Shown: positions 1-64,000 of the stretch, one piece after another
Layout of the letters: each line of letters starts with the position of its first letter
Position numbering within the stretch: the first letter of the stretch is position 1
Source: an uncultured Anaerolinea sp.
GTDB lineage: Bacteria; Chloroflexota; Anaerolineae; Anaerolineales; UBA4823
Direction of reading: 5' to 3'
Assembly: GCA_964503145.1 (NCBI GenBank)
Contig: CAZCYV010000017.1
Coordinates: forward strand, 16,718 to 80,717
DNA length: 64,000 bases
Notes under the pieces: generated by a model
The model's database searches: none
Told to the model about the DNA's origin: nothing
Seen by the model: only the letters and a program-made list of their open reading frames with translations
Program-made: the position numbers and the translations under genes

Positions 1-78
1 ACGCTGATCTCGTGCTATCCATATCTGAAGGACAACCTGCGCATCGTGGTGATCGCCCGCCTGCAGACCAGCGGATGA
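1..78 (+). CDS. 3' end of an unidentified CDS truncated by the window edge
   Basis: Frame is open from base 1 (TLISCYPYLKDNLRIVVIARLQTSG) and ends at TGA 76-78. Too short to assign a family. Confidence 0.3.
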   Translation, partial: TLISCYPYLKDNLRIVVIARLQTSG

Positions 79-120
79 TCCTTGCCAATGGAAATCTATC
101 TTTATCTTAGGAGTTCTATC

Positions 121-366
121 ATGCCTCAGAAATCGCGCTCGAAAAAGCAAGCCCGCAAAACCCCGGCGCCCCGCCTGGTTGAGAGCCAGACGCCCACGGC
201 TGTTTCTCAGTCGCCGCAGACGACCTTTACCGGTACAGGGACGCGCTCCTTTGCGACCGAATTCAACCCCGACTACAGCCAGACGATCAAGGATCTGAAG
301 CGCATCGGAATACTGGCAGGGACCTTCTTTGCAGTGTTGATTGTGCTCGCCTTCGTGCTTCCTTGA
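121..366 (+). CDS. Small hypothetical protein with a C-terminal transmembrane helix
   Basis: ATG at 121 is preceded by AGGAG about 8 nt upstream, so the ORF-track TTG start at 82 is less likely. Basic N-terminus (MPQKSRSKKQARK) and hydrophobic tail (ILAGTFFAVLIVLAFVLP). No family recognised. Confidence 0.45.
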   Translation: MPQKSRSKKQARKTPAPRLVESQTPTAVSQSPQTTFTGTGTRSFATEFNPDYSQTIKDLKRIGILAGTFFAVLIVLAFVLP

Positions 367-428
367 TAGGGCTGTACTCAGCAGGGCCATACGCCTGCGC
401 GTCGCCAGACTTTTGGGCAAATCTATAA

Positions 429-470
429 ACGGGGCTGGCCGAGGAAACTCAGCCAGCCCCGTCGGTCTTT
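429..470 (+). terminator. Hairpin terminator candidate after the small CDS
   Basis: Perfect 11-bp stem ACGGGGCTGGC (429-439) / GCCAGCCCCGT (452-462) with a 12-nt loop. The following T-tract is weak (cggtcttt). Confidence 0.55.
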
Positions 471-545
471 GTCCTGGGGTCGTCAGCACGGTCATTTTCT
501 CAGGTCGCCCCATCTAAGAGCAAGAGTTAGGGTAAAATTTCGATC

Positions 546-1760
546 ATGAGTGAAGAAGCTCCTCAACAGGCTGGCGGCTCTCCCCGATGGGGATCGAACA
601 CCAAGCTGATCATTGGATTGACCGTGGTCGCCATGATGGCGGCGCTTCTGATCTATTTCCGCACCATCATCGGCCCGCTGTTGCTGGCTTTCATCCTGGC
701 TTATCTGTTTCAACCCGTCGCCGCCTGGCTGAGTCGCACTTTGCATCTCCCCTGGAGAACCGCGATCAATCTAATCTACCTCTTATCGCTGGTTGTGTTA
801 TTGGGTCTGGCGACCATCGCCGGGCTGGCGTTGATTCAGCAAGCTCAGAGCCTGATCACTTTTATCGACAAGTTCATCGTCAACCTGCCACAGCTTGTAG
901 AAGAACTCACCACTCGACCTTATTATATTGGGCCTTTTCTGCTGGACTTTTCGAAATTCGATCTTGAAGCCCTGGCGCAGCAACTGCTGGGGCTGGTGCA
1001 ACCTCTGGTAGGGCAGGCGGGCAACCTGGTCGCCCGGTTTGCGGCCAGCGCGGCTACGACGCTGGGCTGGTCGTTGTTCGTTTTGCTGATTTCCTATTTC
1101 TTGTTGTCGGAATCGGGGCAGGTGCGCGAAAATTTGGTGCACATTGATATCCCGGGCTACAACGCTGATAGCCAGAGGCTGATTCGAGAACTGACCCGCA
1201 TCTGGGACTCCTTCTTGCGCGGCCAGTTGCTGATCTCGCTAATGATCGTCGCTTCTTATTACATCATGCTGACGATCCTGGACACGCGCCTCTCGATGGT
1301 TATCGCTCTCATGGCAGGAATAGCCGCGTTCGTCCCGTACATAGGCCCTCTGATTACCTGGACCGTCACAGCGATCATCGCCTATTTGCAAACCGGGAAT
1401 TACTTCGGTCTGGAGCCTGTGCCATATGCGCTGCTGGTGTTGGTTTCCTGTCTGGTGCTGAACCAGATCTTCGACAGCTACATCACCCCAAGGATGATGG
1501 GGCGCGCGCTGGGGGTGCACCCGGCGGGCGTCCTGATCGCGGCAATCATCGCCACCGACCTGATTGGTCTGGTAGGTCTGGTATTGGCCGCGCCGGTTTT
1601 GGCCACAGTGCTGCTCCTGGGCCGCTACATCTTCCGCAAGATGCTGGACATGGACCCCTGGCCGCTGGTCGAGGAGCAGCCCCGTCCGGTTATCCCTATA
1701 TGGGTGCGCCTTGGCCGGCAAGTTCAAGCCACCTGGCGCTGGATACAAAACCGAAAATAG
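546..1760 (+). CDS. AI-2E family transporter (PerM/UPF0118-like permease)
   Basis: 404 aa polytopic membrane protein with layout and motifs typical of the AI-2E family (e.g. AAFVPYIGPLITW, long helical C-terminal half). Confidence 0.8.
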   Translation: MSEEAPQQAGGSPRWGSNTKLIIGLTVVAMMAALLIYFRTIIGPLLLAFILAYLFQPVAAWLSRTLHLPWRTAINLIYLLSLVVLLGLATIAGLALIQQAQSLITFIDKFIVNLPQLVEELTTRPYYIGPFLLDFSKFDLEALAQQLLGLVQPLVGQAGNLVARFAASAATTLGWSLFVLLISYFLLSESGQVRENLVHIDIPGYNADSQRLIRELTRIWDSFLRGQLLISLMIVASYYIMLTILDTRLSMVIALMAGIAAFVPYIGPLITWTVTAIIAYLQTGNYFGLEPVPYALLVLVSCLVLNQIFDSYITPRMMGRALGVHPAGVLIAAIIATDLIGLVGLVLAAPVLATVLLLGRYIFRKMLDMDPWPLVEEQPRPVIPIWVRLGRQVQATWRWIQNRK

Positions 1761-1764
1761 GGAA

Positions 1765-1810
1765 AAACGACCAGGGCTGCCCTCCACGGTTTGGGCAGCC
1801 CTGGTTTTAT
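1765..1810. terminator. Bidirectional intrinsic terminator between the convergent AI-2E gene and dnaA
   Basis: Perfect 11-bp stem CCAGGGCTGCC (1771-1781) / GGCAGCCCTGG (1794-1804). An A-tract (gaaaaacga) lies upstream and a T-tract (ttttat) downstream. Confidence 0.75.
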
Positions 1811-1822
1811 CTCCGGTATCGA

Positions 1823-3181
1823 TCAGGCCACTCGCAGCCCAGAAAGTCCGGCCGTGCTGTACAATCGCTCTTTGATCTCGATCACCTGGCGCCGCAAGCG
1901 ATCGTCTTGTTCCAGCATTTCGGCCACCTTCTCGCAGCCATACATGACTGTGGTGTGATCCCGCCCGCCCAAGGCTTCGCCAATCTGCGGCAGCGAGATG
2001 TTGGCCTCTTCGCGCATCAGGTACATGGCGATCTGGCGCGGCAGGGCGACCTGCCGGGAACGATCGCGCCCCAGCATGCTTTCCACGCTGATTCCAAACG
2101 CTTCCGCCACCCGGCGCACGATCTCATCCGGCTGAACTTCGCTGCGGCGAGGCAGCAGGTCAGCCAGCGCCGTCTCCACCAACTGCGGGGTGAGCGGCAG
2201 GCCGACCAGGTCGGCGAAGGCCGCCACACGCGCCAGGCCGCCTTCAAGCTCACGAATATTGGACTGCACCCGGCGCGCAATCAGCCCCATCAATTCGTCC
2301 GGCATCTTACAACCGATGCGTTCGGCCTTGGAGCGTAAGATGGCCAAGCGTGTCTCGAAATCTGGCGGCTGAATATCGGCGGTCAGCCCCCATTCGAACC
2401 GCGAACACAGGCGCTCTTCCAGCGTCACCAGCGCTTTAGGCGGACGATCGGAGGAAATCACGATTTGTTTATTTTGCCCGTGAAGGGTGTTGAACGTGTG
2501 AAAAAATTCTTCCTGCGTCGACTCCTTACCGGCGATGAACTGAATGTCATCCACCAGCAAAACATCCGTGTTGCGGTATTTTTCCCGGAACGCCTGAGTG
2601 GTGTGGGTGCGGATGGCATTGATCAGATCGTTGGTAAACTCTTCTGAGGAGACATACAACACTTGCAGGCCGCGCCGATGGCACAAGTTGCCAATCGCAT
2701 GCAGCAGATGGGTCTTACCCAGGCCCACGCCGCCGTACAGGAAAAGCGGATTATAAGCCTGGGCCGGTTTTTCCGCCACCGCCAGCGAAGCAGCGTGCGC
2801 CAATCGGTTGCTCGGGCCAACGACAAAATTTTCGAACGAATAGCGCGGGTTCAGACTGGGATTCGCCGTGTTGAAGCTCGTCTCTTCGGGTTCGAGGCGA
2901 TCTTCCTGCACGTTAGCTTCAGTTGAGTTATGCCCATTTTGCCAGACGACGAAGCGCACTTCCACTGTGCGGTCCATCATACCCGTCAGCAGGCGGGTCA
3001 CCGTGCTGGACAGACGACTTTGCAGCCAGTCCCGCGCGTAGGCATTGGGAACCCCCACAATAAAGCTACCGTCTTCGTAAGAGATAAATTCAGCGTTGCG
3101 GACCCAGGTATCAAAAGCGGCTTTTGGCATCTCCATTTGGAGTTGCCCTCGAGCGGCTTGCCAGGCCTGTTGTGCATTCAT
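1823..3181 (-). CDS. dnaA: Chromosomal replication initiator protein DnaA
   Basis: 452 aa with Walker A GGVGLGKTHLLHAIGN, AAA+ core and the C-terminal DNA-binding domain (RQIAMYLMRE, LPQIGEALGGRDHTTVMYGCEKV). Confidence 0.97.
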   Translation of the reverse strand: MNAQQAWQAARGQLQMEMPKAAFDTWVRNAEFISYEDGSFIVGVPNAYARDWLQSRLSSTVTRLLTGMMDRTVEVRFVVWQNGHNSTEANVQEDRLEPEETSFNTANPSLNPRYSFENFVVGPSNRLAHAASLAVAEKPAQAYNPLFLYGGVGLGKTHLLHAIGNLCHRRGLQVLYVSSEEFTNDLINAIRTHTTQAFREKYRNTDVLLVDDIQFIAGKESTQEEFFHTFNTLHGQNKQIVISSDRPPKALVTLEERLCSRFEWGLTADIQPPDFETRLAILRSKAERIGCKMPDELMGLIARRVQSNIRELEGGLARVAAFADLVGLPLTPQLVETALADLLPRRSEVQPDEIVRRVAEAFGISVESMLGRDRSRQVALPRQIAMYLMREEANISLPQIGEALGGRDHTTVMYGCEKVAEMLEQDDRLRRQVIEIKERLYSTAGLSGLRVA

Positions 3182-3878
3182 AGCCAGCTACCTCCTCACC
3201 TGTTCGGAAGATAGACAACAATACGCCACCGCATCCTCCGTCAGTCGCGGAGGGCGCCCAAAAAGGCTGTATTGCTTGTCTTTAAGTCACCTGAGAGATT
3301 TTGCTGCCCCTAGCGCCAATAAACTATGGGCTGACCAGTCTGATTGTAGCAGAATCTGCCAATCGTATGCAAGGTGTTTCCCCTACGCTCGCCTAAAAAA
3401 AAACAATACTTTAAGATTAACAAACGTTAAAGAGTATCCGCGCGCGCCGCACCTTTTACCTCAGTGCAGGCCAATTTCCTCGCGGCCCATGCATAGGGGA
3501 AGGCCATTCGGAGACCCCCAGATATAGCCTTTTGGGGGCCACAAACCACCTTACCCCCCATATCAACCCCCCCGACTCTTAAAATAACGGTTAAGGGGAA
3601 CTTAACTCGCTCGGAGATTAAAAACGACAGATTTGAGCGCTACCCAAGATCAGCGCCTTCGACGGCCTGCACCATCACCTTACGCTGGTCATGAGGATGA
3701 GACGAGAACGTTGATAAATATCCTACACACCGTTAATAGATTTCTTGCATTTTATGAGTATGCTATCTGAAGACAATAACAACTTCGAAGCCTGCGCCGG
3801 TTGGGTGCCAGTAAGCATCCATCTACCGGCGGGGCTCGAGTTTTGCGAAAGTTTTGAAAGAAAAAGGAGAATGCAAAG

Positions 3879-5771
<1,893 letters not shown>

Positions 5772-5802
5772 TCCTTCGGCTGAACACCGATCCAAAAAGA
5801 GA

Positions 5803-5837
5803 GTTTTTGCGGCCCGACGGGCCGCAAAAACTTTTTA
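5803..5837 (+). terminator. Rho-independent terminator of dnaK
   Basis: Perfect 13-bp stem GTTTTTGCGGCCC (5803-5815) / GGGCCGCAAAAAC (5819-5831) with a 3-nt loop, followed by TTTTT. Confidence 0.9.
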
Positions 5838-5840
5838 ATC

Positions 5841-6263
5841 ATGTATAATCCAGTTATGGCATCCCGTCCCTCTCCTCCCCCGGTGCGCAGCTTTCTGCCG
5901 GCTGCGTTGATCCTGATCGTGATTGGCTGGGGCGGTCTGACTTACATCCTCCTGGAGACCGAGCCCAGCGGCGGCACGCGCTGGGCGTTCTTCTTCACCG
6001 GCGTGTTGGCGCTCACCGGCCTGGCGCTGCCCATCGTCGCGTACTTGAACCGCCGCTTCCCATCTACGCCTCCGCCATCGCCGTTGGTGATCGTCCGCCA
6101 GGCGATCTGGATCGGCATCTACTTCCCTACCCTGCTCTGGTTGCGCATCGGGCGAGTGGTCAACCTGCCCCTGGCGCTGCTGCTGGCTGCCGGGCTGATC
6201 CTGATCGAATTCTTGCTCCGCCTGCGCGAGCGCAGCCTGTGGAAGCCAGAGTCTCATTCCTGA
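5841..6263 (+). CDS. Hypothetical integral membrane protein
   Basis: 140 aa with 3-4 predicted TM helices (AALILIVIGWGGLTYILL, FFFTGVLALTGLALPIV, LALLLAAGLILIEFLL). An alternative start is ATG 5856. TATAAT at 5844-5849 lies 6 nt upstream of it, which would fit a leaderless mRNA. Confidence 0.55.
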   Translation: MYNPVMASRPSPPPVRSFLPAALILIVIGWGGLTYILLETEPSGGTRWAFFFTGVLALTGLALPIVAYLNRRFPSTPPPSPLVIVRQAIWIGIYFPTLLWLRIGRVVNLPLALLLAAGLILIEFLLRLRERSLWKPESHS

Positions 6264-6299
6264 CCCCCGGCTGGGGTTCATCATCAAACCCATTACTGT

Positions 6300-7658
6300 A
6301 TGACCAGCTTGCGTGATTTGCCCTCGGTGGATCAACTCCTGCAATCCCCGCACGGTCAGGACTGGACCGCCCACTACGGCCGACCGTTGACGTTGGAAGC
6401 GATTCGCCACGCGCTCAACGAAGCCCGCTCGCAATACGCCAGGCGCGCCAGCTTGCCCGAACGTGACATCCTGTTGCAAACGATCGAGCAGACCCTGCAA
6501 TCCTGGACGGCGCCCACTTTGCAGCCGGTAATCAACGCCACTGGCGTGATCTTGCACACCAATCTGGGCAGGGCGCCGCTCAGTCGGGCAGCCTTGCAGG
6601 CAATACAGGATGTTTCGCAGGGCTACTCAACGCTGGAATATGATCTGAAACAGGGAAAGCGGGGCTCCAGGCTGGTGCACACCGAAGCGCTGCTCACCCG
6701 TCTGACCGGCGCTCAGGCCGCCATGGTGGTGAACAACAACGCCGCCGCCGTGTTGCTCACCCTGACCGCCCTGGCCCGCCGCCGCGCCGTGGTGATCGCC
6801 CGCACCCAGCTTGTGGAAATCGGCGGCGGATTTCGCGTGCCCGACGTCATGAAGCAATCTGGCGCTCGCCTGCTCGAGGTGGGCACCACTAACCGCGTCC
6901 ACCTGGCGGATTACCAGGCCGCCCTGGAGGAAGCGCCAGCGCTGTTCTTGCGCGCCCATCGCTCCAATTTTCGCCTGCTGGGCTTCACCAGCGAGCCAGA
7001 ACTGGCGGAAATCGCCGCCGTTGCCCATCAGGCCAACCTGCCGCTTGTGGACGACCTGGGCTCTGGGGCGCTCCTCGATACTTCGCGTTTCGGCCTGGGC
7101 CACGAGCCGATGGTGCAGGAATCGCTGGCAGCCGGCGCCGATCTGGTGTGCTTCTCAGGCGACAAGCTGCTGGGAGGGCCGCAGGCTGGGATCATCGTCG
7201 GTCGCGCCGATCTGGTGGCCAAACTGAAGAAGCACCCCCTGGCGCGCGCCATTCGCGCCGATAAACTGTGCCTGGCAGCGCTGAGCGCCACGTTGCTGCA
7301 CTACCTGAAAGACGAAGCCGAGCGCGAAATACCTGTCTGGCGCATGATTGCAACGCCGGCCAAGCAGGTCTTTTCCCGAGCCGCTGCCTGGGCGGTGGCG
7401 CTGGGTCAGGGCGAAGTGATCTCTGGCGAGTCCACCGTGGGCGGTGGCAGCCTGCCCGGCGAGACGTTGCCGACCTACCTGCTGGCGCTCTCGACGCCCA
7501 GCCCCGATCGCCTGCTGGCCCGTCTGCGCCAGCAAAACCCGCCGGTGATCGCTCGCGTGCAAGACAACCGCCTGGTGCTCGATCCACGCACCGTGCTGCC
7601 CGAACAGGAAGAGGCCTTGCTGCACGCCCTGCAACAGGCGCTCAGAACAGACCCATAG
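6300..7658 (+). CDS. selA: L-seryl-tRNA(Sec) selenium transferase (selenocysteine synthase)
   Basis: 452 aa, colinear with E. coli SelA as I recall it: PVINATGVILHTNLGRAPL, YSTLEYDL, VNNNAAAVLL, VEIGGGFRVPDVM and the PLP-lysine motif FSGDKLLGGPQAGIIVGR. Confidence 0.93.
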   Translation: MTSLRDLPSVDQLLQSPHGQDWTAHYGRPLTLEAIRHALNEARSQYARRASLPERDILLQTIEQTLQSWTAPTLQPVINATGVILHTNLGRAPLSRAALQAIQDVSQGYSTLEYDLKQGKRGSRLVHTEALLTRLTGAQAAMVVNNNAAAVLLTLTALARRRAVVIARTQLVEIGGGFRVPDVMKQSGARLLEVGTTNRVHLADYQAALEEAPALFLRAHRSNFRLLGFTSEPELAEIAAVAHQANLPLVDDLGSGALLDTSRFGLGHEPMVQESLAAGADLVCFSGDKLLGGPQAGIIVGRADLVAKLKKHPLARAIRADKLCLAALSATLLHYLKDEAEREIPVWRMIATPAKQVFSRAAAWAVALGQGEVISGESTVGGGSLPGETLPTYLLALSTPSPDRLLARLRQQNPPVIARVQDNRLVLDPRTVLPEQEEALLHALQQALRTDP

Positions 7659-7678
7659 ATGATTACCATGGATATCCT

Positions 7679-8914
7679 ATGAAAAACGACCTCGATGCCC
7701 TCATGCAAGCTCGCCAGCTCGATGCTCTGTTCGTCATCGGCCCCGGACGCCATAATCCACCCATGACTTACCTGACCAACGGAGCAGACCTGACCAAAGC
7801 GCTGGTGATCAAAAAGCGCGGCGAGACGCCTGTTCTGTTCCACTGGTCTATGGAGCGCGACGAAGCCGCTAAATCCGGGTTGCCCACCCGCAACCTGGAT
7901 GAATTCCGCTACGACCAGCTTGTCCAACAAGCCGGAGGCGATCAGGTGCTGAGCGTGGTTTACCTCTATGAAAAGATCTTGACCGCCCTGGGGATCACCG
8001 CCGGAAGGGTGGGGATCTACGGAAACTCAGACGCCGGCGCCGTCTACGCGATCTTCACCCATCTGCAACGGGCGCTCCCGGAAATCGAGTTGGTCGGCGA
8101 GACCGGCGTCTCGATCTTCCTGGAGGCCATGGCGACCAAGGATCAGACAGAGGTGGAACGCATCCGGCGCATGGGCAAAATCACCACCGAAGTGATCGCA
8201 CAAGCGGCGGACTTCCTGGCCGGCCATCGCGCCCGCGGGCAGGTGCTGGTCAAAGCCAATGGCGAGCCGCTCACCATTGGCGAAGTCAAGCGCTGCATCA
8301 ACCTATGGCTGGCCGAGCGCGGCGCAGAGAACCCCGAAGGCACGATCTTCGCCTGCGGCTACGATGCCGCAGTGCCGCACAGCACTGGCGATGCCAGCGC
8401 TCCGCTGCGACTGGGAGAGACGATCGTCTTCGATATTTTCCCTCGCGAGGCGGGAGGCGGCTATTTCTACGACATCACTCGCACCTGGTGCCTGGGCTAT
8501 GCCACTGACGAAGCGCTAGCTTTGTACGAAGATGTGCGCGCCGTGTACGATCAACTTCGCAGTGAGCTGCGCCTGGGAGAGGTCTGCCGCCTGTACCAGG
8601 AGCGCGCCTGCGAGTTGTTCGAAGCGCGCGGACATGTCACCATCCGCACCAACCCGCAGACCCAGGAAGGCTATGTGCACAGCCTGGGACATGGGGTTGG
8701 GCTGCACCTACACGAAGAACCTTTCTTTCGCCTGAGCGGGCCAGATAGCACGCGCCTGGCGTCGGGAGCAGTGTTCACCGTCGAGCCAGGGCTGTATTAC
8801 CCGGAGCGCAGGATGGGGGTGCGCCTGGAAGACACCCTCTATGCCCGCCCAGATGGCAGCTTCGAGACGCTGGCGGAGTATCCGTTGGACTTGGTCTTAC
8901 CGATACAGGGTTAG
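7679..8914 (+). CDS. Xaa-Pro aminopeptidase / M24 family metallopeptidase
   Basis: Start moved to ATG 7679 (MKNDLDALMQ). The ORF-track N-terminal extension overlaps selA and is Arg/Pro/Ala-rich junk. M24 pita-bread motifs are present: HSLGHGVGLHLHEEP and VFTVEPGLYY...GVRLEDT. Confidence 0.88.
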   Translation: MKNDLDALMQARQLDALFVIGPGRHNPPMTYLTNGADLTKALVIKKRGETPVLFHWSMERDEAAKSGLPTRNLDEFRYDQLVQQAGGDQVLSVVYLYEKILTALGITAGRVGIYGNSDAGAVYAIFTHLQRALPEIELVGETGVSIFLEAMATKDQTEVERIRRMGKITTEVIAQAADFLAGHRARGQVLVKANGEPLTIGEVKRCINLWLAERGAENPEGTIFACGYDAAVPHSTGDASAPLRLGETIVFDIFPREAGGGYFYDITRTWCLGYATDEALALYEDVRAVYDQLRSELRLGEVCRLYQERACELFEARGHVTIRTNPQTQEGYVHSLGHGVGLHLHEEPFFRLSGPDSTRLASGAVFTVEPGLYYPERRMGVRLEDTLYARPDGSFETLAEYPLDLVLPIQG

Positions 8915-8940
8915 CTTCACCTATCTTCGGAGCGCTGAAA

Positions 8941-10014
8941 TTGGTGAAAAAATCGAACCCACCTGGAATTGTTGAAGCCCGTATCCTGGGCATCGAAACC
9001 TCCTGCGACGAGACTGCCGCCTCGATCGTTGAAAACGGGCGCCTGATCCTGGCCAGCACGGTGGCCTCGCAGGTGGACCTGCACGCTCAGTTCGGCGGGG
9101 TGTTCCCAGAAGTCGCTTCGCGGCAGCATATCCGTACTATCTATTCAATCATCGAGACAGCATTGCAACAGGCGCACCTCGGCCTGGCTGATGTGGACGC
9201 CATCGCCGTGACTCGCGGCCCCGGGCTGCCCGGCTCGCTGGTGATCGGCATGAACACCGCCAAAGGGCTGGCGCTGGGCAGCGACCTGCCGATCGTCGGC
9301 GTCAACCACCTGGAAGCGCATATCTATTCCGCCTGGCTGCATTGGCCGCCAGTCGCCGGCGAGGCCAGCGCCCCAACGTTGGCTCCGGAACCCAAATTCC
9401 CCCTGGTGGTGCTGATCGTTTCCGGCGGGCACACCGAACTGATCTTCATGGAAGATCACCTGCGCTACAAGCGCCTAGGTTTCACCCTGGATGACGCCGC
9501 GGGAGAGGCGTTCGATAAAGTCGCCCGGCTGATTGGCCTGGGTTACCCCGGCGGGCCGGCCATTCAAAAAGCCAGCGAAGGGGGCAATCCTAAAGCCTTT
9601 GCCTTCCCCCGCGCCTGGCTGGACGATAGCTGGAATTTCTCCTTCAGCGGGCTGAAGACGGCGGTATTGCGTGAGGTGCGACGCCTGCAACTCTACAAGT
9701 CCGAATTGCCGGTTGCCGATCTGGCGGCCAGCTTCCAGGCAGCGGTGGTGGATGTGCTGGTGGGTAAGACCGTCCGCGCGGCGCAAGAGTTGGGCGCGGC
9801 AGAGATCCTGGTGGCGGGTGGGGTCTCCGCCAATCGGGCGCTGCGGGAGGCCATCCACGCTCAGGCGCCCTGTCCGGTGCATATCCCCCCGATCGCATTG
9901 TGCACCGATAACGCCGCGATGGTCGCTGGCGCGGGTTATTACCGCTTCATCAATGGGCAGCGGAATGACCTGGCGATAGATGTGCTGCCCAACTGGCCGC
10001 TGACCGAAGTCTAA
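8941..10014 (+). CDS. tsaD: tRNA N6-adenosine threonylcarbamoyltransferase TsaD (Kae1/Gcp family)
   Basis: ILGIETSCDETAASIV, the GVNHLEAHIYS His pair and SGGHTEL. Its TAA (10012-14) overlaps the stop of the convergent GT4 gene. Confidence 0.95.
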   Translation: MVKKSNPPGIVEARILGIETSCDETAASIVENGRLILASTVASQVDLHAQFGGVFPEVASRQHIRTIYSIIETALQQAHLGLADVDAIAVTRGPGLPGSLVIGMNTAKGLALGSDLPIVGVNHLEAHIYSAWLHWPPVAGEASAPTLAPEPKFPLVVLIVSGGHTELIFMEDHLRYKRLGFTLDDAAGEAFDKVARLIGLGYPGGPAIQKASEGGNPKAFAFPRAWLDDSWNFSFSGLKTAVLREVRRLQLYKSELPVADLAASFQAAVVDVLVGKTVRAAQELGAAEILVAGGVSANRALREAIHAQAPCPVHIPPIALCTDNAAMVAGAGYYRFINGQRNDLAIDVLPNWPLTEV

Positions 10015-11237
10015 GCCCGGCGGTTTTTCTCTCCCATCTTTTCGACGATCTCCGCCAGACGGCGCGCCAGCGCCGCCCGGTCGAAGTTCGCCTCCACGTA
10101 GCTGCGGGCATTCAGGCCCATCTGGCGCGCCTCAGCCGGGTTTTCCACCAGGCGCAGGATTGCCCCTGCCAGAGCGTCAGGGTCGCCCGGCGGCGTGAAT
10201 ACCCCACCCTGCGCCTGCTCCACCACCTGGCGGATCACGCCATCGATGGCCAGGATCACCGGCCTGGCGGCGGCCATATAGTCGAACACCTTGTTGGGAT
10301 ACACCGTGGCGTAAAGCGGGATGGGTTTCAGGATGGCGATGCAGGCATCCGCCGCCGCCAGCGCATCCGCCATCCCGGCTTTGGGCACCGGCGGAAGGAA
10401 GTGCAGATTGGTCAATCCCATCTCCGCCGCCTGCGCCATCAGGGCAGGTTTCTCCTTGCCATCTCCAAGTAGCACAATGCGGATTTCGGGCCGATCAGCC
10501 AGGCGCTGTGCAGCCTGAAGCACGACGCCCAAATCGTTCGATAGCCCATGCGCGCCAGCGTACAGGGCCACGAAGCGCCCCTCCAAACTGTGCTCCTTGC
10601 GAAAAGCGATCCCGCTGGCGAATGGATCGAACATGCGGGTATCTACTCCGTTGGGCACCAGTTCTATCTCGCGCGCCCCACGCTCGCGCACATGCTCGAT
10701 AAAGCCAGGAGAATTGACCATCACCCGATCGGCGTGGCGATACAGGAAGCGCTCCAACCACAGTGAGAGGCGGATCAGCAGGGGGTTGCACAACACACCG
10801 ACCTGGATGGCGAAGGCCGGCCACAGGTCGCGCACCTCGAACAAGAAGGGGGCGCGTTTCAACCGGGCCAGCAACCAGGCGGTGACACCCTGAAAGATAG
10901 GCGGCGAAGTGCCCCAAACCAGGTCCACCTGGCGCACCTTCAAACCGAGCAGAAAAGAAGACGCCATGAAGCTGAAGAAGCTGATCACACGATGGAAAAA
11001 GCTGCGATGGAGCGCTGAATAGGCGCGGGCGCGCAGCACGGTGACGTTTCCGCCGCCATCCATCTCCTCTATCAGCGCTTCGGCGGCCTCCGATTTGCCG
11101 GTCAGGTAGCTCACCGTGCTGGCGATGACCGTCACGCGGTGGCCGCGCTCTGCCAGATAGCGCGCCAGTTCATGATGGCGGGTACCGCCGGGTTCATCCA
11201 GGGCGACAAAGGCTTGATGAATCAGTAAGATGTGCAT
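10011..11237 (-). CDS. Glycosyltransferase, GT4 (GT-B fold) family
   Basis: 408 aa. N-terminus MHILLIHQAF...EPGGTRHHELARYLAERGHRVTVI and a C-terminal EX7E-like region are typical of GT4 enzymes. Confidence 0.85.
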   Translation of the reverse strand: MHILLIHQAFVALDEPGGTRHHELARYLAERGHRVTVIASTVSYLTGKSEAAEALIEEMDGGGNVTVLRARAYSALHRSFFHRVISFFSFMASSFLLGLKVRQVDLVWGTSPPIFQGVTAWLLARLKRAPFLFEVRDLWPAFAIQVGVLCNPLLIRLSLWLERFLYRHADRVMVNSPGFIEHVRERGAREIELVPNGVDTRMFDPFASGIAFRKEHSLEGRFVALYAGAHGLSNDLGVVLQAAQRLADRPEIRIVLLGDGKEKPALMAQAAEMGLTNLHFLPPVPKAGMADALAAADACIAILKPIPLYATVYPNKVFDYMAAARPVILAIDGVIRQVVEQAQGGVFTPPGDPDALAGAILRLVENPAEARQMGLNARSYVEANFDRAALARRLAEIVEKMGEKNRRA

Positions 11238-11247
11238 GGATTGGCGA

Positions 11248-13383
11248 TTATACCTTTTCCGCGCCTGGAGAGGGCGGAAAGATAAATTCGGAGGTCAGGC
11301 GGATTGGCGACCGCTGGACGACCGTATAGCGCACAGAAAGCGCCGGGGTTTTCACGCCATAAGTGGGCGAGAACCATCCCCAAACCGGCGAAACCGCGCC
11401 GCTTCCATGGAGCAGCTCTCCTGCGCGCACAATCTGGAACGACTCGGATAGGTGCGCTTCGCCAGCCTGATCCCGCTCCATATGCAGGCGCACCTGCCCA
11501 AGAGGCGAATCCAGCATCACGTCATACCCCCACGCGCCAGGGTTATTAGCCAACACCTGCCAGGGCCAATCGGGCAGCAGCCAGTGCAGGCAAACGGTAT
11601 GCGACCGATCGGTGGAGGCAGGTTTCATGGGATAAACCGTATCGATGATTTCCCAATTGCCTGTAGCTCCAACTCGAATATCACGCTGGTGCCACAGGCC
11701 CAGGCGGCGATAGCCGTTGTGCCGGGCGGATAAACAGCGCAGCGAACCATCCTGCCAGCGTTCTTGCTTCAACACCTGCGCCTGCGCCCAATCCACGAAA
11801 AGAAACCGCCCAGCGCGACGCATCTGATCCTGGCCATCGATGATAAGCGTGTTGTGCACCTCGCTGCGCGCCAGGGCATTATCCCACGGCGGTGAGGCGT
11901 TATAAAGATACGTGCCGGCGTCTTGGGCCACGTTCAGCCCATGCCACCACAGGTCGAGATGGAGCTGGTCGGCGTGTCCCGGGCGACCGGAAAATCTTAC
12001 TGCCCGCAGATAGGCCCAGGAGGCCCCGTCTGGCGAGCGCAGCACATGGGGCGTTTCGCCGCTCCCACGTCGCTTCTGGCCCGTCGAACGCGGGCTGCTC
12101 CCATCGGAGCGACCCGCGCCAAACCACAAGCTCATCTCATCCCAGAGACCGGGCGCAAAGGGTTGCTCGCCGAGAAATGCGCGCCCGGCTGCCTGCAACA
12201 CAGGACGATAATCCTCCTGAGGGCAGGCGGTGAGCGGCAGGATATACGCCCCATCGTTAGGCCCCAGATTGGGGACTCGCCCGCTGATCGGATCCACCAG
12301 CGCCTGCAGCCAGCGCGTCGCCGCCGACAGACGTCGCAGGGTCTCCCCTGGCAAGGGCTGCCCCTGGCTTTGTGCCAGATAGTTCATCCACAACGCTGTC
12401 TGCAACATCAGCCGATGGTAATTGGTCGAATGCTGGACATACGCGCCGTCGGGGGATACCTGCGCCAGAACGCCGCGATTGAACCAGCGCCAGCCCAACT
12501 CCCGCCAATGTTTTGCCTGTGGATGAGCCGGAAGGAATAAACCGGCCGTGTATAACCCGGCTGCCTCGGTGAGCAGATGGTTGTTGTTTTGCGCCTGTGC
12601 ATAAATCAATGTGGGCGGGATACGCGCCGCGTGTATGGCTACCGCCTGAATCAGGCGCGCCTTTTGGGCGGCGCTGGCTTTATCCGAAATTCCAAATATT
12701 TGCCGCCCAAAGGTCAGAGCGATCAACCGTATGGCAACTTCCTGCGCCGAAGCCCAGTGCGGCCCCTGATAAGGGGGGTTAGCCTGCAGGAAAGCGCCGA
12801 TGAAACACCAGTATGCGGTCGCATAGCGCTCATCCTGGCTGAGCAGATACGCCCGCCCCAGCGTGTAAGCCCAACCTAAACGGCCTGGCTCCCAAATCCA
12901 TTTGATATCGAAAGCCCCGGCCGGCGCAGCAGGGATTTGACCTTTTTCATACCGCGCCCAATGCTCCAACGGCTCAGGCGGGTTCAGTTGCAGCGCGCCT
13001 GGCGGCCCGCCAAACAGGCGCACCTTTCCGGCGACGATTTCATCCGCTTGTTGAATCAGTTGGTCTTGATCCTGCCGACTCAGGGCTCTCAGCAGTTCAT
13101 CTTTGCTCGGCGGACTCCACAGTGGCTGGGCGCCTTGCGTGGACATCGCCTCTGCGGTGCGCAGCGCCTTCTCAGGATCGCAAGCGCGGCGGAAATATCC
13201 CAGGCGCAAACCCAGGCGGTACGCGGCATACAGCGCGACCTGCCTTATGCCAAGCTCGCGCAGAATCGGCAGCAAATATCTCCCTCGCACCCTCTGGCCG
13301 GCAGACGGGGGTATTTCTCGCATGCGCCGATGATAGCACATTTCGAGCGGCAACAGCGCTTTTCGGAACAACCCTGCAAGCAT
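11248..13383 (-). CDS. Heparinase II/III-like (alginate-lyase superfamily) protein
   Basis: 711 aa, directly upstream of the GT4 gene on the same strand. The central NNNHLLTEAAGLYTAG motif and overall size and layout resemble heparinase II/III family proteins. This is family-level only. Confidence 0.6.
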   Translation of the reverse strand: MLAGLFRKALLPLEMCYHRRMREIPPSAGQRVRGRYLLPILRELGIRQVALYAAYRLGLRLGYFRRACDPEKALRTAEAMSTQGAQPLWSPPSKDELLRALSRQDQDQLIQQADEIVAGKVRLFGGPPGALQLNPPEPLEHWARYEKGQIPAAPAGAFDIKWIWEPGRLGWAYTLGRAYLLSQDERYATAYWCFIGAFLQANPPYQGPHWASAQEVAIRLIALTFGRQIFGISDKASAAQKARLIQAVAIHAARIPPTLIYAQAQNNNHLLTEAAGLYTAGLFLPAHPQAKHWRELGWRWFNRGVLAQVSPDGAYVQHSTNYHRLMLQTALWMNYLAQSQGQPLPGETLRRLSAATRWLQALVDPISGRVPNLGPNDGAYILPLTACPQEDYRPVLQAAGRAFLGEQPFAPGLWDEMSLWFGAGRSDGSSPRSTGQKRRGSGETPHVLRSPDGASWAYLRAVRFSGRPGHADQLHLDLWWHGLNVAQDAGTYLYNASPPWDNALARSEVHNTLIIDGQDQMRRAGRFLFVDWAQAQVLKQERWQDGSLRCLSARHNGYRRLGLWHQRDIRVGATGNWEIIDTVYPMKPASTDRSHTVCLHWLLPDWPWQVLANNPGAWGYDVMLDSPLGQVRLHMERDQAGEAHLSESFQIVRAGELLHGSGAVSPVWGWFSPTYGVKTPALSVRYTVVQRSPIRLTSEFIFPPSPGAEKV

Positions 13384-13487
13384 CCGGCGGCGCTAAAACG
13401 TGATATTATTTATGGGAGTTCGTACCTTCAAGTACAAACTCTGCATCCAGGTCTTGAACATCACACCAGTCTGGAAGGATCACGGTT

Positions 13488-13976
13488 ATGAAAAAGTTCT
13501 TTTGGCTTCTGCCTGTTTTGGCGCTCTTTCTGATGGGGGGATCGGATCCTGTAGAGTTGATTCGCTTCACGATCATTAACAAATCTGAATCAGACATTGC
13601 CATTCAGCTTCGCGGCGTTCCCAAGGTATGTTGCAACAAAGCGGACACCGTCCAGGGGGAATTCTATTACCTGCCCGTCGAGAAGGGGAGCAAAGAGCGC
13701 CCCACAGTCAAGGTATATACGATTGCTAAAGACACCTACTTCATGCAATTGTTCTACATCTCGACCTATGATCCGGTTTACGGCTTTAAGTGCGACCCCA
13801 CTGTGCCGAATAAGCTCAGCGCAGCCCGCAACCTGCGCCTGGTCGTCCTGCCGTGCGATCAGCTTCCAACGGCCTGGAGCGTCGGCGAGCCCTCGATGTG
13901 GAAGTATCTGCCGTATCCCGTGCCCGATCTGGCACGTTTCTTTAACAACTATTGGAAAAGCCGCTTTATCTATTGA
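13488..13976 (+). CDS. Hypothetical secreted protein
   Basis: 162 aa with a signal-peptide-like N-terminus (MKKFFWLLPVLALFLMGG). GC content looks lower than its neighbours. No family recognised. Confidence 0.55.
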   Translation: MKKFFWLLPVLALFLMGGSDPVELIRFTIINKSESDIAIQLRGVPKVCCNKADTVQGEFYYLPVEKGSKERPTVKVYTIAKDTYFMQLFYISTYDPVYGFKCDPTVPNKLSAARNLRLVVLPCDQLPTAWSVGEPSMWKYLPYPVPDLARFFNNYWKSRFIY

Positions 13977-14000
13977 TCCTGTTCCCAGATGATTGGCGAA

Positions 14001-14043
14001 CCAGCCCGGCGCAGGCATGATCTGCGCCGGGCTGGTCATTTTT
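14001..14043 (+). terminator. Rho-independent terminator
   Basis: Perfect 14-bp stem CCAGCCCGGCGCAG (14001-14014) / CTGCGCCGGGCTGG (14022-14035) with a 7-nt loop, followed by tcATTTTT. Confidence 0.85.
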
Positions 14044-14128
14044 CCACGGATTGAGGTTTCAATGCCCCTGGGCTATGATCCATCTGAACCAGGGCAGAAC
14101 ACCAAGGGTCTGGCATCGGTCAGAAAGC

Positions 14129-15151
14129 CTAGTAGATACTCCCATCCGGCTGGGTCGAATACAGCACACCCTCAATTGCCGAGAGGTTGTACGCCGTCAC
14201 ATTGCTGCCCGTCCAGTTTCTCAAGTTGAAGGTCGAACCGGCCCCGCTCAAACGGTAAACTTCGACATCTCTGAAAGTCAGCGGTTCGTTCTTCCGGCAA
14301 ACCTCAGGGAAGGTGGTGGTGCGCAGGAAATAAACCGCGCCCACGCCATGCAGCGTGGCAATACCGTTCCCTTCGACCGTCAGGGCAGTCTTGCCGTCAA
14401 TGCCGATGCCGCGGGCCTGAGTAGCCCAGCCATCTTGCAGAATGCGCGCCAGGAAGGTCACCAGACGCCCCATACGGTCGCGTTCGACAAAATGACTGTC
14501 GGTGATCGTCCCTTGCAGGTACGGCAGGTGCAAGAAATCCCGCTCCAAGGTCAGGCGCGGGTTGTAAGGGTTTTTCAGCGCCTCGTAGGAGTAGATCGTG
14601 TTGCGTTCAGCAGAGAAGGAAAACTCGCCCAGGATCGCCAGCCCGGCGCTGGTGCCGCCCACGGGCACACCGCGGGCGATCAACGTGTGGATGGCATCCT
14701 CGACCGGCGTCCCCTTCCACAGGCGCACGTAATCCCACTGATTGCCGCCAGCGATGAACAGAGCTTCGGCTTTGAGGATTTGACCGATAACGAATGGATC
14801 GTAGGCGGCGCGCTCCTGCTGAAAGATGATCGTCTCGGCCGAGTCCACACCGCCCAACTCCTGATACACATACGGATTATAGGCATCGGTGCCGGAGGCG
14901 CGAATGACGACAAAATCGCCGCCGCCCGATTTTTCGATCAGCCATCGCATGGCCGAATCGACATCGGTATTGCCGCCCATCAGCAGGAAACCCGGCGAAG
15001 TCCTGGTCGCCGCATCGCCTTCGTTCCCCAGCAAGTAATATTCGTAACCGTCTGGCTTGGCCTGTGCCATGCCGCCCGGCGTCAGGACGGCCAATATGAG
15101 CACCAGCGCTATTGAGAATTGTAAGAACGAACTAAACTGCTTCATGATCAT
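14129..15151 (-). CDS. Secreted peptidase S51 family protein (cyanophycinase-like)
   Basis: 340 aa with a signal peptide (SIALVLILAVLTPGGMAQA). S51 hallmarks are IAGGNQWDY and the nucleophile motif GGTSAGLAILGE. Confidence 0.7.
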   Translation of the reverse strand: MIMKQFSSFLQFSIALVLILAVLTPGGMAQAKPDGYEYYLLGNEGDAATRTSPGFLLMGGNTDVDSAMRWLIEKSGGGDFVVIRASGTDAYNPYVYQELGGVDSAETIIFQQERAAYDPFVIGQILKAEALFIAGGNQWDYVRLWKGTPVEDAIHTLIARGVPVGGTSAGLAILGEFSFSAERNTIYSYEALKNPYNPRLTLERDFLHLPYLQGTITDSHFVERDRMGRLVTFLARILQDGWATQARGIGIDGKTALTVEGNGIATLHGVGAVYFLRTTTFPEVCRKNEPLTFRDVEVYRLSGAGSTFNLRNWTGSNVTAYNLSAIEGVLYSTQPDGSIY

Positions 15152-15253
15152 CCCTCCTTTGTGAAACTAAAATCGAATGAAACGGATTGCTGACCAGTTG
15201 CATAAATTATACAATGGTTTGCGACCCAAGAAGGGCATATCTCTTCATAAGCA

Positions 15254-15262
15254 TGATATAAT
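15254..15262 (+). promoter_or_regulatory. Extended -10 promoter candidate for the M29 aminopeptidase gene
   Basis: TGaTATAAT at 15254-15262 in an AT-rich intergenic region, about 43 nt upstream of the TTG start at 15305. Confidence 0.4.
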
Positions 15263-15304
15263 GAAATCCCTTAATCTAATCTTAAGTTATTTCGAGAGTT
15301 CACC

Positions 15305-16414
15305 TTGGCCGACATTCGTTATCAAAAATTCGCCCAAATTCTGGTCGATTATTCCACCGCGATCAAGCCCGGCGAACGGGTTGCCATCACCGCCACGACG
15401 GAGGCCATTCCGGTCGTGCGCGAGCTGTTCACGCTGATCCTGCAGCGCGGCGCCTATCCTCACTTGCTGCTGGATATCCCCGACCAGGAAGAGCTATACT
15501 TCGCCCATGCCAGCGATGAGCAGCTCGATTTCATCCCCACTTTCCACAAAATTGCCTTCGAAGAGTTCCAGGTCTTGATCAAGATACGCAGCGAGACCAA
15601 TACGCGCGCCCTGACCGACGTCCCCCCTGAACGGCTAACCCGTCGGCAGAAGGGCCTCTCTCCGCTCCTCGCTGCCCAGATGCGCCGCGGCGCAGATCGC
15701 TCCCTGCGCTGGATGGCGACCCTCTTCCCCACCCGCGCCTACGCTATGGAAGCCAGCATGGGCTATGAGGAATATCAGGACTTCTTCTACCGCGCTTGCA
15801 AGGCCGATGAGGCCACGGCTGACCCGGTCGCCGAATGGCAGGCGGTCAGAGCACAGCAACAGACCTACATCAACCGGCTAGAGGGTCACGACCAGGTGAC
15901 GTTGCGCGGCCCCAACGTGGACCTGACTCTGTCGATCAAAGGCCGCAAGTTTGTCAACGCCTGTGGCCTGGTCAACCTCCCCGATGGCGAAATCTACACC
16001 GGGCCGGTGGAGGACTCCGTCAACGGCTGGGTGCGCTACACCTATCCGGCTGTGTATCAGGGGCGGGTCGTTTCGGGCATCGAGTTGAAGTTCGAAAACG
16101 GCAGGGTCGTCCAGGCGACCGCTGAGAAGAACCAGGATCTGCTCTTGCGCACCCTGGACAGCGACGCCGGGGCGCGCTATGTCGGCGAGTTCGCCATCGG
16201 CACCAACTTTCAAATCGACCGCTTCACTCACAACATTTTGCTGGACGAGAAGATTGGCGGCAGCTTCCACATGGCGCTGGGCGCAGGCTATCCCGAGACC
16301 GGCAGCCAGAACAAGAGCGTCGTGCATTGGGACATGATCTGCGACATGCGCCAGGACGCCGAAATCCTGGTGGATGGCGAGGCGATCTACCGTAACGGTG
16401 TTTTCCTGGTCTGA
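15305..16414 (+). CDS. Aminopeptidase, M29 family (AmpS/PepS/aminopeptidase T type)
   Basis: 369 aa. The N-terminus (KFAQILVDYSTAIKPGERVAI) and C-terminal region (LLDEKIGGSFHMALG...HWDMI) are typical of M29 thermophilic metalloproteases. TTG start. Confidence 0.85.
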   Translation: MADIRYQKFAQILVDYSTAIKPGERVAITATTEAIPVVRELFTLILQRGAYPHLLLDIPDQEELYFAHASDEQLDFIPTFHKIAFEEFQVLIKIRSETNTRALTDVPPERLTRRQKGLSPLLAAQMRRGADRSLRWMATLFPTRAYAMEASMGYEEYQDFFYRACKADEATADPVAEWQAVRAQQQTYINRLEGHDQVTLRGPNVDLTLSIKGRKFVNACGLVNLPDGEIYTGPVEDSVNGWVRYTYPAVYQGRVVSGIELKFENGRVVQATAEKNQDLLLRTLDSDAGARYVGEFAIGTNFQIDRFTHNILLDEKIGGSFHMALGAGYPETGSQNKSVVHWDMICDMRQDAEILVDGEAIYRNGVFLV

Positions 16415-16435
16415 TAAGCGTCAGTTTTGTCGCTC

Positions 16436-19400
16436 TTATCCCAGCAAAACCTGGTTCTGTAAGTCCCACATCTGGCGATACAGGCCTCCTGCTCGCAACA
16501 GTTCGTCTTGCCGCCCGCGCTCGACCACCCGCCCTTGATCCAGCACCACGATCTCATCCATCGATTCCAGCTCAACCAGGCGATGGGTGATCACCAACAG
16601 CGAGCGGTCGTGCGCCAGGGCCAGGATCGAGCGCAGCACCTCGCGCTCGGTGAGCGCGTCCAGATTCGCAGTGGCTTCATCCAAGACCAGCAAGGGAGCG
16701 TCTTGCAAAAGCGCCCGGGCGACCGCCAGGCGCTGACGCTCGCCGCCGCTTAGACGCAACCCTTGCTCGCCGATCCAGGTATTGTACCCCTGCGGCAGCG
16801 ATTGGATGAAATCGTGGATCTGAGCGCGCTGCGCCGCCTCGTAGATCTCGGCCTGGCTGGCCTGGGGTCGGGCGATTCGCAGGTTATCCCATACCGAGGC
16901 GCTAAAAAGATAGGCGTTCTGCGAGATCACCCCCACGCAGCGGCGCACATCCTGCTGGGCGTAGCGACGGATATCCTCTCCCGCCAGCAAAATCTGGCCC
17001 TCCTGAAGCTCCCAGAAGCGTACCAGCAGGTTCACCAGTGTGGATTTGCCTGCGCCGCTTGGGCCGACAACCGCCACCCGACCGCCCACAGGGAGGTCAA
17101 AGGAGACATCGGCCAGCGCCAGGGGACTCCCCGATGCGTTTGGGTAGCGGAAACTCAAATGGCGGATGGATAGGTGGGGCCGCTGTGGGGCGGGCAGCGG
17201 CGTCGGCGGATCCTGGACTTCGGCCGGGGCATCAACCAGTTCGAACAGGCGTCGGGCGGATTGCAAATTGCTTCCGAGGTACTGGGCAGCCAATGGCAGG
17301 GGCGCCACGGCCTCGAAGCTGGTCAGCGCAATCAGCGACAAAACAGCCAGATAGACGCCCTGAACCTCGCCCTGGCTCACCAGGGAAATAGCGAACGCCA
17401 GGACCAGCCATGATCCCAGGTTGGACAGCAACCCAACCAGGGCGCTCTGCAACGCGCTGATCGCTGCCATGCGCCATTGCGCAGCCGCCAGCGCACGGCT
17501 GAGTTGATCGATCCGGGCGGCATGCGCCGCGCTACGCCCATAGGCGATTAATTCTGATAACCCCTGGAGGTCTTCGACAATGGCGACCTGCAATTGGGCG
17601 CGCAGCACGACCATTTGCTTTGCGGCCCGGCGGCTCAGCCAGCGCGCCAGTAGCGGGATTCCCAGCCCTGCTGTCAGCCAGACCGCCAGCCAGGCGCGCG
17701 CCAGCGGCGCCGCAAAACCCGCCAGCAACCCATAGATCCCCGCCCCTACCAGCAGCGCCGTCAGAGGCGGCGCTGCCACACGCACATAGAAGCTCTCCAA
17801 CCCTTCGATGTCGCCCAGAATGCGCGCCAGCAGGTCGCCGCTGCGCAACATCATCAGCCGCGCGGGCGCCAGCGGTTCCAGCGCCTGGTAGAACCAGACG
17901 CGCAGGCGCGCCAGCAAACGGAAGGTGACCTGGTGGGACACATATCGCTCCAGATAGCGAAAAAGCCCGCGCGCAATCCCAAAGAAACGCACCCCCACAA
18001 TCGCCACCTGCAACTCAGCGATCGATGGGTGTTGCGCAGCAGCGGAGATAATATAAGCCGAGGTCGCCATCAGGCCAACTCCGCTCAGGGTCGTCGCCGC
18101 CCCCATCAACGCAGAGAGGGCCACCAACCCCCTGAAGGGCCACAGAAAGCCAAGCAGGCGCCCGGATAAACGTAGAGCAACCAATCCAGTAGGGCGTTCT
18201 ACCGACTCGCCAGCGCTCAATACTCCAGCGGGCGGCGAAGATGGCAAGAGCGCAGCAAAGCCAACCGGCGCTGGCTTCTGTCCGCCAGACGATATGGGCG
18301 ACATCTGGTGGATGGTTGATGCTCCCGCAGCCGGGGCGGCGCCATCGGCATAAGCCCGCGCCAGACGTCGGTACAGGCCATCGCGCTGCAGCAGTTCGGG
18401 ATGCGTCCCGCTCTCTACCACCCGCCCCTGATCCAGGACGATGATTTGATCCGCGTCCCGCGCAGTAGTCAGGCGATGGGCGATGATCAGCGCCGTGCGG
18501 CCCTTCAGAAGCCGCGCCAGCGAAATTTGCACCAGCGCCTCGCTCTGCGGATCCAAGTTGGCCGTCGCTTCATCCAGCACCACCAGCGGCGCATCCACCA
18601 GAAAAGCTCGCGCCAGGGCGATGCGCTGTGCCTGGCCCGCGCTCAATCGCGCGCCGCGCTCCCCGATGATCGTCTGGTATCCTTGCGGCAGCGTCTGAAT
18701 GAATTCGTGCGCCTCTGCCTGGCGGGCGGCCCGCTCGACTTCTTCCTGACTGGCCTGCGGGCGCCCCAGGCAAATATTCGCCAGGACGGTATCGTTGAAC
18801 AGGTAGGGATTCTGAGAAACCCAGGCCACCTGGGAACGCCACACCTCTGGATCCAGCGCGGACAGCGGCACGCGGTTCACCCTGATCTCGCCGGCCTGCG
18901 GTTGGATGAAACCGAGCAGCATAGCGGCCAGGGTGCTCTTTCCGCCGCCGCTGGGGCCGACCAACGCAGTTTTCTGACCGGCCAACATGCGGAAGGTGAC
19001 CCCTGCAAGGGAAAGGCGCTCCTCGCCCTGCCCGGCGTAAGAGAAACTCACGTTCTCGAATTCAATACTCGGCGGCGAGCGGTGAAGGAAAGGGAGCGAA
19101 GCCGGGCGGATTTCACCCGGTTGGGACGATTCGCCCATCACCGGCGGGGGCATTTCCAGAATGGCAAAGATGCGTTGCGCCGCAGCCACCCCTGACATCC
19201 CGGCATGGAAACGCGTGCCCAAGAGGCGCAACGGCAGGTAAAATTCCGGCGCCAGCAACAGCACAAAAAGAGCCTGCTCGAACGGCAATCGGCCATACAG
19301 CAAGCGCAACCCCACCTCCACCGCCACCACTGCTGTGCTCAGCGTGGCGACCATCTCCAAAACCAGGGCCGAAAGAAAGGTCACCCGCAAAACGCTCATC

Positions 19401-20098
19401 GTGCGCTGACGGAAACGGTCGCTAACTTCGGCGATCACGCTGGCCTGGGCTGTGCTGCGCCCTAACAGCTTGAGAGTCGTCAGGCCCTGCAACACGTCCA
19501 GGAAATAAGCGCTCATCCGACTGAGAGCCTGCCACTGGCGGCGGGTGAGCGCCTGGGCGAGGTTGCCAATCAAGATCATGAACAAGAGGATCAAGGGCGC
19601 GGTGAGCAAAAGCACCAGGCCAGATAGAGGGTCCAGGGGGAAGACTACAAGCAGGAACGTTAATGGAACCAGGGCGGCCAGCGCCAGGCCGGGGAGGTAC
19701 TGACTGTAATAGGCGTCCAGAGCGTCGATGCCCTCTAAAGCAACGCTAGCCAGTTCGCCAGTGCGTTCATCACGCGCGTAAAGTGGACCTAACTCCAGAA
19801 GGCGCCGAAAAACAGCGGAGCGCAAGTCGGTTTTGATGCGCCTGGCGACAACGCCGGCGGCCAGTTCACTCCCCCAGGTCAGCGCGGCGCGCAAGGACAT
19901 CACCCCCAATAAGAGCCACAGCATGGGTAGCGCATCCGCCAGCGTCCAGCCTGCCAGGTAAACTCGATCCACCACCTGGCTGAACAGGCCAGCCTGCGCT
20001 ACGGTGAAAACGCCTGCTGCAAGCCCCAAGAGGATGGTGAGCGATAAACTCAATCCTCTCTTACGGGCCAATCGCAGCAGGCGCTGATCTAAATTCAT
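16436..20098 (-). CDS. cydDC: Fused CydD-CydC thiol-reductant ABC exporter (TMD-NBD-TMD-NBD in one polypeptide)
   Basis: Two full ABC half-transporters in one frame, with two Walker A motifs (GPSGGGKST, GPSGAGKST) and two signature motifs (LSAGQAQR, LSGGERQR). It lies immediately downstream of cydAB. Start moved to ATG 20098 (MNLDQRLL) so it does not overlap cydB. Confidence 0.88.
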   Translation of the reverse strand: MNLDQRLLRLARKRGLSLSLTILLGLAAGVFTVAQAGLFSQVVDRVYLAGWTLADALPMLWLLLGVMSLRAALTWGSELAAGVVARRIKTDLRSAVFRRLLELGPLYARDERTGELASVALEGIDALDAYYSQYLPGLALAALVPLTFLLVVFPLDPLSGLVLLLTAPLILLFMILIGNLAQALTRRQWQALSRMSAYFLDVLQGLTTLKLLGRSTAQASVIAEVSDRFRQRTMSVLRVTFLSALVLEMVATLSTAVVAVEVGLRLLYGRLPFEQALFVLLLAPEFYLPLRLLGTRFHAGMSGVAAAQRIFAILEMPPPVMGESSQPGEIRPASLPFLHRSPPSIEFENVSFSYAGQGEERLSLAGVTFRMLAGQKTALVGPSGGGKSTLAAMLLGFIQPQAGEIRVNRVPLSALDPEVWRSQVAWVSQNPYLFNDTVLANICLGRPQASQEEVERAARQAEAHEFIQTLPQGYQTIIGERGARLSAGQAQRIALARAFLVDAPLVVLDEATANLDPQSEALVQISLARLLKGRTALIIAHRLTTARDADQIIVLDQGRVVESGTHPELLQRDGLYRRLARAYADGAAPAAGASTIHQMSPISSGGQKPAPVGFAALLPSSPPAGVLSAGESVERPTGLVALRLSGRLLGFLWPFRGLVALSALMGAATTLSGVGLMATSAYIISAAAQHPSIAELQVAIVGVRFFGIARGLFRYLERYVSHQVTFRLLARLRVWFYQALEPLAPARLMMLRSGDLLARILGDIEGLESFYVRVAAPPLTALLVGAGIYGLLAGFAAPLARAWLAVWLTAGLGIPLLARWLSRRAAKQMVVLRAQLQVAIVEDLQGLSELIAYGRSAAHAARIDQLSRALAAAQWRMAAISALQSALVGLLSNLGSWLVLAFAISLVSQGEVQGVYLAVLSLIALTSFEAVAPLPLAAQYLGSNLQSARRLFELVDAPAEVQDPPTPLPAPQRPHLSIRHLSFRYPNASGSPLALADVSFDLPVGGRVAVVGPSGAGKSTLVNLLVRFWELQEGQILLAGEDIRRYAQQDVRRCVGVISQNAYLFSASVWDNLRIARPQASQAEIYEAAQRAQIHDFIQSLPQGYNTWIGEQGLRLSGGERQRLAVARALLQDAPLLVLDEATANLDALTEREVLRSILALAHDRSLLVITHRLVELESMDEIVVLDQGRVVERGRQDELLRAGGLYRQMWDLQNQVLLG

Positions 20099-20148
20099 GC
20101 TTGCCAGGCGCAGCCACTCCCGGCGTAAAGGCGTAAGCCAGCCGTGCG

Positions 20149-21180
20149 CTAATACACCAGGGGCGAGCGGGTGGTGAGCCGCTTGCGGAACACCCAATAG
20201 CTCCAGGCCTGATACGCCAGGACGATCGGCACGAAGATCAAAGCCACGATGGTCATTACCTGCAGCGTGTAGGGGCTGGATGAGGCGTTGTAGATGGTCA
20301 GACTATACTCCGGGTTGATCGAAGAGATCATCACCCTGGGGAACATGATCATAAACGCCGTGACCACAGAAAAGGCGATCGTCACTGCGGTGGTCAAAAA
20401 GGCCCAGCCATAGCGCTCTCTGCGCAAGAAGAAGCCGGTCAACAGGATGGACGCCATGCCGGTGATAGGGACAATCCCGGGATTTACGCCCAGGCGCTGA
20501 TAAATATCGGTGGCGAAATAAGTGGCAACCAACAACGCCAGCAACACCAGGACAACCGCCGGCCATAGACGGCTGGCGGCCGCCTGTGCCATCTCCTTTA
20601 TCTCGCCGTCGGTCTTAAGGCTAAGGAAGATCGCCCCATGCAAGGTAAAGGTCAACAAGGTCGCCACGCCTGCCAGTAAGGCGTAGGGGTTGAGCAGGTT
20701 AAAGAAACCGCCGACATAATTCATCTGCGCGTCGATGGGCATGCCGCGCACCAGGTTGCCGAATGCCACCCCCAGGAGCAGCGCCGGGATAGCGCTCCCC
20801 AGGAAGATCAACCAGTCCCACAGATTGCGCCAGCGGGGGTTTGCATCTTTGCTGCGGTACTCAAGGGCCACGCCACGCCCAATCAGGGCCAGCAAGAGCA
20901 GGAAAAGCGCCAGGTAAAAGCCGCTGAACAGCGTCGCATACCACTGCGGAAAAGCGGCGAAGGTCGCCCCACCAGCGGTCAGAAGCCAGACCTCATTGCC
21001 ATCCCAATGCGGGCCGATGGTATTGATCATCAAACGGCGCTTGACATCCACCGTCTCGGGGTCCTTGCTTCGGCTCAGGAAAGGCAACAGGATACCCACG
21101 CCAAAATCGAAGCCCTCCAGCACGAAGAAACCGATATACAGCACTGCGATGAGCACAAACCAGATGATGTTAAGATCCAT
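20149..21180 (-). CDS. cydB: Cytochrome bd ubiquinol/menaquinol oxidase subunit II
   Basis: 343 aa polytopic protein. The N-terminus MDLNIIWFVLIAVLYIGFFVLEGFDFGVGIL is typical of CydB. It follows cydA. Confidence 0.93.
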   Translation of the reverse strand: MDLNIIWFVLIAVLYIGFFVLEGFDFGVGILLPFLSRSKDPETVDVKRRLMINTIGPHWDGNEVWLLTAGGATFAAFPQWYATLFSGFYLALFLLLLALIGRGVALEYRSKDANPRWRNLWDWLIFLGSAIPALLLGVAFGNLVRGMPIDAQMNYVGGFFNLLNPYALLAGVATLLTFTLHGAIFLSLKTDGEIKEMAQAAASRLWPAVVLVLLALLVATYFATDIYQRLGVNPGIVPITGMASILLTGFFLRRERYGWAFLTTAVTIAFSVVTAFMIMFPRVMISSINPEYSLTIYNASSSPYTLQVMTIVALIFVPIVLAYQAWSYWVFRKRLTTRSPLVY

Positions 21181-21201
21181 CTCTCGCCTCCATCCTGTGG
21201 A

Positions 21202-22596
21202 TCAATCCTGCGCGCCTACCAGAGAAGGCATCGCATCGGAGACATCGGGTGAAGCGGTTGGACCGCTTTCGGGGCCAGCCTTGGCAAACTTGAGCGTCAG
21301 GTACACCATAGCGACCATCAAGGCGCCATAAACCAATGTGTAACCCACCAGGCTGATCAGCACCTGACCGGTTGAAACGACCGAAGACACGCCCTCTTCG
21401 ATCCGCATCAACCCATACACTACCCAGGGGACGCGCCCCAGTTCCGTCAAGGTCCACCCGGCAGTGTTTGCCACGTAAGGCACGAACACTGCCCATTGAA
21501 AGACTTTCAAGGCTTTGGGGCGGTCTTCGAGGATTTCCGCCATCACCAGGAACAGGCCATATAGCGCCAGACCGATCATCAGAAAGCCTACGCCGACCAT
21601 AATCCGAAAGCTCCAATAGATGACAGCCACCGGAGGGATGTAATCCCCTGGACCGTGCTGCTGCTCGAAGGCCGCCTGCAGGTTGTTGATCCCCTGGATC
21701 TCGCAATCCAGTTGGTTATAGGCCAGCAGGCAGAGCAGCCGTGGAAGGCGGATCGAGAACACTTCTTCTCGCTGTGAAAGGTCGCCGATGGTCAACAGCG
21801 AAAACGATGCTGGCGACTCGGTGTACCACAGCGCTTCGGCGGCCGCCATTTTCATCGGCTGCGATTCGACCATGTGCTGCGCCTGGCTGTGCCCGTTCAG
21901 CGCCACCAGAATGGTCGCCATCGTGCCAACCACTGCGCCGATCTGGAACGAACGGCGGAAGAGATCCACGTGGTTCTTGCGCAGCAGGTGGTAGGCGCTG
22001 ATGCTCATCACGAAGAAAGCCGCCGTAGCAAAGCCTGCGGAGATGGTGTGAGGAAACATCACCCACACATTCGGGTTGAGCACCAGGTCGAAGAAATTGG
22101 TCATCTCGGCGCGCCCGTTCGCCAGGGTATATCCCACAGGCTCTTGCATGAACGAGTTGGCAATCAGGATCCATAAGGCGGACACATTGCTGCCGAGCGC
22201 CACCATCCACATCGCGGCCGCGTGCATTCCCTTGGAGAGCTTATCCCAGCCGAAGATCCAGATACCCAGGAAAGTCGACTCCAGGAAGAAGGCCAGCAGC
22301 GCTTCGATTGCCAGCGGCGCCCCAAAGATATCTCCCACAAAACGGGAATATTCCGACCAGTTCATCCCAAACTGGAATTCCTGGACGATGCCCGTAACCA
22401 CTCCCAGCGCAAAGTTGATCACGAAGAGCTTGCCCCAGAATTTCGTCATCCGCAGGTAGAGCTCATTCCCGGAACGAACATAGATGGTCTCCATGAGCGC
22501 CACCAGGAAGGACAGTCCCAGGGTCAGGGGTACGAAAAAGAAGTGGTAAATCGTGGTGGTAGCAAACTGCAAGCGGGAAAGCACAAGTACATCCAT
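21202..22596 (-). CDS. cydA: Cytochrome bd oxidase subunit I
   Basis: LSRLQFATTTIYHFFFVPLTLG, GWTLTELGRVPWVVYG and a Q-loop region. Start set to ATG 22596, which has AAGGAG 6 nt upstream. The ORF-track GTG at 22614 adds 6 aa. Confidence 0.95.
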   Translation of the reverse strand: MDVLVLSRLQFATTTIYHFFFVPLTLGLSFLVALMETIYVRSGNELYLRMTKFWGKLFVINFALGVVTGIVQEFQFGMNWSEYSRFVGDIFGAPLAIEALLAFFLESTFLGIWIFGWDKLSKGMHAAAMWMVALGSNVSALWILIANSFMQEPVGYTLANGRAEMTNFFDLVLNPNVWVMFPHTISAGFATAAFFVMSISAYHLLRKNHVDLFRRSFQIGAVVGTMATILVALNGHSQAQHMVESQPMKMAAAEALWYTESPASFSLLTIGDLSQREEVFSIRLPRLLCLLAYNQLDCEIQGINNLQAAFEQQHGPGDYIPPVAVIYWSFRIMVGVGFLMIGLALYGLFLVMAEILEDRPKALKVFQWAVFVPYVANTAGWTLTELGRVPWVVYGLMRIEEGVSSVVSTGQVLISLVGYTLVYGALMVAMVYLTLKFAKAGPESGPTASPDVSDAMPSLVGAQD

Positions 22597-22770
22597 AGAC
22601 AGCTCCTTATCCACACAAAGGGCTAAACAGCTCGGGGGGCGCAGCCATTTTAGACGGCCGGCCCATTCTCTAATGGTAAGGAGATTTTACAGAAATACCA
22701 GATACAATTTATCCTGTTCAAAAGGTGGCAAATGTCATCTTTAGTTAACCCCACTAACATCACCCCATTG

Positions 22771-22812
22771 GAAAAAAACCGGAGCTATGGGCAGGAGCAC
22801 CCATAGCTCCGG
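22771..22812 (-). terminator. Rho-independent terminator of the UPF0316 gene
   Basis: Perfect 13-bp stem CCGGAGCTATGGG (22779-22791) / CCCATAGCTCCGG (22800-22812), followed on the minus strand by T7 (plus-strand gaaaaaaacc at 22771-22780). Confidence 0.85.
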
Positions 22813-22821
22813 AAGGTCGGC

Positions 22822-23361
22822 TCAGGCGCGCCAGAAACCCCGTCGCACCGAACGCACATCCTCGGCGGTAATGAAAGCCGAGTCGTCCACTTCGTTGACC
22901 AGTTGTTGCACTTTAGCGACATTTTTGCGCAGCACGCTACAACTGAGCAAAGTCACCACGCCGTCCTTGCCGCGGGCGGAGATCTCCGTGATGGCATAAC
23001 CCTCGGCGCGCAGGCGTTCGGCGAGCGCTGCGCCGCGCCGGGGGCTGATGATGCTGAGCTGGATATGACCAATCGCCAGGCGCTCCTCGATCAGCATCCC
23101 GACGACATTGCCTGTGGCAAAGCCAGCGGCATAGCCCAGGATGTTCAATGGGTTGTCCAGGTTGCTCAACACCGTGCTGATGGCGATCACAAAGATCAGG
23201 GCTTGACAGAAGCCCAGAACCCAGGCGATGCCCTTGCGTCCCCGCATCACTACCAGGACGCGCAGCGTGTCCAGGGTCATATCCGACACGCGCAAAGCAA
23301 AGATCAGCCCTGCGCCAAGTAAGGCCGATGACGAAAGCCAGCTTGCCATATTCGTATCCAA
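22822..23361 (-). CDS. UPF0316 / DUF2179-domain membrane protein
   Basis: 179 aa with three N-terminal TM helices and a C-terminal DUF2179-like domain (HIQLSIISPRRG...ITEISARGKDG...). Family-level call. Confidence 0.7.
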   Translation of the reverse strand: MDTNMASWLSSSALLGAGLIFALRVSDMTLDTLRVLVVMRGRKGIAWVLGFCQALIFVIAISTVLSNLDNPLNILGYAAGFATGNVVGMLIEERLAIGHIQLSIISPRRGAALAERLRAEGYAITEISARGKDGVVTLLSCSVLRKNVAKVQQLVNEVDDSAFITAEDVRSVRRGFWRA

Positions 23362-25533
23362 TTACTCTTTGACTTGTTCCGCCTCAGCCGCCTGCATGGC
23401 GGGGATGTACATGCGATCCAGGTATTCTCGCACCATGCGCCGCATGCTGAACTGCGGGCCGATGGTGCGGATCGACTCTTTCATGCGGGCAATCCACTCG
23501 CCGGGCAGACCATCCGAAGAGCGCAGTTGATAGTAGAGCGGCACGATCTCTTTCTCGAGGGTATCGTACAGATTCTGGGCATCCTCGGCGTCTTGCTTTT
23601 CAGAGTCTTCGTAGTCGATATCCTTGCCAATCGCCCAACCGTTCTGGCCGTTGTAGCCTTCGCGCCACCAGCCGTCCAGCACCGAGAAGTTCAGCACCCC
23701 GTTCAAAGCCGCCTTCTGCCCCGAAGTTCCCGAAGCCTCGTTCGGGCGGCGCGGCGTATTCAGCCACACATCCACACCCTGCACCAGATAGCGCGCCAGG
23801 TTCATGTCATATTCTTCCAGGAACACCAGCCGACCGCCGCTATCCGAGCGCTTGACCGCCCGATACACCTCCTGGATCAGCAGTTTTCCGCCCTCGTGGT
23901 CAGGGTGCGACTTACCGGCAAAGATGATTTGCACCGGTTTATCCGGCACATTGATAATCTTCAGCAAACGGTTCAGGTCGCTCAGCACCAGATTGGCGCG
24001 CTTGTACGGGGCGAAGCGGCGCGCGAAACCGATCGTCAACGCATACGGGTCGAGCAGCACGCCTGAGGCGACTACCTGGGAAGGATGCCAACCGCCGCCC
24101 ATCCAGCGCTGCCGGGCGCGCTCACGGATGTAAGCGACCAGCTTGCGTTTCAGGTGCAGCCGCACTGTCCAGAGTTGTTCATCCGGGATGTTGTTCACCA
24201 ATTCCCACACATCCGGCTCATCGACGTGTTCCAGCCAGTCTGGGCCAAGATAGCGCTCGTAGAGATGGAGCAGGCGGCGCGCCAGCCAGGTGCCGGTGTG
24301 AACGCCATTGGTGATATGGATAATGGGCACATCCTCCACCTTCCGGTCGGGCCACAAATGACGCCACATCCGGCGCGCCACCTGGCCATGCAATTCGGAG
24401 ACGGCGTTGCAGTGTTCGGACAGGCGCAAGGCCAGCGCCGGCATGCTGAACGTCTCGCCCCAGCTCACGGTATGGCGCGCCAGGGTGATGAACTGATCTC
24501 GCGTCAGGCCCAACTTCGGCCAGTAGTTGGCGAAGTATTTATCGATCAGCCACAGGCCAAATTCGTCGTTGCCTGCGGGCACGGGCGTATGGGTGGTGAA
24601 TACGTTCGAGGCATATACCTGCTCAGCAGCGTGCTCGAAAGTATCGCCAGCCTCCATGTATTCCCGGATGCGCTCCAGGGTCAAGAACGCCGAATGGCCC
24701 TCGTTCATGTGCCAGACCACTGGCGAATATCCCAGTTTACGCAAGGCGCGCACGCCTCCAATGCCCAGCAGAATTTCCTGGGAAATGCGCAAATCAGGAT
24801 CGCTGCTATACAGGCGGGCCGTCAGCAGCCGGTCGAAGGCGGAATTTTCTTCGACATCAGCATCTATAAGATAGAGCGGTACCCTTCCGACCTGGATCTG
24901 CCACAGGCGAACAAACACCTCACGACCAGGAAGCTCAACCGAAACCATCATCGGTTTGCCTTTATCGTCCAGGAGCGGAAGGACAGGCAACTGATCGAAA
25001 GGATGGGTGTCGTAGTGCGCTTCCTGCCAGCCATCCTCGGTAATGCGTTGGATGAAGTAGCCCTGGTTATAGAAAAAACCAACCGCCACGAAGGGCAGCC
25101 CCAGGTCGCTGGCTTCCTTGGCATGGTCGCCAGACAAAACCCCCAAACCACCCGCATAGATGGGGATAGTCTCATGCAGGCCAAACTCCATCGAAAAATA
25201 GGCGATCAGTTTATCGGTCAAATCCGGGTAATTGCGCGAGAACCACAAATCCGTGGCCTCTATATACTGATCGAAAGAGCGAATGATGCGATCATAGAAC
25301 TCAAGGTAATAACGGTTATTCATGACCGCATTCAACTTCGCCCGCTCCACCTGCCGTAAAAAGAGCACCGGATTGTGATAAACGCGCTCCCATAGCTCCT
25401 TGTCGATCCGCGTAAACAGGCGTTGGGCCTCTGGATTCCAGGTCCACCATAAGTTATAAGCCAGCTCCGCCAGGCGATGGATGCGCCGCGGCAGGCTGAA
25501 ATTGTTGGGAATTTGTGTACGATGATATTGCAT
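23362..25533 (-). CDS. glgP: Alpha-glucan phosphorylase (GT35, maltodextrin/glycogen phosphorylase type)
   Basis: 723 aa. N-terminal LAYNLWWTWNPEAQRLF and GGLGVLSGDHAKEASD, plus the PLP-lysine region EASGTSGQKAALNGVLNFSVLDGWW. Confidence 0.92.
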   Translation of the reverse strand: MQYHRTQIPNNFSLPRRIHRLAELAYNLWWTWNPEAQRLFTRIDKELWERVYHNPVLFLRQVERAKLNAVMNNRYYLEFYDRIIRSFDQYIEATDLWFSRNYPDLTDKLIAYFSMEFGLHETIPIYAGGLGVLSGDHAKEASDLGLPFVAVGFFYNQGYFIQRITEDGWQEAHYDTHPFDQLPVLPLLDDKGKPMMVSVELPGREVFVRLWQIQVGRVPLYLIDADVEENSAFDRLLTARLYSSDPDLRISQEILLGIGGVRALRKLGYSPVVWHMNEGHSAFLTLERIREYMEAGDTFEHAAEQVYASNVFTTHTPVPAGNDEFGLWLIDKYFANYWPKLGLTRDQFITLARHTVSWGETFSMPALALRLSEHCNAVSELHGQVARRMWRHLWPDRKVEDVPIIHITNGVHTGTWLARRLLHLYERYLGPDWLEHVDEPDVWELVNNIPDEQLWTVRLHLKRKLVAYIRERARQRWMGGGWHPSQVVASGVLLDPYALTIGFARRFAPYKRANLVLSDLNRLLKIINVPDKPVQIIFAGKSHPDHEGGKLLIQEVYRAVKRSDSGGRLVFLEEYDMNLARYLVQGVDVWLNTPRRPNEASGTSGQKAALNGVLNFSVLDGWWREGYNGQNGWAIGKDIDYEDSEKQDAEDAQNLYDTLEKEIVPLYYQLRSSDGLPGEWIARMKESIRTIGPQFSMRRMVREYLDRMYIPAMQAAEAEQVKE

Positions 25534-25560
25534 AGTCGATCAACCTCGAAACAGAATGCA

Positions 25561-25580
25561 TCTGGCGCAATTGCGCCAGA
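25561..25580. promoter_or_regulatory. Perfect 20-bp palindrome, an operator candidate between divergent glgP and lutA
   Basis: TCTGGCGCAATTGCGCCAGA is exactly self-complementary. A second inverted repeat TGCATTT-N7-AAATGCA lies at 25633-25653, and TACAAT is at 25664-25669. Confidence 0.4.
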
Positions 25581-25676
25581 GCGGAATAAATCTTACCACA
25601 AGCCAGGGGTGTTTTTGCTTAACAAACGTATTTGCATTTTTCTTAGAAATGCAGATTTTGGGATACAATTGCCATC

Positions 25677-26408
25677 ATGAGCATCACCGTCCAGCTCTTC
25701 GTCACTTGCATTATCGACACGCTTTACCCCAAGGTCGGCGAGGCGGTCGTCAAAGTCCTGCAACGCGCCGGGGCTTCGGTGGAGTTTCCGGCGGGACAAA
25801 CCTGTTGCGGGCAGCCCGCTTTCAACGCCGGGATGCGCTCCCAGGCGCGGCCAATCGCCATGCACACCATCCAGGTTTTCGAAAAAACCAGCGGGCCTGT
25901 CGTAGTGCCCTCCGGTTCTTGCGCGGCGATGATGCGGCATGGCTATCTGGAATTGTTCGCCAAAGACCAGGAATGGCTCACCCGCGCCCGAGCCCTGGCC
26001 GAGCGTACCTTCGAACTGACCGAATTTCTGGTGGATCGACTGGGGGTGACCGACCTAGGGGCGAGCTTCCCTGGCAAGCTCACCTACCATGCTTCCTGCC
26101 ATTTGCTGCGCGACCTGGGCGTCGATTCACAGCCGCGGGCGCTGTTGGCAAAGGTGCGCCAGGCTGAACTGGTCGAATTGCCCTACGCTACCGACTGTTG
26201 CGGTTTCGGGGGCGTCTTCTCCGCCGAACATCCGGAGATCTCCACGGCCATGCTGGAACGCAAGATCGCCAATATCGAAGCCAGCGGCGCGCCGGTGGTC
26301 GTCTCCTGCGATGGCGGCTGCATCACCAACATCAACGGCGGTCTGCACCGGATGGGAAAAGCGCCGCACGCTGTGCATATCGCCGAAATTCTGGCGCGTT
26401 TCGACTAA
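25677..26408 (+). CDS. lutA: Lactate utilization protein A (CCG-domain Fe-S oxidoreductase, LutA/YkgE)
   Basis: 243 aa with two CCG motifs (QTCCGQPAFNAG and TDCCGFGG) and the typical N-terminus VQLFVTCIIDTLYP. Confidence 0.88.
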   Translation: MSITVQLFVTCIIDTLYPKVGEAVVKVLQRAGASVEFPAGQTCCGQPAFNAGMRSQARPIAMHTIQVFEKTSGPVVVPSGSCAAMMRHGYLELFAKDQEWLTRARALAERTFELTEFLVDRLGVTDLGASFPGKLTYHASCHLLRDLGVDSQPRALLAKVRQAELVELPYATDCCGFGGVFSAEHPEISTAMLERKIANIEASGAPVVVSCDGGCITNINGGLHRMGKAPHAVHIAEILARFD

Positions 26409-26443
26409 GGTCGTTGAATTGGACCGCCTCTCCAGGTGCATCG

Positions 26444-28519
26444 ATGCCCAACGTCTTCCACGAACAAATTCGCACTGCGCTGGATAATCCGGTTTTACAA
26501 TCGGCCCTGGATGGCAACGCCGAGCGCCGCTTGAAAGCGCTGAACCAGGCATTCGCCTCTTTACCCGAGGGGCGCGAGATTTTGCGCCAGCGCGCCCACG
26601 CGGTGCGCGCCGATACCATTGCCAATCTGGATCGCTACCTGGATCAATTCATCGCCAATGTCCAGGCCAATGGCATCATCGTGCATCACGCGCAGAGCGC
26701 CAGGCAGGCGGTCGAGATCGTGATCCAGATCGCCCGCCGCGCGAACTCGAAAATCATCGCCAAATCCAAATCCATGGTCAGCGAGGAAATCCACCTGAAT
26801 CCGGCTTTGGAAGCCGCCGGATTTACCCCCGTGGAGACCGACCTGGGCGAGTACATCATTCAACTGCGCGGCGAACCGCCTGCCCACATCATCACCCCGG
26901 CCGTACACCTCACCCGCGCTCAGGTAGGCCAGACCTTCGCCGAGAAATTGGGCATCCCTTTCACGGAGGACATCCCCATCCTCACCACGACCGCCCGCCG
27001 CGTGCTGCGCCAGACCTTCCTGAACGCCGGGGTGGGCCTGTCGGGGGTTAATTTCGGCGTCGCTGAAAGCGGGACGCTGACTCTGGTGACCAACGAGGGC
27101 AACGGGCGGATGTGCACCACGTTGCCAGCCATCCACATCGCCTTGATGGGCATCGAGCGCCTGGTGCCAACGCTCGAAGACCTGGCGTTGATGCTCTATC
27201 TGCTGCCGCGCTCGGCCACCGGGCAAAAGCTCAGCGTTTACACCAGCCTGATCCACAGCCCGCGCCGCCCTGGCGAGGTGGATGGGCCACAAGAGAGACA
27301 CCTGATCCTGGTCGATAACGGACGCCGCGCCATGCGCCAATCGGCGCTGAGCGAAGCGCTGTACTGCATCCGCTGTGGGGCGTGCTTGAACGCCTGTCCG
27401 GTTTTCCGCGAGATTGGCGGCCACGCCTATCAGGCTGTGGATGGGCACATCACCCCTTACCCTGGCCCGATCGGATCGGTCGTCTCGCCCGGCCTGTTCG
27501 GCGTGCCCGAGTTCGGACATCTGGCGCGAGCTTCCAGCCTGTGCGGGGCATGCAAAGAGGCCTGTCCGGTGGATATTGATCTGCCCAAGTTGCTGCTGCG
27601 GGTGCGCGCCGCCGGCGCAGACCTGCAAGCGCAGAAACCGACCCCCACACCAGCCGCTCCAGAGCCTGCTCACGACCAGGGCGCGCATCGGGTACGCTCC
27701 CATGTGCCGGGCGGGCTGCGCCTGGGCCTGCAAGGCTTCACCTGGATCGCCCGCTCGCCGCGGCGGTTCGCGCTGGCGCAGCGACTGGCGGGGCTATTTA
27801 GTCGAATCCTCTCGCCCCGCTCGGAATGGCTGCGCCCGCCGGCGTTCACCGGCTGGGGATATTCCAGGGACATACCCCGCCCTGCCGCCCGGCCCTTCCG
27901 CGATCGCTTTGCCTCTCTCGCCCCTGTCTCGCCGCTGCCCGCCCGACAGGCCGCTCAGCCGCTCCCTACCTCGCCGCCAACGCCCGAAGAAGCCAGGTTT
28001 AGCCTCTCACTCGACCAAAGGGTGAATCGCTTCGTTGAGGAACTGACGGCTCTGGGCGGTATGGCGACGGTCTGCCCGGCCGATCGCCTGGCCGAACGCC
28101 TGCTGCAGGATTTGGGCGAATTGGGTATCACAGCCCTTCAGGCCTGGGACGAAGCGTATCTACCCCCCGGCTTGATCGAGGCGCTGCGCGCCGGCAATGT
28201 TCGGGTGCAATCCGATCCCGACCCAACTCTGCGGGCAGGGTTGACCGGGGCGCTGGCAGGGATCGCCGAGACCGGCACCCTGGTGATGCCTGGCGACATT
28301 GGCAAGCCGCAGACGGCCTCGCTGCTGCCCGAAATCCACTTCGCTATTCTGCGCCAGGCCGATTTGCTGGACTCCCTGGTTGAAGCCTTACGGCTGCCTG
28401 CGCTGAAGGATTTTTCGACGGTTGTCCTGATCAGCGGACCTTCGCGCACCGCAGATATCGAGATGACACTAACGATTGGGGTGCATGGTCCCGGCCAGCT
28501 CAGGGTTTATGTCGTTTGA
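26444..28519 (+). CDS. lutBC: Fused LutB-LutC (4Fe-4S lactate utilization protein plus LUD/DUF162 domain)
   Basis: Start moved to ATG 26444 (MPNVFHEQIR). The N-terminal ~470 aa are LutB-like with CIRCGACLNACPV and CGACKEACPV. The C-terminal ~200 aa are LutC/LUD-like (GIAETGTLVM...ISGPSRTADIE). One continuous frame. Confidence 0.85.
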   Translation: MPNVFHEQIRTALDNPVLQSALDGNAERRLKALNQAFASLPEGREILRQRAHAVRADTIANLDRYLDQFIANVQANGIIVHHAQSARQAVEIVIQIARRANSKIIAKSKSMVSEEIHLNPALEAAGFTPVETDLGEYIIQLRGEPPAHIITPAVHLTRAQVGQTFAEKLGIPFTEDIPILTTTARRVLRQTFLNAGVGLSGVNFGVAESGTLTLVTNEGNGRMCTTLPAIHIALMGIERLVPTLEDLALMLYLLPRSATGQKLSVYTSLIHSPRRPGEVDGPQERHLILVDNGRRAMRQSALSEALYCIRCGACLNACPVFREIGGHAYQAVDGHITPYPGPIGSVVSPGLFGVPEFGHLARASSLCGACKEACPVDIDLPKLLLRVRAAGADLQAQKPTPTPAAPEPAHDQGAHRVRSHVPGGLRLGLQGFTWIARSPRRFALAQRLAGLFSRILSPRSEWLRPPAFTGWGYSRDIPRPAARPFRDRFASLAPVSPLPARQAAQPLPTSPPTPEEARFSLSLDQRVNRFVEELTALGGMATVCPADRLAERLLQDLGELGITALQAWDEAYLPPGLIEALRAGNVRVQSDPDPTLRAGLTGALAGIAETGTLVMPGDIGKPQTASLLPEIHFAILRQADLLDSLVEALRLPALKDFSTVVLISGPSRTADIEMTLTIGVHGPGQLRVYVV

Positions 28520-29783
28520 ACCCATGCCCAAACCAGACTTCATCCAGCAGGCTGCCCAGGCGCTGAAATCCGGGGAGCAAGCGCGCGCCCAGAGCATCCT
28601 GGCGGAGCTTCTGGCGAACGAACCCAACAACGATCAGGCATGGTTGTTGCTGGCCGTATCCATTGGCGACCGCGAGAAGAAGCGCTATTGCCTGAACCGG
28701 GCGCTCTCGATTCGCCCCGATAATGAACTGGCGCGCCGGGCGCTGGATCGACTCGACCGCTCCGAAACCCCCAGACCAGAAAAACGCCCCGGCTTCAGCC
28801 GCATGCAGATCTTTCTGATGATCCTGATGGCCTTCATCGGCCTGATGGCTATGGTTGCCTTGGCGCTGATGGCATTCCAACACCAGGAGTTGAGGGCGTC
28901 AGCGGCCTCGGCGCCGCTCGGGCAGGCGCCGGCCTTTGACCCACCGGTGACTTACCTGCAGCTTCCTGCTACGTGGACGCCTACGCCCACAGCATCCCCC
29001 GTAGGGCAGAACAGCCTCGATCCGATTTATACGCCTGCTCCGAACGTTTCCCCCACTCCCATTCCTTCCCTCACACCCATTGCCTCCGAAAGGCTGATCA
29101 TCATCGGGCGATCGGTGCAGAATCGGCCAATCGAGGTCTATCGCTTTGGCAGCGGCCCCAGGGAGCGCATGATCATCGCCGGCATCCACGGCGGGGATGA
29201 AGGAAATACCATCGCCCTGGCGGAGCAGTTGATCGCCCATCTGCGCCGCCACCCGCGCCTCGTGCCTGCCAGTTACACGCTGTACATCTTGCGCTCACTC
29301 AACCCGGATGGCGAGGTGCTGGGCAATGTCCCCGAGGCCCGGCTCAACGCCAACGGCGTGGACCTGAACCGCAATTTCGACGTCGGCTGGAAAGCGGTCT
29401 GGAGGAGCACCGGCTGCTCTTCCAAACCCGGAACCGCTGGGGTTGGCCCCGGCTCTGAGCCGGAGACCAGGGCCTTGAAGGAGTTTTTGCGTTCCCGTCA
29501 GGTGGAGGCGCTGATCAGCTACCACAGCGCCTACCTGGGGGTTTTCCCCAGCGGCGAGCCTGCGCACCCGCCCTCGGTGCGCCTGGCCGAGGCGATCCAT
29601 GCTATCAGTAATTACCCCTATCCGCCGGTGCGGAATGGGTGCGAATACACTGGCACGCTGGTGGACTGGGCGACCAGCAACGACGTCATCGCCGCAGTGG
29701 ACCTGGAGCTGAACAGCGGCGTGGATACCGAGTTCGAGACCAACCTCAGGGTGTTATCCTTACTGCTGAGTTTCGAGCCATAG
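28509..29783 (+). CDS. Membrane-anchored TPR plus M14 zinc carboxypeptidase (MpaA-like)
   Basis: N-terminal TPR-like repeats, one TM helix (MQIFLMILMAFIGLMAMVALALMAF), then M14 motifs IIAGIHGGDEGNT, LNPDG and NANGVDLNRNF. The start is uncertain (28476, 28509 or 28524). Confidence 0.75.
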   Translation: MSFEPMPKPDFIQQAAQALKSGEQARAQSILAELLANEPNNDQAWLLLAVSIGDREKKRYCLNRALSIRPDNELARRALDRLDRSETPRPEKRPGFSRMQIFLMILMAFIGLMAMVALALMAFQHQELRASAASAPLGQAPAFDPPVTYLQLPATWTPTPTASPVGQNSLDPIYTPAPNVSPTPIPSLTPIASERLIIIGRSVQNRPIEVYRFGSGPRERMIIAGIHGGDEGNTIALAEQLIAHLRRHPRLVPASYTLYILRSLNPDGEVLGNVPEARLNANGVDLNRNFDVGWKAVWRSTGCSSKPGTAGVGPGSEPETRALKEFLRSRQVEALISYHSAYLGVFPSGEPAHPPSVRLAEAIHAISNYPYPPVRNGCEYTGTLVDWATSNDVIAAVDLELNSGVDTEFETNLRVLSLLLSFEP

Positions 29784-29824
29784 GCGCCAGCATCTTCGCC
29801 ATTCTCTCTGCCCGAAGCCATCGG

Positions 29825-30244
29825 TCACTCCTCGATCCTGCGTCGCAAGCGCTTGATCTCGCTGCGGCGGCGTTTCTCCTCTAGGCGTCTCAGCCTGGAT
29901 TCGGCGGTGGGACGGGTTTTCTTGCGCAGCCTGGGCCTCTCGCAGGCTTTGCGGATCATGGCAACCAGGCGCTCTACGGCATCCCGGCGATTGCGCTCCT
30001 GGGTGCGGAAACGGCGCGCTTCGATAATCAGAACGCCGTCTTCGCTCAGGCGCCTGCCAGCCAATCGCTCCAGCCGCAGCCGGACATCCTCTGGCAACGA
30101 AGGCGAGCGGCGTACATCGAAGCGAAGTTGAACGGCGGTGGCCACCTTGTTGATATTCTGCCCGCCCGGCCCCGAGGATTGAATATAGTCGAAACTGAGC
30201 TCGGCGTCATCGATTGCGCACCGGTCGTTGATCCAGATCTGCAT
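29825..30244 (-). CDS. arfB: Alternative ribosome-rescue factor ArfB (peptidyl-tRNA hydrolase, YaeJ family)
   Basis: 139 aa with the GGQ motif (SSGPGGQNINKVATAV) and a basic C-terminal tail (RLRRLEEKRRRSEIKRLRRR). Confidence 0.9.
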   Translation of the reverse strand: MQIWINDRCAIDDAELSFDYIQSSGPGGQNINKVATAVQLRFDVRRSPSLPEDVRLRLERLAGRRLSEDGVLIIEARRFRTQERNRRDAVERLVAMIRKACERPRLRKKTRPTAESRLRRLEEKRRRSEIKRLRRRIEE

Positions 30245-30317
30245 GAACTTATTTTACGCCTCATCCAACAATCGAAACGTAAAAACTGCAATCGATTCCG
30301 ACACCAGTTTAGACAAA

Positions 30318-30341
30318 TATAGTCCATTTTTGGACTATAAT
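30318..30341 (+). promoter_or_regulatory. Inverted repeat overlapping a TATAAT box, a promoter/operator candidate for the SBP-kinase operon
   Basis: TATAGTCCA (30318-30326), spacer TTTT, then TGGACTATA (30331-30339), a perfect 9-bp inverted repeat. TATAAT sits at 30336-30341, 53 nt upstream of ATG 30394. Confidence 0.4.
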
Positions 30342-30393
30342 ATGTTTCTATTTCTCGATGAAAGCAGATCCCGGCGAGACAAGGAGAAAATCC

Positions 30394-31770
30394 ATGTATC
30401 TATCCAAGAGCAATCTTTCTCGGCGTGATTTTCTCCGACTGGCAGGGATCACCGCCGCCGGCGCGCTGTTGACGGCTTGCGAAGCCAGGGCGCCGAAAAC
30501 CACCTCGGTCGGTTCCGGGGCGGTGCAACTGGTCTATCAGGATTGGCGCACCGAATGGTTCCCCGCCATGGCGCAAGAAATGCTGACAAAATTCAACAGC
30601 GAGCATCCAAATATCCGCGTCTTCTATACCCCCGATCCGGACAATCTGGAAGTCAAAATGCCCGCCGATATGGCCGCCGGCACTGCGCCCGATGTCCTTT
30701 CGGGGTGTTGCGATTTTTTCCCCGCCTGGGCAAACGCCGGCCACCTGCTCGACTTGCGCCCATATGTCGAGGCTGACCTGGATCAGGAGACTATCAATGA
30801 TTGGTCTCCGGCGCAGTACCAGGCGCTCTTCACGCGGGACGGAAAACAATTCGGATTGCCCAAATATCACGGGGCATTGGCGCTCTATTACAACAAAGAT
30901 CTCTTCGATGCAGCCGGAGTGGATTACCCCACGGATCAATGGACTTACGACGATTACCTGGAGGCGATGAAAAAGCTGACCGTCCAGAAAGGGAACCAGA
31001 TCGTACAATGGGGCAGCATGTTCGACATCGCCTGGGACCGCATTCAGATCCACGTCAACGGGTTCGGCGGGCACTTCGTCAACCCCGATGATCCAACTCA
31101 ATGCGAGATGAGCTCCCCGCCAGCGTTAGAGGCAATGGAATGGCTACGGCAGCGCATGTGGGACGACAGAGTCATGGCGACCTTTCTCGACGTGCAAAAT
31201 GCCGAAACCCGCCAGGCCTTCGTCCAACAGAAGATTGCCATGGTCGAGGACGGTTCTTGGGCGTTGCGGGATATCCTCGAAAACGCGGCTTTCCGCATCG
31301 GAGTGGCGCCCTTCCCAACCGGCCCCAAGCGCCACGCCACGCTGGCGACCACCGATGGCTTTGGGATTTACGCCGGGACGAAACACCCTGAGGCGGCCTG
31401 GGAGCTGCTGAAATTCCTGGTGAGCAAAGAATATGGTCGCGCCATGGCGCGCACGCATTTCCTGCAGCCCGCCCGCGCCTCTCTGGTGCACGAATGGGCC
31501 GACTACGTGCGCCAGGAATATCCCCAAAAGGCCCGAGAAGTCAACATCGAAGCCTTCGCCGATGGGCAGACCAAAGGCTACTCTGTTACAGCAGAGATTT
31601 TCCCCAACATGGTTGGCGTTGGAAAGCTCGCTAAAGACGCGTGGGACCAGATCTACACCTTGGGCAAAACCCCGGTGTCTGCCATGCAAGATGTCTGTCG
31701 GCAGATCGAAGCGCTGCAAAATTCTGGCGGCCAATCGCTGGCGCCATGCAATTGTGATCCGGAAATGTAA
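30394..31770 (+). CDS. Extracellular solute-binding protein (ABC family 1, sugar-type) with Tat/lipoprotein-like signal
   Basis: Start set to ATG 30394 with AAGGAGA upstream. Signal sequence SRRDFLRLAGITAAGALLTAC. Body is typical of family 1 carbohydrate SBPs. No permease or ATPase genes are adjacent. Confidence 0.85.
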   Translation: MYLSKSNLSRRDFLRLAGITAAGALLTACEARAPKTTSVGSGAVQLVYQDWRTEWFPAMAQEMLTKFNSEHPNIRVFYTPDPDNLEVKMPADMAAGTAPDVLSGCCDFFPAWANAGHLLDLRPYVEADLDQETINDWSPAQYQALFTRDGKQFGLPKYHGALALYYNKDLFDAAGVDYPTDQWTYDDYLEAMKKLTVQKGNQIVQWGSMFDIAWDRIQIHVNGFGGHFVNPDDPTQCEMSSPPALEAMEWLRQRMWDDRVMATFLDVQNAETRQAFVQQKIAMVEDGSWALRDILENAAFRIGVAPFPTGPKRHATLATTDGFGIYAGTKHPEAAWELLKFLVSKEYGRAMARTHFLQPARASLVHEWADYVRQEYPQKAREVNIEAFADGQTKGYSVTAEIFPNMVGVGKLAKDAWDQIYTLGKTPVSAMQDVCRQIEALQNSGGQSLAPCNCDPEM

Positions 31771-31782
31771 CGGAGCAGATAG

Positions 31783-34275
31783 GTGAATTTTCAGCGCGTT
31801 CGGTCCAGGCTGCGCAACAAGATCATTGCCTGGTCGTTTGTCCCAACGGCGATCATCCTGTTTCTGGTGGCGCTTTCGCTCTATTTTGCCTATCAAAAGG
31901 TCACCGAAGATCTGGTCTTTAAACGGGACGAAGAATTAACCCGGCTCTCGGCCAGCGAAATCTCGGCCAGCTTCGAAGAATACATCGACCGATTGACCGC
32001 CCTGGCGCGGCTGCCCGATGTCTATCTGGGCCAACCCCGAGACCAGCGCCTGGCGTTGATGCGATCCAGGAATCAGATGTTCCTTTTCGATGGTGGGGTT
32101 TACATCATTGATAACCTGGGAACCGTCATTGCTGCCATTCCCGAAAACCCGCGCGTATTGGGACAAAACTGGTCGGACCGCACATTCTTCAGCGGTATGG
32201 TGCGCGTGGCCGGCCTGATCATCACCGATATCGAGCCAAACGGTCCGGACGGCGAGGAGGTCATTGCGATTGCCGTGCCGATCATCGGCGCGCGCGAAGA
32301 ATTCAATGGCGTCCTGGTAGGCATGTTCCGTCTGAACGCGACCTCGCTCAGCCCCTTCTATGGCACACTGATCAAGCTGCGCATCGGACGCACCGGCGAT
32401 GCCTATCTGGTGGATGGTTCGCGCCGCATCATTTTCTCGAACCACCCGGAGCTGACCGGCGAGCTATTTACAGATCATCCGGTCGCTGAAACAGCGTTCA
32501 CGGGCCGGGTGGGCGTCTTGCGCACACGTGATATCAACGGCCAGGAAATCCTGGCCGGCTATGCTCCGATACCGCGCACGAACTGGACACTGGTGGTGGA
32601 GGAGGATTGGAATAATCTGGTGCGCACCAGCCAGGGGATTCTGCAGTCGCTGTGGGTGTTGCTGGTGCTCGGCGTTGCCATCCCGACTATTGTAGTGATG
32701 GTGGGCGTGCGGCGGATTACCGGACCGATTACCGATTTCATCGCCGCCGCTCAACGCATCGCCGGAGGCGACTTCAGCCATCCGATCACCGTCGAAACGG
32801 GCGATGAACTCGAGGAGCTGGCGCATCAGTTCAACACCATGGCGGTGAATCTAAAAGACCTCTATGAAAACCTGGAGACGCGCGTCGCTCAACGCACCCA
32901 GGAATTAACCGCGCTTAACTCAGTCGCCGCGGTGGTCAGCCGATCGCTCGACCTGGAGCAAATCTTGCGGGACGCATTGACCAAGACCATCGAAGTTCTG
33001 GATATGGACGCCGGTGCGGTGTTTCGCTTTCATCCAGAGACCGGCGACCTAATCCTGGTGGATCAGCAAGGTCTGAGCACAGAGATGACCGCTCTGATCA
33101 GCAACCTCTCGGTTGAGTCCAGCATCATCGCTGATGTGCTTCACAACCGACGGCCTGCGGCCCGCCTGGTGAAAGACTACCCCGAAGGCCCGCTAAAGGA
33201 TGTCATGCAGCGAGATCGGTTGGTCACCGTGGTCAGCATCCCCTTGGTCGCCCATGAGACTGTGCTGGGCGCCATCAACGTCACCAGCCATTCTCTGATC
33301 TGGCCGACTACCGAAGCGCTGGCAGTGCCGGCATCGATCGGCCAACAGATCGGCGTCGCCATGGATAACGCCCGGCTGTACAACCAGACGGTCGAGTACG
33401 CCCGGGAGATGGAAATCGCCCGCCAGGCCGCAGAAGAAGCCCGCGCCATCGCAGAAGCGGCAAACGCAGCCAAGAGCGACTTTTTAGCCAACGTCAGCCA
33501 TGAGTTGCGCACGCCGCTGGTCTCGATTTTCGGATTTGCCAGAATCATCCAGCGGCGACTGGACGAACGCATCTATCCGCTCCTGCTGCCCGGTGCGGAT
33601 GAAAACATCCAGCGAATGTTCGGCCAGATCGATGAAAACCTGAAGATCGTCCTGGATGAGGGTCAGCGGTTGATGAAGCTGATCGATGACCTGCTGGACC
33701 TCGAAAAGATCGAGGCGGGCAAGATGGAATGGCAGCAACAGCCATTTGCCATCGGCGATGTCATTTGCCAGGCTACGGCCGCCACGTCTGCGCTGGTGGA
33801 GGGACGCGGCCTGGAATACGCTTTCAGCGTCCCAGACGACCTGCCGCTGGTGAACGGCGATCCGGATCGCATCATGCAGGTGGTGATCAATCTGGTCTCC
33901 AATGCGGTAAAATTTACCCAACAGGGCGCCATCTCAGTCTGTGCTCGGAGCGACGGCGCGGAGGTCGTCGTCGATGTCATCGACCAGGGCATCGGGATCG
34001 CCGTATCCGACCAGGCATACCTTTTCGAGAAATTCAGCCAGGTGGGTGATACGCTGACTGCCAAACCCAAGGGCACCGGCCTGGGCCTGGCGATCAGCAA
34101 AGAGATCATCGAGCATCATGGCGGGCGTATCTGGGTGGAGAGCGAACCCGGAAAAGGCAGCAAATTTTCCTTCACCTTGCCCATATACAAGCCCGAAGAA
34201 GCCCTTGCCGTGAACTTACGTGTAGATGAGCATTCAGCCAGTCGTTCAGTAGGAGAAAATGAAGATGCCAAGTGA
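31783..34275 (+). CDS. Sensor histidine kinase (TM-dCache-TM-HAMP-GAF-HisKA-HATPase)
   Basis: 830 aa with a periplasmic Cache-like region between two TM helices, a HAMP domain ([15 protein letters not shown]), a GAF domain, the H-box [15 protein letters not shown] and the G-box [16 protein letters not shown] start. Confidence 0.92.
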
Positions 34276-34651
34276 ATCGGACAGAAAAATCCTGATCGTT
34301 GAGGATGAAGCCTATATTCGTTTACTCATCGAGCAGACTCTGGAAGAGCTTGAGGAGCAAGGCGTGGATATCCTCGAAGCAGATAACGGCCAGGATGCTC
34401 TGCGCCTGATTCAAGAAGAGACCCCTCAACTGGTTTTCTTAGATGTGATGATTCCTAAGATCAACGGTTTCGAAGTCTGCCGAACGGTCAAGCGAGAGCT
34501 TGGTATGAAGGACGTCACGATCGTGATCCTGACCGCGAAGGGCCAGGAATATGATTATCAGACCGGTAAAGAGGCCGGCGCGGATCTGTACATGACCAAG
34601 CCCTTCGACCCGGATGAGCTGCTGGAGCTGGCGAAAAAGGTATTGCGCTGA
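34259..34651 (+). CDS. Single-domain response regulator (CheY-like receiver)
   Basis: 130 aa with ILIVEDE, the phospho-acceptor context [14 protein letters not shown], and LTAKG. Overlaps the kinase gene by 17 nt. Confidence 0.9.
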
Positions 34652-34653
34652 CG

Positions 34654-36189
34654 ATGACCCAAACGAACTTAAGCAAATTTATCCGCAAGAACGCTGAGCC
34701 ATTCCTGTCCACTTTCCTGGCCTCTACCGGCGAAGAGATAGAAGTCCTGGATGTCGATGGCGCGATACTCTTGGGCGAAGTATCCGCAGGCGTATCGAAT
34801 GCTACAGTTCGTGTCCCCATTCAACACAGCGACGTCCCATGCGGTTGGGTGGTCGGCCCAGCCGGCTCCAAATGGACCGGGCAAGTCGCTAATCTGATCT
34901 CCTTCTTGCTGGCGCAGGAGAGCGAGAAACGGGCGCTGGCGGGCGAAGTGCTGGAGAAGTACCGCGAACTACACCTGCTGTATCGCTTATCTGAAAGGCT
35001 GATCGCATCACCAAAACCCGAAGTCATCGGTCAGATGGCATTGAACGAGGTCTGCTCGGCCTCGCAGTCCTCCAGTGGACTGCTGGTGCTCATCACCGAG
35101 GATGGGCCGCAGGTGATCGCCACCTGTGGCTGTTCTTGCATCCTCAAACCCGAAGCCTTCGAGGCGGACAGGATTATTGGGAGAGTGATTGCAAGCGGCA
35201 ATGCCGAGGTCTCGAACGAACTGCCCGCCAGCAATTTCTTCGAAGGCCGAAACGAAACGATCTCCGTGATGTGCGCCCCGCTTAAGGCAGAGAATCGCGT
35301 TTTCGGGGTTTTCATTATGATCGGCGACGACACCCGGCCATTCATGGCCGGCGACCTCAAGCTGCTCAACACTATTGCCTTGCAGACCGCCCCGGCCATC
35401 GAGATCGCCCATCTGCATCAGGTCGAACTGGAGAACGCCTGGCTGGAGCGCGATCTGCAGATGGCTCAGAAGGTGCAATCTGGACTGTTGCCCGGCCAGA
35501 TGCCCCAGTTGCCGGGCTGGCAGGTGGCGGCCTTCTGGCAGCCCGCGCATGTCGTCAGCGGCGACCTTTACGATTTCATTCACTTTCCCGATGGCAAGTT
35601 GGGACTGGTGGTCGCGGATGTCACCGATAAAGGCATGCCGGCTGCATTGCTCATGGCGAACGCGCGCAGCGTGCTACGCGGCGTGGCTGCCAGCGCCGGG
35701 CGCATCGGGATGGACTCGCCTGGCCGACTGCTGGCGCAGGTCAATGATGTGCTAAGCGAGGAAATGCCGATGGACATGTTCGTGACCTGTCTGCTGGCAG
35801 TGCTGGATCCTGTAAGCGGGCATCTGCGCTATGCCAACGCCGGGCACAATCCCCCGTACTTGTGCAGCGCCCAGCATGCCCTCGAATTACGCGCCACCGG
35901 CATGCCCCTGGGTATATTCCCCGACCTGGAATACGAGGAGAAAGAGGCCTTCCTGAATAGCGGCGATAGCCTGCTGATGTACAGCGATGGGCTGGTAGAA
36001 GCGCACAACCCGAACCGACAGATGTTCGGCTTCCCCAGGCTGCACCAGGTTCTGTCTTCCTTGCCAGCAGAAACCCGCCTGGATGTTGATGCCCTGATTC
36101 GCCACTTGATGGATCAGTTGACCGACTTCGCTACCCCCGGCTGGGAGCAGGAAGATGATATTACGATGATCGCTGTGCGGCGAATCTAG
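34654..36189 (+). CDS. GAF-domain PP2C-type (SpoIIE/RsbU-like) serine phosphatase
   Basis: 511 aa. PP2C/SpoIIE motifs are VSGDLYDF, VVADVTDKGMPAAL, YANAGHNPP, LLMYSDGLVEA and EDDITMIAV. Starts 3 nt after the response regulator stop. Confidence 0.9.
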   Translation: MTQTNLSKFIRKNAEPFLSTFLASTGEEIEVLDVDGAILLGEVSAGVSNATVRVPIQHSDVPCGWVVGPAGSKWTGQVANLISFLLAQESEKRALAGEVLEKYRELHLLYRLSERLIASPKPEVIGQMALNEVCSASQSSSGLLVLITEDGPQVIATCGCSCILKPEAFEADRIIGRVIASGNAEVSNELPASNFFEGRNETISVMCAPLKAENRVFGVFIMIGDDTRPFMAGDLKLLNTIALQTAPAIEIAHLHQVELENAWLERDLQMAQKVQSGLLPGQMPQLPGWQVAAFWQPAHVVSGDLYDFIHFPDGKLGLVVADVTDKGMPAALLMANARSVLRGVAASAGRIGMDSPGRLLAQVNDVLSEEMPMDMFVTCLLAVLDPVSGHLRYANAGHNPPYLCSAQHALELRATGMPLGIFPDLEYEEKEAFLNSGDSLLMYSDGLVEAHNPNRQMFGFPRLHQVLSSLPAETRLDVDALIRHLMDQLTDFATPGWEQEDDITMIAVRRI

Positions 36190-36198
36190 TCTTTCGGT

Positions 36199-37005
36199 TC
36201 AGCCTTCGATCCCCAACAGCTTGTTGAGCTTGTCCACGTCGAAGCTCAAGACGATATTTCCTCCGACGTCGAACACCGGGGTGGATTCGGGCCCCCCCGT
36301 CCAGGAACGCACACGCGCTGCGGCGGCGCGATCACGGGTGATATTGATCTCCTCAAAGGGGATATCGTTCACTTTCAAATAGGCGCGCGCCCGGCGGCAA
36401 GCAGGGCACCAATCGGTGCAATACAATACTACGCGCACCGGCTTCGGGGCATCTACAGGGCTGGGCAAAGCGCCAGACGCCGCCAGCGCCGGCTGAGCGG
36501 CTACCGCAGCGCCTTCGGGAACGATTTCCTGGGGCACAGGCACGCCTTCGATCTCTGCCAGCTCGCGGAACAGCACTTCGTTATCGGGTTGCTCGTCGAT
36601 GTTGTGCACGTCAACGTAACGGATGATACCGGTGCGATCCACGATGAAAATTGCCCGCTCGCTGTAACCCTCGGGGCGCAACACGCCATACTTCTGCGCC
36701 ACCTGCCCATGCGGCCAGAAATCCGACAACAGCGGATAGGTGATCCCCCCAAAGCTTTCTGCCCAGGCGCGCAGGCAATGCTTGCTATCTACGGAAATAC
36801 CCAGAACCTGGGTATTGACCCTCTCGAACCGGTCTAAGGCGACCTGATACGAGGGGATCTGCGCCGTTCATATCGGCGTCCAGGCCAGGGGGAAGAAAGC
36901 GATAACTACGTTTTTCCTGCCTAAGAAATCGCTCAGGCGAACTTTATCCCCAAGGTGTGACTCGAGGACAAAGTCAGGGGCATATTGCCCTACTCTCAGC
37001 GCCAT
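36199..37005 (-). CDS. Selenocysteine-containing AhpE-like peroxiredoxin fused to a glutaredoxin/NrdH-like domain (in-frame TGA at 36868-36870)
   Basis: My own translation of the minus strand from ATG 37005 (AAGGAG 6 nt upstream) gives MALRVGQYAPDFVLESHLGDKVRLSDFLGRKNVVIAFFPLAWTPI[TGA]TAQIPSYQVALDRFERVNTQVLGISVDSKHCLRAWAESFGGITYPLLSDFWPHG... This runs straight into ORF-track entry 36199..36729. The TGA occupies the peroxidatic Cys of the universal PxxxTxxC motif. The C-terminus carries a CPAC Grx-like domain (VVLYCTDWCPACRRA). Confidence 0.8.
36796..36857 (-). promoter_or_regulatory. Candidate bacterial SECIS region downstream of the in-frame UGA
   Basis: In the mRNA after the UGA there are two stem-loops. 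The first pairs CCCUC with GAGGG and encloses GGUC-GCCUUA-GACC, with its apical loop about 28-33 nt after the UGA. The second is a perfect 9-bp hairpin AAUACCCAG-GUU-CUGGGUAUU (36816-36796). Neither was scored with a SECIS model. Confidence 0.3.
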
Positions 37006-37196
37006 AATGCTCTCCTTGAGTGTCAGCAACAGGGCTTATTTTCTATTTTGTCAGAGGATAACAGAGAATCGCCTATACGACAAGGAAATTTGACAAGGCT
37101 TAACGTTTGCCAGGCGAAGGGCAACCGACGCCGATCCGCCCCCATTTTGGTGGCGGATCGGCTGAAAAAAAACCGATTCCCGGGGTGGCATCGGGC

Positions 37197-37224
37197 TTGA
37201 TTTATCGCTGGAAAGTGGTAAAAT
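37197..37224 (+). promoter_or_regulatory. Sigma-70-type promoter of the tRNA-Arg gene
   Basis: TTGATT (37197-37202), a 16-nt spacer, then TGgTAAAAT (extended -10, 37216-37224). The tRNA 5' end is 24 nt downstream. Confidence 0.55.
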
Positions 37225-37247
37225 AACCGTCGCTCAGTTGAGAGCCT

Positions 37248-37321
37248 GCCCTCGTAGCTCAGTGGATTAGAGCACTTGCTTGCGGAGCAAGGGGTCGCGT
37301 GTTCGAGTCGCGCCGGGGGCG
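37248..37321 (+). tRNA. tRNA-Arg (anticodon GCG)
   Basis: Hand-folded cloverleaf. Acceptor stem GCCCUCG/CGGGGGC with one G-U pair, D-arm GCUC-AGUGGAUUA-GAGC with A20, anticodon arm CUUGC-UUGCGGA-GCAAG with anticodon GCG at 37282-37284. Variable loop GGGUC, T-arm GCGUG-UUCGAGU-CGCGC, discriminator G. CCA is not encoded. Confidence 0.9.
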
Positions 37322-37330
37322 CTCGATTTT

Positions 37331-38530
37331 TTAACGCATCTTCACCAGCCAGGCGCTGACGAAGCCAACCAGACACACCCCAATCAGCAGATTCCCTGCT
37401 GAGACCCATCCCAGACCATCCACCAATCGGCCGAACAACACCGGACCGACCAACTGCCCCAGATTCTGGCCGATCAGAACGACCGCCAGCCCCAACCCGG
37501 CCCATTGTGGTCTGCGCATTACCTCGGGCGCGGCGGCAAACGTCGCCGTAGGCACGGCTCCGGCGATCAGCCCTTGAACGATCATCACGGCGACGATCGC
37601 CCCGCCCTCGACGCGGAAGGGAAACACAAGCAGCACTGCCAGCGCCAGGAATGGGAGCGAAAACACAAGACGGCGCGAGCCAATGCGATCAGAAAACCAA
37701 CCCGCTAGCGGCGCAGAAAATAAGACCATTATCGTGCCGATGCTGGCGACAAAGGCAGCCCGCCCCAGAGCAAAACCCCTGACCTCGTTCAGGAAGGTGG
37801 GATAGTATGTGCCCAGCGAGACCAGAGCCAGGTTGAAGCAACCGAATTCGAGCGCCAGCAGCCAGATATTCCGGTTCGCCAGGGCGCTGCGCAGATCGAG
37901 CAGCTCAGTAGCAGATCGATCGCCGGCCTGCTGCGCTGGTGGACGGCGGACAAAAACGGCATAAGCGGCAAACATCAGCACGGCGAACCCCGCTCCAAAC
38001 CACCATACTGCCGACAAGCCCTGCCAGGCCGTCAAAACCGGCGCCAGGAGATACATCATCACCGTGCCAACCGGCACCCAGGTGGCCCAGATGCCCATCG
38101 GCCCACCCTGACGCTCCGGCGGGAACCACATGGCGATGGTAGCAGGCGCCACCACGCCGATCAGCCCAATCCCAATCCCCTCGATCACCCGGCCGGTCAT
38201 CAGGGCGCCATAGTTGTTCGATAGGGCGCCCACGCTCGCGCCTGCGGCCATGCAGCCCAGGGCGACCAGCCCAGTGAGCCGAGGGCCCCAGCCTTGCAGG
38301 ATGACCCCCGCCGGCAACGCCAGGATCAGGCCCACCAGCGCGATGACAGACATCAATGCGCCCGCCTGCGCCAGATCGATCTGCAAGGTCTGCATTAAGA
38401 CGGGCATGACCGGCGGGACTTTGAACTGATTTAGCGGCGCAGCTACGCTGGCAAAATACACCACCCATAAGATCACCCAGGCATAGGGCAGCACAACTGC
38501 TAAAGGTCTGGAGGGAACGTTTTCGCTCAT
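37331..38530 (-). CDS. MFS transporter
   Basis: Start moved to ATG 38530 (MSENVPSRPL). About 12 TM helices with an MFS loop 2-3-like motif (LPAGVILQGWGPRL). It is the last gene of the corrinoid methyltransferase operon. Confidence 0.85.
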   Translation of the reverse strand: MSENVPSRPLAVVLPYAWVILWVVYFASVAAPLNQFKVPPVMPVLMQTLQIDLAQAGALMSVIALVGLILALPAGVILQGWGPRLTGLVALGCMAAGASVGALSNNYGALMTGRVIEGIGIGLIGVVAPATIAMWFPPERQGGPMGIWATWVPVGTVMMYLLAPVLTAWQGLSAVWWFGAGFAVLMFAAYAVFVRRPPAQQAGDRSATELLDLRSALANRNIWLLALEFGCFNLALVSLGTYYPTFLNEVRGFALGRAAFVASIGTIMVLFSAPLAGWFSDRIGSRRLVFSLPFLALAVLLVFPFRVEGGAIVAVMIVQGLIAGAVPTATFAAAPEVMRRPQWAGLGLAVVLIGQNLGQLVGPVLFGRLVDGLGWVSAGNLLIGVCLVGFVSAWLVKMR

Positions 38531-38658
38531 GGGCGCAATTTCCCGGGGCGCGCCGCCAAAAGTCCGGGCGGTCGAGGCAAACCTTCTCCGCCCGGCAACG
38601 GCTCCGCGGCGCAGCTTGTAGCCGGGATCGCTCTGATCCCGGCAACAAGCCAATCAGG

Positions 38659-39999
38659 TTAATATTTGCCGTATTCCTTGCCCGCTTCGATCATCGCGTG
38701 CAGGTTCTCGGCCTCAGCGTCATCGAGCACGGCGCCGGTGGAGAGGATATAACCGCCGTCCTGTCCGACTTCGTCGATCAGCTTCTTGACGTAATCTCGG
38801 ACATCCGCCGGCGTGCCCGCTTTGAGCATGGAAACCGGCACATTGCCCCCGAAGCAAGCCCAGCCGCTGAAGCGCTTCTTCACTTCTTTCATGTCGGACT
38901 GGTCGAAGATCCAGATGGTCGAGCCTTTGGGGATATCGTAATCGGCGATGATGTCCAGGCGCTGGTTGTAGCCGCCCTCGACGAACAGATAGGGTACGAT
39001 GCCCTCTTCGATCAGCCCGATGACCACCGCCTTCAAGGTCGGCCAATAGAAGGTCTGGTAGTCCTTGTTGGACATGAACCCATCGGCGCCTTTGTGCAGC
39101 GGGATGAAGCAGATAGGGTTTTTGTTGGTGGTCGCAGAGCGCACGCCCATCTCGATGGCGATCGGCACCAACCGCTCCATCGCCGCCAGCAGCTTCTTGG
39201 GCTGGCGGAACATATCCAGCATGATGGCGCGCGTGCCCCGCAGCGTATCGCCCAGGGTATCGAATGGCGCTTTGGTGAAGCCGCCAATCAGCGGCGGGAT
39301 GCCAAGGGTGGTGATGGTGGCGGCGTCAACGGCCAGAGCAGCCTGAATCCATTCCATCGCCGCCTCGCCCGCCTGGATCAGTTTCTTGAAGGCTTCCAAC
39401 ACCGGCGGGATGCCCACCGGCACCATGAAGCCGCCAATGAAGGGCAGTTCGAGGATGTCCGTGAAGGGCGCCAGCATCGACCACGGAGCGAAAGCGCCGA
39501 AGATGCGCGGCAGGTAGGTGCGCATAAAGAAATCCGACGGATCGCGCAGGAATTGGTCGTAATCCTCGGCCTTCATGTATTCCGCTTCCACGCACTGATA
39601 AGGCGAGGTGGAGGGCACACCATGTCCGGGCCAGCGGTAGAGCTTGTAATCCAGCATCTCGAAGACTTTGCCTGGGCCGTAGATCGGCGCGCTGGAGAGC
39701 GAGTCGGGCTGGAAGTCCTGGTGATATTTTTTCAGCGCGTAGCCCAGTTTATCGTAATCGTACATCGCCTCTTCGGGCGTCACCCCCGTGTAGGCAAAGG
39801 GATAAAATCCGACGGTGGGGCACACAGGCACGCGAACCGGCTTCTTGAGTTGCACCACATCCTTGATCATTTGCACGCGCTCTTTGTAGGCGCGTTCAGC
39901 TTCAGGGCTGGCAAATTGCACACCCTCGGGCGAAAGCCAGGCCTGAAAGCGGGCTTCCTGTTTCTCGGCTGGGGTAAGTTTGCTCCAGTTAGCGTCCAT
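38659..39999 (-). CDS. Uroporphyrinogen-decarboxylase (URO-D) superfamily methyltransferase, the candidate substrate:corrinoid methyltransferase (MT1)
   Basis: 446 aa. The C-terminal region GGNVPVSMLKAGTPADVRDYVKKLIDEVGQDGGYILSTGAVLDDAEAENLHAMIEAG is typical of URO-D/MtaA-like TIM barrels. No HxC zinc motif is seen. It lies 3 nt downstream of the corrinoid protein gene. Confidence 0.75.
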   Translation of the reverse strand: MDANWSKLTPAEKQEARFQAWLSPEGVQFASPEAERAYKERVQMIKDVVQLKKPVRVPVCPTVGFYPFAYTGVTPEEAMYDYDKLGYALKKYHQDFQPDSLSSAPIYGPGKVFEMLDYKLYRWPGHGVPSTSPYQCVEAEYMKAEDYDQFLRDPSDFFMRTYLPRIFGAFAPWSMLAPFTDILELPFIGGFMVPVGIPPVLEAFKKLIQAGEAAMEWIQAALAVDAATITTLGIPPLIGGFTKAPFDTLGDTLRGTRAIMLDMFRQPKKLLAAMERLVPIAIEMGVRSATTNKNPICFIPLHKGADGFMSNKDYQTFYWPTLKAVVIGLIEEGIVPYLFVEGGYNQRLDIIADYDIPKGSTIWIFDQSDMKEVKKRFSGWACFGGNVPVSMLKAGTPADVRDYVKKLIDEVGQDGGYILSTGAVLDDAEAENLHAMIEAGKEYGKY

Positions 40000-40002
40000 G
40001 GG

Positions 40003-40629
40003 TCACACTCCATACCATCCCTTGGCCAGGTTGACGGCGGTCATGGCATCTTTACCGTAGGCGTCCGCCCCGGTGTATTCCTTGATTTGGGCGTCGATCT
40101 GCCCACCCCCGATCATCACTTTGACATCTGTCAGCCCGGCGGCCTTCAGCGCCTCCACGGTGGCCTTCATCGGGTCATAAGCCAGGGTCAGGAATCCGCT
40201 CAAGCCGACCACCTTTGCGCCGGTCTGCTTTGCCGCCTCGACGAATTTGGCCGGCGGCACATCCACCCCCAAATCGGTGACCTCGAAACCGTTCACATCC
40301 AGCATGAAGGCCACAATGTCCTTGGCGATGTCATGGATATCGCCTTCCACCGTGCCGATGACCACCTTGCCCAGCTTTGTCGCTTCGGCGGTCTGCTGCA
40401 GGCGCGGCTTGATGATTTCCGTGACCTGGCGGAGCATCTCGCCCGCCAGGATCAACTCGGGGATGAAACAATCCCCCGCTTCGAAGCGCTTGCCGATCAC
40501 TTCCATCGCCTGGCGGCAGTCCTCCAGCACCTCCAGCGGAGAGACCCCCGCCTCCAGCATCTGGTTGGTGATCTTCAATGCATCTTCCTCACGCATATCT
40601 GTGATCGCATCGATCAATTCTTGGGACAT
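40003..40629 (-). CDS. Corrinoid (cobalamin-binding) protein, MtaC/MtbC-like
   Basis: 208 aa with an N-terminal helical cap domain and a Rossmann B12-binding domain. The His-on motif is GTVEGDIHDIAKD (DxHxxA variant of DxHxxG), with GLSGFLT and MIGGGQ. Confidence 0.92.
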   Translation of the reverse strand: MSQELIDAITDMREEDALKITNQMLEAGVSPLEVLEDCRQAMEVIGKRFEAGDCFIPELILAGEMLRQVTEIIKPRLQQTAEATKLGKVVIGTVEGDIHDIAKDIVAFMLDVNGFEVTDLGVDVPPAKFVEAAKQTGAKVVGLSGFLTLAYDPMKATVEALKAAGLTDVKVMIGGGQIDAQIKEYTGADAYGKDAMTAVNLAKGWYGV

Positions 40630-40675
40630 GTTTTCGGAACTCCTTTCTTTTGCTTTGGGCCGATTAAAACAAGGT

Positions 40676-41482
40676 TTATTCGCCGGATCTATCGAAAATC
40701 CCTTTGCGGGAGGCGCGAATGAAGTTCATACAGTAGGCGTCTCGACCGAGCAGCAGTTCAGTGGTCAGAATGGCGGCCTGAATCTCACGGTCGAGCGGAT
40801 CCAAGATGGCGCTATCCAATCCATTCTGAATCGCCAGGCTCAGGAAGTAGCGATTGATAAAGGAGCGCGCCGGCAGGCCGAAAGAAATATTGCTCAGCCC
40901 GATCGTCAGGTGCGCCTGCGGGAACTCCTGACGCACCAGGCGCATGGTGTCGAAGGCGATCACGGCGCTCTGAGTGTTGGTGGAGATGGTCATCGCCAAG
41001 GGGTCGATGTACAGATGATCGTCCGGCACCCCCATCTGGCGCGCTTCTGCGACCACCTTGCAGATCACCTCGAAGCGTTTTTCGCTGGTCTCGGGGATCT
41101 TCTTCTCGTCCATCGCCAGGGCGATCACCGGACAACCATGTTCGGCGACGATCGGCAGGACATGGGTCAGCCGATCCGGCTCGCCGCTGATCGAATTGAT
41201 CATCGGCGTCTGCTTCACCGCTTCCACGGCGATTTTCAAAGCTTGCGGATTGGCGCTATCCAGACACAGAGGGGTGTCCACGACAGCCTGGATGGTATCG
41301 ATCAGCCAGAGCAGATCCTCCGGCTCCCGGCTGGGATGCGTGCCCGCGTTCACATCCAGCCAGGCCGCTCCGGCTTCGCTCTGCTTTTTGGCCAGGCCAG
41401 CAATGTAATCGGCGTCGCGCTCGGCGATGGCCTGGGCAACGCGCTTGCGAGTGCCATTGATTTTTTCTCCGATGATTTTCAT
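40676..41482 (-). CDS. Methyltetrahydrofolate:corrinoid methyltransferase (pterin-binding, MeTr/AcsE/MtgA-like), the candidate MT2
   Basis: 268 aa pterin-binding TIM barrel: IIGEKINGTRK, LDVNAG, PLCLDSANP, INSISGE, YIDPL and GLSNISFGLP. Confidence 0.85.
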   Translation of the reverse strand: MKIIGEKINGTRKRVAQAIAERDADYIAGLAKKQSEAGAAWLDVNAGTHPSREPEDLLWLIDTIQAVVDTPLCLDSANPQALKIAVEAVKQTPMINSISGEPDRLTHVLPIVAEHGCPVIALAMDEKKIPETSEKRFEVICKVVAEARQMGVPDDHLYIDPLAMTISTNTQSAVIAFDTMRLVRQEFPQAHLTIGLSNISFGLPARSFINRYFLSLAIQNGLDSAILDPLDREIQAAILTTELLLGRDAYCMNFIRASRKGIFDRSGE

Positions 41483-41488
41483 GCGACT

Positions 41489-43327
41489 TCAATTCTCCCT
41501 GGGTGGGAATAGCATTGCCAGCGCAAACTGGCGGCTGAAATTGGGATAGGTGGTCAATTCCAGGTAGCGTGTGCGGCGAGCGATTTCCTGGGCGCGCTGG
41601 CGGGCGGCGCGCGAGATCAGGATCCATTTCGCCCCCAACGCGGCGGCGTTGCCCACCTGGCGATAGCGGGCATTTGGCAGGTGAGGAAACAACCCCATGT
41701 CGATCGCATTCTGGATGTTCAGGAAAGAACCAAACGCTCCGGCGACGATCACCTGTTGCACCGCCTCTGGCGGCGTACCGGTGGTTTCCAGCAAAATGTT
41801 CAACCCTGCCTGGATGGCGCCTTTGGCAAGCTGTATCTCGTTGACATCCTCTTGGGTAATCGAGATATCCCGGCCGCTGCCGCTGCGTTTTGCGGGTACG
41901 AGCACAAATTCGAGCCCGTGATCGCCCTGGCGGATGCCATCGCGATCGCGTTGAAAGCGCCCTCGCGCGTTCAGGTATCCCGCCTTGTACAGTTCAGCCA
42001 CCGCATCCAGGATGCCCGAGCCGCATAGCCCTACGGCCGGCTGATCTTCCACAGTGGTCAACTCCGGGCCGCGAGCGCTGATGCGCACTTTCTCGATCGC
42101 CCCTGCAGCAGCGCGCATGCCATCCCGAATGTGAGCGCCCTCGAAAGCTGGACCCGAAGCGCAAGAGACCGCAGTCAGGAAGGGTTGCGCGGGCAGGCGC
42201 AGGCTGATCTCGGTATTAGTGCCGATGTCCAATCCCAGGGTTACCTGATCGCTCTGATCCAGGTCGCTCGCCAACACCATCGCCACATGGTCGGCGCCGA
42301 CGAATCCGCCAATGCTGGGCGGGATATGGATAGTTGCGCCGGGCGCCATCTCCAACCCAATCTCGCTGGCGGGCACATCCAGCGCCGAGGAGGCGGCCGC
42401 CACGTAGGGCGCAGTGGCGAGCTGGCGCACGGGGAATTGCAGCAACAGGTGGATCATCGCAGTATTGCCCACAATGCAGGCTTCTGCTACCTGCTCTCTG
42501 CTTGCGCCAGCCCGGCGCAGCAAGTCGCCAAGCATTTCGTCCAGCGCCTGGCGCACCTTTTCGGCCAGAAGTTGTCCGCCATTGGCATTGCGCACGACGT
42601 GGTTCAGGCGGCTGATCACATCCTCGCCGTAACTGATCTGCGGATTTGGCGCGCCGGCCGAGGCCAGATCGGCGCCTGTTTCCAGATCCACCAGGAAAGC
42701 GGCGATCTTGGTCGTCCCCAGGTCGATCGCCAGGCCGAGCGGCCTTTCGCCAGCTGGTCGCACGCCCAGGATCGCGCCATCGCGCACGAAGACGCTGGCG
42801 CGCCAGCCCGTCGAACGCAGCGCGCCCGGCAGGCTGCGGATCAGCGATGCGCTGGCCTGTAACCCGCTGAGGCCATACCGGCTTTCCAATTCATCTGTGA
42901 GGCGGGTCAGATCCGAGCGCACATCCTCTAGCTTCGGCGGTTCAAGCTCTACCGCATAAGCGCGCACCAGCGGATCGGGCGGCGCCGGGCGCAGGTTGCT
43001 TTCGACCTGCAATCGCTGGCCGGTAATCAGAGAATCTTTGGGGAGATGGAGTTTGACATCGCTCAAAACCCGGGCGCAACAGGCCAGCCGGTAACCGTTG
43101 AGCTGGTCGGCTTCGTCGAGCAAAAAGTTTTCGTCTGCATTCAGCGGGCTGACTTCCCCGGCAAGCAGCACCACCCGGCACTGCCCGCAATCCCCTTCAC
43201 CGCCGCAAGCCGAAGCCAGGTCGATGCCGGCCTGGCGGGCGGCATCCAGGATAGTCGCCCCCGCGGCCACCCGAACGCGTTTGCCCAGCGGCTGGAATTG
43301 AACCTGCAGCGTCTGCGGCGCGTCCAT
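41489..43327 (-). CDS. Reductive activator of corrinoid enzymes (RACE/RamA-like: N-terminal 2Fe-2S ferredoxin plus ASKHA ATPase)
   Basis: 612 aa with a plant-type ferredoxin motif (CGGEGDCGQCRV...YRLACCARV) followed by an actin/sugar-kinase-like fold (GLAIDLGTTKIAAFLVD, GLDIGTNTEI, LCGSGILDA). Confidence 0.85.
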   Translation of the reverse strand: MDAPQTLQVQFQPLGKRVRVAAGATILDAARQAGIDLASACGGEGDCGQCRVVLLAGEVSPLNADENFLLDEADQLNGYRLACCARVLSDVKLHLPKDSLITGQRLQVESNLRPAPPDPLVRAYAVELEPPKLEDVRSDLTRLTDELESRYGLSGLQASASLIRSLPGALRSTGWRASVFVRDGAILGVRPAGERPLGLAIDLGTTKIAAFLVDLETGADLASAGAPNPQISYGEDVISRLNHVVRNANGGQLLAEKVRQALDEMLGDLLRRAGASREQVAEACIVGNTAMIHLLLQFPVRQLATAPYVAAASSALDVPASEIGLEMAPGATIHIPPSIGGFVGADHVAMVLASDLDQSDQVTLGLDIGTNTEISLRLPAQPFLTAVSCASGPAFEGAHIRDGMRAAAGAIEKVRISARGPELTTVEDQPAVGLCGSGILDAVAELYKAGYLNARGRFQRDRDGIRQGDHGLEFVLVPAKRSGSGRDISITQEDVNEIQLAKGAIQAGLNILLETTGTPPEAVQQVIVAGAFGSFLNIQNAIDMGLFPHLPNARYRQVGNAAALGAKWILISRAARQRAQEIARRTRYLELTTYPNFSRQFALAMLFPPREN

Positions 43328-43329
43328 GG

Positions 43330-44043
43330 CTACGCAGCGGAGTTATCCGGGAAAAAGCTGGCGTTGCCTGTGCTGGCGCCAGCGGCGCGAAAATCCAGGT
43401 AACTGATGGTCTGCCCTGGCGGGACGACTAGAAAATCATCGTCCCAGGGGCCGGTGAGCAACTTCAAGACCAGGGCGTTCGAGCCAGGGATCTCCTCGAA
43501 GCGCAGGTTGAACTTCTCCGCCGTCTTGCGCGCGTAATCCACATAGGCCTGCTTATCGCCGCGACCTGTATCGATGTACACCAGCCGGGTGTAGTTCTTG
43601 AGCATGGCGTGCATGATCCAATCGGCGCGTTCCTGACCGTATTGAGCCACCAGGCGCTCATATTCGTCGAACGGCGTGTCGGCGACTTCGATCCAACCTT
43701 TGGTCAGGTAATAGGTGCCAGGTTCTTTCCTTGACTGCTCAGAATAAGCCTCTCGGGAACCCAGGAATATGGCAATGCAATCGTCCACCCGCGGGATGAC
43801 CAATGTACAGTTGTTGGCCTTCAGGCCAATCACCGCCATGGAACACAGCCCATAGCCCAAAAGCAGGGTATCAAAAGAATCGCAGGAAGCGTCCACTGCT
43901 TCCTGCAATTTTTCCTTCAGAGTTCCTGGAGAGAGGTGAAGGCCGAAGTCCAGCACCTGGTAAGCCATGCCTTCGGGCATGAAGGGCAGCATCTCTTCGA
44001 TCACCGTAGCGCAGGCGATAATTTTTGTGCGGTCTGGGTTCAT
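43330..44043 (-). CDS. DUF1638 domain protein
   Basis: 237 aa. The pattern KIIACATVIEEM...LLLGYGLCS...IPRVDDCIAIFLGS...YYLTKGW matches what I recall of DUF1638, a family seen next to corrinoid methyltransferase genes. Its stop is 2 nt from the RACE start. Confidence 0.75.
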   Translation of the reverse strand: MNPDRTKIIACATVIEEMLPFMPEGMAYQVLDFGLHLSPGTLKEKLQEAVDASCDSFDTLLLGYGLCSMAVIGLKANNCTLVIPRVDDCIAIFLGSREAYSEQSRKEPGTYYLTKGWIEVADTPFDEYERLVAQYGQERADWIMHAMLKNYTRLVYIDTGRGDKQAYVDYARKTAEKFNLRFEEIPGSNALVLKLLTGPWDDDFLVVPPGQTISYLDFRAAGASTGNASFFPDNSAA

Positions 44044-44051
44044 CCTATTAA

Positions 44052-44091
44052 CCTATATAGTTATATAGGGAAGTCAGGAATATAGTATAAT
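44052..44091. promoter_or_regulatory. AT-rich divergent control region with an inverted repeat, a candidate GntR operator
   Basis: CCTATATA-GT-TATATAGG is a perfect 8-bp inverted repeat at 44052-44069. A further ATATAG lies at 44080-44085 and TATAAT at 44086-44091. The region sits between divergent DUF1638 and gntR genes in an otherwise GC-rich sequence. Confidence 0.45.
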
Positions 44092-44137
44092 ATGTCTGCG
44101 CAATAATTGTCAAGGCCAAAGCCACCCTGGCGATCTT

Positions 44138-44905
44138 ATGACACTCGGAAGGCGAAGTACCACAAAAAACGCGTATCAGATTGATCGCGACTCTTTCGAA
44201 CCCGCCTATCTACAACTGGCGAATATCTTACGCCGCCAGATTGCTGAGGGCGTCTTTCGGCCAGGCGATCAACTCCCTTCAGAAGCGCAGTTGGTCAGCC
44301 GTTATGGCGTCAGCCCGATGACGGTGCGCCGTTCGATCAATCTGCTGGCAGATCAGGGCGTGGTGAGCACTGCTCAGGGACGCGGCACCTTCGTCAAGGC
44401 GCTGGAGCTGAGCACGGCAATCTTCGACCTGCAAGACCTGGCCGATCTGTTTAAGGACGCCCCCGAAGACAGCATCCGGCTGCTGGATGTGCGCGTGGTC
44501 TCTGCAGACGAACGCACGGCGCGCAAGCTCGACCTGAAACCCGGCGATCCGGCGATCTACATCCGCCGCCTGTTCACCCGCGAGGATCTGCCGATCTTCT
44601 ATCATCGCGCCTATCTGATTTATGATCCCACCCGCCCCATCGTCGAGGCCGAGATGGACGTGACCTCTCTTCAAGGCCTGTTCACCAATGCGAACAACAG
44701 CCTGCTCAAATGCGGTCACTTGAAGATCGAAGCCACTCTGATGACCGAAGAAGAGGCCCGGCTGCTCAAGAAACCTCTGCCGGCGGCCGCGTTTCTCCTG
44801 GAGCACGTTTTCTTCGACTTCGACGGCCGGCCGATCAGTTGGGGCTGGTTCATTTTCCCGGGAGATCGCCTGCGCTTTCAGACCAAAGTGGGGATCGACG
44901 CCTAA
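44138..44905 (+). CDS. GntR family transcriptional regulator (HutC subfamily, UTRA effector domain)
   Basis: 255 aa with a winged HTH (LPSEAQLVSRYGVSPMTVRRSINLLADQGVVSTAQGRGTFV) and a UTRA-like C-terminal domain. Confidence 0.9.
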   Translation: MTLGRRSTTKNAYQIDRDSFEPAYLQLANILRRQIAEGVFRPGDQLPSEAQLVSRYGVSPMTVRRSINLLADQGVVSTAQGRGTFVKALELSTAIFDLQDLADLFKDAPEDSIRLLDVRVVSADERTARKLDLKPGDPAIYIRRLFTREDLPIFYHRAYLIYDPTRPIVEAEMDVTSLQGLFTNANNSLLKCGHLKIEATLMTEEEARLLKKPLPAAAFLLEHVFFDFDGRPISWGWFIFPGDRLRFQTKVGIDA

Positions 44906-44937
44906 ACCTTTCACCCTGCGACTTCGAAAAGGCAACT

Positions 44938-45609
44938 ATGGAACGACCTTTGAATGATAACGATCTCAGCAGCCAGCTCATTCGCTATGTGGCCGACTTG
45001 AAAGAGCAGGAAGCTCTGGCGCTGGTGCGGGAGCGGGTGGCTCAAAACGACGATCCGTTGTTGCTGGTGGAAAATTGCCAGGAAGGGTTGCGCATCGTCG
45101 GCGAACGCTATGAGCGCCAGGAGTACTATCTTTCTGGTCTGATTATGGCCGGAGAAATCTTCCGCGAGGTCATGGAAATCCTGGCCCCGATCATCGAGGG
45201 GCGCTTTTCGGGCAGCGAAAGCGGGGTCATCCTGCTGGGCACCGTGGAAGGGGATATCCACGACATCGGCAAGAACAACCTGAGCCTGCTGCTGACCTGT
45301 TACGGCTTTACTGTGAACGACCTGGGGGTAGATGTGCCTCCTGGGGAGTTTTTGTCTCAGGCGATGCAGCTCAAACCGGATATCATCGGCCTTTCCGGCC
45401 TGCTGACCAGTTCATACGATAGTATGCGCGCCACCGTGCAGTTACTGCGCTCGGCTTCGGATCACAGCGTCGCTGCCATCCCAATCGTCATCGGCGGCAA
45501 CCAACTCAACGAACAGGTATGCCAGTATGTGGGCGCTGACGCCTGGGTGACAGATGCCATGTCGGGTGTGCGCCTGTTCCAGAAGCTGATCGCTCAGCGG
45601 CAACAATAG
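44938..45609 (+). CDS. Second corrinoid (cobalamin-binding) protein
   Basis: Start moved to ATG 44938 (MERPLNDND). Cap domain plus B12-binding domain with the canonical GTVEGDIHDIGKN (DxHxxG), GLSGLLT and VIGGNQ. It lies 32 nt downstream of gntR on the same strand. Confidence 0.9.
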   Translation: MERPLNDNDLSSQLIRYVADLKEQEALALVRERVAQNDDPLLLVENCQEGLRIVGERYERQEYYLSGLIMAGEIFREVMEILAPIIEGRFSGSESGVILLGTVEGDIHDIGKNNLSLLLTCYGFTVNDLGVDVPPGEFLSQAMQLKPDIIGLSGLLTSSYDSMRATVQLLRSASDHSVAAIPIVIGGNQLNEQVCQYVGADAWVTDAMSGVRLFQKLIAQRQQ

Positions 45610-45810
45610 ACCGCGCATGACGGAAATTCGGTGAGTCTGGCCAACGGCGACAGCATCGAATCCCCCGGCTCCGCAGCGCGCACCTCAGGGTGAGCCTATC
45701 AGAAGGGTCTGCCGCTGCAACAGCCTGGATTTCGCCGATCCCTCGGCCCAGAAGGGCACAGCCAGGGTTCACAAGAAGTTGGGGGTAGCCCCTTTCACCA
45801 ACACATTTCC

Positions 45811-45838
45811 TTGACTCCGGCAAATGTTGTGGTAAAAT
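45811..45838 (+). promoter_or_regulatory. Strong sigma-70-type promoter candidate about 330 nt upstream of glpF
   Basis: TTGACT (45811-45816), a 16-nt spacer, then TGgTAAAAT (45830-45838). Architecture and the GTGGTAAAAT 10-mer are the same as in the tRNA-Arg promoter at 37197-37224. Confidence 0.5.
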
Positions 45839-45965
45839 CTGCCTGACAATAAACTTGCATTACTGTAAGGATGAGGCCGTCGTATGCTTGGTGATCGAAC
45901 TCGTCTGTGCAGGATTTCAAATTGGGTATCAGTCAGGGAATGGCCCTGGCTTGTCTCTCTAGAAA

Positions 45966-46005
45966 GGCTATCTTTGGACATTCACGTCCAGGGGTAGCTT
46001 TTTTT
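45966..46005 (+). terminator. Intrinsic terminator/attenuator inside the glpF leader
   Basis: 14-bp stem GGCUAUCUUUGGAC (45966-45979) / GUCCAGGGGUAGCU (45986-45999), including several G-U pairs, with loop AUUCAC, followed by U6 (46000-46005). Confidence 0.55.
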
Positions 46006-46167
46006 GTCGGAAGGGTATCCCGATCAATCTGCCTGATCATGGGTATCTGGATCCGTTTCAGGAGGTGCGCTCGAACAAAAGACAATCCTAGTTTCTAACC
46101 TGCCCCCTAACTATTCTATTTCTATCCCCTGTAATTCCAAATCCAGTGATCGAAGGAGAGTGATCGA

Positions 46168-46962
46168 ATGAAATCGAAAGGCTTGACCGCAGAATTGATC
46201 GGAGAGGTGTTCGGCACCTTCATCCTGATCCTGTTGGGCGACGGCGTAGTGGCGAACGTGGGCCTTGCGCCGCGCCTGGCCGCACCCGCGTATAACTGGA
46301 ACACCATTACCTTCGGTTGGGCGTTCGCGGTTATCGTGGCAGTGTACGTGTCGGCGGGCGTCTCCGGGGCTCATCTGAACCCGGCCGTGACCCTGGCCCT
46401 GGCCGTGAAGCGCGGCTTCCCGTGGGGCAAAGTTCTGCCCTATATGGTGGCGCAGGTCTTTGGTTGCTTCCTGGGCGCTGCGGGCGTGTACCTGGCCTAT
46501 GGAGATGGTCTGCGCGCCGCGGGTATGCCCAACGTCTGGTGCACCGGCCCTGGCTCGGTCTTCGCTTCCGCTTTCTGGGGCGGCGCTGCCGGCTCGGCCA
46601 TTGGCCCTTACTCGCTGACAGGGGCGATCCTGACCGAAATCCTGGGCACCGCAGTGTTGTTGTGGGGCGTCCTGGCCAGCGGCGACTCGCGCAACATCGG
46701 CCTGATGCACAACTTGGGCCCCTTCCTGGTCGGCGGCACCGTTCTGGCAGTCGGCCTCTCCCTGGGCGGCCCGAGCGGTTACGCGATCAACCCCGCCCGC
46801 GACCTGGGTCCGCGCCTCTTTGGGACGCTGGTTGGAACGAAAGGCCTGTTCGATGGCCTCTACTGGTTGGTGGCGCCGATCATCTCCACTCTCATCGGCG
46901 GTTTGGTGGGTGTGTTCACTTACGACTGGTTCATCACAAGCGGACTGCCGGAGAAAAAGTAA
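46168..46962 (+). CDS. glpF: Glycerol uptake facilitator (aquaglyceroporin)
   Basis: 264 aa MIP-family protein with both NPA boxes (SGAHLNPAVTLA, GYAINPARDLGPR). GGAG RBS upstream. Confidence 0.93.
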   Translation: MKSKGLTAELIGEVFGTFILILLGDGVVANVGLAPRLAAPAYNWNTITFGWAFAVIVAVYVSAGVSGAHLNPAVTLALAVKRGFPWGKVLPYMVAQVFGCFLGAAGVYLAYGDGLRAAGMPNVWCTGPGSVFASAFWGGAAGSAIGPYSLTGAILTEILGTAVLLWGVLASGDSRNIGLMHNLGPFLVGGTVLAVGLSLGGPSGYAINPARDLGPRLFGTLVGTKGLFDGLYWLVAPIISTLIGGLVGVFTYDWFITSGLPEKK

Positions 46963-47030
46963 GTCAGGCTTTTCTGCAACTCACGAGATGAGCCAGGATC
47001 AGCGGTCCGTTAGGAGAAGGATAAAGCTCG

Positions 47031-48032
<1,002 letters not shown>

Positions 48033-48097
48033 TCACTTAACATCAGGGGCCAGGTCTTCCCCTGGCCCCAATCTTGCCATCTGGATCAAGAGACAAT

Positions 48098-48733
48098 ATG
48101 CCAATTTCTCGCGATGACACCTTGAATTGGATCAAGACCTGCGCCGACGTCCTGGCAGAGAATCGCGACTACCTGACTCAGCTCGACGCGGCGATCGGCG
48201 ACGCAGACCACGGCGCCAACATGGACCGCGGCTTCAAAGCGTTCATGAACAAAATGCCGGAGGTCGCCGATAAAGACATCGGTACCATCCTCAAGACCCT
48301 CGGAATGACGCTGATATCCACCGTGGGTGGAGCTGGCGGCCCGCTTTACGGGACTTTCTTCTTGCAAGCTGGCATGAAATCTGCCAACAAGATGGAGTTG
48401 ACCCTGGAGGATTGGGTGGCAGCGATGGACGCCGCCCTGGCAGGCGTGATCATGCGCGGCAAGGCAGAGCTGGGAGACAAGACCATGGTCGACGCGCTAA
48501 CTCCGGCTCTGAATGCCCTGAAGCAGGCCAGCCTGAACGGCGCGTCGATTGGAAAGGCCTTGCAGCTATCGGCCGAAGCAGCCCGAGAGGGCATGGAGGG
48601 GACGATTCCGCTGGTCGCCCGAAAAGGCCGGGCGAGCTACCTGGGCGAACGTAGCGCAGGACACCAGGACCCCGGAGCAACCTCATCATACCTGATCCTG
48701 AAAGCAGCTGCCGATACGTGGGCAGACAAGTAA
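48098..48733 (+). CDS. dhaL: Dihydroxyacetone kinase, ADP-binding DhaL subunit
   Basis: Start at ATG 48098. Motifs are LTQLDAAIGDADHGANMDRGF, GGAGGPLYGTFF, GDKTMVDAL and ARKGRASYLGERS. Confidence 0.93.
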   Translation: MPISRDDTLNWIKTCADVLAENRDYLTQLDAAIGDADHGANMDRGFKAFMNKMPEVADKDIGTILKTLGMTLISTVGGAGGPLYGTFFLQAGMKSANKMELTLEDWVAAMDAALAGVIMRGKAELGDKTMVDALTPALNALKQASLNGASIGKALQLSAEAAREGMEGTIPLVARKGRASYLGERSAGHQDPGATSSYLILKAAADTWADK

Positions 48734-48775
48734 CCTCATATCTGTACGAAACCAACTTTTGAAGGAGATAAGACT

Positions 48776-50275
48776 ATGGCTAAGTACGCAGCAGCAGTCG
48801 ATCAAGGGACTACCAGCACCCGCTTCATGATCTTTGATCACAGCGGCAAGGTTGTCTCGGTAGCACAGAAAGAACACGAGCAGATCTACCCGAAGCCTGG
48901 GTGGGTCGAGCACGATCCAATGGAAATCTGGGCCCGCACCCAGGAAGTGATTAAAGAGGCGCTGGCCAAGGCGAACGTCGACCCCAAGGACATCGCCGCT
49001 GTGGGCGTCACCAACCAACGCGAGACGACCGTTATATGGGAAAAGGCGACTGGCAAGCCGGTTTACAACGCCATTGTCTGGCAGGATACGCGCACCGACA
49101 GGATCTGCAATGACCTGGCTAAGGATGGCGGTCAGGATCGCTTCCGCCCCAAAGTTGGCCTGCCTCTGGCGACCTACTTCTCTGGCCCGAAGATCAAGTG
49201 GGTCCTGGATAACATCGAGGGCGTGCGCGAGAAGGCGGAAAAAGGTGAGGTGTTGTTCGGCAACATCGACACCTGGGTGATCTGGAATCTGACCGGCGGG
49301 CCCAATGGCGGCGTGCATGTGACCGATGTCTCCAACGCCTCCCGCACCATGCTGATGAACCTGGAAACACTCGACTGGGATCCAGAAATCTTGCAGCTTA
49401 TGGGTGTGCCCCGCGCCATGCTGCCGGCGGTCCGCGCCTCCAGCGAAGTGTACGGCACTGCGGTGGGCGATCTGGCAGGCGTTCCCGTAGCCGGCGACCT
49501 GGGCGACCAGCAGGCGGCGCTCTTTGGGCAGACCTGCTTCAGCGTCGGCGAGGCCAAGAACACCTATGGCACCGGCTGCTTCATGCTGCTCAACACCGGC
49601 ACCAACGCAGTCCAATCCAAGAACGGCCTGCTGACCACGCTGGCCTACAAGATCGGCAGCCAGCCGGCGGTCTATGCCCTGGAAGGCTCCATCGCCATCA
49701 CCGGCGCTCTGGTGCAGTGGCTGCGCGACAACATGGGCCTGGTCGAGAAGTCGGCGGATGTCGAAGCGCTGGCCAACACCGTGGAAGATAACGGCGGCAT
49801 CTACTTCGTACCCGCCTTCTCCGGTCTGTTCGCCCCCTACTGGAAGAGCGACGCCCGCGGCGTGATCGTTGGCCTGACCCGCTACGTCAACAAGGGCCAT
49901 ATCGCCCGCGCTGCCCTGGAAGCCACCGCTTACCAGACTCGCGAAGTCCTGGACGCGATGAATAAGGACTCGGGCGTCAACCTGACCGCCCTGAAGGTCG
50001 ATGGCGGCATGGTGTACAACGACACCCTGATGCAATTCCAGGCCGACATCCTGGGCGTGCCGGTCGTTCGCCCCACCGTTGCCGAAACGACCTCGCTGGG
50101 CGCGGCTTACGCCGCCGGCCTGGCCGTGGGCTTCTGGAAAGAGGTGGAAGACCTGCGCGAGAATTGGGGCAAGGATAAAGAGTGGCTGCCCAAGATGGAT
50201 GCGGAACACCGCGAAAAGCTGTACAAAGGCTGGCTTAAGGCGGTCACCCGCACCTTCGACTGGGTCGAACAATAA
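48776..50275 (+). CDS. glpK: Glycerol kinase
   Basis: 499 aa with [39 protein letters not shown] and [20 protein letters not shown]. Confidence 0.97.
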
Positions 50276-50291
50276 TCGGCGAGCGGTATCG

Positions 50292-50324
50292 GATCAGAGG
50301 GGGAGCTGGTTTACCCCTCTGATC
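50292..50324 (+). terminator. Hairpin after glpK (possible terminator or processing site, no U-tract)
   Basis: Perfect 11-bp stem GATCAGAGGGG (50292-50302) / CCCCTCTGATC (50314-50324). It is followed by tgatgg, not a T-run. Confidence 0.4.
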
Positions 50325-50458
50325 TGATGGAACCCGCCTCGCCCGGCATCCAGGCGACATACCTGCGATGACCCAGGTATGTCGCCTGGTACTTCTAACA
50401 CATGATCTGGTTACCGCTTTCAACGAATTCGATGATATTGGTGGTGAATGGTGAGTTC

Positions 50459-50728
50459 ATGACAAAGCAGACAAAAAAATCCTCCGATCATCCAAAAGAG
50501 AAACGCATAAAGCTGCCCTCGCAACCCGCTGGCGCGTGGATTTCCATGAGAACAGGGATCATCGTGATCAGCATTGTCAGCCTGGGGATGGCTGTGCTTA
50601 CAGCCTGGCAGGCTGTGCCAATCAAGGGTTGGCTCGAGGGGATCCTATGGGGATTGTTGTTCGGCGGCTCGATCTGGGTCATCTTTCTGGGTTTTCTGCT
50701 CTACGGTCGGCTGTTCCGAAAAGGTTGA
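50459..50728 (+). CDS. Small hypothetical membrane protein (two TM helices)
   Basis: Likely start is ATG 50459 (MTKQTKKSSDHPKEKR), followed by two hydrophobic helices. No family recognised. It sits inside the glycerol cluster. Confidence 0.4.
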   Translation: MTKQTKKSSDHPKEKRIKLPSQPAGAWISMRTGIIVISIVSLGMAVLTAWQAVPIKGWLEGILWGLLFGGSIWVIFLGFLLYGRLFRKG

Positions 50729-50757
50729 CCACTCCAAGCCGACCTTCCTAAAGGGCG

Positions 50758-51351
50758 ATGGCAATGGATGCCATTCAGGATAAGCTCGATCGTTGGGAAG
50801 CGTCCTGGGCGGCTTACGACGAGGCGACTTACCAGGATGTTCTGGCAGCTATTGGCCGCCAGGATATCGTCTATGAGATCGGCGCCGGCGACTTGCGCCT
50901 GGCCCGGCGCATGGCGGCAATCGCCAGGCGCGTCTACGCCATAGAAATCCAAGAACCTTTGTTGGCGCAAGCCTGTCGCTCGCAAGAGCCGCTCCCCGCT
51001 AACCTGATCATCCAATGCGGGGATGCCCGGAGGATGCCAGTGCCGACAGGCACGACGGTGGGTGTGCTGCTGATGCGCCATTGCACACATTTCCAGCTTT
51101 ATGCTCAGAAATTAAAGCTGGCCGGCGCTCATACCTTGATCACGAACGCCCGCTGGAAGATGGCTGTGGAACGGGTGCTGCTCCAGCAGCGACGTCTGCT
51201 CTATCAGGACATAGACATGGGATGGTATGCCTGCTGGTGCGGCGCGGTTGGATTCAAGCCCGGGCCGGCAGAAAGGTTAACTCCAGAGTTGGAGGCTGCC
51301 GTTTACGAAGTTCAGGATTGCCCGCAGTGCTCCAACGCCTTGAGAAAATAG
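50758..51351 (+). CDS. Class I SAM-dependent methyltransferase-like protein with a C-terminal Cys4 cluster
   Basis: 197 aa with motif I-like VYEIGAGDLRLA and a post-I acidic residue (YAIEIQ). The C-terminal CWCG...CPQC suggests a zinc ribbon. Function unknown. Confidence 0.55.
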   Translation: MAMDAIQDKLDRWEASWAAYDEATYQDVLAAIGRQDIVYEIGAGDLRLARRMAAIARRVYAIEIQEPLLAQACRSQEPLPANLIIQCGDARRMPVPTGTTVGVLLMRHCTHFQLYAQKLKLAGAHTLITNARWKMAVERVLLQQRRLLYQDIDMGWYACWCGAVGFKPGPAERLTPELEAAVYEVQDCPQCSNALRK

Positions 51352-51416
51352 GTTAAAATTTATTTTGGCGTACATTTGTGCAACCTTGATTAGCTTGAAA
51401 ACGGAAGTGACAAAAA

Positions 51417-52586
51417 ATGACCAAACCACATGTGATCATCATCGGCGCAGGGTTCACCGGGGTTGCCACAGCCCACGACCTGGCCCTGCGCGGCTTTGAC
51501 GTCACCGTCGTCGAGCGTGGGCCGATTGCGAACGGCACTTCAGGCCGGACCCACGGCCTGCTGCACAGCGGCGGTCGCTACGCCGTTAAGGACAAAGAAT
51601 CGGCTGTCGAATGCATCGAGGAAAACATGATCTTGCGCAAGATCGTCCCCAATGTCATCGAGCCGAACGGCGGTTTGTTCATCGCCCTGACAGAGAGCGA
51701 CCTGGCTTACGGCGAGGATTTCATCGAAGGCTGCCAGGAGTGTAACATCCCCATCGAAGAATTGACCCCCAAGCAGGCTTTGGAACTGGAGCCTAACCTG
51801 AACCCGAAGCTGCTTTCGGCCTTCATCATACCCGACGGCACGTTTGATCCTTTGCGCCTGGCGCTCTCCTTTGCCGCCACCGCCAAATCCAACGGCGCCC
51901 GCTTTCGACTGTACACCGAAGTGGAACAAATGATCCTGGACGGGAAGGGCAACGTCGTCGGGGTAAAGATCTGGGATCGCAAAACCGGCCAACGCGGCGA
52001 GATTCGCGCAGATCTTGTGGTCAATGCCACCGGCGCCTGGGCAGGGGAGATCGCAGCCATGGCTGGCGGTTCAGTGCCGATCAAGCCAACGCCCGGAATC
52101 ATGGTCGCCTATGACCAGCGTCTGGCCCAACGGGCGATCAACCGCCTCTGCCCGCCCAGCGATGGCGATATCATCCTGCCTCAGCGGCGGATGATGGTCG
52201 TTGGCACGACCTCCTATGAAGTGGACAACCTGGATTACGTGCCCGTGATCGAAGAGCAGATCGAGATGATGCTCGAGCGCGGCGCCGAAATGGTGCCCGG
52301 CATCCGCCAGGCCAAAGTGCGCGGCGTGTACACTGCGACCCGTCCGCTGATCGGCGCTGGCTCCACCGGGCGCAGCATTGCGCGCACGTTCAAGTGCTTC
52401 GACCACAAGGAATCTGACAATGTCGATGGCCTGATCACCATCACCGGCGGCAAGGCCACCACCTTGCGGGCAATGGCAGAGAAAACCGCGGACATGGCTT
52501 GCGCTAAGCTGGGCGTCTCTGCACCATGCATGACCAAAGAAGTCCCGCTCATCAGCTATCGCCAATTCTATGCTCTACCCGACTAG
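51417..52586 (+). CDS. glpA: FAD-dependent glycerol-3-phosphate dehydrogenase, GlpA-like flavoprotein (short form)
   Basis: 389 aa with the dinucleotide fold VIIIGAGFTGVATAHDLALRG. GRTHGLLHSGGRYAVKD and ITITGGKATTLRAMAE are colinear with E. coli GlpA residues ~1-400 as I recall them. It ends where GlpA's C-terminal BFD-like domain would begin. Confidence 0.82.
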   Translation: MTKPHVIIIGAGFTGVATAHDLALRGFDVTVVERGPIANGTSGRTHGLLHSGGRYAVKDKESAVECIEENMILRKIVPNVIEPNGGLFIALTESDLAYGEDFIEGCQECNIPIEELTPKQALELEPNLNPKLLSAFIIPDGTFDPLRLALSFAATAKSNGARFRLYTEVEQMILDGKGNVVGVKIWDRKTGQRGEIRADLVVNATGAWAGEIAAMAGGSVPIKPTPGIMVAYDQRLAQRAINRLCPPSDGDIILPQRRMMVVGTTSYEVDNLDYVPVIEEQIEMMLERGAEMVPGIRQAKVRGVYTATRPLIGAGSTGRSIARTFKCFDHKESDNVDGLITITGGKATTLRAMAEKTADMACAKLGVSAPCMTKEVPLISYRQFYALPD

Positions 52587-52595
52587 AGAGGCCTT

Positions 52596-53324
52596 ATGAT
52601 CAACAACTGGACGGTTACTTTCCTGGTTTACCGGCAAAAGGGCGAAGAGCCAGGACATTTCGACAGCTTCAAAGTGGATGTCAACCCAGATGAGTACGTC
52701 CTGGATGCCATCGAGCGCATCTGGGCCTTCCAGGACCGTTCGCTCACCTTTGCCCATGCCTGCCACCACTCGACCTGCGGCGCGTGCGGTATGCGGGTCA
52801 ACGGTGTAGAAAAACTGACCTGCATCACCCCAATCCGCAGCGTTACCGAAAACGGCGGCACGATCCAGGTCGAGCCGATGCGCAATTTTCCGGTAGTAAG
52901 CGACCTGGTGGTGGATCTCGGCGTGATGTTCCGCCGCATGGAGGCCGTAGGCCACCGGCCAGTGCTGCCGCTGGCGGAGGAACCTGCTCCCACATCGGGC
53001 AACCCGCCCAGGCCGGAAGACATGCAGATCATCCGGCTGGCCGATTGCATCGAATGCGGGCTGTGCATCAGCGCCTGTCCCATAGCGCTGACCACTCCGA
53101 CCTATTTGGGGCCGGCGGTCCTGGCCGGAGCGCAGCAGCACGGTCTGGATGGCAACCGCTCCCTGCTGGCGCTCGTGGATAGCCAGGATGGCGTGTGGCG
53201 TTGCCACAGCGCATTCGAGTGCAGCGCCGTCTGCCCTTCCAATGTTGACCCGGCGCGCCGGATCATGGACCTGCGCAAACAGGTCATCCGCGCTCGGATC
53301 ATGAGTTTCTTCCGCCGGGATTGA
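52596..53324 (+). CDS. Succinate dehydrogenase/fumarate reductase-type iron-sulfur subunit (SdhB-like)
   Basis: 242 aa with all three Cys clusters intact: CHHSTCGACGMRVNGVEKLTC (2Fe-2S), CIECGLCISACP and CHSAFECSAVCP (4Fe-4S and 3Fe-4S). Confidence 0.88.
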   Translation: MINNWTVTFLVYRQKGEEPGHFDSFKVDVNPDEYVLDAIERIWAFQDRSLTFAHACHHSTCGACGMRVNGVEKLTCITPIRSVTENGGTIQVEPMRNFPVVSDLVVDLGVMFRRMEAVGHRPVLPLAEEPAPTSGNPPRPEDMQIIRLADCIECGLCISACPIALTTPTYLGPAVLAGAQQHGLDGNRSLLALVDSQDGVWRCHSAFECSAVCPSNVDPARRIMDLRKQVIRARIMSFFRRD

Positions 53325-53343
53325 TTGAGAAAAGGAACCCATC

Positions 53344-53736
53344 ATGAGCAATCCACGAAACACACCCACACCCTCTAACTGGCTTAAGTGGTTCGACCCT
53401 CGAGGGCGCAATATCGGCACCTATGCTTTCATCCTGAACCGGATCACCGCAATAGGGCTGACATTCTATTTGTTTCTCCATTTGATAGTGCTTGGTCAAC
53501 TGGCAAAGGGGCCTGAAGGCTATGACAACTTCCTCAGGATGATCGACAGCCCGCTATATCTTTTCGGTGAGTTATTGGTCATCGCCGCGGTGCTGATCCA
53601 CGGTCTGAATGGTATTCGCGTCGCCCTGACCAGTTTTGGCATCGGCGTGAACGCCCAGAAACAAGCCTTTTACGCCGTGATGGTGGTGGCGATCGTCGGC
53701 AGTCTGATCTTCGCCGTGCGCATGATCATCGGCTAG
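53344..53736 (+). CDS. SdhC-like membrane anchor (cytochrome b subunit type)
   Basis: 130 aa with three TM helices. FILNRITAIGLTFYLFLHL and LIHGLNGIRV resemble SdhC heme/quinone-site helices. Confidence 0.7.
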   Translation: MSNPRNTPTPSNWLKWFDPRGRNIGTYAFILNRITAIGLTFYLFLHLIVLGQLAKGPEGYDNFLRMIDSPLYLFGELLVIAAVLIHGLNGIRVALTSFGIGVNAQKQAFYAVMVVAIVGSLIFAVRMIIG

Positions 53737-53771
53737 CTCCGAGTTGCCTTGAAAACATGAAGGAATGAGCT

Positions 53772-54146
53772 ATGACAAACATGACTTCAGAACGACCCTC
53801 TAGCGAGAGCGGCTGGCTCTGGCTGTTCAAAATTGTTTCGGGGCTGTTGCTCGTCTTGATCCTGTTGATCCATCTGATCGTCAATCACATGCTGGGCACA
53901 GAGGGCGGTTTGCTCACCTTTGCCGAGGTGGTCAAGTACTATCAGAACCCGATCATCCCCATTATGGAAGGCGCCTTCCTGATCTTTGTCGTCTCCCATT
54001 CGCTGATTGGACTGCGGAGCATCATCCTGGATCTCAACCCATCGCCAAAGGTCTTGAGCGGCGTCACCTGGGTGTTGACCGGCGTGGGCGCAGTTTCCAT
54101 CATCTACGGCATCTGGCTGCTCCTGGCGATCGTCGCCCAGGGTTGA
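53772..54146 (+). CDS. SdhD-like membrane anchor subunit
   Basis: 124 aa with three TM helices and conserved-looking His residues (LILLIHLIVNHM, VVSHSLIGLRSIILD). It directly follows the SdhC-like gene. Confidence 0.6.
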   Translation: MTNMTSERPSSESGWLWLFKIVSGLLLVLILLIHLIVNHMLGTEGGLLTFAEVVKYYQNPIIPIMEGAFLIFVVSHSLIGLRSIILDLNPSPKVLSGVTWVLTGVGAVSIIYGIWLLLAIVAQG

Positions 54147-54175
54147 CCCGCTCCACAGTTAGAGACAACTGATCG

Positions 54176-56710
54176 ATGGTTGGGTTAGTGATCGTATCGC
54201 ACAGCCGGGCTCTGGGAGAAGCGCTGGCCGGTTTAGTCGGCCAGATCGCTTCTCAAGGGGTCCCTATCGCCGTCGCAGGAGGGGTAGGCCCAGACCGTCA
54301 GGAGTTTGGGACCGACGCGGTAGAGATCATGGAAGCCATCCAGTCGGTGGACGGCCCCGATGGGGTGGTCGTGTTGATGGACCTGGGCAGCGCTGTGCTC
54401 AGCGCAGAAATGGCCTTGGAATTCTTACCGCCGGAAACCGCGGAAAGGGTCTCGCTTTGCGCCGCGCCGCTGGTCGAAGGCGCCATTGCGGCTGGGGTTC
54501 AGGCCAGTTTGGGGATGGATCGAGAAACAATCTGCAAAGAGGCGATGACCGCCCTGCTGCCGAAGACGGATCACCTGTTGCCAGGCGCAGAAACAGCCCA
54601 GCCAGTGGCGGAAGCGGTGAGCGCGCTGCAACAGGTCGAAGAACGCGTGGTGTTGACTCTGCACAACCTGCACGGGTTACACGCCCGCCCGGCGGCGCGC
54701 TTCGTGCAGACCGCGGCGAGCTTCCCCGCCGATATCCGCGTCCGGAACCTGACGACCGGAAAAGGCCCGGTCACGGCGAAGAGCCTGAACGCCCTGGTGA
54801 CATTGGGCGCGGTGAAAGATCACCAGATCGAGATCACCGCCAGCGGCCCGCAATCGGAGCAAGCCATCCAGGCGCTGCAAAAGCTGGTGGAAGACAGCTT
54901 CGGCGAGGCAATAGAACCTGCTCCCCCACGACCGGAGCGCATCAGGCCGACCGAAGGCGCGGCGGGCTCGCAGCCAGCCGTCCCGGTATCTGACGGCGTT
55001 GCCCTGGGGCCGTTCTTTCGTTTCCAGGCTCCCCCGCCGCCGGTAGTGGAAGGCAAGACCGACCACCCCGAACAGGACTGGGAGCAGTTGCAGCGCGCCC
55101 TGGAAACGACTCGCCTGGCCATTCGCCAGCGCCAGGGGCTGCTAGCAGCAACCTTGGGGCCAGAAGAAACGGCGATATTCGACGCCCATTTGCTCATTCT
55201 GCAAGACCCAGACCTGCTCGAAGCGGTCAAAGAGCGCATCCTGGTTCAGGGCGAGAATGCCGCCTGGGCCTGGCAGACCTGCATCCATTCGGTCGCGTCC
55301 ACTTATCAGGGGCTTGACGACCCCTATTTCCAGCAGCGCGCCATTGATGTGCTCGATGTGGGCAACCAGGTGCTGTTCGCCCTGGCAGGCAAAGCGCCCG
55401 CTGCAGAAATCCAGCTCTCGCAGCCGGTGGTCTTGTTCGCCGAAGACCTGACCCCCACAGAAACCGCCCAATTGGACATGAACCAGGTGTTGGGGATCAT
55501 CACGGTGGGTGGGGGGCCCACATCTCACAGCGCTATCCTGGCGCGCTCGTTGGGCATACCGGCCGTCTCTGGAGCCAGCCCCAATCTTGAAAGGGTGCAA
55601 GATGGCACGCTGGTAGGGGTGGATGGCGCCCGAGGGGCAATTTGGGTCGAGCCTGCGCCGGAGGTGCAGGAAGAATTGAAACAGCGCCGCGAGAAATGGC
55701 TCAGCGAGCGACAACGCTTGCAGAAGGTCAGCCATGCGTTGGCAATGACCCGTGACGGCCGACGCGTCGAAATCGTTGCCAACGTAGGGAACATCCTGGA
55801 TGCGAAGGCAGGATTACAAAACGGCGCTGAAGGCATTGGCTTGCTGCGAACTGAGTTTCTATACCTGACTCGCGAGACGGCGCCTGAGGAGGACGAGCAG
55901 GCTCATTCGCTAAGGCAGATCGCTGAAGCGCTGGCAGAAGATGGAAATCAAAACCGGCCGATCGTCGTGCGCACGATGGACATCGGCGGTGATAAAGCGC
56001 TGCCCTACCTGCCAATGCCGCCAGAAGCCAATCCCTTCCTGGGTGTGCGGGCGTTGCGGCTTTCCCTGCGCAATCCAGAGATTTTCTCCTCGCAGCTCAA
56101 AGCCATCCTCAGGGCGGGGTTGGGCTTCAATTTCAAAGTGATGTTTCCAATGGTTGCCAACCTGGACGAAGTTCGGCAAGCCAGACAATGGCTGGAAAAG
56201 GCCCACCAGGAATTGGCGGATAAGAACATCCCCCATATCTGGCCGATTGAAACCGGCATCATGGTCGAGATCCCTTCCGCAGCCCTGATCAGCAACGTGT
56301 TAGCGCCGAACGTCGATTTCTTCAGCATCGGCACCAATGATCTGACCCAGTACACCCTGGCGGCCGAGCGGGGAAACCCGGCGCTTTCGGGCTTCGCGGA
56401 TGGATTGCACCCAGCCGTTTTGCGGCTGATCCAGATGGTGACAGATTCCGCTCACAAACACGGCAAATGGGTGGGCGTCTGTGGAGAACTGGCTGGCGAC
56501 CCCCTGGCAGGGCCGATCTTAGTGGGACTGGGCGTGGATGAGCTGAGCATGAACCCGGGCAGCATCCCTCGGATGAAAGAAATCCTGCGGAAGATCGACC
56601 TGGCAGAGGCTCAATCGCTGGCCCGGTCGGCGCTAGAAATGGTGGACGCGGCTCAGGTTCGCCAGATGGCGCGCAAATTTGCTGAAGACAAGTTACTCGA
56701 GCTACTGTGA
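54176..56710 (+). CDS. dhaM: Multidomain phosphotransfer protein: DhaM (EIIA-Man-like), HPr-like and full-length Enzyme I (PtsI)
   Basis: 844 aa. N-terminal EIIA-like domain GLVIVSHSRALGE...LMDLGSAV, HPr-like domain LHNLHGLHARPAARFV, and EI with the phospho-His region GGPTSHSAILARSLGIPAV. The C-terminal PEP-binding barrel has IGTNDLTQYTLA and CGELAGDP. Confidence 0.9.
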   Translation: MVGLVIVSHSRALGEALAGLVGQIASQGVPIAVAGGVGPDRQEFGTDAVEIMEAIQSVDGPDGVVVLMDLGSAVLSAEMALEFLPPETAERVSLCAAPLVEGAIAAGVQASLGMDRETICKEAMTALLPKTDHLLPGAETAQPVAEAVSALQQVEERVVLTLHNLHGLHARPAARFVQTAASFPADIRVRNLTTGKGPVTAKSLNALVTLGAVKDHQIEITASGPQSEQAIQALQKLVEDSFGEAIEPAPPRPERIRPTEGAAGSQPAVPVSDGVALGPFFRFQAPPPPVVEGKTDHPEQDWEQLQRALETTRLAIRQRQGLLAATLGPEETAIFDAHLLILQDPDLLEAVKERILVQGENAAWAWQTCIHSVASTYQGLDDPYFQQRAIDVLDVGNQVLFALAGKAPAAEIQLSQPVVLFAEDLTPTETAQLDMNQVLGIITVGGGPTSHSAILARSLGIPAVSGASPNLERVQDGTLVGVDGARGAIWVEPAPEVQEELKQRREKWLSERQRLQKVSHALAMTRDGRRVEIVANVGNILDAKAGLQNGAEGIGLLRTEFLYLTRETAPEEDEQAHSLRQIAEALAEDGNQNRPIVVRTMDIGGDKALPYLPMPPEANPFLGVRALRLSLRNPEIFSSQLKAILRAGLGFNFKVMFPMVANLDEVRQARQWLEKAHQELADKNIPHIWPIETGIMVEIPSAALISNVLAPNVDFFSIGTNDLTQYTLAAERGNPALSGFADGLHPAVLRLIQMVTDSAHKHGKWVGVCGELAGDPLAGPILVGLGVDELSMNPGSIPRMKEILRKIDLAEAQSLARSALEMVDAAQVRQMARKFAEDKLLELL

Positions 56711-56746
56711 GAGGTCAAATCGGCTCGCTTTGAGATGACCACCTCT

Positions 56747-56784
56747 AAGCCCAGCAACGCGGCCTGGATCACGCTGCTGGGCTT
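56747..56784. terminator. Hairpin between convergent dhaM and the IMPase gene (no U-tract)
   Basis: 10-bp stem AAGCCCAGCA (56747-56756) / TGCTGGGCTT (56775-56784). There is no T-run on either strand. Confidence 0.35.
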
Positions 56785-56862
56785 ACACCATAACAAACAT
56801 CTCTACTGGTCGTGCTGTAACTCACCAGCCCTGAAATGCTCCGATGGCGTTAGGTCTCAACG

Positions 56863-57657
56863 TTAAGCCACGGCTGGCGGCAAATTGCCATTGAGCACCG
56901 CCAGCATTTGGGCATGGATGCCCGGCGCGCAGGCCAGGATCGAACAGGGGGCGCTCAGATAGTCGGGCCCGCCATGGGTGTCGCTGACTGTCGCCCCGGC
57001 TTCCTCGGCGATCAACCCGCCGGCGGCCACGTCCCATGGCTTGAGCCGCACCTCCCAGAAACCATCCAGCCGCCCTGCCGCCACATAACACAAGTCTAGC
57101 GCCGCCGAGCCCAACCGGCGCACGCCCTGGCTGAGCAGCATGAAACGAGTAAACTGCTCCAGGTTGTTCTCCGGATGAGTGCGAATGTCATAGGGGAAGC
57201 CGGTGACCAGCAGGCTCTGATCCAGGCTATCCACCGTCGAGGCGTGGATCGGCCGCCCATTCAGCCAGGCGCCGCGGCCGCGCTCTCCCAGATACATCTC
57301 GTCGCGCAGCGGGTCGTACACCGCGCCCAGGCGCAGCACGCCGCCCTCCGCATAGCCGATCGAGACGGTGAAGAGCGGCAAGCCATGGGCGAAATTCACC
57401 GTGCCGTCCAGCGGGTCGATGTACCAGACGCAACAATCTTGCCCAGCGAGATGGCCGCTCTCCTCGGTGAAAATGGTGTGTCCAGGAAAGCGACGCCGGA
57501 TTTCACCGAGCAGAAAATCTTCGGATTGGTGATCCACATCGGTGACCAGGTCGATCACCCCTTTGTAGTGGATCTGAGGGCGGCGGCCGTAGCCGGCGCG
57601 TAAAATCTCCCCGGCCTGGCGCGCCAGGGTTTCGAGGTCGTCTAATTCAGGCGGCAT
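56863..57657 (-). CDS. Inositol monophosphatase family protein (SuhB-like)
   Basis: 264 aa with IMPase motifs FTEESG, WYIDPLDGTVNFAHG and WDVAAGGLIAEEAG. Confidence 0.9.
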   Translation of the reverse strand: MPPELDDLETLARQAGEILRAGYGRRPQIHYKGVIDLVTDVDHQSEDFLLGEIRRRFPGHTIFTEESGHLAGQDCCVWYIDPLDGTVNFAHGLPLFTVSIGYAEGGVLRLGAVYDPLRDEMYLGERGRGAWLNGRPIHASTVDSLDQSLLVTGFPYDIRTHPENNLEQFTRFMLLSQGVRRLGSAALDLCYVAAGRLDGFWEVRLKPWDVAAGGLIAEEAGATVSDTHGGPDYLSAPCSILACAPGIHAQMLAVLNGNLPPAVA

Positions 57658-57660
57658 GGC

Positions 57661-58287
57661 TTATCCAGGGGGATACTGCTCCAGCAAGCGATAGAGTTCG
57701 TCGAGTTCCATCTCGATTTCTCGGCGGTGCGCGCGGGCTTCTTCTAGTAAAGCCCGAAAAGCCGGTTTCTGGTCTTCGGGCAGCGTTTCGAGCAGTCGCT
57801 CGGTGCGCTGAATCTGGCTGATCTTATGTCGCAGCTTGTTCTCCAGCCGATCGCGATAACCGCGGTAAAACTGCTCATCGTCCAGAGCCTTGGGCATGGT
57901 GGATGGCCCCTGCGTGAGCACCTCCGCCACGGTAAGCAAGAACTCCTCGGTGTCCACCGGTTTTTCCAGGAAGCGCACCACGCCCAGGCTCATCGCAAAG
58001 GCTTTGTCCTCCGGAGTGACATACGTCGCCGAGAGAAAGATGATCGGTATCCTCGACGTCTTGGGATTAGAACGCAGGCGATGCACCAGGGCGAAACCGT
58101 CCAGCTTGGGCATCAGGATATCGGTGATGACCAGCGCCGGATGTTCCTGGGAGATGTACTCCAGAGCTTCTTGTCCATTGCGCGCCGTAACGACCGGATA
58201 ACCCTTGAAACGCAGGGTCACTTCCAACAATTCGAGGATGTGTGGCACATCCTCGACAACCAGAATCGGGCCATAAGGTATGCTCAT
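57661..58287 (-). CDS. Response regulator with a receiver domain and a helical C-terminal extension (no recognised output domain)
   Basis: Likely start is ATG 58287 (MSIPYGPILVVEDV). The phospho-acceptor context is LVITDILMPKLDGF. The C-terminal ~90 aa are coiled-coil-like. Confidence 0.8.
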   Translation of the reverse strand: MSIPYGPILVVEDVPHILELLEVTLRFKGYPVVTARNGQEALEYISQEHPALVITDILMPKLDGFALVHRLRSNPKTSRIPIIFLSATYVTPEDKAFAMSLGVVRFLEKPVDTEEFLLTVAEVLTQGPSTMPKALDDEQFYRGYRDRLENKLRHKISQIQRTERLLETLPEDQKPAFRALLEEARAHRREIEMELDELYRLLEQYPPG

Positions 58288-58372
58288 GGGGCGTATTGTA
58301 GTCCTTTTTCGGAGCAGGAGCAATGCCGCCCGACCGCTTTTAACGCTGCGCTTATGTCACCCAACAGAATTG

Positions 58373-59026
58373 TTAGCCGACCCTACGCCCGCTGGCCTCC
58401 TCCGCCAGGCGCTCAAAGAAATCGACCATCATTTGATGGCGCTCTTCGGCGATCTGCCTGGCCGACGAGGTGAACAGGCGCTCTCTCAGCTTCACCAGCT
58501 TGAAACGGTATTCATGATATGCGCTGTGCGGCTCATCAGGCCCGGTTTGGCCACTGCGCAGGAACTGCTCCGAAGGCGGGGCATAGACGGGCTGTCCAGC
58601 GCGCAAGGCAAAGGCCAGCGCTCGCGCCGCTCCGATGGCACCGATGGCATCCAGCTTGTCGGCGTCGAAGAGCACCTTGGCCTCCAGAGTAGCTGGCGGC
58701 TCGGAATCATCTCGAAAGCGGTGCGCTCGAATGCAGTGCAGCACGGCGGAGACGCGCGCCTCAGGCCAACCTTCGAGGCGCAGCACACGGGCGGCGAATT
58801 CGGCCGAGGCATGCTGATGGCCCTGGCGCAGGGCAGGGTCGTCCGCCTGGGAAGCGAATCCATCGCCAGCGTCGTGCAGCAAAGCTGCAGCGCGCACGAT
58901 CTCCAGGTCGGCGCCTTCCGCTTCGGCCAGGCGTTCAGCCATGGCATAAACCCTCAGCACATGATCGAATCCATGCACCGCATCGTCTGACGGATACCAG
59001 TCTCGGGCCTGCTCAATCGTCGGCAT
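58373..59026 (-). CDS. HD-domain metal-dependent phosphohydrolase
   Basis: 217 aa with HGFDHVLRV...AALLHDAG (H...HD) and a downstream FDADKLDAIGA. Confidence 0.8.
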   Translation of the reverse strand: MPTIEQARDWYPSDDAVHGFDHVLRVYAMAERLAEAEGADLEIVRAAALLHDAGDGFASQADDPALRQGHQHASAEFAARVLRLEGWPEARVSAVLHCIRAHRFRDDSEPPATLEAKVLFDADKLDAIGAIGAARALAFALRAGQPVYAPPSEQFLRSGQTGPDEPHSAYHEYRFKLVKLRERLFTSSARQIAEERHQMMVDFFERLAEEASGRRVG

Positions 59027-59029
59027 GCG

Positions 59030-60280
59030 CTATACGGGGTAAATGCGCCCCTTCTTGATCACCGTTTGCACCAGGTTGATGCCGAAGCGGTAGCCCAGAT
59101 GACGATAATCGGCTACCGAGAGGATCAGCAGATCGGCCTGTTTGCCCGGCTCCAGTGAGCCAATGCGATCGGCGCGGCCGATCGCCGCCGCAGCGTTGAT
59201 CGTCGCCGCGGCGATGGCTTGAGCTGGCGTCAGGCGCATGTAGCGGCAGGCCAGCGCCAGCGCGAACTGCATGTTCTCGCACCAGGCTGTGCCCGGGTTG
59301 AGGTCGGTGGCCAGGGCAAACAATCCGCCTGCCTCCAATATCGCTTGCGCTGGCGTGTATTCCCTCTCCGCCAGTCCAAACGGCGTGCAGGGTAAGGCGA
59401 CTGCCACCGTATTGCTCTTCGCCAGAGCCTGGATATCCTCTGGCGAGGTCTTGACGAGATGATCCGCAGAGACAGCGCCCAATTCGGCAGCCAGTCTTGC
59501 CCCACCCAGATTATCGAATTCGTCCGCATGGATTTTGAGCGGGAAACCCAACTCCTTGGCCCGGGTCAGAATGGCGGCCGATTGTTCCAGAGTGAAGGCG
59601 CCGGTCTCGCAGAACACATCCACAAAGGGCATCTCATGGTAAGGCGCCTGGTGAGGCCACCATTCCTTCAGGATCGGCAGCATAGTGTTGCAGATCAGCG
59701 CAGTGTAGTCCTCTGGGCGGTCGTGAAATTCGGGCGCAATGGCATGCGCGCCTAAAAAGGTCGGCGCGATCTCGAGTGGTCCTTCCTTGTCCAAAGCAAG
59801 CAAGGCTTGGAGCATGCGTAATTCGGCCGCAGTGCGCAGGCCATAGCCGGTTTTGACCTCTGCCGTGGTGGTCCCGCAGGTGAACATGCTCCACAGGCGG
59901 GGGCGCGTCTCCGACATCAGTTTCTCCAGCGAGCCAGTGCGCGTGGCGCGCACTGTAGAGAGAATGCCTCCGCCCTCGGCCAGGATTTCGAGATAACTTT
60001 TACCTTGCAGGCGCAGCTCGAACTCTGCAGCACGATCGCCCGCCCAGATGGCGTGGGTGTGCGGATCGACAAAGCCCGGCATGACCACCCGCCCACCCGC
60101 GTCCAAATCGGGTTCGTTGGGAAAAGCGGCGCGCAACTCCCGCGTTGTGCCCACTGCAACGATCTTTTCATCCTGGATGAGCACGGCTCCATCCTGGATC
60201 AATCCCAATTGGCCCAGATCCCGACCGCGTTGAGGGCCGCCGGCCAGGGTGAGCAATTGCGAAGCATTGTAGATGAGCAT
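59030..60280 (-). CDS. hutI: Imidazolonepropionase (amidohydrolase superfamily)
   Basis: 416 aa with PGFVDPHTHAIWAG, YLEILAEGGGILSTVRATR, LKIHADEF and ADHL, all typical of HutI. Confidence 0.88.
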   Translation of the reverse strand: MLIYNASQLLTLAGGPQRGRDLGQLGLIQDGAVLIQDEKIVAVGTTRELRAAFPNEPDLDAGGRVVMPGFVDPHTHAIWAGDRAAEFELRLQGKSYLEILAEGGGILSTVRATRTGSLEKLMSETRPRLWSMFTCGTTTAEVKTGYGLRTAAELRMLQALLALDKEGPLEIAPTFLGAHAIAPEFHDRPEDYTALICNTMLPILKEWWPHQAPYHEMPFVDVFCETGAFTLEQSAAILTRAKELGFPLKIHADEFDNLGGARLAAELGAVSADHLVKTSPEDIQALAKSNTVAVALPCTPFGLAEREYTPAQAILEAGGLFALATDLNPGTAWCENMQFALALACRYMRLTPAQAIAAATINAAAAIGRADRIGSLEPGKQADLLILSVADYRHLGYRFGINLVQTVIKKGRIYPV

Positions 60281-60491
60281 CGAGACTGAGCCTCTCTATG
60301 GTGATCGGTTTGGACTGCGCAGGCAACCCAGCGCCTCTAGAGTAAGACGCCCTGACTTCCTGGGGAGAATTTTACCATCCTTGCAAGCGAACCGGCGATC
60401 AGCCAGATCAGGCAAACGCCTGCAGTGGAGTGCGTAATTCCCGATATTTTTCGACAAAATAGGTATAATTTACTTCAGGAGGTAGTGAAGC

Positions 60492-61937
60492 ATGCAATAT
60501 CGAATTGAACGCGATTCGCTCGGCGAGGTTCGCGTCCCGATAGATGCGCTATATGGCGCGCAGACCCAGCGGGCAGTGCAGAATTTCCCCATATCGGGCC
60601 TCAGGCCGTGGAGGGCGTTTATCTGGTCGATGGCGACGATCAAGCGCGCCGCTGCCGAAGTCAATCGCGACCTGGGGCTGCTGGATGCGGAGCGCGCTGA
60701 TGCCATTGTCCAGGCCGCCCAGGAGGTCATCGACGGGCGCTGGGATGACCAGTTCGTCGTCGATCCCTTTCAAGCGGGCGCCGGCACCAGTCACAACATG
60801 AACACCAATGAGGTGATCGCTAACCGGGCCACCCAGTTCATGGGCGGCAGGCTGGGTGAATATCGGGTGCTGCCTAATGATCATGTCAACATGTCTCAAT
60901 CCACCAACGACACAATCCCCACTGCCATCCGCCTGGGCGCCCTGTGGCGGTTGGAAGAACTACTCGGAGTGGTGGATCGATTAGCCGAAGCGCTGCGCCA
61001 GAAATCCGTGGAATTCGATGACATTGTCAAGTCTGGTCGCACGCATTTGCAAGACGCCGTCCCCGTGCGGCTGGGCCAGGAGTTCAGCGGCTATGCTCGC
61101 GCAGTGGAGCGCGATGCCGAGCGCATTCGCCGTTCGGCGGAAGGCTTGCGCCGTCTGGGCATCGGAGGCACCGCTGCCGGCACCGGCTTGAACGCACATG
61201 TGGAATACCACCCGCGCACGGTCAGACGCCTCTCAGAGCTGACCGGTCTGGCGCTCTATACCTCCGATAACCTGTTCGAGAGCATGCAATCGATGGCCGA
61301 CGCAGCGGACTTTTCCGCCGCGCTGCGCACCCTGGCGATCACGCTGACGCGGGTTGCCAACGATTTCCGCTTGCTGGCCTCCGGTCCATCCACCGGCCTG
61401 GACGAATTACGTTTGCCGCCGGTGCAACCAGGCTCGAGCATTATGCCGGGCAAAGTGAACCCGGTGTTGGCGGAGATGCTCAACATGGCGATGTTCCACG
61501 TGCAGGGTTGCGACCTGACCATCTCCCTGGCGGCGCAGGCCGGGCAACTCGAACTGAACGTGATGATGCCGATCATCGCCCATAACCTGTTCGAGAGCAT
61601 GCAGGTGTTGATCGGCGCCGTGGATGCATTTACGGAAAAGTGCGTGCGTGGAGTGCAGGCCAATCGCGCCCGCGCCGAAGTCTGGCTGGAGAAGAACGCC
61701 ATCATCGTCACCGCGCTCAATCCCTTGATCGGCTACGCCGCCGGAGCAAAGCTGGTGAAACAGGCGCTCGCAGAGGATGTCACGGTGCGTCAGTTAGCCA
61801 TGGCCAAAGCCGCAGCGGGCGAATTACGTCATCTGAGCGAAGATCGCTTGGTCACCGCGACAGAGATCGAGGCCGCGCTCAGCGACCTGAGACGCCTGAC
61901 GGAAGGCGGCATTCTCGGCGGCGCAAATATCGGCTGA
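60492..61937 (+). CDS. aspA: Class II aspartate ammonia-lyase (aspartase/fumarase superfamily)
   Basis: 481 aa. QAGAGTSHNMNTNEV is closer to the aspartase GGAGTSxNMNxNEV than to the fumarase TGSGTQxNMN. SS-loop GSSIMPGKVNPV. AGGAGG RBS. Aspartase versus fumarase is not fully resolved by eye. Confidence 0.8.
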   Translation: MQYRIERDSLGEVRVPIDALYGAQTQRAVQNFPISGLRPWRAFIWSMATIKRAAAEVNRDLGLLDAERADAIVQAAQEVIDGRWDDQFVVDPFQAGAGTSHNMNTNEVIANRATQFMGGRLGEYRVLPNDHVNMSQSTNDTIPTAIRLGALWRLEELLGVVDRLAEALRQKSVEFDDIVKSGRTHLQDAVPVRLGQEFSGYARAVERDAERIRRSAEGLRRLGIGGTAAGTGLNAHVEYHPRTVRRLSELTGLALYTSDNLFESMQSMADAADFSAALRTLAITLTRVANDFRLLASGPSTGLDELRLPPVQPGSSIMPGKVNPVLAEMLNMAMFHVQGCDLTISLAAQAGQLELNVMMPIIAHNLFESMQVLIGAVDAFTEKCVRGVQANRARAEVWLEKNAIIVTALNPLIGYAAGAKLVKQALAEDVTVRQLAMAKAAAGELRHLSEDRLVTATEIEAALSDLRRLTEGGILGGANIG

Positions 61938-61960
61938 CCGCCCCAGCTCCTGACAGACAT

Positions 61961-61985
61961 GTAAAGCTGTGCGCTTTACTTTTAC
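61961..61985 (+). terminator. Small terminator hairpin after aspA
   Basis: 7-bp stem GTAAAGC/GCTTTAC with loop TGTGC, followed by TTTTAC. Confidence 0.5.
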
Positions 61986-62074
61986 ACATACTTTATGGAT
62001 TTTCTGGCCGTCCCGGCTTATGATATGCCTCTGAATATATCGTGCGGTCCGATGAAAGCCTGGGGCGCCCAACC

Positions 62075-62290
62075 ATGGAGCAACGATCAAATCTCACCCA
62101 CCAGAAGCTCACCTTGCTCACCGCCAATGAAGCGGCCGAATATCTGCGAGTGAGCCTTTCGACGCTTAACCGCCTGGAGCGGCGCGGCCTGCTTCATCCG
62201 CTGCGCACGCCCGGAGGCCATAGGCGTTATACTTTGGAGATGCTGAACGAATGCCTCACTCACCGCAACTTAAGAGCGGAGATGCGGTAA
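62075..62290 (+). CDS. Excisionase/MerR-superfamily helix-turn-helix DNA-binding protein
   Basis: Start at ATG 62075. LLTANEAAEYLRVSLSTLNRLERRGLLHPLRTPGGHRRY is typical of the excisionase-type HTH_17 family. Confidence 0.7.
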   Translation: MEQRSNLTHQKLTLLTANEAAEYLRVSLSTLNRLERRGLLHPLRTPGGHRRYTLEMLNECLTHRNLRAEMR

Positions 62291-62293
62291 ACT

Positions 62294-63100
62294 ATGGAAC
62301 CATGGTACATCCTGGTCATCGAAGACGATGACATCGTCGCCCGCACCATCGAGCGCAGCTTACGCGGGGATGAATTCCGCGTGCTGATAACCAACAGCGG
62401 TGTCGAAGGCCTCAAGGCTGCCCGCCGCCGTACACCCGACCTGGTCATCCTGGATATCATTATGCCGGGGATGGATGGTTATACCGTCTGCCGTGAGATG
62501 CGCTCCGATCCCATCCTGAAGGACATTCCCATTCTGTTTCTGACTGCAAAGATCAAAGACGAAGACAAGATCGCCGGCTTCAAGGCTGGCGCCGATGACT
62601 ATCTGTCTAAGCCGTTCAATATTGATGAGTTGATCCTGCGGCTGCGAGCCATCTTGCGCCGGGCAAAGAAGCCCGAACTGGCGTTCCCTGATAATGGAAA
62701 TGTGGCCGCTGCGGCAGCCCCCTCGCCGACCGCCCCGACCGAGGCCGGAGAAGCCCAGGCAAAAGCCGGCCTAGCCGATAAATACCGCATCGAAATCAGC
62801 GGCTATGTTCTTGACACCCGTTCCTATGAACTGATGACCCCTACACGTGGCAAAGTGCGCTTGACGCCGGTGCAATATGAACTGCTCCACCATTTGATGT
62901 CCCATCCGGGGGAAATTTTTTCGCCCAACCGACTGCTCGATGAAGTATGGGATTATCCTTCCGATACAGGCAGTCCCGACCTGGTGCGCGTGCATATCAA
63001 GAACCTGCGAGAACGCATCGAAGAAGACCCGCGTTCACCCAGTTTCATCCGCACAGTGCCCGGTTATGGCTACACCGTCGGCCCAGAGCCCGAAGCGTAA
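62294..63100 (+). CDS. OmpR/PhoB-family response regulator with an unusually long Ala/Pro-rich linker
   Basis: 268 aa with a receiver domain (ILVIEDDD, LVILDIIMPGMDG, LTAK) and a winged-helix output domain (LTPVQYELLHHL...FIRTVPGYGYTV). Confidence 0.92.
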   Translation: MEPWYILVIEDDDIVARTIERSLRGDEFRVLITNSGVEGLKAARRRTPDLVILDIIMPGMDGYTVCREMRSDPILKDIPILFLTAKIKDEDKIAGFKAGADDYLSKPFNIDELILRLRAILRRAKKPELAFPDNGNVAAAAAPSPTAPTEAGEAQAKAGLADKYRIEISGYVLDTRSYELMTPTRGKVRLTPVQYELLHHLMSHPGEIFSPNRLLDEVWDYPSDTGSPDLVRVHIKNLRERIEEDPRSPSFIRTVPGYGYTVGPEPEA

Positions 63101-63105
63101 AAATG

Positions 63106-63135
63106 GGCGCGGTCATCGCCGCGCCGCTATTTTAT
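63106..63135 (+). terminator. Terminator hairpin after the response regulator gene
   Basis: 7-bp GC stem GGCGCGG (63106-63112) / CCGCGCC (63119-63125), followed by gcTATTTTATT. Confidence 0.6.
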
Positions 63136-63270
63136 TCAATCTTTACCCTGGTTTCACAGTCAATTTATTCAAAATCTGCGGCGGATGTGTTAAATTCTAG
63201 CCTAGATATTGGCCTGCTTTCGACGGCTGATCCATATCTACACCGTATCATCCGGTATGAGAGACTGCTG

Positions 63271-64000
63271 ATGCCGACACACGAGAACGATCTAAAAGCG
63301 CTCGCTGGCCTGCTGGTCAAGGAATTTCGCGCCTGCCAGGCCCTGTTGAACCTGACTCAGGAGGAACGCCAGGCGTTGGCCCAGGGAGATGTCCTGCGCC
63401 TGTTAGCCCTTGCCGAGCATAAGGACGCGCTGCTCGATCGGCTGAACACACTGGCCAGCGCTCGCCAGCTTCAGATCGCGAAACTTTCTGCATTGAAATC
63501 AACCGAAGATGAAACAGTCATCGACCATCTAAAAACGCTGGATCCAGACGCCGAACTGCAACTCGTCACCCTGTTCGAGGGCATACAGGTCTTGAAGAGT
63601 CAGGTGCGCGAGCTGGCTTTGGGCAACCGGGCGCTGGCAGCCACCGCTTTGAATCAGGCGGCTGCACTGCAGGCCGGTTTGGTCAGCAATACACAGACGA
63701 GCTTGCCGGCGTTGTTCGCCGCCATTCTGGCGGCGCGCGATGCACTGGATGCCCAGGACAGCGCGGCCATCTCGGCTGCATTGGGAGAGCTACAAAACGC
63801 TCTGAACACAAGCAATTATGCCTCCGTAAGCGGCCCGGCGCGCTTGGCGCCAGCCACATCTGAAGCGGTTCAGGTGCGTCTCGAACCATCATCCATCAAA
63901 GCTGGAACCAACATGATCGAATACATGGCAAACCTGTACCGCCAGGAGAAAGCCTACCGAGCGGTGCTTAAGGTCAGCAGCCGCATGCTCGCCAGCGCCT
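63271..64000 (+). CDS. Hypothetical helical protein with a FlgN-like N-terminus, 3'-truncated by the window end
   Basis: My own translation from ATG 63271 is open to the window end. MPTHENDLKALAGLLVKEFRACQALLNLTQEERQALAQGDVLRLLALAEHKDALLDRLNTLA resembles the FlgN chaperone family pattern. It is not in the ORF track because there is no stop in the window. Confidence 0.5.
   Translation, partial: MPTHENDLKALAGLLVKEFRACQALLNLTQEERQALAQGDVLRLLALAEHKDALLDRLNTLASARQLQIAKLSALKSTEDETVIDHLKTLDPDAELQLVTLFEGIQVLKSQVRELALGNRALAATALNQAAALQAGLVSNTQTSLPALFAAILAARDALDAQDSAAISAALGELQNALNTSNYASVSGPARLAPATSEAVQVRLEPSSIKAGTNMIEYMANLYRQEKAYRAVLKVSSRMLASA

Follow-up and report, generated by a model that had tools for sequence, protein, structure and literature searches.

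The closest proposed counterpart of the locus described here comes from an archaeon. Schmerling et al. 2025 (Commun Biol, PMC11962113, Fig. 9b) proposed, based on synteny only, a GlpA-SdhBCD complex for Thermofilum pendens (Tpen_1127 and its neighbours), whose GlpA has almost no C-terminal extension and ends in a very short helix. According to the same study bacterial glpA is consistently found together with glpBC (PMC11962113). The sn-glycerol-3-phosphate (G3P) dehydrogenase GlpA-CoxG of Sulfolobus acidocaldarius (Saci_2032/2031) has been characterised experimentally (PMC11962113).

GlpABC of E. coli catalyses the oxidation of G3P to DHAP with transfer of the electrons to menaquinone, and in the canonical GlpA these pass via its own C-terminal BFD-type [2Fe-2S] domain to GlpB/GlpC. 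The aerobic, monotopic GlpD performs the same reaction with a DAO fold, reduces the quinone directly without Fe-S partners and carries a C-terminal domain of its own of about 115 aa. Sdh2 of M. smegmatis is a type A di-haem succinate:menaquinone oxidoreductase (6LUM). The JBC review on complex II mentions neither glycerol nor GlpA.

The window, i.e. the entire 64-kb stretch of DNA analysed here, contains at positions 51417-54146 a module of four ORFs on the + strand that quite likely encode, as judged from sequence, one membrane-bound respiratory G3P:menaquinone oxidoreductase with a GlpA-type subunit on a complex-II-type chassis. As in T. pendens, GlpA lacks a C-terminal extension and is followed by SdhB-, SdhC- and SdhD-like genes, and a membrane complex is proposed for both. 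In contrast to the archaeal case the module is bacterial and occurs in at least five phyla, lies in an operon of the form glpF-dhaKL-glpK...dhaM and has further support from natural fusions. It shares a homologous catalytic subunit and presumably the reaction with E. coli GlpABC, whereas it is devoid of the BFD-like [2Fe-2S] domain, GlpB and GlpC and has a relay and an anchor of the complex II type. The three-cluster SdhB, the two 3-helix anchors and the four haem histidines resemble those of M. smegmatis Sdh2, but a DAO-fold flavoprotein takes the place of SdhA/FrdA. Like GlpA-CoxG, it combines a GlpA-type flavoprotein shortened by loss of the BFD domain with a partner other than GlpBC for membrane association; however, the S. 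acidocaldarius partner is a small CoxG-like protein without Fe-S relay or haem anchor, and about 50 aa remain as a C-terminal tail in the GlpA of that archaeon.

The original prediction held that no characterised enzyme of this architecture was known. This stands in so far as the architecture is known from genes alone, whereas the arrangement had already been proposed for T. pendens (PMC11962113). Since Schmerling et al. drew GlpA-SdhBCD for this archaeon, the finding is not wholly new: the bacterial, widespread GlpA-SdhBCD is new, while the kind itself was already predicted from one archaeon.

Gene layout of the glycerol cluster

The module lies within the following cluster, in which the Pfam assignments of glpF, dhaK, dhaL and glpK were taken from the identical contig L001:

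46168..46962, + strand: glpF, MIP-family glycerol facilitator (Pfam MIP), first gene of the cluster
47031..48733, + strand: dhaK and dhaL, dihydroxyacetone kinase subunits (Dak1, Dak2), kept in related loci
48776..50275, + strand: glpK, glycerol kinase (FGGY_N, FGGY_C), supplies G3P
50402-50728, + strand: accessory 108-aa two-helix membrane protein, no Pfam match
50758-51351, + strand: accessory 197-aa SAM-methyltransferase-like protein, weak Methyltransf_25 match
51417..52586, + strand: short GlpA-type FAD flavoprotein, 389 aa, predicted G3P-oxidising subunit
52596..53324, + strand: SdhB/FrdB-type iron-sulfur subunit, 242 aa, with [2Fe-2S], [4Fe-4S] and [3Fe-4S] motifs
53344..53736, + strand: SdhC-like 3-helix membrane anchor subunit, 130 aa, predicted haem ligands H46 and H86
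53772..54146, + strand: SdhD-like 3-helix membrane anchor subunit, 124 aa, predicted haem ligands H34 and H76
54176..56710, + strand: DhaM-HPr-enzyme I fusion, 844 aa (Pfam and NCBIfam matches), last gene of the cluster

The location within a glycerol cluster, the exact positions of the four ORFs and their spacing thus agree with the original prediction. The gaps from glpA via the sdhB-, sdhC- and sdhD-like genes to the dhaM fusion amount to 9, 19, 35 and 29 nt; a Shine-Dalgarno-like purine run is present in each of the first three, and no terminator-like site was found within the four-gene module. Weak evidence points to a promoter-like site at 45811-45838 upstream of glpF.

The predicted absence of SdhA/FrdA, glpB and glpC was confirmed by searching all six reading frames of the window with the E. 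coli proteins SdhA, GlpB and GlpC. No homologue was detected of GlpB or of SdhA, the FAD_binding_2 plus Succ_DH_flav_C flavoprotein that is the catalytic subunit of complex II. The sole other GlpC-like match, at 25.7 kb, was rejected as a hidden glpC and represents LutA of a lutABC cluster, adjoining LutB/C.

The DhaM-HPr-enzyme I fusion (Pfam EIIA-man, PTS-HPr, PEP-utilisers_N, PEP-utilizers and PEP-utilizers_C; NCBIfam TIGR01417 and TIGR02364) donates phosphoryl groups from PEP to DhaKL. Both accessory genes accompany the module in Chloroflexota, where they are located before glpA or after sdhD (L005, L006, L010-L012, L019-L021, L035, L071).

Iron-sulfur relay, membrane anchor and their association with short GlpA

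HMM domain assignment of the four proteins yielded DAO/GlpA, Fer2_3 plus Fer4_8, and Sdh_cyt for each of the two anchors. The second protein, described beforehand as a complete SdhB-type subunit with three intact cysteine clusters, indeed contains all 11 cluster cysteines (C56-x4-C61-x2-C64-x11-C76, C151-x2-C154-x2-C157-x3-C161-P and C203-x5-C209-x3-C213-P), which are invariant in 66 of 66 homologues. It scores 169 bits against TIGR00384 (cutoff 88), and in the PDB it comes closest to E. coli FrdB, M. smegmatis Sdh2 SdhB and E. coli SdhB.

The SdhC- and SdhD-like proteins exceed the cutoff of Pfam Sdh_cyt (PF01127; 60.8 and 41.8 bits, cutoff 25.8). Both contain three hydrophobic helices, the first two of which bear histidines, as had been anticipated. 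The SdhC-like protein additionally matches TIGR02970 (59.2 bits, cutoff 52.3) and has 6lum_C as its best PDB match (E 2.8e-12). The axial haem ligands of M. smegmatis Sdh2 are His C47, C87, D65 and D107 (PMC7447783). H46 and H86 of the SdhC-like protein align with the first two of these, and H34 and H76 of the SdhD-like protein, which aligns to 6lum_D, with the last two, so that the four histidines match the ligands of haems bP and bD. H46 and H86 are invariant in 55 of 55 homologues, and H34, H39 and H76 in 54 of 54. Together both proteins are predicted to form a type-A, two-subunit, di-haem anchor.

The conservation of the module was analysed in both directions, namely in the top 80 species-genome loci retrieved with the short GlpA, all of them bacterial, and in 80 metagenome contigs retrieved with the SdhB-like protein. 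In the genome loci the complete GlpA homologues are short in 78 of 79 cases. Of the 78 usable loci, 72 have the SdhB-like gene directly downstream of the short GlpA and one has it upstream. The SdhB-like gene is followed by an SdhC-like gene in 52 and an SdhD-like gene in 50 of the 70 loci with sufficient room. These loci span Chloroflexota, Actinomycetota and Planctomycetota. In the metagenome sample the short GlpA adjoins the SdhB-like gene in 64 of 65 loci, with the SdhC-like gene next in 65 of 68 and the SdhD-like gene in 53 of 55. An SdhA homologue was found in none of these 160 related loci. The four genes, whose joint occurrence in related genomes the original prediction had taken as decisive, are therefore co-conserved in both search directions and in at least five phyla. 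Pairwise distances of GlpA correlate with those of the SdhB-like protein (r = 0.84; GlpA versus GlpK, r = 0.53). Since loci L017 and L055 carry canonical glpABC side by side with short glpA-sdhBCD, the two are distinct systems. Among distant short-GlpA representatives, examined with archaea in view, the taxon names obtained were all from Chloroflexota and Bacillota.

Natural fusion proteins also join these subunits. In cultured Cellulomonadaceae-type actinobacteria GlpA and SdhB form a single conserved polypeptide of about 690 aa. Fusions of this type (664-752 aa, about 30 clusters, 67-96% identity) are found in Cellulomonas spp., Pengzhenrongella, Isoptericola and Actinotalea, and two Sdh_cyt genes come after them. 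An SdhB-SdhC fusion was detected in L085. The GlpA-SdhB fusions surfaced only via the genome scan and a dedicated search; none was present among 150 representative GlpA homologues, in which the proteins of 920-1000 aa are GlpA-GlpB fusions. The AF2 model of a Cellulomonas GlpA-SdhB fusion (P0408; mean pLDDT 73.8, pTM 0.60) has a disordered linker at 396-438 and is silent on how FAD and the [2Fe-2S] cluster are oriented to each other.

In some lineages only part of the module is present. Desulfobacterota and Spirochaetota possess the short GlpA and SdhB-like pair but lack glpK and any recognisable Sdh_cyt anchor, and likewise only the two-gene pair occurs in UASB14 and Bacteriovoracaceae. Downstream of the pair in these four groups no anchor was identified, the candidate ORFs having no Pfam match or an unrelated one, e.g. 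HD or histidinol dehydrogenase. Solirubrobacterales (L022, L024) encode a long SdhB-like protein and neither SdhC nor SdhD. Because of the pairs in Desulfobacterota and Spirochaetota the link to quinone, and even that to glycerol, is not shared by all such pairs.

These lineages may indicate that a heterodimer of GlpA and the SdhB-like protein is the functional unit and delivers electrons to a non-quinone acceptor, the SdhC/D-like proteins being mere anchors or part of another route. For the window, however, this seems improbable, as both anchor genes are tightly linked to the module in its lineage, the SdhC-like gene follows the SdhB-like gene in nearly all metagenome loci, the four haem-ligand histidines are all invariant and SdhB-SdhC fusions exist.

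The flavoprotein and its predicted substrate

The first protein of the module corresponds to the GlpA-like FAD protein of the original prediction, as both motifs quoted for it are present and it matches Pfam DAO (E 1.5e-56) and the NCBIfam model TIGR03377 for GlpA (E 5.9e-134, model positions 1-380 of 530). It shares 43% identity with E. coli GlpA over the DAO domain and 27% with GlpD, and it falls into a clade of short forms. As had been proposed, the BFD-like [2Fe-2S] domain is absent: in the alignment with E. coli GlpA the protein stops about 20 residues before the first cysteines of this domain. Relative to the members of its family it has zero residues past the DAO core, and the C-terminal domain of GlpD likewise has no counterpart. 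The AF2 model (pLDDT 87, pTM 0.87) shows a helix at 383-386, in keeping with the very short terminal helix described for T. pendens GlpA.

GlpA is its best-matching family. NCBIfam GlpD models remain far below their cutoffs (NF008899, 103 versus 360 bits; NF009906, 90 versus 352 bits), and PF00890 matches only the 46-residue dinucleotide-binding motif. The best fold matches are GlpD, GlpO and G3PDH structures with TM 0.80-0.83. The positions aligned to H50, R54, Y55, T270, R317, R332 and K354 of E. coli GlpD, which are substrate-site positions of that enzyme, are conserved in the window protein and invariant in the family. Conservation of the G3P site has also been stated, without residue numbers, in PMC11962113. 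Taken together with the presence of glpK at the locus in 43 of the 80 genomes, these results place the flavoprotein with G3P enzymes and not with other DAO enzymes. It is accordingly predicted from its sequence to oxidise G3P.

A similarly improbable reading is that of a real complex whose flavoprotein acts on a substrate other than G3P, for instance a different 2-hydroxy or amino compound, such as many enzymes of the DAO fold use. Glycine and sarcosine oxidases also appear in the fold search (TM about 0.75), and the module does not adjoin glpK in Cellulomonadaceae, Desulfobacterota and Spirochaetota. Furthermore, the TIGR03377 score lies below the equivalog cutoff (447.5 versus 552.8 bits); this deficit is, however, due to the missing C-terminal 150 positions of the model (381-530), and the E value over the matched 380 contrasts with E > 1e-25 for the models of ThiO, sarcosine oxidase and the like. 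The identity to E. coli GlpA, the invariance of the residues aligned to R54, R317, R332 and K354 of GlpD and the glpK and glpF genes in the same operon equally argue for G3P.

Taking furthermore into account the GlpA-SdhB fusions in Cellulomonadaceae, the lack of SdhA in all 160 loci, the fact that this SdhB clade adjoins short GlpA almost exclusively in several phyla (73 of 78 genome loci), the absence of an NCBIfam SdhB/FrdB equivalog match at cutoff and the score of the Chloroflexus SQR SdhB (9lay_B), which at 82 bits is below those of E. coli FrdB and M. smegmatis Sdh2 SdhB, it is very unlikely that the sdhB/C/D-like genes, despite their membership of the SdhB and Sdh_cyt families, encode ordinary complex II subunits for an SdhA located elsewhere and adjoin glpA only incidentally.

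Proposed electron transfer and implications

The preferred reading, a G3P:menaquinone oxidoreductase, corresponds to the modular swap suggested originally, in which a G3P flavoprotein is combined with a complex-II-type relay and anchor; two-way synteny, fusions, invariant haem-ligand histidines and the lack of SdhA in the 160 loci support it well. The analysis directly shows which domains the proteins contain, that the cofactor ligands are intact, how the operon is built, that the genes are conserved together in both directions and that GlpA-SdhB and SdhB-SdhC fusions occur in nature. From these we infer a physical complex in this organism, its substrate and quinone, its two haems, and the energetics and membrane side of quinone reduction.

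Glycerol would be imported by GlpF and subsequently phosphorylated by GlpK, and the short GlpA would convert G3P into DHAP on non-covalently bound FAD. The electrons would then be taken up by the N-terminal [2Fe-2S] cluster of the SdhB-like protein and move via the [4Fe-4S] to the [3Fe-4S] cluster, from where they would enter the type-A di-haem-b anchor of the SdhC- and SdhD-like proteins and reach menaquinone. The textbook potential of G3P/DHAP is about -190 mV, and the reduction of menaquinone would therefore be exergonic, unlike that from succinate.

The complex II Fe-S/di-haem chassis is probably a modular platform for quinone reduction which has recruited a DAO-fold flavoprotein other than SdhA, giving rise to a third major class of respiratory G3P dehydrogenases beside GlpD and GlpABC. 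This class would be widespread in Chloroflexota, Actinomycetota and Planctomycetota, while in Desulfobacterota and Spirochaetota it would be represented by derivatives with only the two genes for GlpA and SdhB. If confirmed, it would represent a respiratory dehydrogenase in which an SdhB/C/D module works without SdhA, and would provide direct evidence that the electron-transfer chassis of complex II is interchangeable between flavoprotein families. Cultured hosts (Cellulomonas sp. P24 and SG140, Pengzhenrongella phosphoraccumulans, Thermanaerothrix solaris) are available, and the natural GlpA-SdhB fusion offers a convenient handle for purification and cryo-EM.

The module conflicts with the published generalisation that bacterial glpA always occurs with glpBC. 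In current annotation its genes appear as a 'FAD-dependent oxidoreductase' and unrelated subunits of succinate dehydrogenase or fumarate reductase, and metabolic reconstructions from Chloroflexota and Actinomycetota MAGs can wrongly count such sdhB/C/D genes as belonging to an incomplete complex II or to the TCA cycle. For the Anaerolineales, a group often treated as fermenters, the proposed enzyme would imply a quinone-linked respiration of glycerol.

Composition of the four-gene module

The original prediction joined a short GlpA-type flavoprotein to SdhB-, SdhC- and SdhD-like partners. The ORF calls agreed exactly with the claimed coordinates, lengths and spacing, and the HMM domain assignment returned DAO/GlpA, Fer2_3 plus Fer4_8, and two Sdh_cyt proteins. 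The gaps between the four genes measure 9, 19 and 35 nt, and each comes with a purine-rich Shine-Dalgarno-like run.

Genes of the module
51417-52586, + strand: GlpA-type flavoprotein (ORF, 389 aa)
52596-53324, + strand: SdhB-like iron-sulfur protein (ORF, 242 aa; Fer2_3 and Fer4_8)
53344-53736, + strand: SdhC-like membrane protein (ORF, 130 aa; Sdh_cyt)
53772-54146, + strand: SdhD-like membrane protein (ORF, 124 aa; Sdh_cyt)

The flavoprotein matched Pfam DAO end to end (E 1.5e-56), and its top NCBIfam match was GlpA TIGR03377 (E 5.9e-134). It remained under the equivalog cutoff of this family (447.5 vs 552.8 bits) because only positions 1-380 of the 530 model positions were matched. As had been claimed, the protein ends where the BFD-like domain would start: in an alignment with E. 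coli GlpA and GlpD its C-terminus lies about 20 residues short of that domain's first cysteines. The AF2 model (pLDDT 87.3, pTM 0.87) terminates in a four-residue helix and found its best fold matches in GlpD, GlpO and Bacillus G3P dehydrogenase (TM 0.80-0.83, query-normalised). The positions aligned with H50, R54, Y55, T270, R317, R332 and K354 of E. coli GlpD, which we take to be substrate or FAD-site residues, are conserved and family-invariant. According to a search of 1.84 billion representative proteins and a neighbour-joining tree, the flavoprotein falls in a short-form clade ending 0-24 residues past the DAO core, apart from the long canonical GlpA proteins (E. coli included) and from GlpA-GlpB fusions of 920-1000 aa.

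The SdhB-like protein passes TIGR00384 (169 vs 88 bits) and carries the three predicted cysteine motifs (C56/C61/C64/C76, C151/C154/C157/C161 and C203/C209/C213), all 11 cysteines being invariant in 66 of 66 homologues. Both putative anchor proteins pass Sdh_cyt with three hydrophobic helices apiece, as anticipated; H46 and H86 of the SdhC-like protein are invariant in 55/55 homologues, and H34, H39 and H76 of the SdhD-like protein in 54/54. The nearest solved anchor is that of M. smegmatis Sdh2 (6LUM), a type A di-haem succinate:menaquinone oxidoreductase (PMC8054011) with the haem ligands His C87/D107 for bP and His C47/D65 for bD (PMC7447783). In ungapped phmmer alignments these residues coincide exactly with H86/H76 and H46/H34, respectively, of the window proteins. 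With bit scores of 116, 115 and 108, E. coli FrdB, M. smegmatis Sdh2 SdhB and E. coli SdhB are similarly close to the SdhB-like protein, whereas its similarity to SdhB of the solved Chloroflexus aurantiacus SQR (9lay_B) is lower (82 bits), and it reaches none of the NCBIfam SdhB/FrdB equivalog cutoffs. The chassis accordingly forms a separate branch within the complex II superfamily and shows type-A features.

Genomic setting

The cluster is co-directional in the order glpF, dhaK, dhaL, glpK, two-helix protein, methyltransferase-like protein, glpA, sdhB/C/D-like genes and a dhaM-HPr-enzyme I fusion. A promoter-like site upstream of glpF and the lack of a detected terminator-like site within glpA-sdhD are both weak evidence. 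The nearest named relatives belong to the Anaerolineales; a 107-kb JGI metagenome contig carries an identical locus, and the whole cluster was found again on contigs of 3.05 Mb and 5.37 Mb with about 77% protein identity.

Further features of the window
37248-37321: tRNA gene
50402-50728, + strand: two-helix membrane protein (108 aa) without Pfam match, between glpK and glpA
50758-51351, + strand: SAM-methyltransferase-like protein (197 aa) with a C-terminal CxC...CPQC motif, between glpK and glpA
54176-56710, + strand: DhaM-HPr-enzyme I fusion (844 aa; EIIA-Man, HPr, complete enzyme I)

The claimed local absence of SdhA, GlpB and GlpC was borne out by a six-frame search of the whole 64-kb window with the E. 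coli sequences, in which SdhA and GlpB gave no match. A GlpC-like segment 26 kb off was rejected as glpC, being LutA of a lutABC cluster. This lactate-utilisation cluster (25677-28519, +), comprising lutA with CCG domains and lutB/lutC-like genes, holds the only GlpC-like match of the window.

The enzyme I part of the DhaM fusion is complete (PEP-utilisers_N, mobile and C-terminal domains), and the fusion, kept as the 3'-terminal gene of the glycerol cluster in many loci of Chloroflexota and Actinomycetota, could form a self-contained PEP-to-DhaL phosphorelay. Homologues of the two-helix and methyltransferase-like proteins accompany the module in Chloroflexota, either ahead of glpA or behind sdhD (loci L019-L021 and L071), and in Thermogutta (L089) a methyltransferase-like gene follows a lone short GlpA. 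Both proteins may be assembly or accessory factors.

The 126-nt spacer between glpK and the next gene contains two strong hairpins without T-tract (50288-50328 and 50350-50389); the arms of one are 15 nt long and 93% complementary, those of the other 16 nt long and 100% complementary. They could represent an attenuator, an RNA-processing site or a REP-like element dividing the cluster into two transcription units. Directly upstream of the cluster (37331-45609) lies a corrinoid-dependent methyltransferase system with genes for an MFS transporter, URO-D/MtaA-like and pterin-binding proteins, a RACo reductive activase, DUF1638, a GntR/UTRA regulator and a B12-binding corrinoid protein.

Conservation, variants and fusions of the module

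Conservation across genomes was examined in both directions and found in both. In the forward test the top 80 loci from 80 species genomes were collected with an alignment of the short clade, and the ORFs called in them were compared by phmmer with the window proteins as well as with GlpA/B/C, SdhA/B/C/D and GlpD of E. coli. The GlpA homologue was of the short form in 78 of 79 complete cases. An SdhB-like gene lay immediately 3' of it in 72 of 78 loci with room, while one further locus (L054) had sdhBCD upstream instead; SdhC-like genes came next in 52/70 and SdhD-like genes in 50/70 loci with room. glpK was present in 43 of the 80 loci and SdhA in none. The complete set of four genes occurs, among other taxa, in Chloroflexota (Anaerolineae including the isolate Thermanaerothrix solaris, Ardenticatenaceae, Promineifilum, Limnocylindrales), in Actinomycetota (Solirubrobacterales, Streptosporangiaceae, Cellulomonas) and in one Planctomycetaceae MAG.

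In the reverse test, an SdhB-like alignment led to 80 metagenome contigs (42-72% identity). A short GlpA was encoded directly upstream in 62 of 65 contigs with upstream sequence and downstream of sdhBCD in two more; SdhC-like (65/68) and SdhD-like genes (53/55) followed, and none of the 80 contigs contained SdhA. This SdhB-like clade is thus all but reserved for short GlpA. The pairwise distances of the SdhB-like protein follow those of GlpA with a correlation of r = 0.84 (n = 62), while GlpK and GlpA give 0.53; this is consistent with, but not proof of, inheritance as a unit. Canonical glpABC stands beside short glpA-sdhBCD at the same locus in a Chloroflexota MAG (L017) and a Streptosporangiaceae MAG (L055); the two are distinct systems able to coexist.

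Reduced variants were also observed. Short GlpA is followed by an SdhB-like gene only in Desulfobacterota (including Nitratidesulfovibrio), Spirochaetota, bacterium UASB14 and a Bacteriovoracaceae MAG (L066, L053, L068-L070, L072, L073, L076-L084, L087, L088). These loci show no recognisable Sdh_cyt anchor, and glpK is absent within 7 kb; the Desulfovibrio-type SdhB-like proteins are divergent in their C-terminal half. For the Desulfobacterota and Spirochaetota pairs, which lack a recognisable anchor, a soluble two-subunit GlpA/SdhB-like unit with another acceptor is plausible. For the window lineage it is not, given the strictly conserved anchor genes and haem ligands.

In two Solirubrobacterales loci (L022, 7977-9887; L024, 8028-9776) the SdhB-like ORF has an extra C-terminal region of about 300 aa, matching no Pfam family and only weakly similar to GlpC. 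SdhC/D-like genes are lacking at both, so the long protein may represent a different anchor or acceptor module. Three short GlpAs of Thermoflexales and other Chloroflexota (L033, L050, L051) lack an SdhB-like gene in the 7 kb flanking them on each side; short GlpAs are therefore in some cases orphans or have an unlinked partner.

A dedicated search revealed natural GlpA-SdhB fusions in about 30 clusters (664-752 aa, 67-96% identical), with hosts including Cellulomonas sp. SG140 and P24, Pengzhenrongella phosphoraccumulans, Isoptericola sp. b490 and Actinotalea sp. M2MS4P-6. One single ORF of this kind, 712 aa long and from Cellulomonas sp. T2.31MG-18, comprises DAO (14-368), Fer2_3 (461-563) and Fer4_8 (600-672), with genes for SdhC-like and SdhD-like proteins behind it. 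Two genomes that are finished or nearly so show a 4-nt overlap between the fusion gene and the first of the two Sdh_cyt genes. The fusion is of the Rosetta-stone type and conserved among cultured organisms, and is no assembly error. Among the in-silico evidence for GlpA and the SdhB-like protein acting as one enzyme, the fusions weigh most. That the sdhB/C/D-like genes encode ordinary complex II subunits for a remote SdhA is contradicted by the fusions, the exclusive adjacency to short GlpA and the absence of SdhA from 160 loci, and keeps a small residual probability.

Locus L085 furthermore encodes an SdhB-SdhC fusion. In Pengzhenrongella (L091, 12899-15376) the fused glpA-sdhB, sdhC and sdhD directly precede Memo, AMMECR1 and radical SAM genes, and a Dak1-Dak2 kinase, TIM and RpiB are encoded 5 kb from the module.

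Predicted electron route and relation to known enzymes

Composition, ligands, operon structure, co-conservation and fusions support the original prediction of a G3P-oxidising flavoprotein on a complex-II-type relay and anchor, which would pass electrons to quinone. A substrate other than G3P seems unlikely in view of the GlpA-specific score and the linkage to glpK and glpF. GlpF and GlpK would supply G3P, and GlpA-FAD would oxidise it to DHAP. The electrons would enter the [2Fe-2S] cluster of the SdhB-like protein, a presumed functional stand-in for the BFD [2Fe-2S] domain that canonical GlpA has and the short form has lost, and proceed via [4Fe-4S], [3Fe-4S], haem bP and possibly haem bD to menaquinone. 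The textbook midpoint potentials are about -190 mV for G3P/DHAP and about -75 mV for menaquinone; the G3P:menaquinone reaction is therefore exergonic, in contrast to succinate oxidation by menaquinone.

Full-text literature searches for this architecture yielded one source, Schmerling et al. 2025 (PMC11962113) and its preprint, in which the Sulfolobus GlpA-CoxG enzyme was characterised. The authors report sdhB/C/D-like genes after glpA in Thermofilum-related archaea, draw a "GlpA-SdhBCD (T. pendens)" complex and note the conservation of the G3P site across these enzymes; according to their supplement, Thermofilum-type GlpAs are almost devoid of a C-terminal extension. In Bacteria, they state, canonical glpA is consistently accompanied by glpB and glpC (PMC11962113). 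The T. pendens complex is archaeal, whereas the window module is a bacterial member of a kind that had therefore already been proposed. The original statement that no characterised enzyme of this architecture was known holds insofar as the complex is predicted only, but the architecture itself had been put forward before. Features that seem not to have been described before are the wide distribution in Bacteria, the exclusivity in reverse synteny, the fusions and the match to type-A haem ligands.

Although the concept is no longer unprecedented, the architecture represents a real and widespread predicted class of respiratory enzymes with accessible cultured hosts.
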